From assembly GCA_964187785.1 (NCBI GenBank), contig OZ076409.1, positions 18,292,001 to 18,356,000 of the forward strand: 64,000 nt of DNA, read 5' to 3'. Positions 1 through 64,000 of the stretch are shown here, piece after piece (position 1 is the first letter of the stretch; the number at the start of each line of letters is the position of its first letter). Source of the DNA: Amphiscolops sp. MND2022. Lineage: Eukaryota. Below the pieces are notes generated by a model. The model saw nothing but the letters and a program-made list of their open reading frames with translations. It had not been told where the DNA came from and did no database searches. The position numbers were made by a program, and so were the translations under genes.

Positions 1-1926
1 TATTGCAGCAGAGTCAACCCAGTCTTCGAAGAATAAATTAGGTAATGGAAGAAGGAGAATTGAAAACAGAAAACCAGAAAACAATCAGTCCAATCCATAT
101 AACTTGAAACAATGGCGATAAATAATATGTACAACATGATTGAACAAATAAATATATACTTACATATACATTAGTACTTTTATTCATTTATACACACACA
201 TATATATACACGTACTTACATCATAACGGGGCTATGGTGCAATTAATAATAATAATAATAATAATACAGTGCTACAGCTAACAATATGCGAACCACCGCC
301 TAACGAGTGACCAAACAATTTTATAGTAAGACTGCGGCCTGGCAGCCGGCCTCAAATTCAGACCGTGAAGCGCCGGCCTGGGACGCGGCCTGAGAATGAA
401 CCACGCTGCTAAGCACAATGCGCTGAATTAAGAGTGCTAATGAATACATGTAAACGTTTTAATACCCTCTGCAGTAACTAAATGACGACATGAGTGCAAT
501 TGTCCTAATAATAGACCTTTCACATCAAATGCACTAAATACGATGAACCGCGGCCTGGGATACGGCCTGAGAATGATTATGCACCAAGTTAATTATAAAA
601 GCAGTAAACGCTGATGTTATTTCGTATTTTTGTTCAAGAATAAACATGGAGCTTATTAATTGTGTTCATGAATGATGTTGTCGGTTAAATATTACATTTA
701 TTGATTTTTTGCATGTAAATAGTGATTGATTAATAAACAAGCCTGGACCTCAGCCTGGGCCCAAGCTTTAGTTGTACACATTAATAACTTGTAGTTCCTA
801 TTCCCCAAACCCGTTGCTGTTGAATTATGTTAACCATCGCCCAAGATGGTGCTTCTCATAAACATTAGTCACCAGTATTTATTCTTTACCTCCTGAAGTA
901 AATTTGTCCGTCCCGGACTGTGGCCTGGGACTAATGCCTCACAGTTCTCTCACAGTTCTCAGTCAAATCAGCCTTGTAAACATCGCATGAACTGTCCTAT
1001 CTACTCATTTACTTTTCTGTGCGCGATTTTGTTAGTCTAAAGCTAGAACGATGCTATCTTTATTAATCTAAGGAATATTTTTGTAAAATATTGACTGTCA
1101 TTCTTTTTCCAAATTCTCACATTCAATTTGCAGTACTCTTGATGATTCACCACTCTCAATTTCGCCAAGTTCAGCTTCGGCGTCTTAAAAGAGCGGGAAA
1201 TTGGAGGCGAATGGAAGCGGAGTCGCAACTCAGACTAGAAGTGGACGCGTGTTTTCTTCGGAAAGCATGAACAAGCTGAAGGTCTGAGTTCGACAAAGCG
1301 GAACTGAACTTCCGGTTTCCCCGCTTAGGATGGACGCCGGGTTGAACGGCATGTGAAATATTGTTGTGTTTTCCCCGCTCTTCGGAGAGTGAAAATTATA
1401 TATATGCTGAAATTTGGGAGCCATTAGTAGTTGAAATTTTGTTTCGTTGCGAATTATTAACTTGCTAATTGAACGACAATTAACATTTTGCAATCTGCAT
1501 TTTCTTTGTTCATCAATCAGTTTGAACTATTTCTTAAGAAATTTGAGATCAATCCAAACAGCATGCCTGAGCGAAGTTCTAAGGGGAAAGCCAGACGTGA
1601 ATCAATCACAAGTTCAGTAGATGAGCCAGAGTGTTCGAGCATGAGGACGGGCAATGTCCCCAGCATTTCCGACAAAGATTTTGCGGACTTGACAGAAAAA
1701 ATCTAAAAGTCGGTGAATACGCGGATTAAGGACACAGAAACCGGACAACGAGAAATACTAAAAATGATAGAAAATTTGTCTTCTAAAATAGACTCGTTGA
1801 CTGACAAAACGTCTTGCGATTTGAATCAAGGATTGAATGGAGTAAACTCTGAAAACGTAATACTAGAGAATAGACCCATTAATTAAACGAATTCCATCAA
1901 GATGTCAGTCAACACAGTTGGTGACA
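1..1926 (+). mobile_element. Partial (probably solo) long LTR related to the 23044-39587 family, ending in a degenerate gag N-terminus
   Basis: TATA-like box near 1396-1405 and ATG at 1563. The broken ORF MPERSSKGKARR...QREILKMI resembles the LTR-encoded gag start MTTRSQKRKA...QKEMLKLI of the intact element. Ends in ...GGTGACA (reverse complement of TGTCAC, the start of the intact element's LTR), and no gag/pol follows. The left end lies outside the window. Confidence 0.55.
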
Positions 1927-2465
1927 ACAGGAAAATATTAACGCAATAAAGTTTCCGTAAGATATTTAGATTATCATGATAAAAGTTGCTGGCAACATTA
2001 AAGTACATGTGAAAAGTTCAAGCATGTTCAACAAGGGTGTATCAAAAGGTACCAAAACTTTTGAAACCACGGCGCACAAAAATATCACATAGGCAAACCC
2101 CACCACAGGTAATCGTCAAACTTAATAGGTTAAAAAAAGCAAATACAAGTTTTTTGACTGGAAATCTTAGGTAGCGCGGTAGTGTTGAAAACCATAAAAT
2201 GTGTTGTCAGCTTTCTTTCAAAAACGGCTTGAAATTTTCGCAAGAAAGGTGAAACAAAACGACCATTGTTGATGTCAAAAAATTGCTGTAACTTGATGTA
2301 ACAGCAGAAAACACTCGTTTGCTGGCTGAACAAACTCTTGTCAAATGCACTTGTCAAAAGTGCAACAATTTTAATGGCATTGTTTACGCTAGCCAGCTGA
2401 GTTAGGTAAAGTAGAACGAAATAGCAACAAACTGTGAATTAGCTTGTGTATATGTTTCTTGACTG

Positions 2466-5400
2466 AACTAGCGAATGTTGCTTTCTCACGGTCAAGCATT
2501 TAGCAGGTACTTGACGCTTTTGCATTAAATTACTATAATGTTATGTAATACGTAATCTACCACACTTCCCATTTCATAACAAATTGTACAGTTTTGGTAT
2601 TTAAAACAATACACTCAGTTGATTAATAATGTTCAGACAATTACACTGTATAAATTAAAACTAGCCCCAATAGAACTAACTCAACACAAATTGTTTGTAA
2701 AAGTCGTTTTTCAGGCTTCAGTTTCTGTCTCCTTTGTGTCTTTTCCATTTTCGCCTGCTTTTTCAACGGTAGTCACCATTATGTTGTTACCCAACCAATT
2801 GGGATTTCGCGTCTTCCTCCCGAATCTTGTTTCTCTTTTTTTTCACTTCTTCGAGGCTCGTTGTTTTTGTCTGCTCCTCTGTTGTTCCACTTTGTGTTTC
2901 CTTTTCGCGATTATTTTCTTCTTCCAACTCCCTTTCGTCTTCTTTTTCTTCTTCAGTTAGCTTTGTTGTTTGATTGGGTAACTCCGGTGTTTTATGTTCG
3001 GCTTCAACGTCTCTTTGTCCCGTTCTTCGATTAGTTCTTCACTGATTTCACTTTCATTGAATTAGGCATTTCCCATCAAATTGTCATTCTTGTCGGATGT
3101 GCTCTCTTCTCAAAATTGGCGTTTGTACTTCTTTTTGCTGATTTTCTTTTCTTTCTTCTTTTGGCCCACTGTATCCTCGTCCTTCTTCATTGCCACATCT
3201 CTCTTTGACACAATGACGCTTCTCGGTTTTTCCGGCAAAATGGTTATTGTGTGTCCTGACTCGCCGATGATTTTAGTTTTAGTCTTTTTGACGGTTCCTT
3301 CCAGTTTTGAACCTTTTGATCTTTCTCTCTAAAGGATTGTGGAGTCAACATCGGGGCTAAAGTCTGATGGCGTCAGTTGTAGGCTGGGGTCTTCTAAAAT
3401 ACAGTTATTTACCATTGCCTTTTTCGCGGTATTGGGTTCTCGGATTATGTGTCGTTCAAAAACGGATTTCCAATCCTTTCCTTTTTTTCCTGATCGTAGG
3501 GCAAAAAAATTCTCGACAGTGCCCAAATTTTTTTAGTTTGAACAATTTCTTTCTCTGTTCCCAATCTCTCATTTAATGTTCTGATCATTCTCTCCACTTT
3601 TCCAATTCTCCTACGAACTCTAATTGGACACATTTTACGACTAATAAAATTTTCTTGGCAAAACTCTCTAAACTTTTCGCTTCTGAAAGCATTCTCTGGG
3701 TCAGTTCTTATTCTTTTTGGAATTCCATACAAAGCTAAATACTGACTCATGAATTCAACTACTTTATCTGCTGTAGGGTTTGGCAAAAACAACCCTCCTG
3801 GCCAACCTGAGTTTTTGTCCACTGAGACCGGTAAATGCTTTTAATTCTTTTTGGGGTTTTGGAAGTGACCGGCCAAATCGATAGAAACTTCATCGTTCGG
3901 ATGTTCAGCAATTGGATATTTTCCGTGTTTGTCTCGAGTTTTCAAACACTTTATGTTCTTAACTGCTTTTGAACACTGAGGACAATTTTAAGTTCTCTCC
4001 AAGATCTTTCTGTGAACACCCGCCCACCACATGTTCAGCTTCTCGCAGCATTGTGTCCCGACCGCCAAATCCGAAACTTTTGGCGTGTAACAAAGTTTCT
4101 CTCATCTTTTTTGGAGTAACTAATTTCTCATCGAAGTAAAGTTAATCTTTTTCATCAACACTAAATGAGGTGAATTTTCCGCGCCATGGTGGAGGTAATT
4201 GGGCGATTCGTGCAGCATAGTTCATTTTTGCCAATTTGATCATTTTTAGCAAATGACGATCTTCTTGATAATTCGCATTTAGACAAACGCGCCTAATACG
4301 TGAATTGCTTGGTTGGCGTGAAGATGATGGTTCATCCATTTTACTTGATTTACCCGACCTGTGCGAAGCATTTATCTTGCTGAAATCACACTTCCCTGCT
4401 TTGTTTGCTTTATTGCTTTCAAGTGTCAACACTTGTCTATTTGCGCGTGCTTTCAATTTCGGCGTTTGCTCAATTTTGATTAGTTAGTGGCGTTTGCCAA
4501 TTACGTTCCGGAAGCCTTTCCCTAAATCTTCTACTACATTGACAGTGAACTGATCTGCCTCGTGTGTGGACCCCTTCAAAATAGAACTGTAATATCCTAT
4601 CCACTCACCTTGTTAGTCTCCTGGAAAATGTCTTATTTCCTCTGTTTGGCTTCAGTACACTTTGTAGCGCTTTATGGTCAGATATCGTTACCAAATCCGT
4701 TCCGTAAACGTCATTTTTTGAGGTGTTCCACAGACAAAACCACCGCAAGAAGTTCGAACTCGTCTATTGAGTTTTTTTTCCATCACAATCTGCTCGAAAT
4801 TGTGATGCGTACGCTATTGGCTTCCAGAATGTTTATTTCTTTCTCATCATACTGCTGTAATACGGTTCCGAGTCCGTCATTGCCTGCATCATAAAGTATT
4901 CACAATTTCTTCTGTCTTTTAAAAATGCGTTATTTCAAAAGAATTTTTGATTTTTTTCATTTACCTTATTGAACGCATTATCGTGGCTCCCTGTCCACTC
5001 CCAGATTGCTTCCTTTTTAGTTTAACTCTGAATGGAAAACTCAATGAAGCTAATTCTGGAAAAAAATTATTCTTTCGTTTTACCGCTCCCAAATACGAAC
5101 GTGAATTCTTTAGATTTTTGGGGTGTAATATTTCCATTATGCCTTGCACTTTTTCATTTATTGGTGATACTCCTGATGTAGTCAATTTGAACCCAAGCCA
5201 TTCAATTTCGTCCATGCAAATTTCCTTTTCGTTGCTTTTAACTGTAGATTTGCTTGGTTGAGTCTATTTAGTGTTTCCCGCACTTTTGCTGAACGTTCTT
5301 TTTTTGTTCCCTTGGTTACAAATAAAACTCCATCTATGAATACAAAAACTTCCTTAAAGTTTGCTACCAAATAATCCATAACTTTCTGCAATTCTGTCGG

Positions 5401-6705
5401 AACAACCGTCGACCAAAAAATCCATTATTGAAACGATACGTGTCTGTTAATTCTCCCTCTTTTATTTGAAAACTGCAATGTCTATCAGTAAGTGCATCTA
5501 ATAGTACTTGTCCGTACTCATTAGTTGAGTCGAATGATGAGTACCAAGCTTCGCCTTCTTCATTATCTAGTTTCTCGGCTACCATGTCCATAAGATCTTC
5601 TAAATTAGGCATCTGATATTCATCTTTATCAATTGCCTGATTAAAATAGCGTGCGTCTAAAGCTATTCTGACTGATCGGTGCCTTTTGAATGTAATGACC
5701 GTTAGGTGTGTTATCATCTTTGATTTGTCATCTTTGACATTGTCATTTTTCCCGAAATGGCCTACTCCAATAACCGCCTAACTTTGGCGTCAACTGATTT
5801 TTGTAGATGAATCAGCACCCTTCTGCTTTTTTGTTGCGTAATTTTAGCTTCGTCTTCAATTGTTAGTTTCACTTTATGGTTTTTAATATTTTCTTTTCTT
5901 GAAAATAATTCGGGAAATTCTTTTGCGAACATTGTGTTTCTTCACCTAATTTTTCGATCTCTTCTTTTTCAATTCATTTAACAATTAACTCACCCTTGTT
6001 TTGACTTTTGGGAGCAATCTCTAAGTTGAGTCTGGATAACCATTCCCATCCGATAATGGACTTCACTCCTTTCCGGGCCACTAAGATTCCGACCATTTTC
6101 ACGTACTGATCACATACTTGCAACTCGCAACCCACGTAGCCTAGTTTAGTCAGTGGCTTCCCATTGAGTCTACGTATTTCTCATCGTCAACCATTCTTCT
6201 GACTTGCAATTGCTCTTTTCATAATTTTCTTCATTTCATCTTCCGCAAAGATTGTAACCGGTATCGATCATCGTTTTAAATCGTTGTCCATTGATAAACC
6301 CTTCCATAAAGAATAGCTTTGCTGCTTCTGTCCGCGTTGCTTCATCAACTTTAAGAACCTATGTGTTTTTATCTGCGTTTCTTCCTGATCGACTTGTCTC
6401 TATTTTTTGTTCCGCATTACAACAACGTTCGAAATGTCCCTTTATTCCGCAGTAATTGCCATTCGCTTCTGACCCTCTGCAGGAATTTAGGTGTGCACTC
6501 TTAAAAATTCCCATTACACATCTCCAACACTTACTGTTATTTGTGTTTCGATTATTTTCGTACACCTTTTATCTTACTTGCGACACTCGGTTGGCCAAAT
6601 GATTTCTGTCAACTCAGTTTCTCCTCAAAAGCTATTGCTTCTCTTGGCGTATGCTTTGATTCTGTGCATAGTTTCTCCTGTGGTTGTTTATTTATCATGT
6701 TCAAT
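2466..6705 (-). mobile_element. Decayed Ty3/Gypsy LTR retrotransposon (element A)
   Basis: Minus-strand fragments in Gypsy order: zinc-knuckle remnant (6359-6565, YCGIKGHFERCC), protease MIDTG (~6260), RT (5182-5717, ALDAR..NQAI, FIDG), RNase H region (~4650-4900), integrase (3445-4100, YGIPKRIRTD, VERMIRTL). PPT GAAATGGGAAG at 2565-2575 abuts the LTR start TGTGGTAG at 2564. Many stops and frameshifts. Confidence 0.9.
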
Positions 6706-6949
6706 ACAAGACGCCCGCTAAACACCGGGATATTTTCCGCCCTGTTCGCCTTCACCAACTGAGCCATAGCTATTTTGGGAGGGGGAATAGAATCTAAAGA
6801 ATAAGATCTAAAACTTAGTGATTTTAGATTTCATACTCTTCAGATTTTATTCCCTTTTTTGACTTCAGATATTATTCCCTCTGTATGCTATTTTAGTTAC
6901 TTGATTATTTTAGTTACTAGTAGCTATATAATATAGTCAAGTAATCAAA

Positions 6950-7458
6950 AGGTGGAGATTGTGGAGATTCGGCAAAATTTGGAAAAAAAACTGGTCACAG
7001 ATCATGATTTTCCTCCCCCATTTATGAAATGTGGGGTCGGAAAATAATAAATATATCGTACACGAGGCTTTCAGACTGGTTGGTTGCCAACGTCGCATTT
7101 TGAGGCTAAGCCATTCAGCACGTTCCAGAACTGGTGCAGTGACTCGTTGTCCTTTTGTTTCCTTGAGAAAAATGCATGACGATCTAATGTTCTGTTTCTC
7201 CTTGTTTCACAACTAGCGCGTGCTGCTTTCTCACGGTCAAGCCGTTAGCGGCTACTTGACGCTTTTGCATCCAATTACTATAATGTCATTTAATACGTAA
7301 TCTACCATAGGCATGCAACAGAGTTCTTTCTGGTCAATAAAATCAGTGGATATCATTGAAAATTAATATTTTCCGCCCACATAAATGGGGAAGGAAAATC
7401 ATGATCTGTGATGCGTTTTTCCACCAAATTCTGCCAAAACGCCACTTTATCTCCACTC
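6950..7458. repeat. Imperfect ~105-bp inverted repeat pair (foldback/MITE-like) enclosing the LTR fragment
   Basis: CACAGATCATGATTTTCCTCCCCCATTTATG (~6996-7026) is the reverse complement of CATAAATGGGGAAGGAAAATCATGATCTGTG (~7380-7410) with one mismatch. Weaker similarity extends over ~6950-7056 versus ~7355-7458. Confidence 0.65.
7211..7309 (-). repeat. LTR fragment, direct repeat of 2466-2564
   Basis: About 100 bp align with the element A 3' LTR (ACTAGCG..TTTCTCACGGTCAAGC..TAATACGTAATCTACCA). Confidence 0.75.
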
Positions 7459-9404
7459 CATCAGTGCACGTCACTTAGGGACTTGAACTGAGTTACAACT
7501 GAGTTACTTCAATTATGGTGGCTCCTCGGTCAGGTTGTAGGTCCTGGTTTCGAACCTCTTCTTCGCCATACTTTTTATGCAAAAAACGTGTCGCGGAAAA
7601 CATCCCGGTGCTTAGCGGGCGTCTTGTTTGCTGTTGAACTCTCTTCTAAATGATCAAAAATATATTGACTCTCCTCAAAAGTTACCCACACATCCTACTG
7701 ATTGAGCGCAAACAAGCGCAATCCAGAAAATTGCTGCGAATAAATCAGTAATGAACCGAAACCCGGGGAATTTCAAGTTGCATATCAAACTAGTCGGTTT
7801 CACATCTCTGCCGGAATTTTTTTCTTATGACAAATTTTTTAACCGAAAACGACGATTGCAAAGGTTAAAGCATAAAAGTATACCAATCAAAAAAAAAGAA
7901 ACGACAAACACTAATGGCCAACAAAAAAGAAGTTTGGCTTTTCTACTATCAAGAAACCCAAAAAACCCTGGAAACAACACAAAAAAGAAAGTTTTTTTCA
8001 AAAAGAAGGATTTCGTGAACATTAAACCGATTTTCAATGAAAAAGGCACACGAAATTTGAGTTTTAGTGTATCGAATAGAATTTTTCTGATCGATTCTCG
8101 TTCGAGGACTTCGAGAAACTGCTGGCTTATCCCAGAGAACAAAAAAAACGTCTGTTTGCTTATTTTGTGACTTAGAAATCGATCTTGTATCGATGCGATC
8201 TCACTAAATAGGCTGCACGCCAATTTATTGCAAGTATGAAAACAAGTTTCATATTAGTTTGAGTCCATACTCAATTCAAGAGCGACTTTTTGTAAGTACA
8301 TGATAGACAGCCACAGCATAGCTTGTTTTGATCACGTCATTACCGATGTTCCACGATGATTACGGAAACCATTAGGTTTACAATATCACATCATTGTGCA
8401 TTGGAAGCGGAACTACCTCTCGATAAGAGTTCAATGAGACGTAAACTCCGGGATGCATGCTGAGAATTGCTGCAAAATTCGATTATACAAAAGTGACGTC
8501 AGCACCGGGCGTGACTTGCAGAACAGCCGCGCCAAAAATCAGAAGAGAGCGATTGAACCTGAGAACAACGCATGAACCGTGAACTCAAGTAACTTAGCCA
8601 GTCATAGAGGCTCAATTAACAGGTGCTAAACACACCTTTACCGAGTAGTATTTTAACAAGACGCTACTGTATGTACAACGCGGCAGCTTGCCGTTACAGT
8701 TAGTAATTTAAAGTGAAGGTCAACCATAGTTGAAACTCCTGGAACTTTGACTGCAGAACTTTGACTGCAAATTCAGTTAAATTTGAATATACACTTCATT
8801 ACCGACACTACCAATTTGTGTTCACACTTTGTTTTCTCAACTATTCATCTGATGGGATTACCGCCTCTCCAATAGAACGCTAAAGATGACGCTAATTTGC
8901 AGTTTATTACGCGAATGAAGTGTTTTGCGTTGAAATTTTGGCCAAAAACGATAGCAGCTTACTTGCTTTTGAAAATATAACTGTGTCTTAACGGAACCTG
9001 CAAAACTTCGAAGCCTAAAATAACCTCCAAAATTGTGATAAATCTTTCAAGCAGCTTGATAAAAGTCGAATACAAAAAAGAAATATTCTTACATGAAAGT
9101 TTCTGTAAGAGTTTTAGAAATTCTTGACAAACGTTTTTGGCTACATTAAAGTCTATTCAAAAACTTCAAGCACATCAACAAAAGAAAACAATATTCCAAA
9201 TGTCACCTTGCACCTATTTCATTATTTTTTAAACCTAAAACTGAAGAAAAACAACCAAAATTCAACTGGCAACTTTCATCTACCAAAATAAACTCAGACA
9301 ATCATGAAACGCGTACAACAACTTATCACGGGGCACCATGTGTTGTCAGAAACGTGATTAATGTGAGGCCTGAATATTTTCGGTTTCTCAGAAATTGTCC
9401 CCAT

Positions 9405-10092
9405 TTTTAGTCGGCGCATTATCCTTTAAAGGGAAAATGCCCAGCTCTTACAGTGACATTCTTTATTCGGCGCATTTTCCTTTGAAGGAAAAATGCCCGA
9501 CTCTTACAGTGACTTTTTTCTTCAGACCACAGACCTCACATTGATCGGTCCACTTTGTACAAAAACTACTAAAACTACCCAGGCCAAGTCCCGCCTGTTG
9601 TATTTCTAAGTAGTTCTAGGAAAGAATAGAGTTTTCTAAAATAATATCTCTTCTGTATCAAAGCATAGGCTATTCAATAATAACATAAATTGATGTAGCA
9701 GTTTTACATCTAGTGTTAGTAAACATTATACAGGTATGTCTACAATCGAAGTTCGGTAGAGGTCAGTTTCTTTTTTGACTGACGGATGAACCGTATAACA
9801 CCGCCAATGCAAAGTTAGTGCAAAGGATTCCCCCATTCTTTCTTTTACTTTTATAACGTAACCTACAAAACCGGACGAGAAAAGAGGGTTCCCCTTCGAG
9901 TTTTTTGATATCTTGCAGTCGAATGTATGTTAATAAACTTCAAATGTCCCCCGTTTTTTTATTTTTCGGTACTATGCGACATTTTTTGAAAGGAAAAATA
10001 CGAATTTTTTTTATAAAAAAAGTTTTTTTGTTCCCACTTTGCGCTTTTTGAGCATTAGATATCGCGCCGATTTTAGACGTTCTCGGCTTGTT
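9405..10092 (+). mobile_element. HINE/DINE-1-like (Helentron-associated) repeat, family 1, interrupted by an LTR
   Basis: 5' TTTTAGTCGGCGC subTIR with a nearby partial inverted copy (GCCCGACT), tandemly duplicated at the 5' end. 3' end has GCGCCGA.. subTIR, a short hairpin and TTGTT. No TSD. Confidence 0.6.
9596..9800 (-). repeat. 205-bp LTR of element B with 5-bp TSD CCGCC
   Basis: TGTTGTA...TATAACA termini, flanked by CCGCC at 9591-9595 and 9801-9805. Its first ~93 bp recur at 16328-16420. Confidence 0.85.
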
Positions 10093-10591
10093 GTCTTTAA
10101 GAAGCTGCAAAAGGTCAATGGCAGAAAATATTAATTCATTATACCAAGTGGTTAAAATTTGAATGAAAGTGACTCTTCCAGTCAATTGGAAAAAGTAGCT
10201 TTTGAGTTGAATTCTAATCGTCAGTAGCCCTAGCAACTGCCTGTATATGCACAAGCAAACAACTGTCTATGTTATTGTTCATTAAGATACCAAAAAGCTG
10301 GAGACACCCAATTTGACTGACTAAAACTTTTAAAGCGTATTATCTTTAAATTTTTATTTCATCTTTATTATTTTTATTACAATTCTTTATTATTATCTTA
10401 TTATCTTTTTTACAAAAAATGTCCCAGGAGCAAAACTTTCTCAACTTTTGATCAAAATTAAAATTGTGTCATTTGTTTTGATGAAGTGAAAGTTTGACAG
10501 TTATGGAACATAGTAGTTTGAGAAGCTTTGGGAATTTTCGAATTCCTTTAGGCAAAATCGCAAAAAAACTATCAGTAGACTGTTACACAGT

Positions 10592-11029
10592 AACAAGACG
10601 GGAACATCTCGAGTCGGCGCTATATCTAAGGCTCAAAATATCAAAAAATTGAAGGGGGACACTTTGTAGACTATGAAAAATTTCCGAAAAAAAAGAAAAA
10701 TGAGAATTCCGAAAAAATCTCTTATTGCCAAAAAATTCAAAAGGGGAGACCCTTTGGGCTTTTTGAAACTTCAGTTTGCTGCAAAATATCAAAACAAACT
10801 TGAAAGAGGACCCTGTGGAGACAAAAAAAATTTCGAAAAAAAGTCGCACAGTGCCGAAGAAACCGAAAAGGGGGACCCTTTACACTCATCCGGTTTTGTA
10901 GGGTACGTTTAAAAAGTAGAAAACCAAAAAGGGGTTCCTTTGGAGACAAAAAAATTCGGGTGTTCGCTTAGTTTCCTTTAGTTGAACATACTTAACGTTA
11001 ACGTTCGTCGCTTCGAGTCTGTTTTAAAA
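10592..11029 (-). mobile_element. HINE-like family 1 copy, truncated duplicate of 17204-17705
   Basis: Begins AACAAGACGGGAACATCTCGAGTCGGCGC and is near-identical to 17204-17641. Confidence 0.6.
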
Positions 11030-14000
11030 TCGGCTTGGGTGTACCCTTTGTTCGGCTCCAGGTTTGGCCTGTGAAATAAACAACTTTTCTCATACCCAAA
11101 ATTTTCCTTTATAAGATATGCTACCGTATCAATTCGGTCTATTGGTGTTTCGGTTTGACCGCCTATGTTTATTTTCAGAATTCTCACCCTGAGGCATTTC
11201 TCCGTCTTATGGATTTGTATCACATCGTTTTCCGGGTCTGTTTGTATCGGTGCGTACCGTCCATCTTTCTCCGATGTTTCATACGTCTTCCCGGCTTCTT
11301 CCGGCATTTCATCATCTTCATCCTCGTCTTCGTCTTCCGTCTCTGTTTCGGTGTGCTTTTTTTATTTTGTACAAAACGTAGCTTCCCGTTTAGAATATCT
11401 CTGAGGATTTCATCCCATTTCCCGTATTTGCCGTCAAGTCCACGTAAGCAGTGACGGTTCTTGGATGTTATTTCGGCTGAGACTGCCGGTGCCGATTCTC
11501 TTCGGTGTCTTTTCTCGCTCTGAAATATTGGACCCGAAATAAATTTTCGGTGTAATATTTTTCCCGTGTCGGTTTTTACGGTGTTTCCGGTTCCACTCAT
11601 TGCGGTTTGTATTTTGATTGGAATCTACCTTCTAAGGATTTTCGGTTATGCCTCTTTTCTAGAAATTTGAAAGGATATCTAACCGGGTTCCTTTTCTTCA
11701 GTGATTTTGACTCCGAGGCCAGTTGCCGTTCTTCGGCTTTTGTCCAGGCCATCACCATGTGATTGGTTATCTCCCCATCTGCGTCTCTTCCGACATATAT
11801 CGATATATTTGGCCGATTTGGTGATGAAACGGACAGTTCTGACCAATTTGATAGGAATGATTTTTCGTCTTTTAATATATTAGTTAGCTCCGTTCTCGGT
11901 TTTCGACAGTGATGTAGTTCAAATGGTGTTTTCTTTTGTCCCGTGTGTATTGTAAACCGCATTACTTTTAATGCTCTGTTCACACTTTCGGTTAGACTTT
12001 TTCCGTCTTCCATATTAGCTAACACTAAATTTTTCATCGCTTGTATTGCTCTTTCGACTGTTACGTTTCCGGTATGCATTCGGGGTGGACAGTGGACAGT
12101 ACTGTATTTCTATGTTTCGGGCTTTACAAAATTCTTTGTATTCGATTGAAATGAACGCCCCCCCCCCCCTTTATCAGATTTAATTTTTTCTGGAACACCA
12201 TAAAAATTAAACTGATTTGATAGAAAGCTTATGACTTCTTGTGTTTCCAACGTTTTACAGATTTTCGCCGTCGGCCATTTGCTAAACCGGTCTATTGCAA
12301 TTAGTATTTGGGGTTCGCCGTTCAAGTTTTTTTATGTAATTTTCCGGTAAAATCAATTTGCAGTTCTTGTCCGGGTTCGGATAATTTTTCTAACTTTCTG
12401 TACTGATATTTTTGGAATTTGATATTCAAGGTTCTTACCTGTAGCTAAGCAGGCTGTACAGTCTTTTACTCTTTGCTCAATGTCCTTCCGCATTTCAGGC
12501 CACCAGAATATCTTTGCATCGGATAGCATTTTAGTTGTTCCGGAATGACCAGAGTGTAGAATTTCGATAAGTCCTCTTCGCAAATCAATGGGGACGGCGA
12601 TTTTGTCATAAACGAAGACTAGACCCCATCGGACCTAGGGCTTGTCGAATACCGCTCTGTATCCTTCGAGCGCGGAATCTCTCTCCTCTCTCCTCATGCT
12701 GGTCCAGACCCGTGTCATTTCCGGATCAACCGCCGTTTTGGATATGAGTGTTTTGAGGTCAAGCATGAAGTTAAATTCTGCTTTCTTTAAATTTTCTTCA
12801 GTCATTCTCTTGTTCTCGGTAAGCCTGCCCACTATGTGATTAATCTGGATATAGTGAGCTTCCTTGCCTTCTGTGTGGTATTTGCTAAGGTCGACGATCG
12901 GCAAGTTGTCTCCCCGCATTATCACATTGTCTTCTTCGGTATCTACCGTATTTTGTTCGGCCTCTACTTCCCCCTCTTCGGGTGCTTCCGGCTCTTCTTC
13001 TTCTTCTTCTTCTTGGATTGGCCGGTATCCGCTGCCTATTCGGTTAGCTCTTTGTCTGAGCTCCGCATCGATCTCCGCAATCTCTTCCCGGCTTCTTTTG
13101 TTCGGCCTTGATGGTGTAAATATCATCCTCTGTGATTGCGGATCGTACCGTCTCAGCATCGTTCCGGGCCTTGCTAGTGCTTCTCTCCTTTCTACCAGTC
13201 TCCGTGTTTCGGGGCTTTTGTTTCTTCTTCTTTTGATTTCCATGATTTCCCGGTTTGCTCCCCAGTGATACAGGTTTTCTCGGTTCGTTTTCTCATCATC
13301 TTCTTCTCCTTTTGAATTTAAACCGGTCTTTGCGGTGCTAATTTCGGGTTGCCCGGATGTGGTATTCTCGCTTTCGTTAGTTTTGTTCGCGTGGCATTTG
13401 TTCTGGAATGTTCTAATTGCGTGTGATTGGTCGTTCTTTAGCTCTCGGATGTATTCCGTTTTATCTCGGTTTCTTGTTTGCTGTAATTTGATTGGCTGTC
13501 GAATAACGAACCATATTTTGCGTTCGATTCCGCGTTTTCGGTTATTGTGTTAATGACGTATTCTTCATCGTATTTGTATTCTGTCGGTGCTCCCCTACCG
13601 GATTTCTGCTGAGATAGTCGGTGAAGTTCACATTACTGCCGGCGATATGTTGAACTGCAATATCAAAATGCGCCAACCGGTCTAACCATCTAGTTAATCT
13701 TGCACTATTTTGATGGTCGCTTCGGTTCCGTTTTATTAGGGGTTCTAGTGCTTGGTGATCCGTGTATAGGTATACCTTCTTTCAGTATAGGTAAAATCGG
13801 AATTTTTCCAATCCCCAAACTACTGCTAATAATTCGAGTTCGCCAATAGAGTAGTTCTTTTCGGTGTCGTTTAGATATCTACTACCGAATGCGATCGGTT
13901 TAATTTCCCCGTCGTCTTGTTTTTGCCAAAATGTAATTCCGAGACCGGTTTTGCTCGCGTCTGTCGTTACCATGTTATCTTTGCCTTTTGCATAATGCGC

Positions 14001-15112
14001 TAAACATGGTTTTCCGGTCAACATCTGTTTTATTTGATTGAAGTCGTTTTCTTGTTCTTCTCCCCAAAGCCGTGGTTCAATCTTTTTCAGTAACGTTTGC
14101 GGTCTGTCCGTCATTTCCAATAGTTTCGGTAAGAATTTTGCTAAGTATTGTATTGCGCCGAGGAATGATTTCAGTTCTTTTGTATTTTTTGGTGACTTCA
14201 ATTTTTGTATCGCTTCAACTTCCTCCTTGTTCTGTTTTATTCCGGTTTCGTCAATTTCATGTCCCAACCATTTTGTTTGTTTTAGGAAGAATTCTGAATT
14301 TCTTTTGCTCGCCCGGTATCCGGCTTTTTCGAGTTTAGATAGAAGGTCAAATAGTTTCTTCTCGTGTTCTTGTTTACATCCGCGTGTTACTACTATAATG
14401 TCATCTAGCCATGCCGGTGTGCTGTATTCCAGTGTTCGGTCTATTTTCTCATGGAAAATTGTAGGGATGTCGGCGAATCCGTAAAACCCTTTTTTAAATC
14501 TATACTATCCGCTGAATTTTGCTCCGGTAATTGCAAATACACATTGTCGGTTCGTTTCTTCGGAAAGTTTCATTTGTCCGTATGCGTAATCTAAGTCAAT
14601 TTTTGAAATGATTAGTTGTAATGTTCGGTCTCGTGTAATTTCCATCGATACCTGGTTTAACAGTTCCTCCATATCTGGTCTCCGTTTAATGAAGCTGTCA
14701 TTTAGTTTTCGGGAGTCCAAAATAGTGCTATTTTTACTGATTTGTCGTTCTTTACCGTTATTACTACCGGTGATACAAAGAAGTCTTCATCCACGTTATT
14801 TACTTTCGCCAGGTGTCCGGCTTTTATTAGCTTTTCAAGTTCTTGTCCTAAATCTTCTTGTAGGTGTAACGGGATCGGTCTTGGTTTTTGTTTCACAAGG
14901 TAATGTCCGGGTTTCAGTTGTATATTTATTTCGGTATCTTTCATTGTCCGGTTGTTCTCAAATAGGTCCAGGAACTTGTTAATTACTCTCTCCTTTTCTG
15001 ATTGGTTGGTTTCGGCCAATTGTATTCTACCGATTGTCAACTTGAAACTTTTCATCCCGTCCATGCCCAATATGGGTGTTATGTCCGTTTTTTCGGTGAT
15101 TAGTATTTCCAT
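11030..15112 (-). pseudogene. pol: Element B pol (RT-RNase H-integrase), fragmented
   Basis: ORF fragments 14702-15112, 14505-14720, 13782-14267, 12635-13243, 12353-12583, 12110-12325 and 11597-12079 carry RT, RNase H and integrase motifs in order. Confidence 0.9.
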
Positions 15113-15154
15113 TTTTTGTTTGTTGTTTTCGTATTCTATGTTTTCCGGTATTTT

Positions 15155-16276
15155 CTACCGGAATTTTACTTCGTTCTTGTTTACATCTTGGTATCGGTTT
15201 GTTATTTTCTGTATTTCGGTCTTCTTCAAGTTTTGTTCGTCGAGTGGCATTATGGTCACCGGTGATCCGGTATCAATGATGAATTCTTTTGGTGTTCCGT
15301 TTATCTTTATTTTTGCTGTATATTGCTTCTGTTTTTCTACAATGTTCTTTATTTCTTCTATGTGGTATATACTTTCGTCGGATTCACTCATCGATTCGTT
15401 CGGTTCTGTTTCTTCTTCGGTAAGATTTCTCACTGTTCGGTTATTCTTTGTTCTTTGTTTGCAAGCCCGTGCGTAGTGTCCTTTCTTTCCGCAGTTGTTG
15501 CAATTTGATTCTAATGCTGAGCATTTGTGTATTGGGCTCCAGTTTGGTGCGTTGCAAAATCTGCATGGTCGGTTTCCCGCTGTTCTCGTTTTCGGTCTGG
15601 TTCCGAATTTCTCCATTCTCTGTATTGGTTCTTCTTTGCTTATTTGTTTTTCTTTTGTCGTGATTAATGCCTCTGGTATTGTGTTCTTCTTGTTTTTCTT
15701 TTCATAGGTGTTTTGCTCGATCATTTCGATTGTTTTCTTCACCTCTAGTGTCTTTTCTTTCATTAGTTTGTCCCGTAACTTTTTGTCGGTAATCGCTGTC
15801 ATGTATTTGGATATTAGTAGTTCTTCGGCTGAAATCCTATCGATTTTACATTCTTTCTCTATTTCGATCAGTCGTCTCCAGAATTCTTCGTTTGTTTCAT
15901 TCTCCGATTGCTTTGCCCAAAAAAAATCTCCTCTGTTATGGTATGTATTTCGTTTTGGGAGGTAGTGTTCGGTATATAACCGGATTAAGTCTTTGATTTT
16001 TATGCTAACCGGTTCCGTTTTGTGTTCGGCCCCGGTTATCTGGTACAGTGCTTCCCGTCCCACTCCCCAGATGAAGTCTTTTTGGATTTTTGCTTCTTTT
16101 TTGGTGGTTCATCCGGTTTCTGTGATTTCTTCCCCTTTTACTAATGGCGTGATTTCGATTTTGTGTTCCCGTTTAGTAAACTGCCTGAATCTCTCCAACC
16201 ATTGTCTCGGGGTAAATATTGGGTTCCCGTCTGATGCCTTTGCTTCCAGGTTCGGTACAATATTCTTTTCTGCCAT
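15155..16276 (-). pseudogene. gag: Element B gag-protease (disrupted)
   Basis: ORF 15155-16063 contains CCHC knuckles and the aspartic protease motif DTG. The upstream part from 16276 is interrupted by a stop. Confidence 0.85.
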
Positions 16277-16327
16277 AGTTCCGATTAAAATTTTCAGTTT
16301 GTTTTAAAAATCTTGCTTACTGCGTCA

Positions 16328-17641
16328 TGTTGTATTTCTAACTAGTTCTAGGAAAGAATAGAGTTTTCCAAACTAATATCTCTTCTGTATCAAAGCATAG
16401 GCTATTCAACAATAACATAATGCAAAGTTAGTGCAAAAGATTCCCCCATTCTTTCTTTTACTTTTATAACGTAACCTACAAAACCGGACGAGAAAAGAGG
16501 GTTTCCCTTCGAGTTTTTTGATATCTTGCAGTCGAATGTATGGTAATAAACTTCAAATGTCCCCCGTTTTTTTATTTTTCGGTACTATGCGACATTTTTT
16601 GAAAGGAAAAATACCAAGTTTTTTTATAAAAAAAGTTTTTTTGTTCCCACTTTGCGCTTTTTGACCATTAGATATCGCGCCTATTTTAGACGTTCTCGGC
16701 TTGTTGTCTTCAAGAAGCTGCAAAAGTCAATGGCAGAAAATATTAATTCATTATACCAAGTGGTTAAAATTTGAATGAAAGTGACTCTTCCAGTCAATTG
16801 GAAAAAGTAGCTTTTGAGTTGAATTCTAATCGTCAGTAGCCCTAGCAACTGCGTGTATATGCACAAGCAAACAACTGTCTATGCTATTGTTCATTAAGAT
16901 ACCAAAAAGCTGGAGACACCCAATTTGACTGACTAAAACTTTTAAAGCGTATTATCTTTAAATTTTTATTTCATCTTTATTATTTTTATTATAATTCTAT
17001 ATTATTATCTTATTATCTTTTTTACAAAAAATGTCCCAGGAGCAAAACTTTCTCAACTTTTGATCAAAATTAAAATGGTGTCATTTGTTTTGATGAAGTG
17101 AAAGTTTGACAGTTATGGAACATAGTAGTTTGAGAAGCTTTGGGAATTTTCGAATTCCTTTAGGCAAAATCGCAAAAAAACTATCAGTAGACTGTTACAC
17201 AGTAACAAGACGGGAACATCTCGAGTCGGCGCTATATCTAAGGCTCAAAATATCAAAAAATTGAAGGGGGACACTTTGTAAACTATGAAAAATTTCCGAA
17301 AAAAAAGAAAAATGAGAATTCCGAAAAAATCTCTTATTGCCAAAAAATTCAAAAAGGGAGACCCTTTGGGCTTTTTGAAACTTCAGTTTACTGCAAAATA
17401 TCAAAACAAACTTGAAAGAGGACCCTGTGGAGACAAAAAAAATTTCGAAAAAAAGTCGCACAGTGCCGAAGAAACCGAAAAGGGGGACCCTTTACACTCA
17501 TCCGGTTTTGTAGGGTACGTTTAAAAAGTAGAAAACCAAAAAGGGGTTCCTTTGGAGACAAAAAAATTCGGGTGTTCGTTTAGTTTCCTTTAGTTGAACA
17601 TACTTAACGTTAACGTTCGTCGCTTCGAGTCTGTTTTAAAA
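16328..17641 (+). repeat. Second copy of duplicated segment 9596-11029 (LTR plus flank)
   Basis: Near-identical to 9596-11029 apart from scattered substitutions and a ~117-bp deletion that removes the LTR end and TSD. Confidence 0.92.
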
Positions 17642-17705
17642 AAGAAAAAAAACCGAGTGACTGTAATAGTCGGGCTCTTTTATCAATAAAGGCGCCAACT
17701 AAAAA
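17204..17705 (-). mobile_element. HINE-like family 1, complete copy
   Basis: AACAAGACGGGAAC..AGTCGGCGC at one end and GTGACTGTAATAGTCGGGC..GGCGCCAACTAAAAA at the other. Confidence 0.65.
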
Positions 17706-17719
17706 CTACCTCGATTACT

Positions 17720-18287
17720 TTTGTAGCCTTGGGTTACTTTCCTAACAAAGGAAAAAAGCCCGACTATTACAGTGACTAGTTTTTTTGTCAGACAACAGAA
17801 TGTATGCATAGTGGGCATTTTTTCTACAGAACTACTAAACTACTGGACAGGCAATAGAAACGCACCTAAGGTAGTGCAAAGGGTTCCCCCTTTTGTGTAC
17901 TCAATTTTTAACGTAAGATACAAAACCGGACGGGCAATAGGGGACTGCCTCTTTGAATTTTTCCGACAGTGTGCGACTTTTTTTCGAAATCTCCAAAGGC
18001 CCCCTTCAATTTTGTTTTGATATTTTGCAGCAAACTGAAGTTTCAAAAAGCCCAAAGGGTCCCCCTTTTGAATTTTTTGGCAATATGAGACTTTTTCGGA
18101 ATTCTCATTTTTCTTTTTTTTCGAAAGTTTTTTATAATCTCCGAAGGGTCCCCCTTTCAATTTTTTTGATATTTTGCAACAAACTGGACTTTCAAAAAGT
18201 TGAAAGGGTCCCCCTTTTACAATTTCAAAACCTTTGCACTTTTTGAAATTTGGATATAGCGCCGACTTTAGAAGTTCCCGTCTTTTT
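17720..18287 (+). mobile_element. HINE-like family 1 copy
   Basis: AAAGCCCGACTATTACAGTGAC near the 5' end and AGCGCCGACTTTAGAAGTTCCCGTCTTTT at the 3' end, with internal CCCCTTT-type subrepeats. Confidence 0.6.
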
Positions 18288-18931
18288 AACAATTGTATCG
18301 ACTACTTTTCTGAAAAAGACTTTTTTGCAAAACAAACACCCAGAAACAGTTGTGGTTCTGTCGAAACAATATTTTTACGAAACAAACACCAAGGATTCTC
18401 ATTTCTGATCATTTTGCGGTGTAAATTCATAACGAGGGCGTCTTGAGAAAGAGTGGTAAAGTTAAAAGTTTTAGATCTCCACCGAAGCTACAAAGTTTCT
18501 CGCTGCCATTTCTTGTTACCAAGAGCAGTGTTCGAGATATTGCACAATCAATTTCAGAAAACGCCAAAAGTCAAAATTGCAATTTATTAAGTTAACTGTA
18601 ATAACTGTTTTTACTTTGTTTGAACTCCAAACAAAAATACCGTTGTAATTCTGATCAAAATTTGAGGCAGTCAAATCGAGTGTCTTTAGCTTTTGGTCAC
18701 CCTAGTGTAAGAAGAAAGAAAAGCCAATTTTTGCACGACATGAAAAATGACAGTAATTTTTGCGAGAGCCCTTTTTTGCAAAACAGTTCACCTGAAATAA
18801 ATAAATCTGATTTAATTCCACTGTTTTAGATATTAGGCCCCTTTTGTACACTTTTTTGAAAGATTCTAAGGGTTAGAAGACCTACAGAGTTCACCCACGA
18901 AACAACTAGCTATCCTGTACGCTTTAACGAA

Positions 18932-19885
18932 CCCGGGTTGACCCTCTTACTACATCTTGGCAGCCATGGATCCCATGGCAAGATTCTTATTAAGATCTTA
19001 CTAAGATAATACTTATTCCAAGATCGTATTTTATCACGATGGACAAAACTTCAAGATTATAAAAAACACTATACCTTCGGTACAAGCAGCCGAGACTCAA
19101 TCTGAAGGCTCATTTCACCCAACAACGACTATTTCTACTCGTTTTCATAATCAAAATGCTTAAACCTGCTGAAAAAATTTTGCATGCAAAAATACGTGAA
19201 AAATTACGATAACGTATTCTGGCTTCCGAAATTTTGACGAGAATCCTAATAAGTCCTCACCTGTTTAAGACTGAGAAATTCGAATGTACCAAATGAAAAG
19301 TCATATCAAGGGCTTTCCAAAACTTGTAATTCATCACTCCTGTCGACTCCAGAGACGGAGAAATATGCTCTCAAACGTCCAGACGCACTATCGGAAAGTT
19401 ACAAAAGAAAGACCTTAAAATCCGGAAATTTTTGTAAAATCATTCTTTCAGCTTTCTTTGAGCCTGTTCCAGCAGCCTTATTACTGCTAGAAACGGCGGT
19501 CATTGAACTAAGTTGAGCAATAATTCAGCTCAAGGCTTTGTTGTTGTTGGCGACAGTTTTCCAGTTGAAAGAACAATTTAACCAGCCTTCCAAAATAAAT
19601 ACCTCTTCAACCAAATTTTATACATTGCTAACAGAAGTTTTAATGTCTAACAATATAAATCTGCAGAAATGTTGATTTTTGTTGACTTCCTTTCAGATTT
19701 TTTCTTTCCAAATAGGATTTTACAATAAAAGTTTTCTTGGAAACATGGCTCTCTTGATAAGATCTTACCATGACATTTTGCAATTCTTGCCAATATCTTG
19801 GCAAGATCTTAGCTAAGATTTTTCCAAAATCTTGGCAAGATCTTGCCAAGATCTTACTAAGATATCCATGGAGGGTCGACCCGGG
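18932..19885. mobile_element. Non-autonomous TIR element (CACTA/EnSpm-like MITE, 954 bp)
   Basis: 15-bp TIRs CCCGGGTTGACCCTC / GAGGGTCGACCCGGG (one mismatch), AA on both flanks (possible 2-bp TSD), and clustered subterminal AAGATCTT/CCATGG repeats at both ends. The superfamily assignment is inferred. Confidence 0.7.
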
Positions 19886-22800
19886 AAGACCAAAACTTTT
19901 TTCAAAACGGTGCACCCAAACATCTGAAAATGTTTTTTCTCCTTTTGACATTTTGCGCAATTTTTGTACATTTTGCAAATATGGTGCCATAAATTGTTTT
20001 GGGAAATTAATATCCGGAAAAAAGCACTGTTATCCGGCCTCCACACAACGATGCCACCACCATTGGAATGGAACAAACTATATGGAAACTGTCGGCGGTT
20101 TCATGCAATTGATTTTGTGTTTTGTGGAAAGGAGTGTTCGCAGAACTCAACAACTAAACAGTAAGCAAATTAGCACACATTTTGAAGCTTCTGGGTGTTT
20201 ATTGCGGGAATGAGCTTTCAAAGGGTTCAACAACAGATTACTTAGCTACTCAGTCTCCTCTTGTTTGGAGGAATATGATTTTTATTTATTGAAAAACAGG
20301 TATAAAATGAACCGAAAGTGTCGATAATTTCAATTTTTATTGGATTTTTTCACAAAATTGCAATCTATTAGCTACGCCCGAGACTTGAAGATAAGTCGTC
20401 GCTAAGCTTGTTCGGGGCGGAAAATATCCCTCTGCTTAGCGGGTGTCTTGTTTGTTTTATTGCTGAACCTTTTTTGTTGAAACAATCATCATCTTGTTGG
20501 CTATCATGCGTAGTTATCATACGTAAAACTATCATAATTTTCTGTAAAGGAAAAGTAAAAAAATTTAAAGGAAAAGTTATTTTCATTTAAAGACAATTCA
20601 AAGCACCAAATGTTATACTTCTCGTAGATCGCACTTTGACTTACACAGATTACACGCAGATGGTTTAAATTTCATGACGCAAGAACAGCGGTCAGTCGTT
20701 TTTCCTGGTAAATTTAGATTTTATTCGAACTAAATTGTAAAACTGTAAATAAAAGAAAAGGTGGCACTAACATGTAGAACAGAGCTCCATTTGCAAAGGT
20801 ATTCTTTGTATCCGGGCCTGCAACAAAAATAGAAACAGATGCACCGAGTTGAGAGGAATTTGCCACAAATTTTTGAAGTTCACAGCCAACAAGTTGACTC
20901 TGTTGTGAGACAGCAACTAATTGGCGAAGGAAATTCGAGACGGAAGTAGTCAAATTTAGTGACTGTGTAGTCGGAATGTCTTCAAATTCTCGTGAACAGA
21001 GCAAAGAGTTTCGCGCAATTTTATAGATTCATCGACAACGTTTGTTATTCCTCCAATAACAATTTTAGCCTTTTCAGCTAACAAGTCTCTAAGACAGGGA
21101 ACCGCTTTTTGGCGTGAAGAAATTAATGACTAAGATAAGCTAGAGTTGTAATCTACAATTTCGAGTCTTTTTAATTCTTTCCTCAACCGTCACCACCACA
21201 CAAGGGATTCAACGCTATCTAATACCCCGTCCAACTTCGCCGCTGTCTATAGTTGCTACTACTGCTGCTGCTTCTACAATCCAAACACGAAACCCGAAGG
21301 GGACAAATTGGTCCAAAGAAACGAAGAATTGTTCGAGACTGTATAACCTTATTTATTAACTTGTTTGTCTATATAGCATCACGAAGCACCAAGTTAATGT
21401 TAAAAGTTACAAGCTCCAACCCGAAATTGAATTCCTGCCCTGCTAAGTTGAGAAACAGGCAACGAAGTGACGCGTTAACAAGAGCATACAAGGATGGACA
21501 TGTGTTACATGAGGCGATGGTAATTTATTGGCGCATTAGCACCGAGCTATATGACATGGAAATAAATTCTTCCTGCCGCTACTGGAAACACGCCGGATTC
21601 TGCTTTTTTCAGTGTGTTTAATTAAATCTCGTTAACTCAATTTCTTCATGGGGCTTTGAAAATTGCAACTTTTTAAGCGATCGCAAAATAATTGACCGTA
21701 ATTGACTGCAAGGGTTGTAAATCCGTGCTAAAAACACGAAGACAAGTTTGTACGTTATAATTGGTAAGTGTCTCATTGCTCAGGTTTAAAGACTAGCTTT
21801 TAACATCAAGACTAGCGACGAATTTCTTTTCCAATATAGTAATGACATCCCATTGAGTTGGATTTGAAAATTCTGAGACAACAATGAATTTCGTACACCA
21901 AAAAAAATACAAATAAAATTTAACAACAGACGATGCGCAGCGGCACTGCGATATTTCTTGCATTTATAAGACACCTTAGGCAAAAAAAAAACGGAAATTC
22001 CAAACCGTGTTTAGACAAAAACGCTCAAACATCAATTTTGTTTAAAAGAGAAAAAGTAACTTTAATAATCTCAACTAAAATACTCTTATAGATCTCAAAA
22101 CCAATTCAAGTATATAGGGTTTCAAAATAGAAGTTTCCACCGCCTTCTCTTTGGCATAACCTAGTCGGGAAAAACGCCAATAAATTGGTATTATCATGCT
22201 TCAATTTGAAACAAGCCGGAACTGCCTAAATCGGCGCCTTGTTTAGTCTCAAAAAGAGCACAACGTTTTCAATATGCTCAAGAAAAATGCATACTTATTC
22301 GGATTAACCTCAGAGCACCAAAGAAATCACCCCTGAACTCGAAAAACACTTTTTTAAACGAAAAACATGAAAGAACCCAAAAATCCGAAGAGGGAACCTT
22401 TTGTCTCGTATACATTAGCAAACATAAAAATAGCACATCGAGGCACTTGAACCAACGTACACCTGAATACCAGTCCCAGTCATCACGCAAAGAACCCGTG
22501 TTGAAGTACCTTCCAAATTTCCAAGGAGAATTTATGAATTAGGGAAGCAATTCTTGCAAAAACTCCAATCCTGCAGTAAAGATTTTTCGTTTAGTAGAAG
22601 GACAAAAAAATGGACTGTCAGCGTGAAACAAATTGATACTGGTTTTTACAAGACGGTCCGACTCCGTTAAAGAGCTCGATAAGACTGAATGATTGTAAAT
22701 ACTGAATTCATATTCAACTGTACTCAACAAAAAGACCAAATGGTGAATGATGTTTCGCGCAAGTTTCTTTCACAGTTTAGTTGATCGACAACCTGTTTGT

Positions 22801-23043
22801 CTTTTTTAGTGAGTTACGTAGCATCGCTTAAAGCTCTGCCACATCCCCCACAAAAAATCAAAAAGTGCATCTGAATAAAACCCACGTTGACTTGCGAATT
22901 TAATTTACAACCTGTTTACATAATATTTCGTGTATCTGTATTGTAGGTTACATGACTTCAATGATATTGTAATAATGGAGTACATCGTTTGTAGATTGTT
23001 TTTAGTCGGCGCTGTTTCCCTTCAGTAGTTTTTTAGTCGGCGC

Positions 23044-25387
23044 TGTCACGACCCGCTCCCGGTCGTGGGTGTGAATGGTGTTTCGCCCTAGGAAGAAGCA
23101 GAGGAAGAGGATACTGCAAGTACCATTAAAATACTGACTAAACTAATATAATTCTACTTACAGTGCAGCTAAGATTATTTCGTAGATTATTTTTTAGAAT
23201 AAGAATCTAACGTGCGCGTCGCGGAATATTTTGGGAAATGGATTTTAGCTAAAACTTCCGGTTAAAAGATTTCACGCTTAATAGATTTTTCATATCCGGT
23301 TAATCTTCTGAAGTTTGCCATACTGATCTAAATATCAAAATAGACATTTAACAACAGGGATTTTTCTTCGGTTCCACACTAAAATAAAACACATTTAAAA
23401 TCCCGCAATCCCAACGGAATCCATACGATCTAAAAGGAAAAAATACATAAAAGACAGAATTGTTTTGGTGTTTTCTGTGGTAAAGTAGTTGTCAATACCC
23501 ACTTAAGGCGCAATCAAGTGACTTAAGAGGGGATTTACAACGTAATGACAGCGTCACTCTACTGAGCTAAAATTAGATATTCCACTTTCGCGGACTAATA
23601 ACGTCACCTTCTCGGCAGAATTATTCTTAGCTAGCGCGAGCGGTATTGAATTCGGTTGCCCCTAGCAACGCCAATCAAAATAAGAGAGAAAGAATGAATT
23701 CGCCTACGCGTTCCGCTCGCTTTCTGTCCACTCTGACCTACTAGCTATAAGCAATCTTTATACGTACGTAGCAGTTACGTGGCGAATTGTAAAATTGTAG
23801 TCCACATCTCTGCTATAAACAATCTTAATACATACGAAGCGTTTGCGGAGTGATTTGAAAACATATAATTAGGGAAGAATGGAACAAATGAAAGTTTAGG
23901 AGAATTTTTCCTGGTTCATTATTAGCTAAGGAATTTCTTGATTAAGTTTTAAAGGAAAACAGCTGCTCTGTAAGGAAGAATTATGAGAAGAACAAAATAG
24001 TAATGTCCTGAATCCTATACTAATTTACTACGCCATTGCAGTACTTCTTAAATACTATATTACGGAGTGTACCCGTAATTCTTGCCAATACCTTTTGCAG
24101 TTTATAGTCAATTGATGGTGATGAATTTTGCGCTAATCCTCGTAAACTTACGTTATGTTTTCTATACGATAAAAGCTGTACTACTCAGGACCTAATTCCA
24201 AGTCACGAAGTGTATACGTAAATTATACTGATGCCTGTCTGATGCTAATTTTATAACCTAACCCTAAATATAATGATGAATGAATGATCCCAAAAGCAAT
24301 TTCGGATTTGTACCAGTTTTAAAATGCCTTTGTTACATTGTTTTATTCTTGTGCTATTGCAGTTAGTTAGTATTTGGGACATGAAACGGAGTATTCCCGT
24401 AACCCAAGTCAATTTTTACGTTGAATTTCATGTTTGTTGTATACCGAAGTCAGTTTGTTTTAATGTCCATTAGCATCATTTGTCTCTCATTTCAAATATT
24501 CTCAACGGCGAATTTTCAGCGACGTATCGTTTTCGTCGCCATTTTTGAACATCATCTTTTTCCTTAAAATTCCAACTCCTTGAGTTGAATATTGACTAAT
24601 AGTTCACGCCGGCGTGCTTGCGCCGATGAAAATGTCAGTTAGATTTCTATTTTACCGCGCTTTTGAAGACCAAACAGGAAATGGATTATCTGAACAAAAA
24701 TGATTTCAACAAAGTCTCACGGAATGTTAACGCAACTAGGAATTTCGATACCTGAATTTACAACGCCAGACTGAAATAATTTGAATCATCGGCGAATTTT
24801 GTTGAACAAACCCGATTTTTAGGATTCCTAGGAATTTTTAGGTGAGGAACAAATGATGCTAAGAAGGTATAAATATGTAGAGAGGACATGTATTTTTAGT
24901 TGATCTTGAATTTGTTTCAAAACTTTGTTGTTCGTTGTAATTACGAAAACTCAAAATTTCTTTGAAGAATTTAATTCTTGCCAAAGATTCTGATACCTCA
25001 ACGTTAAAATGACGACAAGGAGCCAGAAGAGAAAAGCTATAGCTGAGTTAGCGTCGGGAGATTTTGAAGCTTCTCTAGCTGAAAATAACTCTACTGAGGA
25101 CCTGATACCTAGTTCTAGTAAAAACCCTAGACTTGAACTTGAGAATCTGGAAGAAATAAAAACAACTCTGAGAAAAGAGATAATGACTGATCTAACAAAA
25201 ATATTAGCTGAAAATCAAAAGGAAATGCTTAAATTAATAGCACCTGCGAGCAAGAAACGTTCAGTTAATCCGAACATGCAAGATTCTGATTCTGACCAAG
25301 AAAACATCTCTGTAGCAAGAACGTCCACCCCAGTCAAAACTCAAACTGCGACTAGTTCTAAAACAACACCGAATAATAGTCGTAACA
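23044..25387 (+). repeat. 5' LTR (2344 bp)
   Basis: TGTCACG...CGTAACA. No differences from 37244-39587 were seen in the stretches compared by eye. Confidence 0.97.
24868..24875 (+). promoter_or_regulatory. Candidate LTR TATA box
   Basis: TATAAATA with an Inr-like TTAGTT ~30 nt downstream, 140 nt before the gag ATG. Confidence 0.5.
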
Positions 25388-26421
25388 TGGTGACAGGAGT
25401 CCTCAATGATTCCACTAACCAACCCACCAAAAGACCAAAAGCACAACGTATACTCAGCGAACAACCAAAAGACCGACCATCCACGTCAAAGATACTGTTC
25501 GCGCCACAAACGCAGACGTTCCCATCTGCCCACCCACTTCCGATGCCGAAAGCCCTCACAGCTTCGCTTCCGGTTTTCGATGGTAAGTCCGAAAAGTTTG
25601 AACTGTTTGAGGACTTGTTCCGAAACAATATTAAAATGTATCCCCACTTGACGGAAATCCAAAAAATCAACTATTTCCACTCATTACTACGCGGGAACGC
25701 ACTTCAAGCGTACTGCAACTTAGACGACACTAAAAAAGACAATCTGGAAGAAGTCATAACGGCTTTCAAACGACGTTTTGGCGATTTTCAATCCTCAGCC
25801 AAAGCAAGATGCGAGTGGGACGCACTCCACTTTGACCCCACCAAACAAAAACTACACGAATTCCTTGATGTCCTACAAAAAACCGCCAAAGAAGCGTTTG
25901 GCTCTGAAGCACAGAAATTCATCGACAACGCAATCTATGCCAAAATGCCCGACCACGTAAAAAAGATACTCAACAGGGCATACTTGGAGGATAAACCCTA
26001 CAATGATATAATTCTCCACCTCGAACGGGAAATGCGATTAAACGGACTAGGAGCGCCCGATGAAACCACCCTAGTCCCTCTCAACACAGTGGACGCTGTA
26101 GTGACGGAAGACAAAAAAAACCAACAACAACAACGAGGCCATTGTTTCCACTGCGGAAAATACGGCCACTATAAAGCACAGTGTCGCAGGCTCCAGAGAG
26201 AACGCTACAACAACGCCAAACCTCCTACCAAAGACTTAAACCAAAACGAAGCCCCCAAACCCAAGTGCAATACATGCGGAAAAATGCACAAAACCGAGAA
26301 TTGTTGGAACGGAGCAAATGCGGCAAATGACCCCAGACGAAAGAAGAGGGAATTCACCATCCCCACGGACAAAATTAGTGACGCCCCTGTCCCCACCGCC
26401 AACACCCAAACAAAAAACTAA
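25009..26421 (+). CDS. gag: Gag (470 aa), initiating inside the 5' LTR
   Basis: Capsid-like region LPVFDGKSEKFELFEDLF and zinc knuckles CFHCGKYGHYKAQC and CNTCGKMHKTENC. The first 126 codons lie in the LTR. Confidence 0.95.
   Translation: MTTRSQKRKAIAELASGDFEASLAENNSTEDLIPSSSKNPRLELENLEEIKTTLRKEIMTDLTKILAENQKEMLKLIAPASKKRSVNPNMQDSDSDQENISVARTSTPVKTQTATSSKTTPNNSRNMVTGVLNDSTNQPTKRPKAQRILSEQPKDRPSTSKILFAPQTQTFPSAHPLPMPKALTASLPVFDGKSEKFELFEDLFRNNIKMYPHLTEIQKINYFHSLLRGNALQAYCNLDDTKKDNLEEVITAFKRRFGDFQSSAKARCEWDALHFDPTKQKLHEFLDVLQKTAKEAFGSEAQKFIDNAIYAKMPDHVKKILNRAYLEDKPYNDIILHLEREMRLNGLGAPDETTLVPLNTVDAVVTEDKKNQQQQRGHCFHCGKYGHYKAQCRRLQRERYNNAKPPTKDLNQNEAPKPKCNTCGKMHKTENCWNGANAANDPRRKKREFTIPTDKISDAPVPTANTQTKN
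25388..25400 (+). promoter_or_regulatory. Primer-binding site, probably tRNA-Leu type
   Basis: TGGTGACAGGAGT lies directly after the LTR and matches 12/13 of the TGGTGTCAGGAGT complement of animal tRNA-Leu(CAG) 3' ends. The host tRNA sequence is not available. Confidence 0.7.
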
Positions 26422-26465
26422 AATCGCCGCGTCTACGGTTCGGGGAAAAAGTAGACGCGAGGGCG
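26412..26465 (+). promoter_or_regulatory. -1 programmed ribosomal frameshift signal (gag to pol)
   Basis: A AAA AAC heptamer (26412-26418) just before the gag stop, followed by a perfect 9-bp stem CGCGTCTAC (26428-26436)/GTAGACGCG (26451-26459). The -1 frame is open into pol. Confidence 0.85.
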
Positions 26466-29400
26466 TACACCATCGAAGACCCCCCAAACAGATACGAGGA
26501 AGATTTTTTCACAGAATGCAACGAAGAACCGACACAGGACTGGCAACGTCGTTGGAACGTAGGCATGATCCTTAGACACAATGCACGACATCCAGACGAC
26601 CCAATACCACTACCCCAATGGATAACGGAGTCGCCCGACAATTATGCCACACTGAAACGACCTCTGCCAGAATCCAAAACTGAACGAACATACATATATG
26701 ACGTGGACTACAGATGTGATCCTTGGGACAACCCCCACATATATGACCACAACAAACTTGCTTTCAAAATCCAAATACCAAACCCACAGCCCCAGCCCAA
26801 AGAAACACATCACTTTCCACCACCGCCCTCCCCAATATTGAAGAATCCAGGACCCTCCCCAACAGTGCCCGTCACCGTCACGTCCACACCGATCAATGCC
26901 GAAAACATCATATGCATTGAAGACAAAACAATATGGTCACGACAAGCAAGAGAACAACGAGAAAACACCGCTTCGCTCTCGCCATCACCACAAACCGCAC
27001 CAGCCACAGCAATAGCCGTCGAAGACGAAGAAATAACAGAAGGTCACCCAACACTACCAGAAGATCTAGATGTCATCAAAGAATTCATACAACATGACAA
27101 AAATGACGACTACATCCCGCTAATGTCAGCAATTACACTGAAAAAGAAAAAACGAATGCTTTTCCTACCAGTAGACTTCAATTCCGTCAAAATAGACGCC
27201 CTCGTCGACTCAGGTGCATACATCAACGCCATTAGTGAAAGGGACGCCGAAAAACTCCGACAACATGCAAACCAGTGCATCATACACAAGGCACCCCCAC
27301 CCCCTTTCAAGGTACAATATGCTAATGCCGAACTTGAGCAACCTCTGGCAACGTATACATTACGTTTCAAAATTGGCAACTATACCTTTGAGGAAACGTT
27401 CATTGTCATGAACCAGATGTCTTTCCCCATCATCGGACTAGCATTCCTACGGAAACATGCCGCAATTCTTGACACTGCGCAGGGAACAATTGACTTCCCG
27501 AAGATTCAAATTACGATGGCACTCACAGACGAAATGCAAAAATGCAATCTGAAACCTATCACCATTAAAACGGAAGCGAAACATACTATACCAGCACAAG
27601 CAACGCGAATAATATACGCAGTGCTACCCGTGACGACAGAACACACCATCACAGGGACAATCCAGCCCCTACCACAATTCGACGAAAACTCAAAACTAAT
27701 AGTAGCCCCAGCAATCACAACAGCCAGAAGCAAGAAAGTAGCAATCAAGGTCGCCAACACAACAGACTTCCCCTACACGATAGCTCCAGACACCAAGATC
27801 GCGGAACTACAAATCCTCAAACCAGAAGAAACGAAACTGATACGGCCTGTGGACATCGCTGCACTCAACCTCCTAACAGAGCACGATGATGTCGTCACAT
27901 ACATCAACGCACTTATGCAAGTCGACAAACCCGAAGATATTGAAGAAAAATTCTGGTTCCCAACCCCGGACAACCCTGGCAATGAACAAGAACACACCAC
28001 CATACAAAAACGAATTTTGAAAGAACTACGAGAACTTGCCGAACTAGAAAAACTAGACCCAACTGAAAACGCCGAATCTCGACACAAATTCCTTTCGTTA
28101 TTCAAATGGACTGACTCACTAATTACGGGCAAAGACCGTGAAAGCCTTGAAACCACACTAGTCGAATTTAACGATATATTTGCCCGCCACCGTCTCGACA
28201 TCGGAATGAACACGCAATTCAAAGTCAGCCTCACACCAAGAGATGATAAACCAGTATACACCCAGAGTCTACCAGTCCCAATCAATCTCAAAGAAGACCT
28301 GACAGTAGAGCTGGCACTCATGCACAAATACGGCATCATCACGACACTCCCCTTCTCCAAGTACGCCAGTCCTATATTTGCGCAACGAAAACCCAACGGC
28401 AAACTGAGACTCCTGGTGGATCTGCGCAAAATCAACGCACTCATAGCAGATGACTACATCAACAACAACCACCCCGTCAGCACCCTCTCAGACGCGGCAC
28501 AACACCTAGCTGGAAAAAAACTTTTCTGCAAACTCGACTGCTCCCAAGCGTACCACTGCCTTCAAATGGCAGATCAAAGGTCAGTAGAATTACTTGCTTT
28601 TAACTTTGCTAGTAGAACGTTCGCCTATCGGCGCCTAGCCCAAGGACTAAGTAGAGCCCTCTCAGCCTTCTCAAGCTTCATGCGAGAATACCTCGACGCA
28701 GTCATCAAAGCAGATCAGTGTGCACAGTATGTAGATGACATTGGTATTGCCGCAAATACGACGGAACAACTCATCAAGAACATTCGGGCAGTTTTCAAAT
28801 GCATCAGACAAGCAGGCCTGAAATTGACAATCGAAAAATGTCATTTCGGAGTCACACAAGTTGAATTCCTCGGCAGAACCATCACCCCAGACGGAATAGC
28901 ACCGCAAGACCAGAAAGTCAAAAACTTCCTTTCTAAAGTCCGATTCCCCAAGTCCAAAAAACAGGTTCAAAAATACATCGGATTCGTCAATTATTATCGC
29001 AATTACATACCCCGCCTGTCCGAAAAACTCATAGGCATGTACGAACTCCTAAAGGCCGACACCAAGATCAAAATATCCGAAGAACTCGTCGACAACTTCA
29101 AAGAAATCAATGACAGCCTAGCAGAAGCATGTGGCCTCGCGCTCCGACAGCCCCTAGCAGGAAAGCAATACGTTCTCATGACAGATGCAAGTTTTCGCGC
29201 ATCAGGCTATGCCCTCATGATAGAAGAAAACGATGAAAAGAAAATACTATCCAAAAAGAAAACCTTCGCACCTGTCGCGTTTGGATCCCGTGTTTTCTCA
29301 CCAGCACAACTGAAAATGTCAATCTATTGCAAAGAATTCCTAGCCATATATCACGCTTTCCTCGAATACAGCCATATATTATGGGAAGCGACAATACCGA

Positions 29401-31667
29401 CGCTAGTTTTAACCGACAATCGTTCGGTCACACGATTTTTCCAAACGAAAACTACACCACCTGCACTTTGGAATGCCTGCGACTATGTGCTCCAATTTAA
29501 TTTCCGCATCATGCACGTAGCAGGATCACAAAATACGGCAGCAGACTTCCTCTCAAGACTTGAACTCACACCTAAAGAGAAAGTACAACTGAAATTACGA
29601 GACGACATACTTACGGCACCGATAGAGGTAAACCTACAATCATCGGATGTAGCGGATGAAGAACAACTTTTCTTCCTCCCAGATGAAGAGGAAGAATCAG
29701 AACAAGAAATCTTCGCTAGGAAAGCCCTCAGCAAACAACGAGCCAACGACGAACATGAAAAAAATCTTTCTACCAAAGTCACCGAAGTCATCAAAATACC
29801 CCTCAACTCCGCAGTATATGCATTCGGAGCGACCAAAGAAAACGCACGAATCAGAAACGAACAGGATGCAGACCCCCTACTGAAAGCGTTAAAACAACGG
29901 GTGTCGCACGAAGAATACGACAAACACCTACTAAAGACTGAACCACGAGGACGCCACCTACTGCGCCACGAAGAAAGAATCATCATGAAAGATGGGGTAC
30001 TAATGCGCAAATACTACGGTGAGGACGGATCAGTCACGCACAATCAAGTCATCATTCCTAAACACCTTGTACCAGAACTCCTATCAACACTACATGGCAA
30101 GACAAACAAACATCCAGGAATAACAAAGATGATACAAGAATGCCGAGCCAAATACTATTTCCCGGGACTCGCACGAAAAATCCGCGCCTGGGTTACCAGT
30201 TGCCCAGACTGCATTGCCAACAAAAGAATCGACACGCGACAGATACGTCCCAAAATGTTGAGCAACACTGAATTCACATTGGGACCAGAAGATTGCCTAG
30301 AAGTAGATATACTACCAAATCTACCATCCTCCAATGGATATCAGCACATCGTCACGATGATGGATGTCTTCTCTCGTTATCTTTTCGCATACCCGACACA
30401 GGACATGACAGCAAAAACAGTCGCACGCTGCATAATAGACGTTATGACACGACACTGCTACCTACCGACAGTTATATTAACAGATAAAGGATCACAATTC
30501 AGATCAGAAATAGTCGACCAAATAGCACGAACACTCGATATACGAATAAGCCACGCAACGACGAAACACGCTCAAACCATTGGCATCCTAGAAAGGACCC
30601 ATGCCTCTTTAAAAACCTCCCTAAAGATATCGACGGGAGAACGACGATCCATGTGGCACAAATATGTCCAAATAGCAGTCATGAATTACAATACAAGTTA
30701 CCATGAAAGTTTAGGATGCGAACCTACAACAGTGTTCCACGGACGCATCCCGTATAACATCCTAGACATCAAACTGGGACTAAAGCCGGAATGGAAAAAA
30801 GACAACAACGACGAACTAACGGATCAACTACAGAAGCAGATAGCTGAGATACAACAAGCAGCTAAAGACAACCTCATGCAGTCATATCTCAAGTACAAAC
30901 AATACTACGACAAGAAAGCGACCGCAACGCCACTCAAAGTGAATGACTACTGCTACGTCTTGAATCCGAAAGCTGACAACCAGTCAATGAAATTCGCTTT
31001 CAAAGATTGCATCTGGACGGGTCCGTACATAATCGTCAAAGTACTGTCCAACAACAACTACGTCGTACGCCGCACGGGAACCCGCTACACGCAAACCCTC
31101 CATAGAATTCGCCTAAGGCTATATGCGCCCAATCAGCGAGTACCTGACGTAACAGTCAGAAGGGAAGATTACCTTCCAGATCCAGAGGTTAAAACAACCC
31201 ACAATGATTGGTACGCGCAAGCTTGGGAAACCGAATTCGGAGAAGTTCTGTTCGGAGACACAACGGAAAATGCCAAAGAAGAAACTACAATCACAGAGAT
31301 CACAGATACAATCGAAAATGACGAACCTACAACGCAAGATGACGTGGTTCAAACAACCACAAGCGAGATTACAACAAAAAATGACGTGGCTCAAACAGCC
31401 ACAAATGAAACAGCCGAAGGAGACAAAACACCCCCCGACAACGTAACGTCATTTAATCTGGATGTCAGTGACAATCCCTATATACTAACACCACCGCCTC
31501 TAGAAAGCCCGCCCAAAACGCCTGAACTACCGCCTATAGTCGTTGGATATAACCCTAGGAAAGTAGGTCGATACAATCTGAGACCTAATCCGAGACCTAA
31601 CGTGAATCCTGACTTCAGAATGCTAGACTCAGCTACGACGGAAGAACTACGTCAAACTCACGCCTAG
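26412..31667 (+). CDS. pol: Pol polyprotein: protease, dUTPase-like linker, RT, RNase H, integrase (1700 aa from ATG 26565; frame open from the frameshift site)
   Basis: Motifs LVDSGA, KLDCSQAY and YVDD, TDAS..DFLSR, HGKTNKHPG..CPDC, DVFSRY, TDKGSQF and ILERTH. No internal stops. Confidence 0.98.
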   Translation, partial: KKLKSPRLRFGEKVDARAYTIEDPPNRYEEDFFTECNEEPTQDWQRRWNVGMILRHNARHPDDPIPLPQWITESPDNYATLKRPLPESKTERTYIYDVDYRCDPWDNPHIYDHNKLAFKIQIPNPQPQPKETHHFPPPPSPILKNPGPSPTVPVTVTSTPINAENIICIEDKTIWSRQAREQRENTASLSPSPQTAPATAIAVEDEEITEGHPTLPEDLDVIKEFIQHDKNDDYIPLMSAITLKKKKRMLFLPVDFNSVKIDALVDSGAYINAISERDAEKLRQHANQCIIHKAPPPPFKVQYANAELEQPLATYTLRFKIGNYTFEETFIVMNQMSFPIIGLAFLRKHAAILDTAQGTIDFPKIQITMALTDEMQKCNLKPITIKTEAKHTIPAQATRIIYAVLPVTTEHTITGTIQPLPQFDENSKLIVAPAITTARSKKVAIKVANTTDFPYTIAPDTKIAELQILKPEETKLIRPVDIAALNLLTEHDDVVTYINALMQVDKPEDIEEKFWFPTPDNPGNEQEHTTIQKRILKELRELAELEKLDPTENAESRHKFLSLFKWTDSLITGKDRESLETTLVEFNDIFARHRLDIGMNTQFKVSLTPRDDKPVYTQSLPVPINLKEDLTVELALMHKYGIITTLPFSKYASPIFAQRKPNGKLRLLVDLRKINALIADDYINNNHPVSTLSDAAQHLAGKKLFCKLDCSQAYHCLQMADQRSVELLAFNFASRTFAYRRLAQGLSRALSAFSSFMREYLDAVIKADQCAQYVDDIGIAANTTEQLIKNIRAVFKCIRQAGLKLTIEKCHFGVTQVEFLGRTITPDGIAPQDQKVKNFLSKVRFPKSKKQVQKYIGFVNYYRNYIPRLSEKLIGMYELLKADTKIKISEELVDNFKEINDSLAEACGLALRQPLAGKQYVLMTDASFRASGYALMIEENDEKKILSKKKTFAPVAFGSRVFSPAQLKMSIYCKEFLAIYHAFLEYSHILWEATIPTLVLTDNRSVTRFFQTKTTPPALWNACDYVLQFNFRIMHVAGSQNTAADFLSRLELTPKEKVQLKLRDDILTAPIEVNLQSSDVADEEQLFFLPDEEEESEQEIFARKALSKQRANDEHEKNLSTKVTEVIKIPLNSAVYAFGATKENARIRNEQDADPLLKALKQRVSHEEYDKHLLKTEPRGRHLLRHEERIIMKDGVLMRKYYGEDGSVTHNQVIIPKHLVPELLSTLHGKTNKHPGITKMIQECRAKYYFPGLARKIRAWVTSCPDCIANKRIDTRQIRPKMLSNTEFTLGPEDCLEVDILPNLPSSNGYQHIVTMMDVFSRYLFAYPTQDMTAKTVARCIIDVMTRHCYLPTVILTDKGSQFRSEIVDQIARTLDIRISHATTKHAQTIGILERTHASLKTSLKISTGERRSMWHKYVQIAVMNYNTSYHESLGCEPTTVFHGRIPYNILDIKLGLKPEWKKDNNDELTDQLQKQIAEIQQAAKDNLMQSYLKYKQYYDKKATATPLKVNDYCYVLNPKADNQSMKFAFKDCIWTGPYIIVKVLSNNNYVVRRTGTRYTQTLHRIRLRLYAPNQRVPDVTVRREDYLPDPEVKTTHNDWYAQAWETEFGEVLFGDTTENAKEETTITEITDTIENDEPTTQDDVVQTTTSEITTKNDVAQTATNETAEGDKTPPDNVTSFNLDVSDNPYILTPPPLESPPKTPELPPIVVGYNPRKVGRYNLRPNPRPNVNPDFRMLDSATTEELRQTHA

Positions 31668-31815
31668 AACGAAAAGTTCCTCATGTCAAACCGAACCGGA
31701 GTGACTACGTTAATTATAACAAAAATACAAATAAAATACTAAAAACAACGCCAAAATATCATCAACAATAACAAACATCAAACAGTCTACAACTTATAAA
31801 TGTCTACTATCACAA

Positions 31816-34800
31816 TTATGCCACTCTATGGACAACATCGGGATCTCGTTCCTCACTGGAATCTTTCTTCCGCCCCTTCGTACCACTTTTTGGCTTCTTC
31901 GACTGTCCAGAATGACTAAACTGACTAGACACCTTTTTCACAGACTTTGACCCGGACGCACCACCATGTATCGTAGTACTCCCGCTCTTACTCTTCTTCG
32001 AGGCGGCGCTCACATTACTGCCAGTCTCCGATCCAGAAGTCCCGACACTGCCACGAGCACGTCTGTTCGCTTTATTGCACTCCACATAATACCTCTCTGA
32101 AGATTTGCGGCGTTCCAACAAAAATGTAGAATACAACTTGCGATAGTTGGCGATGAATGAGTCCACGCCAGGATCACAGTAATTCTTCCAGAGATCATAG
32201 CCAGGAGTAATATAAAAGATCCCTGCAGTAACGATGGCATCTCGAACAGCATCCAAAGTCACATCAGTAAAGAACACCTGATGCTCATACCCCGCACACA
32301 AAACGCACGATTGCACTAAGCGTACGCAATCATGGAAGACAGCTTTACTCAAAGCACAGCCGCTCAGGTCAAATGATACGGGAGGATACTGCACTGCGGG
32401 GACCCCAATTATAAGACAGCATAACTTCAGAACTCGGCACACTTCCGGACGAGCGACAAAGCTAAAGTCCTGCAGCAAATAGCGTACCACATCCGGGATC
32501 TCGCTGGCATTCACGTCAGACCCTTCGTGCCACCTCCTTTTCTCCACCACGTAACTGCTGAATTGGGCAATAGCAGCGTTGGAATCATCGGACGATAAAA
32601 TTCCACAGGAAACTAATACTCCAGTGAGATCCGCAAACAAGGTAAACACGGAATGGGCATCTCCCTCCAACAGAATCTCAGGACTGAAGCTGCAAAGGCC
32701 TTTCGCCACAACAGATGACACACTGGGACTGTTCAAAATGACAGTGACCAGCTGATCCAGGAAATCACGACAATATCTACGGAACTCCTGAGCCTCAGAC
32801 GTTTTTCCAGCGAGCAACTCACGACCGAAGTCACAATTGTCCAAGAAAGTCTCCATTGACGCAGCAGGGTATTCGGACATCTTCTTCACGTCCATGTACG
32901 CCTCCCAATCATGGATACCAGGCAATGACTCAATCTCCCGAGTCCGTAGAAGTAGACAGTACACAAAATGGCACAACTCACTGTAGCCATGGAAGCCGTA
33001 ATCCTTTCGTTGCTGACGCATCTTCTCAAAATTAATTTGAACTAAAACACCAGCAAAGGTTTACAAAGATAATACCGAACACTACAACCGAACACCAAAC
33101 GCAATCAGACAATAACAAACGACACAATCATACTGGATAGATACAAGCATCAATCGAGAACAACACCAATCAGCATCATACTTACAAGTGTCGAGAACAA
33201 ATCGTAACAGACCCAAACGCTGCACGATCATGTTATCAGCAATTAGATGCCAGTCTGTCCCCAACATCTGGAAAAGAACAAAAACACAATCCAGCCGACT
33301 ATAGCTACAAACAACACGTGATGCAAACGACACAGCAACCAATAAAAATACTAACAGTAGCTGATTTCCCACGTGCTTCGGGATTGACAGTGCAACGGAT
33401 GTACGGACGAATTGAAGGCCAAAGACTAATCAAGTCAGTCAATAACTCGCGATACTCATAGAACTCAACGGAGCCTCTTCGAAGACATCTGCACAGCACA
33501 ACCTTGTCCTCCGTCCACTCCTCGTAAACTGCATTCCGGAGCCGTTGAATCAAATACTCCACGATGGTAATAATATCTACCATCCCAAATATGTCCTGAT
33601 GGGCTTGACGCAGGAACTGAATGAAGGTCTCCTCATTGAACTCGTGGTACACAACAAAACGGCGACCATCCGAGCGATTACTGCCCATCACACTCAGCAA
33701 ACTGGGACTGGCACCACGAACAATCAACGGCAAATGCTTTGACTCCAGAACATGGATCACGCGGGACAAGGGTACCAACTCCGCATCAGGAACAGGTTGA
33801 TCAATAGGCTCACTCCCAACACACACTTTCTTCAACTGATTACTTTCCCAAAATAGGACGTAGCAACGCTCCACGAAGAGATCTTTCTCGAACTGAATAC
33901 TATACTCCTTGAACGTCGTTATCCCGTTAACCATCAGACGGAGGACTCGAGGAGCAAGCCCCTGACAGAGAAACGACTAAAATACAAACGCCACAATGAT
34001 TCGTTACACCTACGTCTGAAAAAAAAAAAAAGAAAAAAAAGAGGAAAAAAGAGAAAAAAAAAGGAAAAGAAAAGAGCAAAGAAGAAGAACACAATAACTC
34101 CAAAAGAAGAACACTATTGGAAACAACAAATAAAACCGGGAAATTATGAACTCTCAAACTCCAAACGATGAACAGGAAGACAAACACACCAAACACACAA
34201 CTTACCACGGATTCCGAACGACTCCAATGCAAAGTGAAATCAGCCTTCTGCTTGTCCAGTGACACACAAAAGTGACTCCAGAGTTGTCGCACCAGAGCAA
34301 AATCGCCCCCACAACGCAACAAATCACAGAGACAGCCCACAAAGGTCATGAAGGGAATTTTTGATTCCACGCGGGAGTGTTTCGGCAGGAGATCTTCAGG
34401 AAACGGGTACCCAGTACCCAGCTCAACGAAAGGCTTCGCGCGATATTCAGCAAGCTGTTCTTCACTTAGTTTCAAGGGCTCCATCAGTTTATTCAACACG
34501 GGCATGCCCATATGAACCCGGTATACGACGTCCTTGTCCCAGTGACTGTCAGACTGAAAATGCCGAGCAAACTCTCGAGACCCCTGCGATCCCATGGCCA
34601 CATCACGCTTACAGACCAGGCAATGAAAGTGAGTCCCGGCCCCTGTCTTTGATCCGCTCACGAAATCACGATATGCGGGATGCAACGATAACATGCGTTT
34701 GCTCAACATGTTCTTGCGACTGTACTTTTTGGCTTTTGTGCGACTGCCAGTGTGCGCGTCCATCCTCGCTTTCAACTCACTGAAACCTGCAACACACGAC

Positions 34801-35817
34801 AAACGGAATGACATCGTGAAAAACCATACCCTAACAACCCACCCTGCAACTAATCTATACATATAATACAAACAAATACTCACTATTTCGAATTGCCCGA
34901 GCAGTCCGCGTGTCAACTTCTTCCACAATCTGTTGACCCATCAATTTCAGACCCTGCGGACTCAACGTCAACTCGTCGTTACCTACAACACAACGACACT
35001 ACAAGACAACCCTGCAAAGTAGATGATTTAAAAAAATCACACTATTTTAACTTGTCAAAACCTTCGAACCCCACAACAATACCTGTGCAACAGTGTGATA
35101 ATACAAAATACACTAACTAATCCACCCCTCGGCAGGAGTCAATGGCGAAGGAGGAGGAGTATGGCCCGTTTTAGCTCGTTTAGGCGGTGTCGAAAAGCTC
35201 ACGACCTGTGACCGCCTTTGACGAACTGAAGGACCTAAAACACAAACCCAATACTCCCATCACTAGCCATCTTTCTTTCTGCGCATCAAGATGACAACGA
35301 CAAAACCTACTAACTTGTTTCTTCCTCGGAGGGGGAATCAGTCTCACCTCCTTGAGACACAGCATCGAGTTGGGTACGAGAACAAGTCGTAACAATATCC
35401 TCAGTAGGAGGAAACTCAGCGGGCACAGCCGATGTAGCTGCCTGGGCAAGCGCAGCCCTAAAGCCAGGAGGAGTTGCAACTGACAGGAGACTACTAGCTG
35501 GTGGCAAAACGGAAGAGGGATCTCCCACAACCAATCCAAGAGAAGTGGAAGGAAAACCAGGTTGAGCTACTGAAAATCAAGATCTGGATTCAGACGCGTC
35601 AGAGTTACGGGTAGGACCAAAAAGGCTGATCACCAAAAATATTAAGGTCCGGATTCCCATGGAAGTCAGAAAGATTTTACCAACCTGAAGTAGACAACCC
35701 AACTACATTCTCCGTAGACACTACGTCATCTTCGGAATAATTGTAGCCAGTCTCATTTCCACTTATGTGACCAGAAGTTACAGCAGTGCCACGTTCTACC
35801 TCTTCTTGATCCATCAT
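31816..35817 (-). CDS. Antisense 8-exon gene, ~1037 aa, hAT-transposase-derived zinc-finger protein lacking catalytic motifs
   Basis: Exons (minus strand): 35817-35685, 35569-35315, 35234-35118, 34982-34884, 34786-34206, 33976-33356, 33267-33186 and 33041-31816. All seven introns are GT..AG and phase-compatible, giving 3114 nt with no internal stop. Contains CLVC..H....SH finger and hAT-like blocks. Family assignment is by recalled motif similarity only. Confidence 0.8.
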
Positions 35818-36465
35818 ACCAGCCTGGGACACGAAGAAAGACGAATTGTCAAGGAAATCTAAAAGGAAAGAGAAATATAAAACAGAAACTACACGGAGCT
35901 ATCACGGAAATCCTAAAGAGGGAAATGAAAAGACGAAAACGCGTTACGTGAACGCATCTAATTAAAGGAACTTAATATCATTCTCACTCAAAAGGAAAAG
36001 GAACCATTCATAGCTTCATATCTCAAGCTTATCATAAGCACTGACGAAACAAAACGTTTCCAAAAACACTACTGGTGGATAGACATTCATTGAGAATTAC
36101 TAAAGGAAATCATGGAAAAACATCAAGAGATCATGAAATACGGACGTAATTCGACAATGAAAATCAAAGATGTCATTACGCCATTAACCTAAAAGGGGAT
36201 GAGAGCTAAAATTAGAAGTTTTCCTTAAAAGATTTAAACCAATCACAGCGCAGCAGAAAGAGTTCGTTTCATCTAACTCGGGACGAACCGGAACGAAAAC
36301 GGAAATCGACCAATAAGAATTCGTTGGAAATTACAAAAGAAAGCAAAGTGAAACGTTCATTTGTCGTTCAACTTTCACAAAGCTTGACCAGCGCTTCACT
36401 AATCCAAATAAACAATCTCGCCTGCATAAATTAAAAGAAACTTCGCAATTTCTACCGCTTTAAAA
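35818..36465. promoter_or_regulatory. Candidate internal bidirectional promoter
   Basis: Non-coding 650 bp between the divergent ATGs at 35817(-) and 36466(+). CCAAT boxes at 36239 and 36310. Contains a 14-bp motif shared with the LTR. Confidence 0.5.
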
Positions 36466-37329
36466 ATGGCAGGATACTCACTAGTCATTGACATCTCATC
36501 AGATGAAGAAAATATGAAACACAGCACGCCATTGAAGACCGTACCGGTAAATATGGTCGGGAGACTTGACCTCAGTGACTCCTCCACGGAAGTTTACCGT
36601 GGAAGCGACGCCGAATTAGAGTTAAGCCTAGAATCGCCAGCGAAGGAAACACCGACACCCAAGAAAAAGAAAAGGCTAACACGAGTATCTTTCGCCCTAC
36701 CCGAAGATGTCGACTCTGATGACTACTATGAAGAACCCGAGACTCCTACTCTCCCCCTTCAAAGTAAAGAAAAAGAAAATTTCCCAACGCTGGGTAATGA
36801 AAGGAAACGAGGGACTATCGTGGCCCAGGGAGGAAACGGACCCTCCGCAGACGACTTAGAGGCCCTCTACGATCTTGACTTAGAAGACCGCCAATTTTTC
36901 AGGTCCCTAGGACGAGGAAATAACGCAGCAAAAAAGCCAAGCCTGCCTCCTTTCAAGCCCTGTAGAAAAATAAACGCCCCCTGCACGCAATTAGCAAACT
37001 CAAGCTTGAATGATCTGAATGAACCAACCAAGCCACCTGAATTCACTCAAGAAGAACGGGAGCACTTCGAAAACATGGTACGGGAACTTGAAGAAGAAGA
37101 AAAGAGATTTGCCCGTATGACAGCGGGGAGAGGTCGCGGCCCCCACCCGATGAGAAACTACATAAGCCGACCCTCAGTGTTAGTCACAAAAGAAATTCCC
37201 CATTGCCACGGCCTACCAACGTATTTAGCGAGGAGAGGGGCCCTGTCACGACCCGCTCCCGGTCGTGGGTGTGAATGGTGTTTCGCCCTAGGAAGAAGCA
37301 GAGGAAGAGGATACTGCAAGTACCATTAA
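36466..37329 (+). CDS. Accessory ORF3, 287 aa, unknown function, overlapping PPT and 3' LTR
   Basis: Open frame with AAAATGG start context, LVIDISSDEE, PKKKKR, acidic tracts and GRGRG motifs. The last 86 nt lie inside the LTR. Confidence 0.75.
   Translation: MAGYSLVIDISSDEENMKHSTPLKTVPVNMVGRLDLSDSSTEVYRGSDAELELSLESPAKETPTPKKKKRLTRVSFALPEDVDSDDYYEEPETPTLPLQSKEKENFPTLGNERKRGTIVAQGGNGPSADDLEALYDLDLEDRQFFRSLGRGNNAAKKPSLPPFKPCRKINAPCTQLANSSLNDLNEPTKPPEFTQEEREHFENMVRELEEEEKRFARMTAGRGRGPHPMRNYISRPSVLVTKEIPHCHGLPTYLARRGALSRPAPGRGCEWCFALGRSRGRGYCKYH
37229..37243 (+). promoter_or_regulatory. Polypurine tract
   Basis: GAGGAGAGGGG followed by CCC directly before the 3' LTR TGTCACG. Confidence 0.85.
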
Positions 37330-39587
37330 AATACTGACTAAACTAATATAATTCTACTTACAGTGCAGCTAAGATTATTTCGTAGATTATTTTTTAGAAT
37401 AAGAATCTAACGTGCGCGTCGCGGAATATTTTGGGAAATGGATTTTAGCTAAAACTTCCGGTTAAAAGATTTCACGCTTAATAGATTTTTCATATCCGGT
37501 TAATCTTCTGAAGTTTGCCATACTGATCTAAATATCAAAATAGACATTTAACAACAGGGATTTTTCTTCGGTTCCACACTAAAATAAAACACATTTAAAA
37601 TCCCGCAATCCCAACGGAATCCATACGATCTAAAAGGAAAAAATACATAAAAGACAGAATTGTTTTGGTGTTTTCTGTGGTAAAGTAGTTGTCAATACCC
37701 ACTTAAGGCGCAATCAAGTGACTTAAGAGGGGATTTACAACGTAATGACAGCGTCACTCTACTGAGCTAAAATTAGATATTCCACTTTCGCGGACTAATA
37801 ACGTCACCTTCTCGGCAGAATTATTCTTAGCTAGCGCGAGCGGTATTGAATTCGGTTGCCCCTAGCAACGCCAATCAAAATAAGAGAGAAAGAATGAATT
37901 CGCCTACGCGTTCCGCTCGCTTTCTGTCCACTCTGACCTACTAGCTATAAGCAATCTTTATACGTACGTAGCAGTTACGTGGCGAATTGTAAAATTGTAG
38001 TCCACATCTCTGCTATAAACAATCTTAATACATACGAAGCGTTTGCGGAGTGATTTGAAAACATATAATTAGGGAAGAATGGAACAAATGAAAGTTTAGG
38101 AGAATTTTTCCTGGTTCATTATTAGCTAAGGAATTTCTTGATTAAGTTTTAAAGGAAAACAGCTGCTCTGTAAGGAAGAATTATGAGAAGAACAAAATAG
38201 TAATGTCCTGAATCCTATACTAATTTACTACGCCATTGCAGTACTTCTTAAATACTATATTACGGAGTGTACCCGTAATTCTTGCCAATACCTTTTGCAG
38301 TTTATAGTCAATTGATGGTGATGAATTTTGCGCTAATCCTCGTAAACTTACGTTATGTTTTCTATACGATAAAAGCTGTACTACTCAGGACCTAATTCCA
38401 AGTCACGAAGTGTATACGTAAATTATACTGATGCCTGTCTGATGCTAATTTTATAACCTAACCCTAAATATAATGATGAATGAATGATCCCAAAAGCAAT
38501 TTCGGATTTGTACCAGTTTTAAAATGCCTTTGTTACATTGTTTTATTCTTGTGCTATTGCAGTTAGTTAGTATTTGGGACATGAAACGGAGTATTCCCGT
38601 AACCCAAGTCAATTTTTACGTTGAATTTCATGTTTGTTGTATACCGAAGTCAGTTTGTTTTAATGTCCATTAGCATCATTTGTCTCTCATTTCAAATATT
38701 CTCAACGGCGAATTTTCAGCGACGTATCGTTTTCGTCGCCATTTTTGAACATCATCTTTTTCCTTAAAATTCCAACTCCTTGAGTTGAATATTGACTAAT
38801 AGTTCACGCCGGCGTGCTTGCGCCGATGAAAATGTCAGTTAGATTTCTATTTTACCGCGCTTTTGAAGACCAAACAGGAAATGGATTATCTGAACAAAAA
38901 TGATTTCAACAAAGTCTCACGGAATGTTAACGCAACTAGGAATTTCGATACCTGAATTTACAACGCCAGACTGAAATAATTTGAATCATCGGCGAATTTT
39001 GTTGAACAAACCCGATTTTTAGGATTCCTAGGAATTTTTAGGTGAGGAACAAATGATGCTAAGAAGGTATAAATATGTAGAGAGGACATGTATTTTTAGT
39101 TGATCTTGAATTTGTTTCAAAACTTTGTTGTTCGTTGTAATTACGAAAACTCAAAATTTCTTTGAAGAATTTAATTCTTGCCAAAGATTCTGATACCTCA
39201 ACGTTAAAATGACGACAAGGAGCCAGAAGAGAAAAGCTATAGCTGAGTTAGCGTCGGGAGATTTTGAAGCTTCTCTAGCTGAAAATAACTCTACTGAGGA
39301 CCTGATACCTAGTTCTAGTAAAAACCCTAGACTTGAACTTGAGAATCTGGAAGAAATAAAAACAACTCTGAGAAAAGAGATAATGACTGATCTAACAAAA
39401 ATATTAGCTGAAAATCAAAAGGAAATGCTTAAATTAATAGCACCTGCGAGCAAGAAACGTTCAGTTAATCCGAACATGCAAGATTCTGATTCTGACCAAG
39501 AAAACATCTCTGTAGCAAGAACGTCCACCCCAGTCAAAACTCAAACTGCGACTAGTTCTAAAACAACACCGAATAATAGTCGTAACA
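37244..39587 (+). repeat. 3' LTR (2344 bp)
   Basis: Direct repeat of 23044-25387, followed by TSD GGCGC. Confidence 0.97.
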
Positions 39588-39604
39588 GGCGCCTTTTCCC
39601 TTAA
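39209..39604 (+). CDS. Truncated gag N-terminus encoded by the 3' LTR (126 aa plus 5 aa from flank)
   Basis: Identical to gag residues 1-126, then reads RRLFP into flanking DNA. Expression is unknown. Confidence 0.5.
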   Translation: MTTRSQKRKAIAELASGDFEASLAENNSTEDLIPSSSKNPRLELENLEEIKTTLRKEIMTDLTKILAENQKEMLKLIAPASKKRSVNPNMQDSDSDQENISVARTSTPVKTQTATSSKTTPNNSRNRRLFP

Positions 39605-40546
39605 GGAAAAAAGCCCGACTCTTACAGTGAGTAGTTTTTTTTGTTTTTTTTCAGTTGACAATCTCACTCTGAGTGGTCCACTTTTCTTACAATTTGTTCA
39701 TCTTTCATATTAGTTCATCTTCCATCTTCGACCCAGCCGGAGAGCGTGGGTTCGATTCTCGCACTAAACCATAAATTTTTTAATGCTTCCGAAAGTACAG
39801 GTGAGACCAAAGGGTCCCCCCCTTTGGGTTTTTTTTCGGCACTATGCGACTTTTTTCGAAAATTTTCGAAATATTTCAAAGGGTACCTCCTTGCATTTTT
39901 TGAAGTTTTCGGTTTGTAGAAAACGTTGAATGAGCCTGAATGGACTCTTTTTGAGTTTTTCGGCATTGTGCGACTTAAAAAATATTTTTTTTTCGGAAAA
40001 AAAATCAAATTAATTTTTTTGAAAAAAAATAATTTTTTCCAAATTTTTCCAATAGTTGTTCCTTGAATATTTTTGAGCCTAAGATATGGCGCCGACTTGG
40101 GACGTTCCTGTCTTGTTTTCTTTTTCAGTTGACAATCTCACTCTGAATGGTCCACTTTTTTACAATCTTTTGTTCATTTGTTCAACTGATTTTCTGAGAT
40201 GCAGGAGATCGCGGGTTCGATTCTTGCACTAAGCCACAATTTTTTATGCTTCCAAAAATAGAGGCGAGACCAAAAGGTCTCCCCTTTGGGTTTTTTTCGG
40301 CACTTTGCGACTTTTTTGCGAAAATTTTCGAATTCTATCAAAGGGTACCCCTTGCGCTTTTTGATGTTTTAGGTTGTAAAAACGTTGAATGAGCCTGGAT
40401 GGCCTCTTTTGAGTTTTTCGGCTCTGTGCGACTTTTGAAAAAATACTTTTTTTTGAAAAATTTTTTTCCAAATGTTTCCAATAGTTGTTCATTGAATATT
40501 TTTGAGACTTATATATGGCGCCGACTTGGGACGTTCCCGTCTTGTT
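39588..40546 (+). mobile_element. HINE-like family 1 copies (tandem); the first is the target of the intact LTR element
   Basis: Removing the insertion restores TTTTAGTCGGCGCCTTTTCCCTTAAGGAAAAAAGCCCGACT. Two 3' ends GGCGCCGACTTGGGACGTTCC.GTCTTGTT occur at ~40088-40119 and ~40517-40546. Confidence 0.7.
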
Positions 40547-43500
40547 ATTTTGTAGTTTTGGGTTCTTCACTCCCTTGTCTACTTCTCTTCTTGTAGCTCT
40601 TCCCTCTGGCAGGTCCCCGTTGTTGGTGGGTTTCCTCTCCGTTGGCGGTTTCTTCTCCGTTGGCGAGTCTTCCTCCTTGTCCTTCTTCCAGGTGAAAGCT
40701 GGGTGCCCATGATGTTTTGGCAGTAGAAGTCTGGCTTAATTCTGTTTCGTTCACAGCGTCCCGTTATTTTCTCTTTTTCGGCTTGATGTTTGTTTGGCTG
40801 TGGTGTCGCCATTTCTTCTGTTACCTGGTCCGTTCCGGGTTCTGCCTGCGGTGTCCCCTCCTCTGTCTTCTTCGCCGTTTGCTGACTCCTCTGACTCCGT
40901 TTGCGGTTCTGGTTGCTTTGGTACTTGTGTTTGTTTTCTCAATCGCGCCATTTTCTTCGCTCTCTTCTGCACCTTCTGGAACTTCTTTTGGCGTGCTTTT
41001 TGTTTGAGTGCTTGAGTTCGCTCATTGCGGCTTTCGCTGGCCTATTTTGCTCTTCCGTTGCGGCGCAATTCTCATTGGTTATCTCGCTGTCACTTGGTAG
41101 TGTTGGTTGGCTTGCCGTTTCGTCCAATTGTGGCACTTCATTCTCAAGTGGCACATCGTTCTCATTTGTGCTTTCGTTCTTCCCCTGCTCTGCAGTAGCT
41201 GTCACATTCGGCCTTCTTCGCTGCCAGCGGGAGCAGCATGGCTGACCATCATTGCTCCGTCCCACATCTTGTTAAGAGATTATTGTGGCTTGGGTTTTTC
41301 CGGCCGGGAGGAAGGTAATCGGGTGATTCCTGTGTTCTAATAGGTTCCCTTTTCGCCTTTTGAAAGCTTCTTCGAGTTTTGACCATCGCGTTGTATCACG
41401 GACCATGATTGCCGGATCCTGTCAAGACTCAAAAGTTTCTCCAGCTAGTTTGACCTCTGGTGTCAATGAAATGAACTGAGTTCTGTTAGTTACTAATCGT
41501 TTTATAGTATTCGATTCCTGTCCAGTATAGCAATCGTTCGGCGACTTTAATTGGCCGACGGGTTCATTCGAAAGACGATTGGACTTTCCGATAGGCCTGA
41601 TTTGTCCTCACTTACTATTATCTTTTTATTCGAGCGTAGCCTTTTATTTTTGGTCGAACTAATCGTTCTATATTGTCATTAACGCTATGAAACCTAATTC
41701 GACATTCCATGTGATTGATGAATCGCTTTCTACAAAAGTCCCCAAACTTGTTATTGCGGAATATTGTTGCAGGGCCCGTTTTTTTTGTCTTTGAAATGCC
41801 ATGTCGTGCAATATAGTTCTTTAAGAAATCAATTCGTTTGCCCGTAGTCAGTTTACGTGAAACTCTGCTTCGAGCCAACCTGTAAAATCGTCAACCAAGA
41901 CTAACATGTAACTCCTAGCTCAAATTGCGTGCTGAAATGGACCAGCGATGTCGGTTGCTATTTCTTCGTTAATCTCATTATATTTCGGTATTTGGCCTAC
42001 TTAGTTTTGTCCTAAAAACGGTTTAATGCTTTTACCAACACTTTTACATTGTTGGCAAATTTGTGCGCGAGTCCCATCACTTCGCGATGGAATCGCGGCC
42101 ACCATACGTGCATACGTTGGCTACCGTTGCAAGCATGCGGTCACGGCCTGGGTGTAAGTAATGCAGACTGCGTAAGATAATTGGACGTAATGCTTTAGGG
42201 ATTACCAGCCTTTCATCCACATAAAGGAAATCATTGTCATCTAGGCTAAGACATCTGAATTTTTTGCGCCACGGCGCAGGAAAGCGGTTAATTTTCGTTG
42301 ATTCAGGCTTGTTGAGGAGATTAGAGACTTTTTAAAAATATTTTATCGGCCTCAAAATGGTCTGCAAATGTATAATTCCCTAGAGTCTGAATGATTTCAA
42401 CTTGAATAATTGAGCATTTTGTAGTTTTCAGAGCGGTTTGTCTTCGAATTCAAGTATGCTAGTTTCACAAATCCCGCTATCTGATTGGCTGTGCACTGAG
42501 AGAGCTGTTAGCCGGTTCACAAACTGAAGCAAATATGTTCTTAAGTGTTAGTTTCTCTTGTTTACTCAACGCTTTCTCGCTCACCACTCCACGGCGGTCC
42601 GTCAGGTCGCTTATTTCTGCCAACTCTGCTGTGATTAGATAATTCGCTGTCCCTCGTGTGATTTGTTCATCTGAAACAAGTTTCGCACACTTTGTTTTGT
42701 TTACCGTGAAACAGTAGTTTCATAATTCTTCCGCCTTTAACTGGACATTATTATTACTTGGGGAGGACGGGTGCCGTGACAGGTAGTCAGTAACTCCCAG
42801 GGTTCTACCTGGTGCGTGCGTTACAGTAAAATGAAATGGCAGCAACCTATCTACCCGGCGCGTTACCCAACTTGAGTATCTTTTATGTGCCCTATTTTCT
42901 TTTATAATTGACGTCATCGCCTTGTGATCTGACAAGACCTCAAATCGCGTGCCATGTACAAAACTTTGATAGTTCTCAATAGCTCAAACAGCAGCCAAAA
43001 GTTTCCATCCGTTTATGGAATACTTTTGTTGGAAGGAAGTCAGAAAGGGTGATGCGAAATGTTGCCATCCAAACTTGCTCCGTTTGATGCAGCAATACCG
43101 CCCCCAAGATGTCTTTGCTTGCATCGCAGATAAATAGCAAGGTTCGTCCCTTTTGAAATATTTTATGTCTGTGATCATCCTTCTGTGAATTTCCTTCTTT
43201 TTTGCTTGGAATGTCTTCTCATGCTCATCTGTCCATTTCCATGGTTGGTTTTGCTAAGTAAAGGTCGTAACGGTGCACACAATCTCGTCAAACTTGGAAT
43301 AAACCTTTCCATCAAACTCAATGCTCCTTTAAGACTATGAGAGAGCGCAGTTCCCCCTTAGGTTCTATCGGTGCAGTCGATCGGAGATTGCCTGAGTTTT
43401 ATCATCAATAGGTTTCATTCCACTTTCTGATAACTTGTATCCCAGCCATTTGGTTCTTGTTTGAACAAGTCTGCACTTTTCTAATTTCAATCGGATGCCC

Positions 43501-45700
43501 GCTTCGTCTTTAGGAATTCTTCAAGTTTCGCCATGTGTGGAACCTTTGTCCCCTTAGTGACGATAAGAAAGTCGCCAATGAGCGCAACTGTATCTCTAAT
43601 GTAATGCAAAATCTGATCCATTATCTTTTGTAATATTGGTGACATTATCGTTTATCCATAGGACCGGTGTTAAAGGCGTATGTTCCGTTGCTCTACCACC
43701 GATTATCTGGAAATTACAATGTCGGGCAGTGTCCTGGTGTAACTACGTTTGTTCGTACGTATACATCTTGTCTAGTGATGTAAATCTGACTTCTTCATCA
43801 CTTTCTTCATGATTTCTGCGACTTGTTCCATCGAATTGTCGAGGTTAGGCATCTGATACTTCTGTTACTTATCCTTTTGGATGGCACCAACCTAGGATCT
43901 AGCATCTAACGCACCTTGACAGATTTGTCTTTCTTGACTGTAATGACCACTCTTGGTTGCATGAAGAGTCATCGTTGATCTTCTACACTCTTCTAATGTG
44001 GCCTTCTTTCAGCAATTTATCAACCTCTACTTCCACTGCCTCTTGCAGTTGTAATGGGATTCTGCGTCCTTTCTGTTGGGTAAATTAGGCATCGTTCTCG
44101 AACTCAAATTTAATTTTATGACCTTTATTTTCCATTGTCTAGCCAATAATTTTGGAAATTTTTGTTTGAGTGTTTCAACTTCTCTTCGTTCAGAAATGTT
44201 GTTAATAATTTTCGAATACTCACTTTTTCCGTTGCCTTCCGCGACCCTGAAGTTGAGTTGAGTGAACCTGTCACGTCCGATTAATGATGGTTTTCCATCT
44301 CTTGGGACCACAATTCTGGCATTTTTCAGCTTTCGCTTTCACACTTGGACGTCCACTGATATGAAACCGAGGAAATTCAATGGTTCATTGTTCGTTTTTC
44401 GGCATTGGTCTTGCAAAGATTACGTCTTCTTTCAATGTTTTCCCAGGTCTACCTGCGTGAATCTGGTGATAGGTGAACCCGAATTGATCATCGTCGGCTC
44501 ATTGTTTATCTTGCCTTGTTGTCTTTATTTTGATGGTCGCTGTCCTGTGATTGGTTGCTGTCTTGTTCAATCAGGTTGATCCGCCGCATACCGACTCTGT
44601 CCACCATTGTACCTCTTTCCCTCCCATTACCAGTTTTTGGTTTCACATACGCGCGAAATAGCAAAATAGCGAACAATTTTTACACCTCTCATCCTTTGCC
44701 TCACACACGGCCAGGTGATTCTGGGAAAACTCCAGTCCACATCTGCTACATGGGTTTCTTCTTTCATCGACTGCACATACTAGTTCGTTTTTGTTTTCCT
44801 TCATCACATTTCCCCCCTCTAAAGTTCGATGTTGATTTATGCCATCTTCGTCAGCAATCGCATATCGAGATGCTTCTTGTGGATCGTTTTTGGGTTCGAT
44901 GCACAGCTTCTGATGCACGGTTTTGTTGTTCATATTTTGAATGAACGTGTCCATTATGAGGCTATCCGTCTGCTCGCCCAAGTCGGTTTCGGTGTCAAAC
45001 CAGTTAAGGTATGCCAAAATTGTCGGAGTGTTTCTTGGAATTTTGCTTTTGTGAAGAGAATTTGTATCTTTCAAGTGTTCTGTTTTTGGGCTATTAAAAA
45101 GCTTCGTCATAGTTGTCTTTCATCTCCCGTGATACAGCGATACTGTTACAAAGTGATACTGTGGGCACCCTAATGTGGGGAAACTTGTCAGTCAAACTTT
45201 TCCTTGCTGCCAATCGTAGAGATCAGGAAACGACACTTACTATTTTTTTTAGCCGCCTGCTTCTTCGGTTACCTACTGTAACACTTCCGTCACTGATTTT
45301 GAATATTTTGCCTTAGTGGCAACCGTAAAGAGGTCCTATCAGTCCTCACATTCTGTTCTAGGTGCTGTGTCTGGAAAACTCTCAGTAGGCCTTATTTCCT
45401 CATAGTGAAGCTTCTTTCGGCTTCTGCTTGTAGTAAATTACTGAAAACGTTTTTTTTTCAGTTTTCGTTCATTTTCTGATGCTACATAGCCGCCCAGAAA
45501 TTGTTAGTAAAGGCATCCGATGAGTTTTCATCTCTCAGACTTTAAGTATTTTGCAACCATATCCAAGTTGTTGTTTTTCGCTTTTTTGATAGCTGGTCTC
45601 CTTTTTCTGGTTTCAGCATGAATTTTGTAATGTGATACATCTATCTGACAAGGACTTTCACGTCAGCGTGTCGATCGATGCCTTCAGTTTGCTGCTCTAG
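40547..45700 (-). mobile_element. Heavily decayed Ty3/Gypsy element (element C)
   Basis: gag remnant 44643-45110 (IMDTFIQNM, CSRCG), protease ~44480 (MINSGSP), RT ~43400-44000, RNase H 42720-43178 (SDHKA..DYLSRHP), integrase ~41618-42200 (YIARHGI, IERLVR) and a low-complexity tail at 40547-41265. LTRs not resolved. Confidence 0.85.
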
Positions 45701-46345
45701 TTAGTTACTTTCTCCGTTCGTTCTTCCTTTTAGTACTGCAAAAGTGTCGACACGGTTGTTTGGTGGTCTAAATTTTGTGGGGATGAGAGAGTGGAGTTGT
45801 GAGCTGGACCGCAAAGTTAGGTTTATAGTGTTTAACGTTTTCTCCGATGCTTGCAATGTCTGGTTTCTTATGCTAGTTTTGTTTTGTTGTGGGACAAATT
45901 TCGTTCATTGTATGAGTTTTTGTCTCTTAAAAAATCTCCAAAATGAAATGTGGGCCAAGAAAGTCAAAAATTCTTCGATCAAACGTAATATATTTCATAA
46001 AGAAAGTATATATGTATATATTTTGGATATAACGAAAAAGATTCAGATGAAGCGCGTTTTCCAGGTTGTTTTCCACTTGTTGTTTCAACTTTCTGCCAAT
46101 GTTGATTTTTTTTAAATTGCAATAAAGGAAAACCATGTTTTTAGCGCGGGGTTGTTTTTTCAAACAACGTTTGCCAACTACTAGATGCTGGAAAACTGGA
46201 GAGTATTTTCCTTTTCGTCGAAAGTAGAGGTGCACCGGACAGGAAAATTTCCGTCCGGCCGGACAGGACTGATTGAAGCCAGATACCGGCCGGACCTGAC
46301 ATTATCCTCAATTGTAAGCTATAGAGGGCTGTTTTCAGAATTGGG

Positions 46346-47209
46346 TGTGGAAATTTTAGTTTTGGGCGTTTACGAGAACCCATTGCTTTTGCGCGAAGTA
46401 CATACGCCAGGCGGAACGATTCGCAATGCATTGCGCCCAAAAGGACGGAAAAGTAGCCATTACGCGTAGAGAGCATGTAAACCATGTAACTGAAGGTCAT
46501 TGAACGATTGGCTCGATATTAGAAATATCTCGGGTGACTTCAATTATTATTGAAATGCGAACTTTGTACAACCATTGTTGAACAATTTGTCGTTGGCGGC
46601 GAAGTATGTCTGGCCGAAATATAACTAGGGCGCTGCCGTGCCATAAAAGGAATGGAACTACATGAAGTTAAAAGCATGCAAATAAAAGAGCGACATCGGT
46701 ACAACAAAAATGCGGCTGACGAATAAATATCTTAGGGCGGGAAAAGGAGAATAGAAGTGACACAGAAGAACGATTACGAAGTTAAGAGTAAGTTGAGCCG
46801 TGTGCGGGCAAGAAACCTACTCGAGATCGAATTTGACTTAACTGCTTTGTGAGAGCAGCGAATAAGTTACAAGTCCGGGACTTGGAAATCTTTGAGTGAA
46901 TCGTGATTTTGGCACAGTTCTGTCGAGTTATTATATATAATTCATTCATCTGCTGTGCGATTGTTATTTGATTGAGAGTTTATATACTGTGGAAATCTTC
47001 GACTTGTATTACCCAGCTAAATCCTGAATTAGAGTATTAGTTGCAAGTAACTTTTCCATAGCATTTTGGAGCCGAAAACTTGAGCACCGAAGAGACTTTG
47101 TGAAAAGAGTACGCGATACGTGGACGAAACTTACTCACTAAAAACTAAATCTTTCTGTTAGAATCGAGCAGTGGGATTCCTCTCCAACCCTCTACCAAAA
47201 ACTTTTACG
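46346..47209 (+). repeat. Element D 5' LTR (~864 bp)
   Basis: Starts TGTGGAAATTTT, is near-identical to 52379-53210, and is followed by the PBS. Confidence 0.85.
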
Positions 47210-47417
47210 GTGGCGCTCCTGGGTGGGCAATTTTCGTAGTTCTGTATCGCTGATATGTTGGAATTGTTTTACTGGGACTTAGCTGTAATCCCTTGACGAC
47301 GCGATCAAAACAAGCACATTATCTGATGAGGTTGATCGGCTGAGAACGTTTTCGTACAACAGAACAAAGAGATTTCTCTATTGCAACTAGTTGGTGCCTG
47401 AAGTAACGCTTTGGGTA

Positions 47418-48949
47418 TGGAAGACGAACAGCGACTTGCAATAATGGAGGCTGTCGCCCAAGGGGTGATACAGGGCCTGAACGGGAATGAGAATCGGCTG
47501 TTTGGCAATGGAGCGATCAGACCTGACAGCTTCCCCTCGCAGAACTATCCAGATTGGTCCCAATGGAAAACGCACTTTTACAGAGTTGGCAGAGCCAACG
47601 GATGGACTGAGTTGCAAGGTCTGCAAGCTGTGCCTGTGTGCTTGATTGGGTACGCATTGGACAAGTACAACGCTGCGCCTCGAGAACTGAGAGAGCAAGT
47701 GGATGCGGAAGATGCACCTACGTTAGCTGCACTATTCAATCACATGGGTAGAGAAATGGGGATGATGCGAAATGACCGTCTGGGGAAAGCAGAATTTAGA
47801 AAACTGCGACAGCGACCAGAGGAAACCCTGAGGGAAGTTGCCCGACGAGTGAGAAAACATTGGAAAGATTGCCTACTCAGAGAAGGACCCCAACACGAGA
47901 GACGAGTTGTTCCGGGAGAAGTTCCTCGAGAGTTTGAGCGATGTACAACTGGAAGTTCAGTTGTTGAAAGAAAACCCACAAACATTTGGGGATCTAGTGA
48001 ACAGGGCCGTTGACTTGGAAGTTATTGCTCGAACAACACGTGGCCGTTCACGGAATGAACAAGAGCGGTACGAAGAGTTTGGAAGGCAGCAAGACTCAAG
48101 TCGTGACATCCGTGGTTATTCAGACGAACCGTGGAAAGAAGGTTACAACAGCTCACTAGAAGAATGGACCAGATGACGCAGATGATGATGATTTTCATGG
48201 AAACTCTGTCAACAACTGTGAGGCCTGAGAAGCAAGCTGGGATGACAGACCCACCTAAACGTGAGGCCACCCCTGTGGCGACCGAACAAAAATTCAAGGG
48301 GAATGGCGGTTTTGTAGCCGATATCTGCCCTGTTTGCGATGGTTTTGGACATTTTCCCCAGCAATGCCCCAAACGGCAGGTGATGGTCGAAGACGCTCCT
48401 GAGGTGCACGGGAAGTTGACAAGAGAGAAAGCTGCACAAATTGTTGAGAGGGCCGGCTTAGCAATTGAAAGAAAGGCGCTGAACGCTGTGCGTGTGGTAG
48501 ACTGTTCTGGTTGTAACAGCGGGGTTTTCGTGAAAGCCCGAATCGAGGGAAGAGAGATGGACATTTTGTTGGACACGGGAGCTGGCGTGAACGTGGTGGA
48601 CTCAAGTACAATGGAATCGCTTAGACCCCCTGATGAGGTCGAAGATTTTTGCGGAGAGTTACGGTCTGTAGACGGTCAACCAGTGATGACCAAAGGACTA
48701 ACCCGCCTGAATTTGCAGCTGGGACCCATGAAGGAGCAGGAAGAGTTTGTGGTGGTTCCCCACAGCGAGCCATCAGTTATTCTACGCTTGAACTTCGTGA
48801 AAAAGCATAGAATGATTTTTGACTTTGGGAAAGACGAACTGTCCATACCTCCTCTGTCCTCAGAACCGCTGAAAATGAGAGTTGTTGCATCGCAATGGAT
48901 CGCAATGGGGCGAAGACGGAGGAAGTTGTTACCAGCGGAGTACCAGTGA
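47418..48949 (+). pseudogene. gag: Element D gag-protease (frameshifted)
   Basis: Capsid-like DWSQWKTHFYRVGRANGW, knuckle CPVCDGFGHFPQQC and protease ILLDTGAGVNVV, split over ORFs 47411-48013, 47907-48176 and 48131-48949. Confidence 0.85.
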
Positions 48950-49229
48950 CAGCCGTGAAAGCGCGGAGACTGAACTCTCACGGTCGACATCCTCCACTCA
49001 GCACTTGAGCGTTCCCGACAGCAAGAATCCAAGATGGGATTCCGGAGAGAAACCGCCACCAAGGCGATGGTACGCAGTGATAGTGGACACAGATGCTGAT
49101 TTCCGCAAGGTATCGACAACAGAGTCTCAGAACAGGAGTGATGGCAGCGGATGCTCCATCGTTACTACCCTGAAACCTCATCAGGTGACCCTTTTTGGCG
49201 ATGATGACGTCGACGGAGGACGCGGAAAC

Positions 49230-49645
49230 CTGAAGCACAAAGAGATCGAAGGAGACCTATTTTCGTCCAAAGGTTGTTTGGCTCACTGTGTTTCGGCAGA
49301 TTTCCACATGGGGATCGGAGTTGCCAAGCAAGTCAAAACGAGGTATTCACTGCTTATCCGAAGGGTGTCAACCACAAGAAACAGCCAGTTTTTGCGCAGT
49401 GGATTGAAGGAGAACGTCGTTACGTGTATCACTTGGTCACCAAACAACGATACGTCGAGAAACCGACGTACGATTCCGTGAAAACGTCGCTGCAACAGAT
49501 GAGAACCCACGCGGAGTGGTCTGGGGTCCACAGAATAGGTCTGCCGAGGATGGGCTGTGGGTTGGATAAACTGAATTGGAGTGAAATACGAAGCCTAATT
49601 AAGGACGTCTTCAAAGGGAGTCACGTAGCTATTACAGTGTATGTA
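49230..49645 (+). pseudogene. OARD1/TARG1-type macrodomain (ADP-ribose glycohydrolase), one frameshift near 49345
   Basis: GDLFSSKGCLAHCVSADFHMGIGVAKQVK, YVYHLVTKQRYVEKPTYDSVKTSL and IGLPRMGCGLDKLNWSEI match the TARG1/Poa1p-like macrodomain signature. Confidence 0.9.
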
Positions 49646-50723
49646 GTCCCTCAGCAGAACCCGGCTCCCAAATGCGAGACTGACGCCGAAGAAGTTGGAA
49701 GCAGAAGGGGAGAACGCCCTTCGCCGACACCTTCCAGCTCGGAGTACATTGACGACTGGTTCGACAGGAACCAACAATCAGAACTGGGAAAGTTCAAAGA
49801 GCGAGGGTTGCGGTCTCTCCGACACAAGAGGAGCGAGAATGCAGGATTGTGGTCAGTCAAACGCGGAGCGGCTCAGCCGGATGCCACTGGACCGTACAAA
49901 CGCGAGAAGATGATGGCTTAAAGAACAACTATCACTTCGGGAGATTGACGTGTCTTTGGTTAGATGTATTTGACCCGAAACTTCGATTCGGCTTGACGAC
50001 TTTACGAAACATAGTGAAACTTTCCTTAATCTTACGTTTTTTGTTTTTGTTTTTTTATAAAACAGGTAACGCGCCACCCGTGAACACCTGAAACACCCCT
50101 GTGACGTTGTTTCGAAGCGAGCAGAAGAAAAGAAAGAATTTTGAATTAGCAGTGCTAGATATTAGAATTTTGGGTATTACTAAAACAACGGCGCCTCGAA
50201 ACAATGTCACCCCCCAAGGCTCAAAGCATATGCTTGCGTATAATTTTCACGACCCAACGAGACCTGTTCCTGAGGATTCCCCCTTCCAAAGAAAGTATGT
50301 CTCTTTGACGAATTATGACCCCTGCCCCATGTTTTAATCGCCCTGAGATACTCTTCTATCAAAGCGGTGTTCCGCCTTGACTATATATTTTTTTTATTAT
50401 CTACGATCAATCGACCTCCCCTCCCTAAAATGACTACCCCAAGTTAATGATGCGGTGCAAAATCAGTGTTTTGTACCTAGTGATGAATCGTAGCCCCCAG
50501 ATTTGCTTTGATTTAGTTTTGTGCAGTAATTTTTTTTGTCACATTCTTTGACCCCTGCACCCTTCTCTTTAAAGGGGGCCTAGAATACTCGACCGAACCC
50601 TGAATCGTACTCGTTCGTAAGCATTAAAGGGGACTTTCTCAAATTAGAGGCAGTGCTATGAACACTGTATTTCAATTTTAACGAAGGAAGTCGATGATGA
50701 CAAATGATGTTTATACGGATGAA

Positions 50724-51026
50724 TTAAAGTAAGAAATGTGGAGGGGTTGGCTCCCGCAGAGCACCCCAGAGTTTTTGGCGGGAAATGAGGAGACGCAGTT
50801 TTTGCACTCCCACCAGACCAATCTCCGATGTGGCGAGGTTCCTCAGGAAGATGACGAATTATACCCAACCAGGGCCAAGGTAGTCCAGACATAACGCGCC
50901 GAATTCGCCCTCCACGGTCACCTGGACCTCGTGATGCTCTGCAATTTCCATACGGGTGATCTCGAACACCACGCGGAAGTACTGAGATTCCCAATACAGA
51001 CTCAATAGGAAAGGACCTTGTGCCAT
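50724..51026 (-). pseudogene. Small antisense ORF in element D (~100 codons, one internal TAA)
   Basis: MAQGPFLLSLYWESQYFRVVFEITRMEI...GWV*FVIFLRNLATSEIG...PHFLL* in one frame, with higher GC than its surroundings. Confidence 0.35.
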
Positions 51027-51453
51027 GTTGTTATTCTCGTTTTGATTTAGGCGTAGAGGAAAGCGTATGGATGTATAATTAAGCAGTACCAAAACTCCGT
51101 GCTGGCGAAAGTTGACTGTGGTAAAAGAGTAAATATGTCGAGTAAACAAAACTTCCAACGACGAAAATCCCACTTCATTTAATTTTTGATTCTTTGACAT
51201 ACTTCTGAATACGAATATCTAAACAAGTAAAAGGAGAACCATTTAAAAACAACCCCGTACCCGAATGTTGCCGAAAGTAAAGAAGTACAGGAAACAATTG
51301 TTTGCTCTCTAAACAGATCTCGAAGCAGCTCGTCGAAATAAACCTCACGAGTACTAAAACTTGAGAATAGGCATTTTTGTTCGCACGAATAGCAAGTAAA
51401 GTTCGAGTTTGTTGAGTAATATTATCGATTGATTTTTTCACCATTTTGCGTTC

Positions 51454-51747
51454 ATGGCTTTTATGGGACTGTATATAAGCAATTGGTACTTACCGAACTG
51501 GAATGAGTACGTACGAGTAGTAAGAATCTTCTGCCTCTTCGACCGGGCACCCATGACAGTGGAAGTATCCACCGCAACCCGTAGGCGGCGAGAAGTAGTA
51601 ATACGCCCGGGAACAGAGGAGTGGAGGAGTCTGTCGGCGCTCCTCCGCGATTATCGAAGAACAGCGAGTAATCTCAATGCAACGGAGCGGGGTGCACTCG
51701 AAGAACTCATGGCTTATATGGGGAGCTTTTATAGATTGACTCAGTGA
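51454..51747 (+). CDS. Small sense ORF in element D (97 aa, unknown)
   Basis: ATG-initiated, GC-richer island followed by AATAAA (~51753). Divergent from the 51026 ORF. Confidence 0.4.
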   Translation: MAFMGLYISNWYLPNWNEYVRVVRIFCLFDRAPMTVEVSTATRRRREVVIRPGTEEWRSLSALLRDYRRTASNLNATERGALEELMAYMGSFYRLTQ

Positions 51748-52378
51748 AAAAAAATAAATAGTATTCGGTGTGGCATTTAAAGATTTTTGTTATCCAGGAT
51801 TTTCAGTTTTTTTGACCTTTTTACCATTATAATCTACTACAAATACAAACTTGAGTATTTTTTTAATTCTGACTTCGGTGTTTTTATCTTCATAAGATGT
51901 TTGAATTGCCTATGTTATTTTTTTAATATTGATTTTTACCCTTCAAGGAACACTGTAAATATTATCAACGATCCGTGTTATTGTTTTTTTTGGAAATCAT
52001 TTGCTCAATGCCCAACCCCCTATCATAACGGGTATGTGTAACCTAGATCCCACGGTTCAGCCAAAGACGTTAAGATTATTCGGGAGACAAAACGTGCAGA
52101 AGGGAAGAGTGTGGAAATTTTAGTTTTCTGCCAATGTTGATTTTTTTTAAATGCAATAAGGAAAACCATGTTTTTAGCGCGGGGTTGTTTTTTCAAACAA
52201 CGTTTGCCAACTACTGGATGCTGGAAAACTGGAGAGTATTTTCCTTTTCGTCGAAAGTAGAGGTGCACCGGACAGAAAAATTTCCGTCCGGCCGGACAGG
52301 ACTGATTGAAGCCAGATACCGGCCGGACCTGACATTATCCTCAATTGTAAGCTATGGAGGGCTGTTTTCAGAATTGGG

Positions 52379-53210
52379 TGTGGAAATTTTAAATTTGGGC
52401 GTTTATGAAAACCCATTGCTTTTGCGCGAAGTACATACGCCAGGCGGAACTATTCGCAATGCATTGCGCCCAAAAGGACGGAAAAGTAGCCATTACGCGT
52501 AGAGAGCATGTAAACCATGTAACTGAAGGTCATTGAACGATTGGCGCGATATTAGAAATATCTCGGGTGACTTCAATTATTATTGAAATGCGAACTTTGT
52601 ACAACCATTGTTGAACGATTTGTCGTTGGCGGCGAAGTATGTCTGGCCGAAATATAACTAGGGCGCTGCCGTGCCATAAAAGGAATGGAACTACATGAAG
52701 TTAAAAGCATGCAAATAAAAGAGCGACATCGGTACAACAAAAATGCGGCTGACGAATAAATATCTTAGGGCGGGAAAAGGAGAATAGAAGTGACACAGGA
52801 GAACGATTACGAAGTTAAGAGTAAATTGAGCCGTGTGCGGGCAAGAAACCTACTCGAGATCGAATTTGACTTAACTGCTTTGTGAGAGCAGCGAATAAGT
52901 TACAAATCCGGGACTTGGAAATCTTTGAGTGAATCGTGATTTTGGCACAGTTCTGTCGAGTTATTATATATAATTCATTCATCTGCTGTGCAATTGTTAT
53001 TTGATTGAGAGTTTATATACTGTGGAAATCTTCGACTTGTATTACCCAGCTAAATCCTGAATTAGAGTATTAGTTGCAAGTAACTTTTCCATAGCATTTT
53101 GGAGTCGAAAACTTGAGCACCGGAGAGACTTTGTGAAAAGAGTACGCGATACGTGGACGAAACTTACTCACTAAAAACCAAACCTTTCTGTTAGAATCGA
53201 GCAGTGGAAT
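52379..53210 (+). repeat. Element D second LTR copy (3'-truncated)
   Basis: Matches 46346-47177. Preceded by a copy of the upstream flank rather than directly by the PPT. Confidence 0.85.
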
Positions 53211-53359
53211 GCGATGTTTCAACTTTCTGCCAATGTTGATTTTTTTTAAAATGCAATAAAGGAAAACCATGTTTTTAGCGCGGGGGTTGTTTTTTCAAAC
53301 AACGTTTGCCAACTACTAGATGCTGGAAAACTGGAGAGTATTTTCCTTTTCGTCGAAAG

Positions 53360-53758
53360 TAGAGGTGCACCGGACAGGAAAATTTCCGTCCGGCCGGACA
53401 GGACTGATTGAAGCCAGATACCGGCCGGACCTGACATTATCCTCAATTGTAAGCTATGGAGGGCTGTTTTCAGAATTGGGCAACGACCATTACGAAAAAC
53501 GAAGCAGGCTTTTACCACAGAGCGGTGAAAAACGATTTTCCCTCCGCCATAATTTAATGAATTTTGATTCACAGTCACAAATTCAATTTTCCGATGCACA
53601 TGCACTTTTTCTAAGTTAGATATTCCGAATTTTTAAGATTATTATTTTAAGATAATATCCGGCCCGACATTTTACAATGTCCGGCCGGATACCGGACAGG
53701 ACATTTTCCTGAAATCCGGCCGGATACCGGACCGGACTTGTTGTCCGGTACACCTCTA
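53360..53758. mobile_element. hAT-type MITE (399 bp)
   Basis: TIRs TAGAGGTGCACCGGACA / TGTCCGGTACACCTCTA, 8-bp TSD GTCGAAAG/ATCGAAAG (7/8), and subterminal CCGG/CCGGAC repeats. Its left 120 bp also occur at ~46225-46345 and ~52258-52378. Confidence 0.85.
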
Positions 53759-55541
53759 ATCGAAAGGGTAACGCGTGTTCTCTGCGTGATGACAAAGCCT
53801 GCGTGGGATTTGAGAGATCGATTCGAGTCGCGCGCTAGATTTTTCTATTCTGACAAAAACAAAGGAAAGACGAGTCCTATTTGATGCTTTCCTGGTACTA
53901 TACTTTTTTTGAAAAAAAAACTTTTACTTCAACGAAAAGCGTATTTGCGTCCCACTTTATGTTTGGGCACAGTGCGACTATTTTGAAAAAAATTCGTCCA
54001 AAAAACTTTCTGCGCGAATTTGGGTTTTCGATGTTTTCAATTACCGATAAGCGTTTTGCGAGTCTACAAAGTCCTTTCTTTGGGTTTCTTTGAACTGAGA
54101 CTTTTTACTTTTTTCGAAAATTGTTGTAGCTTTTACTGGTTGAGATTATTCCGGTACATTACCTTTTTCAAACAATTGAAAAAATTCGATTATCTTGAAA
54201 GTGTCTTGTAAGTTTGCAAGAGTACGAAAACTATTGCAGTGCCACTGTGCGTCTTGAATTTTTCGGAATGATATTGAGTTGTTTCATCACAGAAACATTA
54301 AGCATACACAAACGTCTTTCGTTTCCTTGAAGAAGCAATATCAGTTTCAATTATTTTGCATGTTCAGAGTTTACTGCTGACACCAATTGCAAAAGTTTCA
54401 GATATTGTCTGAATTGTATTTTTCTGACAAAGTATCGTTCCAGAAAAATAAATAAGATGACGTATAATGGCAATGAACTTGTTACCAAAAAACTAATTAA
54501 ACATTGCGTAATGGTGTTTTCTCTAGAAAACTCTTTGATTTTGTCAATGCGTTAGGGTGATGCGAGTAAACTATTTTCACTCCACTGAAGTCTCATTTTT
54601 CAGGAACCTTTTGCCCCAGGATGCAAAATATGTCGCCAAGCCACTGCGTCTCTTGTTTCTTTTTAGTTCAAGCTTCAATGGCGGGCCTCAAAATGTAAGT
54701 TTCTCAGTAGAATAACATTGACGCATTGAACAAATTTGAAGCATATGATGAAAAATGACATTGAATCGATATCACTAACCGTTTTTTGGACAGTAGCGTT
54801 TTCGTTGTCCGTGGGTTTTGCAGATACTGCTACTTTTGTTGTATTACTCATTGTCCAAAGTGTAAGTCGCTATTTTTGCTGTTCAACAAATTTGACCCAT
54901 TTATTCTAATCACGTCTAAGAATGAAAAGGCGAGAGAAATCAAATATATATTAGCCCAGCTGATGTTTTCTACTTAGTCGTTGCGCACGGCCAAATTAAT
55001 GATGCAAATCGAAAAATGTTGCTGCTTTTTTATGCTTGATTAGTCAATGCATTAGAAGTCAAGCAGCCTAAAAGATTTTTGCCGCCTACTTTATAATATT
55101 TACTTTTTTCAACGGCTGATAATCAACCTGATTTTAGCTTTAATGTTTTCCTCAGCATATCATGTCTTGACATAAAAGGCATGCAAAGTCACTCTGGAGA
55201 GCATTCAATAGATTTTTCTATCCCTTGTTTTGAAATATAACACAGGTGCCGGACGGTGAAAAGCAATCAACAATCACATTCAATAAACTTCGAAATGTCT
55301 CAGTTGAATGGCATTATTTTCAAGTTTTAATTTTGTCTGCCTCTTAAAGTTTGGATGTGTGTTACAACATTATAAACTTAGCACGAAACAGCAGCCCTTG
55401 GAGTACTTTTTTATATGCTACAACCGGCAAAAAATAACAAAAATGGTTTGAAAAAGTACATTGGATGCAATAGCTTTTTGCCGGTGAAAAACTTGAGAAT
55501 CTCTTTTTGTTCTATGAAAAGATATCTTTAATAAAAGCCGC

Positions 55542-57999
55542 AAACTTTTGGATGTCATTGGAAAACATCCAGATTTCTAGAAAAACAAGACGGAACGTCT
55601 AAAGTCGGCGCCATATCTAAGGCTCAAGAAGCGCAGATTTGAAATATGCGTAGGACGTTTTCATGAAAAACTCCTGTTTTCGGACCTCCGCATCCTCCTT
55701 GCAAAAACGCAAAATAGTTCGGATATAACGTCAAAAGTTGGGATATAGCGCTTTACTCCGGATATTACGAGCGCAGATTTCTAAAAAATTGAAGGGGGAC
55801 CCTTTGAAGACAAAAAAAATTTAGAAAAAAAATCTCACTTCGCCGAAAATTGAAAGGGGGACCCTTTGGTCTTATCCGGTTTGTATGTTACGTTTAAAAA
55901 GTAAAAATTGAAAGGGGGACTCTTTGCGACAGCTTAGATGCATTTCCCAGGTATTCGTTTAGTTGAACAAACTGAACAAAAAGTTCGTCGCTTCGAGTCT
56001 GTCTTTAAAAAAAAAGAAAAAACGAGTGACTGTAATAGTCGGGCTCTTTTACTGTTAAAAGCTCCGACTAAAAATAGTCACTTTCTGAGTTTAAAATCTA
56101 ATGACAGAATATTTTTCCCCAAAAAAGCGGTGCCATTTACAGCGCAGGAAAACAAGTTGTTTTCGTACTTTAAGTGATTTTTCAGAGTAAATTCCAAGTC
56201 CTTCCAAAATACCAATTTCATTCAGTTGTTAAAAAACAAGACGCCCGTTGACAAACAGCTTTTTTTCACCCCAAACTGTTCTAACAACAACTTAATTTCA
56301 AAATTAGAATGGGGCCAATAAACCAAAAAATAGAGCCAAAACTAAAAATGCAGCCAAAACTAACGCTTGAACCACTACAGCAAGCTCTCCGAGTACAGCG
56401 AACTTTGGTTCCTTTTACACAAGATCTCATCAAAACGTTTCATTTTCTCAAATGCAATAGATTAAACGCTGATAGTATTGCCTTGCATGCATCTCTTGGG
56501 ACCTTCATACGTCCGGAAACATCTCAAATTTAGTTTAAAATGGTTTAAAAAACGTTCGGAATACGAAGTTTTACTTTATTTCATTCAAGCGATTTTGTCA
56601 GAAAACGTGAAAAATCTCAATATGAAACATGTTGAGTAGCCATCAAGGTGACTGGAGACTTTATTAGCCAGAGAAGCGTCCAAACGTCGTTTAAAATCGA
56701 GGACGTTTTGTGAAAAACTAAAACTTTTTGTCTTTTTTTTCATTGGAAGCATTTTTTTAAACGAAAGCATTGAAGTTCCTTCTATTGGAGTGTTTATATT
56801 AGCCATTACTCTGTGGGCTTGTTGAAGATGGTGGATAATCATACTCACGAAAACAAAATAAAATACTACAAAATAGCACAAAACGCAAGCGCAAAACTCA
56901 AAATGGCAAGTTTTCACTTTGATTGTCACTTTCAGGACGTTTTGTCGCATTGAAGTATCGAAAAACCTAAGATTTCCTCCGAAAATGTATGTTGAACATT
57001 TCTTTTCTGTCAAAAAAACTGAAACTGTCCTGAACTTACCAAAAAGACAGCACAAATCGCTCACACAAAAACAAAACGGCAAGTTTTTTGTCACTTTCAG
57101 GGCATTTTATTAGAGTATCAAAAGATTCAAACTTTGTCGAAAACAACTGAAATTTCCCAAAATTGTACAAAAGTTAACGAAATGAAACGCAAATATGGAA
57201 CTTAACGTTTTTGAAAACATTTTTTGTGTTTTCTAAGACTTTTCCCCTGATTTCTCTCTAGAAAAGCGTAATAGTAGTTGATTATCTTACTGCTGAGATG
57301 GGTAGATTTTCTAGTTTGCGAAAACATTCGAAAACTGTCTGAACTTTGTGCCAGAATCTTTACAGTTCTTACTTTTAGCTTTTTTGTCAATTTCAGGACC
57401 TTTTCGACAAAATATTCGAACATTCTCTTCGAAAAAAGGAATGATTAGCCTATGGTTTTATAAAACCATAGGCTAATCATTCCTTTTTTTCGAAGAGAAA
57501 GTATACTTTCAAGTTAGTGGATTTTGAACTCTACGAAATATTCCATGAGTTGCGGAAAATTGGGACTAATTTGTCGGAAAATGTGAATTTGACTTGTTGT
57601 CTTCTACGCTTTCTTTTGACAGAAGCTGCAGATATCGCTTCAATACAGTTTTAAAAAGCTAGTTTTTTTCGTCGTTGATCTTTTGGAACAATTCAATCCA
57701 CAAAAGATCATGAAAATTTCACAAGATGCAGTGGAACGTCAAACATTGCCAACGTTTGGATTCTACAGATTTGCGGTCATTCTGAGTACCTTGTCGGCAA
57801 AAATACGCATTTTTTTCGGATATCACACTTTTCTTTACATATGTACATAGTACATACAAAATTTTACATAAAATTTATTGTAGATGAGTTCTGTGGACGA
57901 AGCTATAATTTGGGTTTCATTTTAGAACATAGCAAATTTAGGAAAAAAGCAGCTGTAAAGATATTTGCTTTACCACAAGGAAATATGAACGAAAATAAA
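55542..57999 (+). repeat. Local segmental duplication, copy 1 (contains HINE-like 55584-56074)
   Basis: Colinear with 58832-61712, with frequent substitutions and indels. Confidence 0.85.
57423..57499. repeat. 77-bp spacerless palindrome
   Basis: TTCTCTTCGAAAAAAGGAATGATTAGCCTATGGTTTTA|TAAAACCATAGGCTAATCATTCCTTTTTTTCGAAGAGAA. The arms differ only by one base in the A/T run. Confidence 0.92.
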
Positions 58000-58831
58000 A
58001 ATTGTTAGCTTGATCGCTTTTTAGACACCGAGACTGACTTTGAGTCCACGACGTCATTCCCCTTGTCAAAAAATAGACAACTTTCGAAATTTATTCAAGT
58101 CATACCAATTTTTTGTCGCTGCACATTGTATTAAAGGTTATTAGATTTCTTGAAGCATCGACTAAAACTCAAGCAAGGATTATTTGAAAAACGCTTTAAT
58201 GTTTTTCAAGTGCCTTAATCTTGTTTGCTGGTTTTAAAACTATGTTTTTTCACCTATAACTGGGCATTTGAAGGAATATTTTGATTTATTTTGCATTTTC
58301 ATTTGCGTATTTTGAATTCGGCTGCTCATGAAACGAAGATTGATCACCGCTTCAATTAAATACTCTATACTTGTCGTTTCAATAACTTACGAAGACATCA
58401 TTTGCAAGAAGCAAGTCGTGGTTTTTCGACCAGAATTAAATTCTCCCGAGCTATTGAAGTTTGTTGAACATAAAATACTGTAGTAGACTTGATTTAGTGA
58501 TGATGGAGAACAGACTAAGGATTACTGACTCAACAAAGCACGCTAAGTTTGCCATCAGAAGAAAAGAAGAAAGTTAATTTCCTCATAACCGCGGGGTTCG
58601 ACGGCAAATAAGCAGTTCTGCTCTTCAGAATCGGCGCTCTTTTTCGGACACAATCTGCAAAATATAGCAAGCTATGGTACGATCCATCAGCTGATTGAAA
58701 AAAAAACTGCTCCAGGATTTCAAGATGAAAACCAACTTTAATTTCGATCACAGTGCATCTGATGATGGTCAATTGTGACTCAAACTGATCAATCGAAGCC
58801 GCAGTCGCCACACTGAGTTGCAGCCTCTTCG

Positions 58832-61712
58832 AAACTTTTGGATGTCTTTGGAAAACATCCAGATTTCTAGAAAAAGAAGACGGCAACGTCTGAAGTTGGA
58901 GCCATATACAAGGCTCAAAAATCGCAGATTTGAAATATGCGTAGGACGTTTTCATGAAAAACCCCTGTTGTCGGACATCCGCCTCCTCCTTACAAAAACG
59001 CAGAAGAGTTCGGATATAACGTCAAAAGTTCGGATATAGCGCTTAATTCCGGATATTACGAGGCGGGACTTCAGTAAAGTCAAAGGGGGCCCTTTGGAGA
59101 CAGAAAAATTGAAAAAAGTCGCAGTGCTGAAAACAAAATTGAAAGGGGGGCACTTTAGTCTCATCCAGTTTTGTATGTTACGTTTAAAAAGTAAAACCTG
59201 AAAGGGGGAACCTTTGCGATCGCTTAGATGCGTTTCCCAGGTATTCGTTTAGTTGAACAAATTGAACAAAAAGTTCGTCGCTTCGAGTCTGTCTTTAGAA
59301 AAAGAAAAAAACGAGTGACTGTAAAACTCGGGATCTTTTATTAATGAATACGCTGCCTAAAAATAGCCGCTTTCTGAGTTTAAAATATCTAATGACAGAG
59401 TGTTTTTCCCAAAAAAGCGCTGCCATTTACAGCACAGTAAAACAAGTTGTGTTCGTACTTCAAGTAAGTTTTACAATAAATTCCTTCCAAAATACCGATT
59501 TCATTCAGTTGTTAACTAACAAGACGCCCTTTGACAAACAGAATTCTTTCGCCCCCAAGCTGTTCTACCAACGACCTAATTTCAAAATAAGAGTTGCGCT
59601 AATAAACGGAAAAAAAAGAACCAAAACCAAAAATAGAGCAAAAACACTACAGCAAGGTTTCCGAGCACAGTGAACTTTGATTCCTTTTACACAAGATCTC
59701 ATCAAAACGTTTCATTTTCTCGAATGCAATAGATGAGGCGCTGATAGTATTGCTTTGCATGCAACTCTTGGGACCTTCATACGTCCGGAAACATCTCAAA
59801 TTTAGTTTAAAATGGTTTAAAAAACGTTCGGAATACGAAGTTTTACTTTATTTCATTCAAGCGATTTTGTCAGAAAACGTGAAAAATCTCAATATGAAAC
59901 ATGCTGAGTAGCCATCAATGAGACTAGGGACTTTATTAGCCAGAGAAGCGTCCGAACGTCGTACAAAATCGAGGACGTTTTGTGAAAAACTAAAACTTTT
60001 TTTTATTTCTTTGGAAGCATTTGTTTAAAAGAAAATAGGCCCCTCCGGTGCTCAGTACTATTTCTGCTTTAATCTTTATTTTTTTTGGAAACGAAAAAAT
60101 CATTAATAAAAGAATCATATCTGGAATACCAATACACTCTTGTTTAATCTTTATTTAGCGCACAATTACATGTAATCACTGTACAAGTTTACACCGCCTT
60201 TAATTTTTCTCGGACTAAAGAAGATATAACCACTAAGCGTAGACGAAGTTTCGCATTCGCATTTGAATGCAGGCGAAGCTCTCAACGAACGAATAATTAA
60301 CACTCATTCGCTTCATATCAATAACTCGGGGCAACGAAAGCACAATTACGAACATTCGCTCGCTTCATCTCAATGACGTCAGCATACGATTGGATAATTA
60401 CCACTCGCTCGTTCCATCGCACTAGAATTGAATTTAAATCTCTCGCTTACACTCACTGCCGAACAAAATATCTGAATTATTCAGATCGTCCGAAAAATTG
60501 TTCTGAAAAAAAAGTAGACGCTTCCAGATTTCAATAATATTCCTGCTAAAGCAGAAATATTAAAAACATTGAAGTTCCTTCTTTTGGAGTGTTTATACTA
60601 GCCTGTGGGCTTGTTGAAGAGGTGGATAATCATACTCACAAAAACAAAATTAAAACGAAATAGCACAAAACACAAGCGCAAAATCCAAAATTGCAAGTTT
60701 TCACTTTGATTGTCACTTTCAGGACGTTTCTTCGCATTGAATTATCAAAAAACCCAAGCTTTTCCTCCGCAAATGTATGTTAAACATTTTTTTTCTGCCA
60801 AAAAAGCTGAAACTTTCCTGAACTTACCAAAAAGACAGCACAAATCGTTCACACAAAAAATGGAAAATTTTTTGTCTCTTTCAGGGCATTTCGTGGCATT
60901 GGAGTATCAAAAGACTCAAACGGTGTCGAAAACAACTAAATTTTCCCAAAATTGTACAAAATTTACCGGAATGAAACGCAAATATGGAATTTAACGTTTT
61001 TCGAAACAATTTTTGTGTTGGTTAAGAGTTTTTTCTCTGGTTTCTCTTTCGAAAAGCGTAATAGTAGTTGACTATTTTACCGCTGAGCTGGGTAGATTTT
61101 CAAGTTTGCGAAAACATTCGAAAACTGTGAACTTTGTGCCAGAAGCTGTGCAGTTCTTACTTTTAGCTTTTTTGTCAATTTCAGGACCATTTCGACAAAA
61201 GATTGGAACATTCGAAGATGGTTTTACTTTCAAGTTAGTGGATTTTGAACTTTACGAAATATTCCATGAGTTGCGCAAAAATTGGGACTAATTTGTCGGA
61301 AAATGTGAATTTGGCTTGTTGGGTGTCTTCTACGATTTCTTTTGACAGAAGCTGCAGATATCGCTTCAATACAGTTTTAAAAAGCTAGTTTTTTTTGTCG
61401 TTGATCTTTTGGAACAATTCAATCCACAAAAGATCGTGAAAATTTCAGAAAATGCAGTGAAACGTCAAACGTTGCCAACGTTTGGATTCGACATTTTTGC
61501 CGGCATTTTGAGTACGTTGTCGGCAAAATGCAACGTATTTTTCGGATATCACACTTTTCTTTACATATGTACATACAAAATTTTACATAAAGTTTTCGTA
61601 GATGAATTCTGTGGACGAAGCTATAATTTGGGTTTCATTTTAGAACAGCAAATTTAGGAAAAAAGCAGCTGTAAATAATTTTGCTTTACCAGAAGGAAAC
61701 GAACGGAAAATA
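58832..61712 (+). repeat. Local segmental duplication, copy 2 (contains HINE-like 58871-59363)
   Basis: Colinear with 55542-57999, plus a ~530-bp insertion. Confidence 0.85.
60034..60566 (-). mobile_element. HINE-like insertion, distinct family
   Basis: Absent from duplication copy 1. 13-bp subTIRs TATTTCTGCTTTA (60059-60071) / TAAAGCAGAAATA (60547-60559), asymmetrically placed, with a GC-rich terminus. Inserted in an A/T run with no evident TSD. Confidence 0.6.
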
Positions 61713-63246
61713 AACTGTTCCAGAATTTCAAGATACAAACCAACTTTAATTTCGATCACTGTGCATCTGATGATAGTCATTTGTGCACCTACAAATATTT
61801 GATGACTTTCAAAGATCGACAATGCTTTTCTGGAAACATTGGTCGAGAAATCTAGTCAGTGCCAGCTATGAATTCTTGAAAAAACTATATATCATTCACA
61901 CTCTGCAAAGATGGGGCTCTTGATCAAAACATTTTCGGTTAAAAAATTATTCGATGTCTCCTCATTACCAAACTTGTTTGAAATTTACAGACCAAACTGG
62001 TTATGATTATCTATCAGTCTTAACATAGTCGGTGATTAAAATTAGATTGATAGTCTGAACAATTTTTTTCCAAATCTCAAAGCTGACAACTGTTTGATCG
62101 TACTATCCCAGTCTTGGCGCTTCATAGCAACGCTGCAGCCGTTAATCATGCGGAGTTAAGTATCGTCGAATGAATTTTCCTTCGATCTCTATTTTGGGAC
62201 AATTTGATGATTTTTCTGAGAACCTTGTCTCTGTTTAACCTTCGAATAAAAAGTCAAATTGGGAAATGGGAAAGTCAGAGGAATGCAAAATTAAAGTAGG
62301 GCAGTGTTTTGACATCACTAATTTTTCCCGCTAATGTTCGATTTCAACTTTCAAAATTGACTGATAACCTAAAGAGAAACAGACTGGAATTTTTTTCTTG
62401 AATTTCTGAATTTTTCTTGTATAAGATTTCGAGGAAATCTTGATTTAGGACTTTCTATAAGTTACCACTTATTTGAATCGCTAATGAAGTCGCTGAAAAA
62501 TTCCTGCGCTGCCGCTAATTAGCGGTGTCAAAACTGTGAAGTAGAGTATTTGACTTTCCATGAAAAATGGTGGTTTTTCGGTCGATATAATTTTAGGGCC
62601 TAGCAAAATTTTTCATTTCGGAGAAAGTATATTTGAAAAATGTTTCACCAGAGTTTTCGCGAAAACAAAAAGGAAGTTCGCAGCAGAATTCGTACTTTTA
62701 GTCTAGAAACCTTGAAAAGTATTGAGATCTTGTGAATTCTGTGAAAAATTCAGATGTTTTTCGATGCCTGACTTGATATACCAATATCGCTTTTTGTTCA
62801 ATAACACCAGTTGCAATTATTGCTAACCAGCAATAGCTGTTTGAGCAATACATTTTCATTCAGGTATGTCTATTAGTCACCAAGCTATTCCGGCGAAATC
62901 TGTTATTCGAAATTATGTCACGCCTACAGTTTCAAAGGGAATTGTTTCTTACGTTGTGCACTGGCTTTCATCACTGTAACTGATAAGCTTCTAGTTTCGG
63001 TGATTAGATTTCACAAGTTTGTTAGTCCGTCGCGTATCTTCATCATCGGCTGACGTTGCACGATGTCGATTTTGTAAGAGTTGTTCAAACATCGTTGTTA
63101 GGTATCAGACTTGATTCAAATTCACAATGAAATATTCTAAGAGCAACGTCATCGGTTAGGTCAAAAGCTTTCAGTCAAGTTACAGCAACCTGATTTCCTT
63201 TTGTTCCATTTGTCTTGTTGTTAACCTACTAACTTGACCTTCCTAG

Positions 63247-63890
63247 CGTTTTGACGTCATCAACGTGTGTGAAACGTCACAACTGTTACAACCGCAGGGG
63301 TTTAATTGCAACTCAAGGTTCAAATATTAAGCAATCTGCCTCTTCTCAACATCAATGTCTGCCAGTGAATCAATCTTATCTCTGCATAATGATTACGATA
63401 TCGATTTTCGAAACGATTGCGATAAAAACTATAGGAGAGGAAATTTCTTCAATCCAAAATCATTCCAACAGAACGCTCCCTCGCAAACGTCTGGATCCGG
63501 ATCCAAACCACCAGTCAATTGCCAAAACTATCACTTCAGCAACCAACCAGGAGTTCCCGAAAACCGGAGAAAGTGCATCTTCTGGAGAATTCGACCACTT
63601 TCAAACATATCCAGTCACATAAGCCAGCCAGTCAGCGAGAAAGATGGTTTTTTGTGTCGTGAAAGAAATGCATCCTGTACCTTTCGGCAGCAACGAAAGC
63701 AATGTGCAATACAAAGAACAGAGTCATAACAGCTACCTAAAGTACCACGATTCTTCGAGGTTTTCATGGCCTTCACAGAACACATCACTCGTGCCAACAT
63801 TCTTTGGAAACATGGAACGAGACAGAAGTAGCACCCCTAACTACTTCAACTACCAAGATGGAAGGAATGGGAATTAACCCACACAGAAAA
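63247..63890 (+). pseudogene. Possible host (pseudo)exon
   Basis: TACTAAC branch point (63227-63233), TCCTAG acceptor and GTAAGT donor at 63891. The best frame is Ser/Asn/Gln-rich but has two stops, and no family is recognised. Confidence 0.3.
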
Positions 63891-64000
63891 GTAAGTATCA
63901 AAAAACAATGAACTTAGTCTGCACAGCTATTTCCATTTATTTGTAAATTTCCTATTTTCATTATATATGATTTTACTGTTTTGAATGTTTCTACAAGTCG

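Follow-up and report, generated by a model that had tools for sequence, protein, structure and literature searches.

LTR retrotransposons carry extra genes about which little is understood, and discussion of the antisense ones has centered on plants and a few fungi. In plant Ty3/Gypsy elements–for example, maize Grande (gene23), rice RIRE2 and Silene Retand–a frame called aORF-3R (TRP28/PF04195) lies antisense between pol and the 3' LTR. The passages of PMC7264820 and PMC11963269 that deal with these frames describe them as present in most copies, conserved like the other proteins of the element, and suspected of a nuclear or DNA-binding regulatory role; neither paper uses the word "intron". 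According to the lines devoted to it in PMC7264820 and PMC8365987, brtn is an additional antisense gene of the Boty-like Ty3/Gypsy elements of Botrytis cinerea and Sclerotinia (Zhao et al. 2011, Virology 417:248). HBZ of HTLV-1, a nuclear regulator encoded antisense toward the 3' end of its retroelement, is cited as an analogy in PMC11963269, and the abstract of PMC1636488 reports antisense transcripts with multiple introns for TART, a telomeric retrotransposon of Drosophila. Our literature search found no animal Gypsy element with an antisense gene between pol and the 3' LTR, and the author of the preliminary description of the present locus knew of no multi-intron hAT-derived case in an animal Gypsy element. 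Antisense extra genes at this position are already known in plants and fungi; the animal, multi-exon case described here appears to be new.

The locus lies in a window of 64,000 nucleotides from Amphiscolops sp. MND2022 (contig OZ076409.1). The host of the antisense gene is a 16.5-kb Ty3/Gypsy element that is intact, as first described: gag and pol are open, the two LTRs (2344 bp each, with TG...CA ends) are identical, and the insertion is flanked by a 5-bp target site duplication (Table 1). The LTR repeat was detected as 2349 bp with one mismatch, which sits in the flank. Pfam matches in pol comprise a protease (residues 263-357), RVT_1 (669-834, 3.8e-23), RT_RNaseH (901-1034), Integrase_H2C2 (1225-1281) and rve (1302-1394), with no BEL/Pao-specific family among them. 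Paired TG...CA LTRs, a short target site duplication, PBS-like and polypurine sites and the domain order PR-RT-RNaseH-INT place the element in Ty3/Gypsy; its lineage is recently active and high-copy in this metazoan genome. Among tests of the host taxon, a Wnt test was decisive for a metazoan, whereas an Atlas search with pol gave a mixture of animal and fungal clusters. An Rfam search of the window gave no match.

Table 1. Features of the Gypsy element and of its antisense gene, in positions of the window.
Feature	Position	Strand	Remarks
TSD, 5' copy (GGCGC)	23039..23043		same pentamer directly before 23044 and after 39587
Gypsy element	23044..39587		contains the antisense gene
5' LTR	23044..25387	+	includes gag start codon (25009)
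gag open frame	24994..26421	+	first ATG 25009; DUF1759 1.8e-9; weak Retrotrans_gag and zinc-knuckle matches
PBS-like TGG... sequence (putative)	25388..25399	+	directly 3' of 5' LTR, within gag frame; read from sequence
pol open frame	26382..31667	+	1761 aa
Exon 1	35685..35817	-	ATG 35817-35815; pN/pS 0.15
Intron 1	35570..35684	-	phase 1
Exon 2	35315..35569	-	Ser/Pro-rich; pN/pS 0.26
Intron 2	35235..35314	-	phase 1
Exon 3	35118..35234	-	contains PPKRAK basic motif; pN/pS 0.21
Intron 3	34983..35117	-	phase 1
Exon 4	34884..34982	-	pN/pS 0.22
Intron 4	34787..34883	-	phase 1
Exon 5	34206..34786	-	CCHH zinc finger (Cx2Cx17Hx5H) and conserved region; pN/pS 0.07
Intron 5	33977..34205	-	phase 0
Exon 6	33356..33976	-	predicted RNase H-like core (b1-b2-b3-a1-b4-a2), helices after; pN/pS 0.09
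Intron 6	33268..33355	-	phase 0
Exon 7	33186..33267	-	74-93% identity in subfamilies; pN/pS 0.04
Intron 7	33042..33185	-	phase 1
Exon 8	31816..33041	-	stop TAA 31818-31816; pN/pS 0.12
orfX	36466..37329	+	sense extra ORF, head-to-head with antisense gene, 86 nt into 3' LTR
Polypurine tract GAGGAGAGGGG	37230..37240	+	just 5' of 3' LTR
3' LTR	37244..39587	+	identical to 5' LTR
TSD, 3' copy (GGCGC)	39588..39592		matches 5' copy

On the minus strand of positions 31816-35817, a script given the seven donor hexamers, the intron lengths from the preliminary description and AG acceptors returned a single solution. Eight exons, running from 35817 to 31816, are joined via seven GT-AG introns into a coding sequence of 3114 nt whose one stop is terminal, giving a protein of 1037 aa. 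At about 35823, just 5' of the ATG, there is an acceptor-like site at which a further 5'-UTR exon, beginning in the spacer (35818-36465) or in the 3' LTR, might be joined. The script thereby reproduced every element of the proposed model, including its matching intron phases, and the translation contains the peptides originally quoted from it (TPPKRAK, the HCLVCKRDV...HFQSDSH finger, SFLCQGLAPRVLRLM, YSIQFE, LWPSIRPYI, EFRRYCRDF..., EVCRVLKLCCLI, VRLVQSCV and FTDVTL).

The antisense gene is found at the same place in all 29 sister copies and at all eight loci from diverged subfamilies. Its spliced frame is kept in 24 of the 29 other full-length copies, and all 14 splice dinucleotides are kept in 27 of them. 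Indels are mostly intronic, and the introns diverge faster than the exons. Substitutions are dominated by third positions in all eight exons, with per-exon pN/pS values of 0.04-0.26, so all exons are under strong purifying selection. Because the frame is open in so many other copies and every exon has this substitution pattern, the eight-exon model is confirmed as real, far beyond chance. Pooled pN/pS is 0.12 for the antisense gene as against 0.23 for the tail of pol, and this stronger constraint implies that the element needs the gene. The preliminary description had proposed looking in other copies for the gene, for conserved splice sites and for dN/dS below 1, and the copies agree with it on each count, selection being measured as pN/pS. 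In the diverged subfamilies, at 50-70% protein identity, the gene is still tail-to-tail with pol and has the same intron positions and phases and the same splice sites. Since the subfamilies keep the gene, its orientation and its intron structure, it is a lineage-wide accessory gene and not a nested insertion. An in-frame fusion of exons 5 and 6 at one locus, L035, was considered and rejected, since the read-through contains three stops. The neighboring orfX, which has no Pfam match, is conserved at 29-69% in all eight subfamily loci, with a pN/pS of 0.42 and an open frame in 16 of 30 copies.

The gene shares with the plant aORF-3R frames its position, its antisense orientation, its presence in most copies and its gag-pol-like conservation, and by these features it belongs to the same class. 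It differs from them in its animal host, its eight exons, its length of 1037 aa and the second (sense) ORF that follows it, and its protein has no Transposase_28 (PF04195) or other Pfam domain. The likeness to brtn, drawn from published descriptions, is that of an antisense extra gene in a non-plant Gypsy lineage, but the host there is a fungus, whereas here it is an animal and the protein is large, with a CCHH finger and a predicted RNase H-like core. TART is, like our element, an animal retrotransposon with intron-bearing antisense transcripts, but it is non-LTR, and the abstract on it describes transcripts rather than a conserved antisense protein gene. HBZ is spliced, but it is a small bZIP protein, whereas no bZIP domain was found in the antisense protein by Pfam.

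The protein begins with a disordered N-terminus containing a basic NLS-like motif, followed by the finger, the predicted RNase H-like core, an all-alpha domain, a long helix and a basic tail. Both cysteines of the finger are invariant among 24 sequences. The part encoded by exon 8 consists of a confidently predicted all-alpha domain of about 210 aa, the long helix and a Lys/Ser-rich tail. Searches for relatives yielded little. Pfam gave no match for exons 2, 5, 6 or 8 and nothing relevant for sets of 38 and 81 members of the family, and no relevant PDB sequence was hit by the profiles made from exons 5, 6 and 8. A phmmer search with exon 8 against 1.84 billion representatives gave 472 matches, but the best 150 of these are all at most 443 aa long, the eight clusters inspected are unnamed ENA ORF pieces, and a word-indexed search aimed at longer proteins came back empty. 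Exons 5 and 6 gave 45 and 65 unnamed ENA matches, respectively, none with a Pfam domain, and scanning JGI metagenomes with an alignment of exon 6 turned up no relatives. The top ESM Atlas score was 0.81, under the useful range. For exon 8, the best Foldseek match had an E-value of 0.69, and wide and second-look VIA-align searches returned mostly single long helices, with no assignable fold.

The structural model of exon 6 was more informative. Hermes transposase chains occupy 8 of the 10 top rows of its Foldseek matches in PDB, and they align with it colinearly over their full length (about 200 columns), whereas other RNase H-like matches cover only 64-130 columns. As in Hermes and other hAT transposases, a zinc finger with BED-like spacing precedes the core (predicted here), and a long helical region follows it. 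We consider the protein to be, on its most likely reading, a nuclear, non-catalytic DNA-binding factor that came from an RNase H-fold transposase, and it is probable that this antisense accessory gene of an active Gypsy lineage serves replication of the element. The preliminary description had gone further and derived the gene from a hAT transposase. The Foldseek matches and the order of finger, core and helices uphold that derivation in part, but no sequence or profile similarity accompanies them. Using hhalign, the probabilities for profiles of the exon 5, 6 and 8 families against five intact hAT transposases from the same genome were 0.07-0.3% (0.2% for exon 8); the best alignment sets the CCHH finger on the hAT BED finger, but at 0.3% it is not significant, and Pfam found no zf-BED match in the antisense protein. 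The hAT dimerisation domain (PF05699) was detected in none of the 81 exon-8 family members at E ≤ 1, nor in exon 8 of the window. A hAT-like ancestor is the best candidate source, though an unproven one, and the original interpretation as a whole is partly supported.

The alternative that survives best, although we regard it as somewhat unlikely, is that the element captured an intron-containing cellular gene that does not descend from a transposase, in which case the RNase H-like core would be a generic fold likeness. The predominance and length of the Hermes alignments argue against this, as does the colinearity of finger, core and helical region with hAT architecture; the best hhalign placement, of finger upon finger, points the same way without being significant.

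It is much less probable that the protein is a still-active nuclease or transposase giving the element a second DNA-level activity, even though that reading would fit its predicted core, several acidic residues of exon 6 that hardly vary and the very strong purifying selection. hAT transposases have a conserved DDE triad together with CxxH and RW motifs, and all of these are visible in the five intact transposases mentioned above. When exon 6 is mapped by predicted strands, a mostly conserved Glu (QFEK) ends b1, but after b4 there is a nearly invariant G-A/G-S-P and no conserved acidic residue. On this mapping the triad has likely been lost, with Gly apparently in the position of the second catalytic Asp. 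The gene is without TIRs, and the 5-bp duplication and TG...CA ends of the element indicate integrase-mediated insertion.

A one-time insertion of a DNA transposon, of hAT or another type, into a single Gypsy copy could account for the Hermes matches, and the PF05699 model finds many hAT elements elsewhere in this genome (150 matches scored of 2215 candidates), but the presence of the gene at one site in every sister copy and subfamily locus examined refutes such an insertion, which we regard as extremely improbable. Consistent with the original claim on both points, the gene is not a nested transposon, and a search for inverted repeats with arms at both of its ends found none. It has no 8-bp duplication or dimerisation domain, it lies inside a retrotransposon, and seven conserved introns interrupt its coding sequence, in contrast to the uninterrupted frames (597-697 aa) of the five intact hAT transposases from this genome. 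A functionless antisense frame held open by sense-strand constraint is the least credible reading of all, refuted by the minus-strand third-position pattern in eight of eight exons, the indels and faster divergence in introns, the conservation of splice sites and phases across subfamilies, and the lack of any long sense ORF overlapping the gene.

By analogy to HBZ and to the plant and fungal Gypsy antisense frames, the accessory DNA-binding factor that we favor would, for example, control how the LTR is transcribed or silenced, or direct integration to its targets. Expression would come from integrated DNA, driven by an antisense promoter that is either internal or in the 3' LTR, or by one that serves orfX in the other direction. 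Owing to the antisense orientation, the introns would not act as spliceosomal ones within the sense genomic RNA and so would be copied via reverse transcription; the locus may thus be a concrete illustration of how orientation lets a retroelement pass such introns through that step. If the transposase ancestry is true, one class of mobile element has domesticated a protein of another. A bolder proposal, which we think unlikely, is an animal "complex retrotransposon" in which the hAT-like-derived protein, now intron-rich and expressed from the antisense strand, is an essential partner, shares an internal bidirectional promoter with orfX, and directs the site or timing of integration or transcription; the machineries of a DNA transposon and a retrotransposon would then be functionally merged.

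Among the related elements, one derivative is without most of the antisense gene. Together with the intact copy in the window, the 24 of 29 sister copies with open frames and the diverged subfamilies, this gene-depleted element makes up a natural series for the study of function.

We searched the minus strand of the interval 31816-35817 by script for seven introns with the donor hexamers and lengths proposed in the preliminary description, and with AG ends. There is a single solution (see the table), in which the spliced coding sequence of the antisense gene is 3114 nt long and encodes 1037 amino acids, its sole stop codon being terminal. The proposed frame was reproduced exactly, and its translation contains every peptide block reported earlier. 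At 6 nt from the antisense ATG, on its 5' side, there is a pyrimidine-rich, acceptor-like site ending in CCCAG (35818-35835, minus strand), and several upstream ATGs are present further 5'; this sequence suggests that the gene may have an eighth intron and an untranslated first exon.

Coordinates of the antisense gene and of its host Gypsy element
Feature	Position	Strand	Remarks
Antisense gene exon 1	35817-35685	-	script solution
Antisense gene exon 2	35569-35315	-	script solution
Antisense gene exon 3	35234-35118	-	script solution
Antisense gene exon 4	34982-34884	-	script solution
Antisense gene exon 5	34786-34206	-	script solution
Antisense gene exon 6	33976-33356	-	script solution
Antisense gene exon 7	33267-33186	-	script solution
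Antisense gene exon 8	33041-31816	-	script solution
gag	24994-26421	+	open frame
pol	26382-31667	+	open; protease, RT, RNase H, integrase zinc domain, integrase core
5' LTR	23044-25387	+	2344 bp, TG...CA ends, identical to 3' LTR
3' LTR	37244-39587	+	2344 bp, TG...CA ends, identical to 5' LTR
orfX	36466-37329	+	ORF, about 288 aa from first ATG; pol strand

The host element is 16,544 bp long and its pol domains follow the Gypsy order. It is bounded by a direct repeat of 2349 bp (23039-25387 and 37239-39587) with one mismatch, which falls in the 5 bases preceding the LTRs. A 5-bp target duplication, GGCGC, is present on both sides of the LTRs. A PBS-like TGG... sequence directly 3' of the 5' LTR (25388-25399) lies within the gag reading frame, and there is a purine tract just 5' of the 3' LTR. 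The insertion looks very recent. Unusually, gag begins inside the LTR, which contains its start codon (25009) and about 126 codons, and each LTR hence carries an N-terminal fragment of gag; the same fragment follows the 3' region of a diverged subfamily locus, L033.

The 1.07-Gb genome contains Wnt genes and is therefore metazoan. Searched at the DNA level with the 4-kb antisense gene, it gave at least 37 full-length matches at 95-100% identity, scored from 1607 first-look candidates. We aligned 29 other copies with that of the window, each with 1.5-kb flanks. The spliced frame is open in 24 of the 29 (including one copy that has lost 3 nt in frame), all 14 GT/AG dinucleotides are intact in 27, and 22 copies have both. 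Exon lengths are constant in 26 copies while total locus length varies, so indels are mainly intronic, and exons have diverged less than introns in every copy. By Nei-Gojobori counts against the window copy, dN/dS is 0.07-0.30; conserved splice sites and a ratio below 1 across family copies had both been suggested as checks in the preliminary description. The pooled pN/pS of the gene is 0.117 in the 29 copies, compared with 0.231 for the last 1.35 kb of pol and 0.422 for orfX, which is open in only 16 of the 30 close copies. Change is dominated by third positions in each of the eight exons taken singly (pN/pS 0.04-0.26). One oddity is that pS (0.044) is above most intron divergences (0.010-0.055) in copies L002-L030, which may be due to the way in which the method treats transitions, or to constrained intron sequence; dN is several-fold lower even against intron divergence. 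The element lineage has kept the antisense gene under constraint no weaker than that on the pol tail, and therefore the copies that seeded new copies had a working antisense gene. The 148-bp spacer between the pol and antisense stop codons (31668-31815) is better conserved than most introns (1.4% pairwise divergence) and may hold 3'-end signals of both transcripts.

The gene also has a fixed place in the element. The 3' end of pol is on one side of it in all 29 copies and orfX on the other side in 28, and we found no inverted repeats flanking it. A protein search of the genome with exon 8 gave at least 102 matches, scored from 7810 candidates, and yielded subfamilies at approximately 72%, 57% and 53-56% identity. 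In all eight diverged subfamily loci that we inspected, the antisense gene is tail-to-tail with a Gypsy pol, and orfX lies beyond its 5' end on the pol strand. Their pol is 76-92% identical to the window pol in the main matched segments, against only 50-70% for the antisense protein. Intron conservation was assessed with a small spliced-alignment script; in the distant subfamilies, divergence prevented it from anchoring the N-terminal exons. Both loci of the 72% subfamily share all seven introns in position and phase, L036, L037 and L038 retain introns 5-7, and L035 retains introns 5 and 7; L034 is degenerate. Database homologues are prokaryote-style ORF calls on ENA contigs, in which similarity begins and ends exactly at exon edges and is regularly followed by 'VS', that is, translated GTNAGT donors. 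Because the gene and its introns are shared across subfamilies, both predate the subfamily split, which excludes a one-off nested insertion. The earlier view that this is not a nested DNA transposon is borne out by its presence at the same place in all of these copies and loci. Its proposal of a retrotransposon accessory gene is strongly supported by the presence of the gene in copies and subfamilies and by purifying constraint. Locus L033 (G000:C6:17857300-17867200) is a deletion derivative, in which only the last antisense exon is left, immediately adjoined by the end of orfX and then by the LTR with its gag fragment.

orfX itself and the antisense gene are arranged head-to-head, and the last 86 nt of orfX fall within the 3' LTR. 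Its product contains low-complexity stretches, both acidic and basic, and matches no Pfam family; it is kept at 29-69% identity in all eight subfamily loci.

Pfam has no family for exons 2, 5, 6 and 8 of the window gene and none relevant to 38 exon-6 or 81 exon-8 family members, and exon profiles found nothing among PDB sequences. Exon 5 encodes a Cx2Cx17Hx5H finger, with both cysteines invariant across 24 sequences. An AlphaFold2 model of exon 6, made from 38 sequences, has a mean pLDDT of 72 and a predicted b1-b2-b3-a1-b4-a2 topology followed by helices. When it was compared to the PDB with Foldseek, chains of the Hermes hAT transposase made up eight of the top ten rows (best Hermes row: E 9.4e-4, probability 0.99, about 200 aligned columns, TM 0.33), and other RNase H-like matches covered fewer columns. 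Exon 6 quite probably encodes an RNase H-like core. The exon 8 model (pLDDT 78, above 90 at residues 11-210) is all-alpha; residues 290-332 form a long helix, and the basic tail is disordered; structure searches with it, including Foldseek, matched nothing informative.

The preliminary description had derived the protein from a dead hAT transposase. The genome is rich in hAT elements (at least 150 matches scored from 2215 candidates for PF05699; for example loci L039-L043), several of them with transposase frames that are intact, lack introns and encode 597-697 aa. We used five intact transposases from this genome for comparison, each a single open frame in that size range in which the D, D, CxxH, RW and E motifs are clear. 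Alignment of three exon-family profiles to these five by hhalign gave probabilities of 0.07-0.3%, and the best alignment, which is non-significant, places the antisense-gene finger on the hAT BED finger. By predicted strands, b1 ends with a mostly conserved Glu, and b4 is followed by a nearly invariant G-A/G-S-P, at the position of the second Asp in hAT; catalysis has likely been lost. Transposase ancestry is plausible, and the chances of a specifically hAT-like ancestry, which is unproven, are about evenly balanced.

Because of its domain make-up (NLS-like motif, zinc finger, transposase-like core, helical domain and basic tail), the protein points to a nuclear DNA-binding factor, with the LTR promoter, the silencing machinery and integration sites as candidate targets. 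The gene would be transcribed from integrated DNA, and its antisense orientation would protect the introns, since the sense genomic RNA does not carry them as introns. The 610-bp spacer that separates the antisense ATG from orfX may act as a promoter in both directions; alternatively, an upstream exon may be joined to the gene through the acceptor-like site before the ATG.

Additional ORFs that lie in antisense between pol and the 3' LTR have been described in the plant elements Grande, RIRE2 and Retand, the TRP28 proteins of which are presumed DNA binders (PMC7264820, PMC11963269), and in the Boty element of Botrytis, as brtn (PMC7264820, PMC8365987). The Amphiscolops sp. gene has the same orientation and position as in these plant and fungal elements. 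The Drosophila non-LTR element TART has antisense transcripts with multiple introns (PMC1636488), and the HTLV-1 gene HBZ provides a retroviral analogy (PMC11963269). Our searches of the open-access literature turned up no conserved antisense protein gene with multiple introns in any animal LTR element, nor any such element with a transposase-like antisense product. This antisense multi-exon accessory gene is of good interest to transposon biologists.

We found no obvious cellular gene in the window, which is mostly transposon sequence. The insertion site is in locally repeated DNA (22999-23046 and 39588-39610): the 16 bases before and into the start of the 5' LTR have a second copy about 31 bp upstream, and what follows that upstream copy is similar to the 3' flank. 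Just downstream of the element, at 39820-40551, there are two pairs of direct repeats of about 95 bp, 429-461 bp apart and with 74-90% identity. Other LTR retrotransposons are represented by fragments at 13782-16108 (minus strand; RT/RNase H and a zinc-knuckle gag) and 47400-49900 (plus strand; aspartyl protease).
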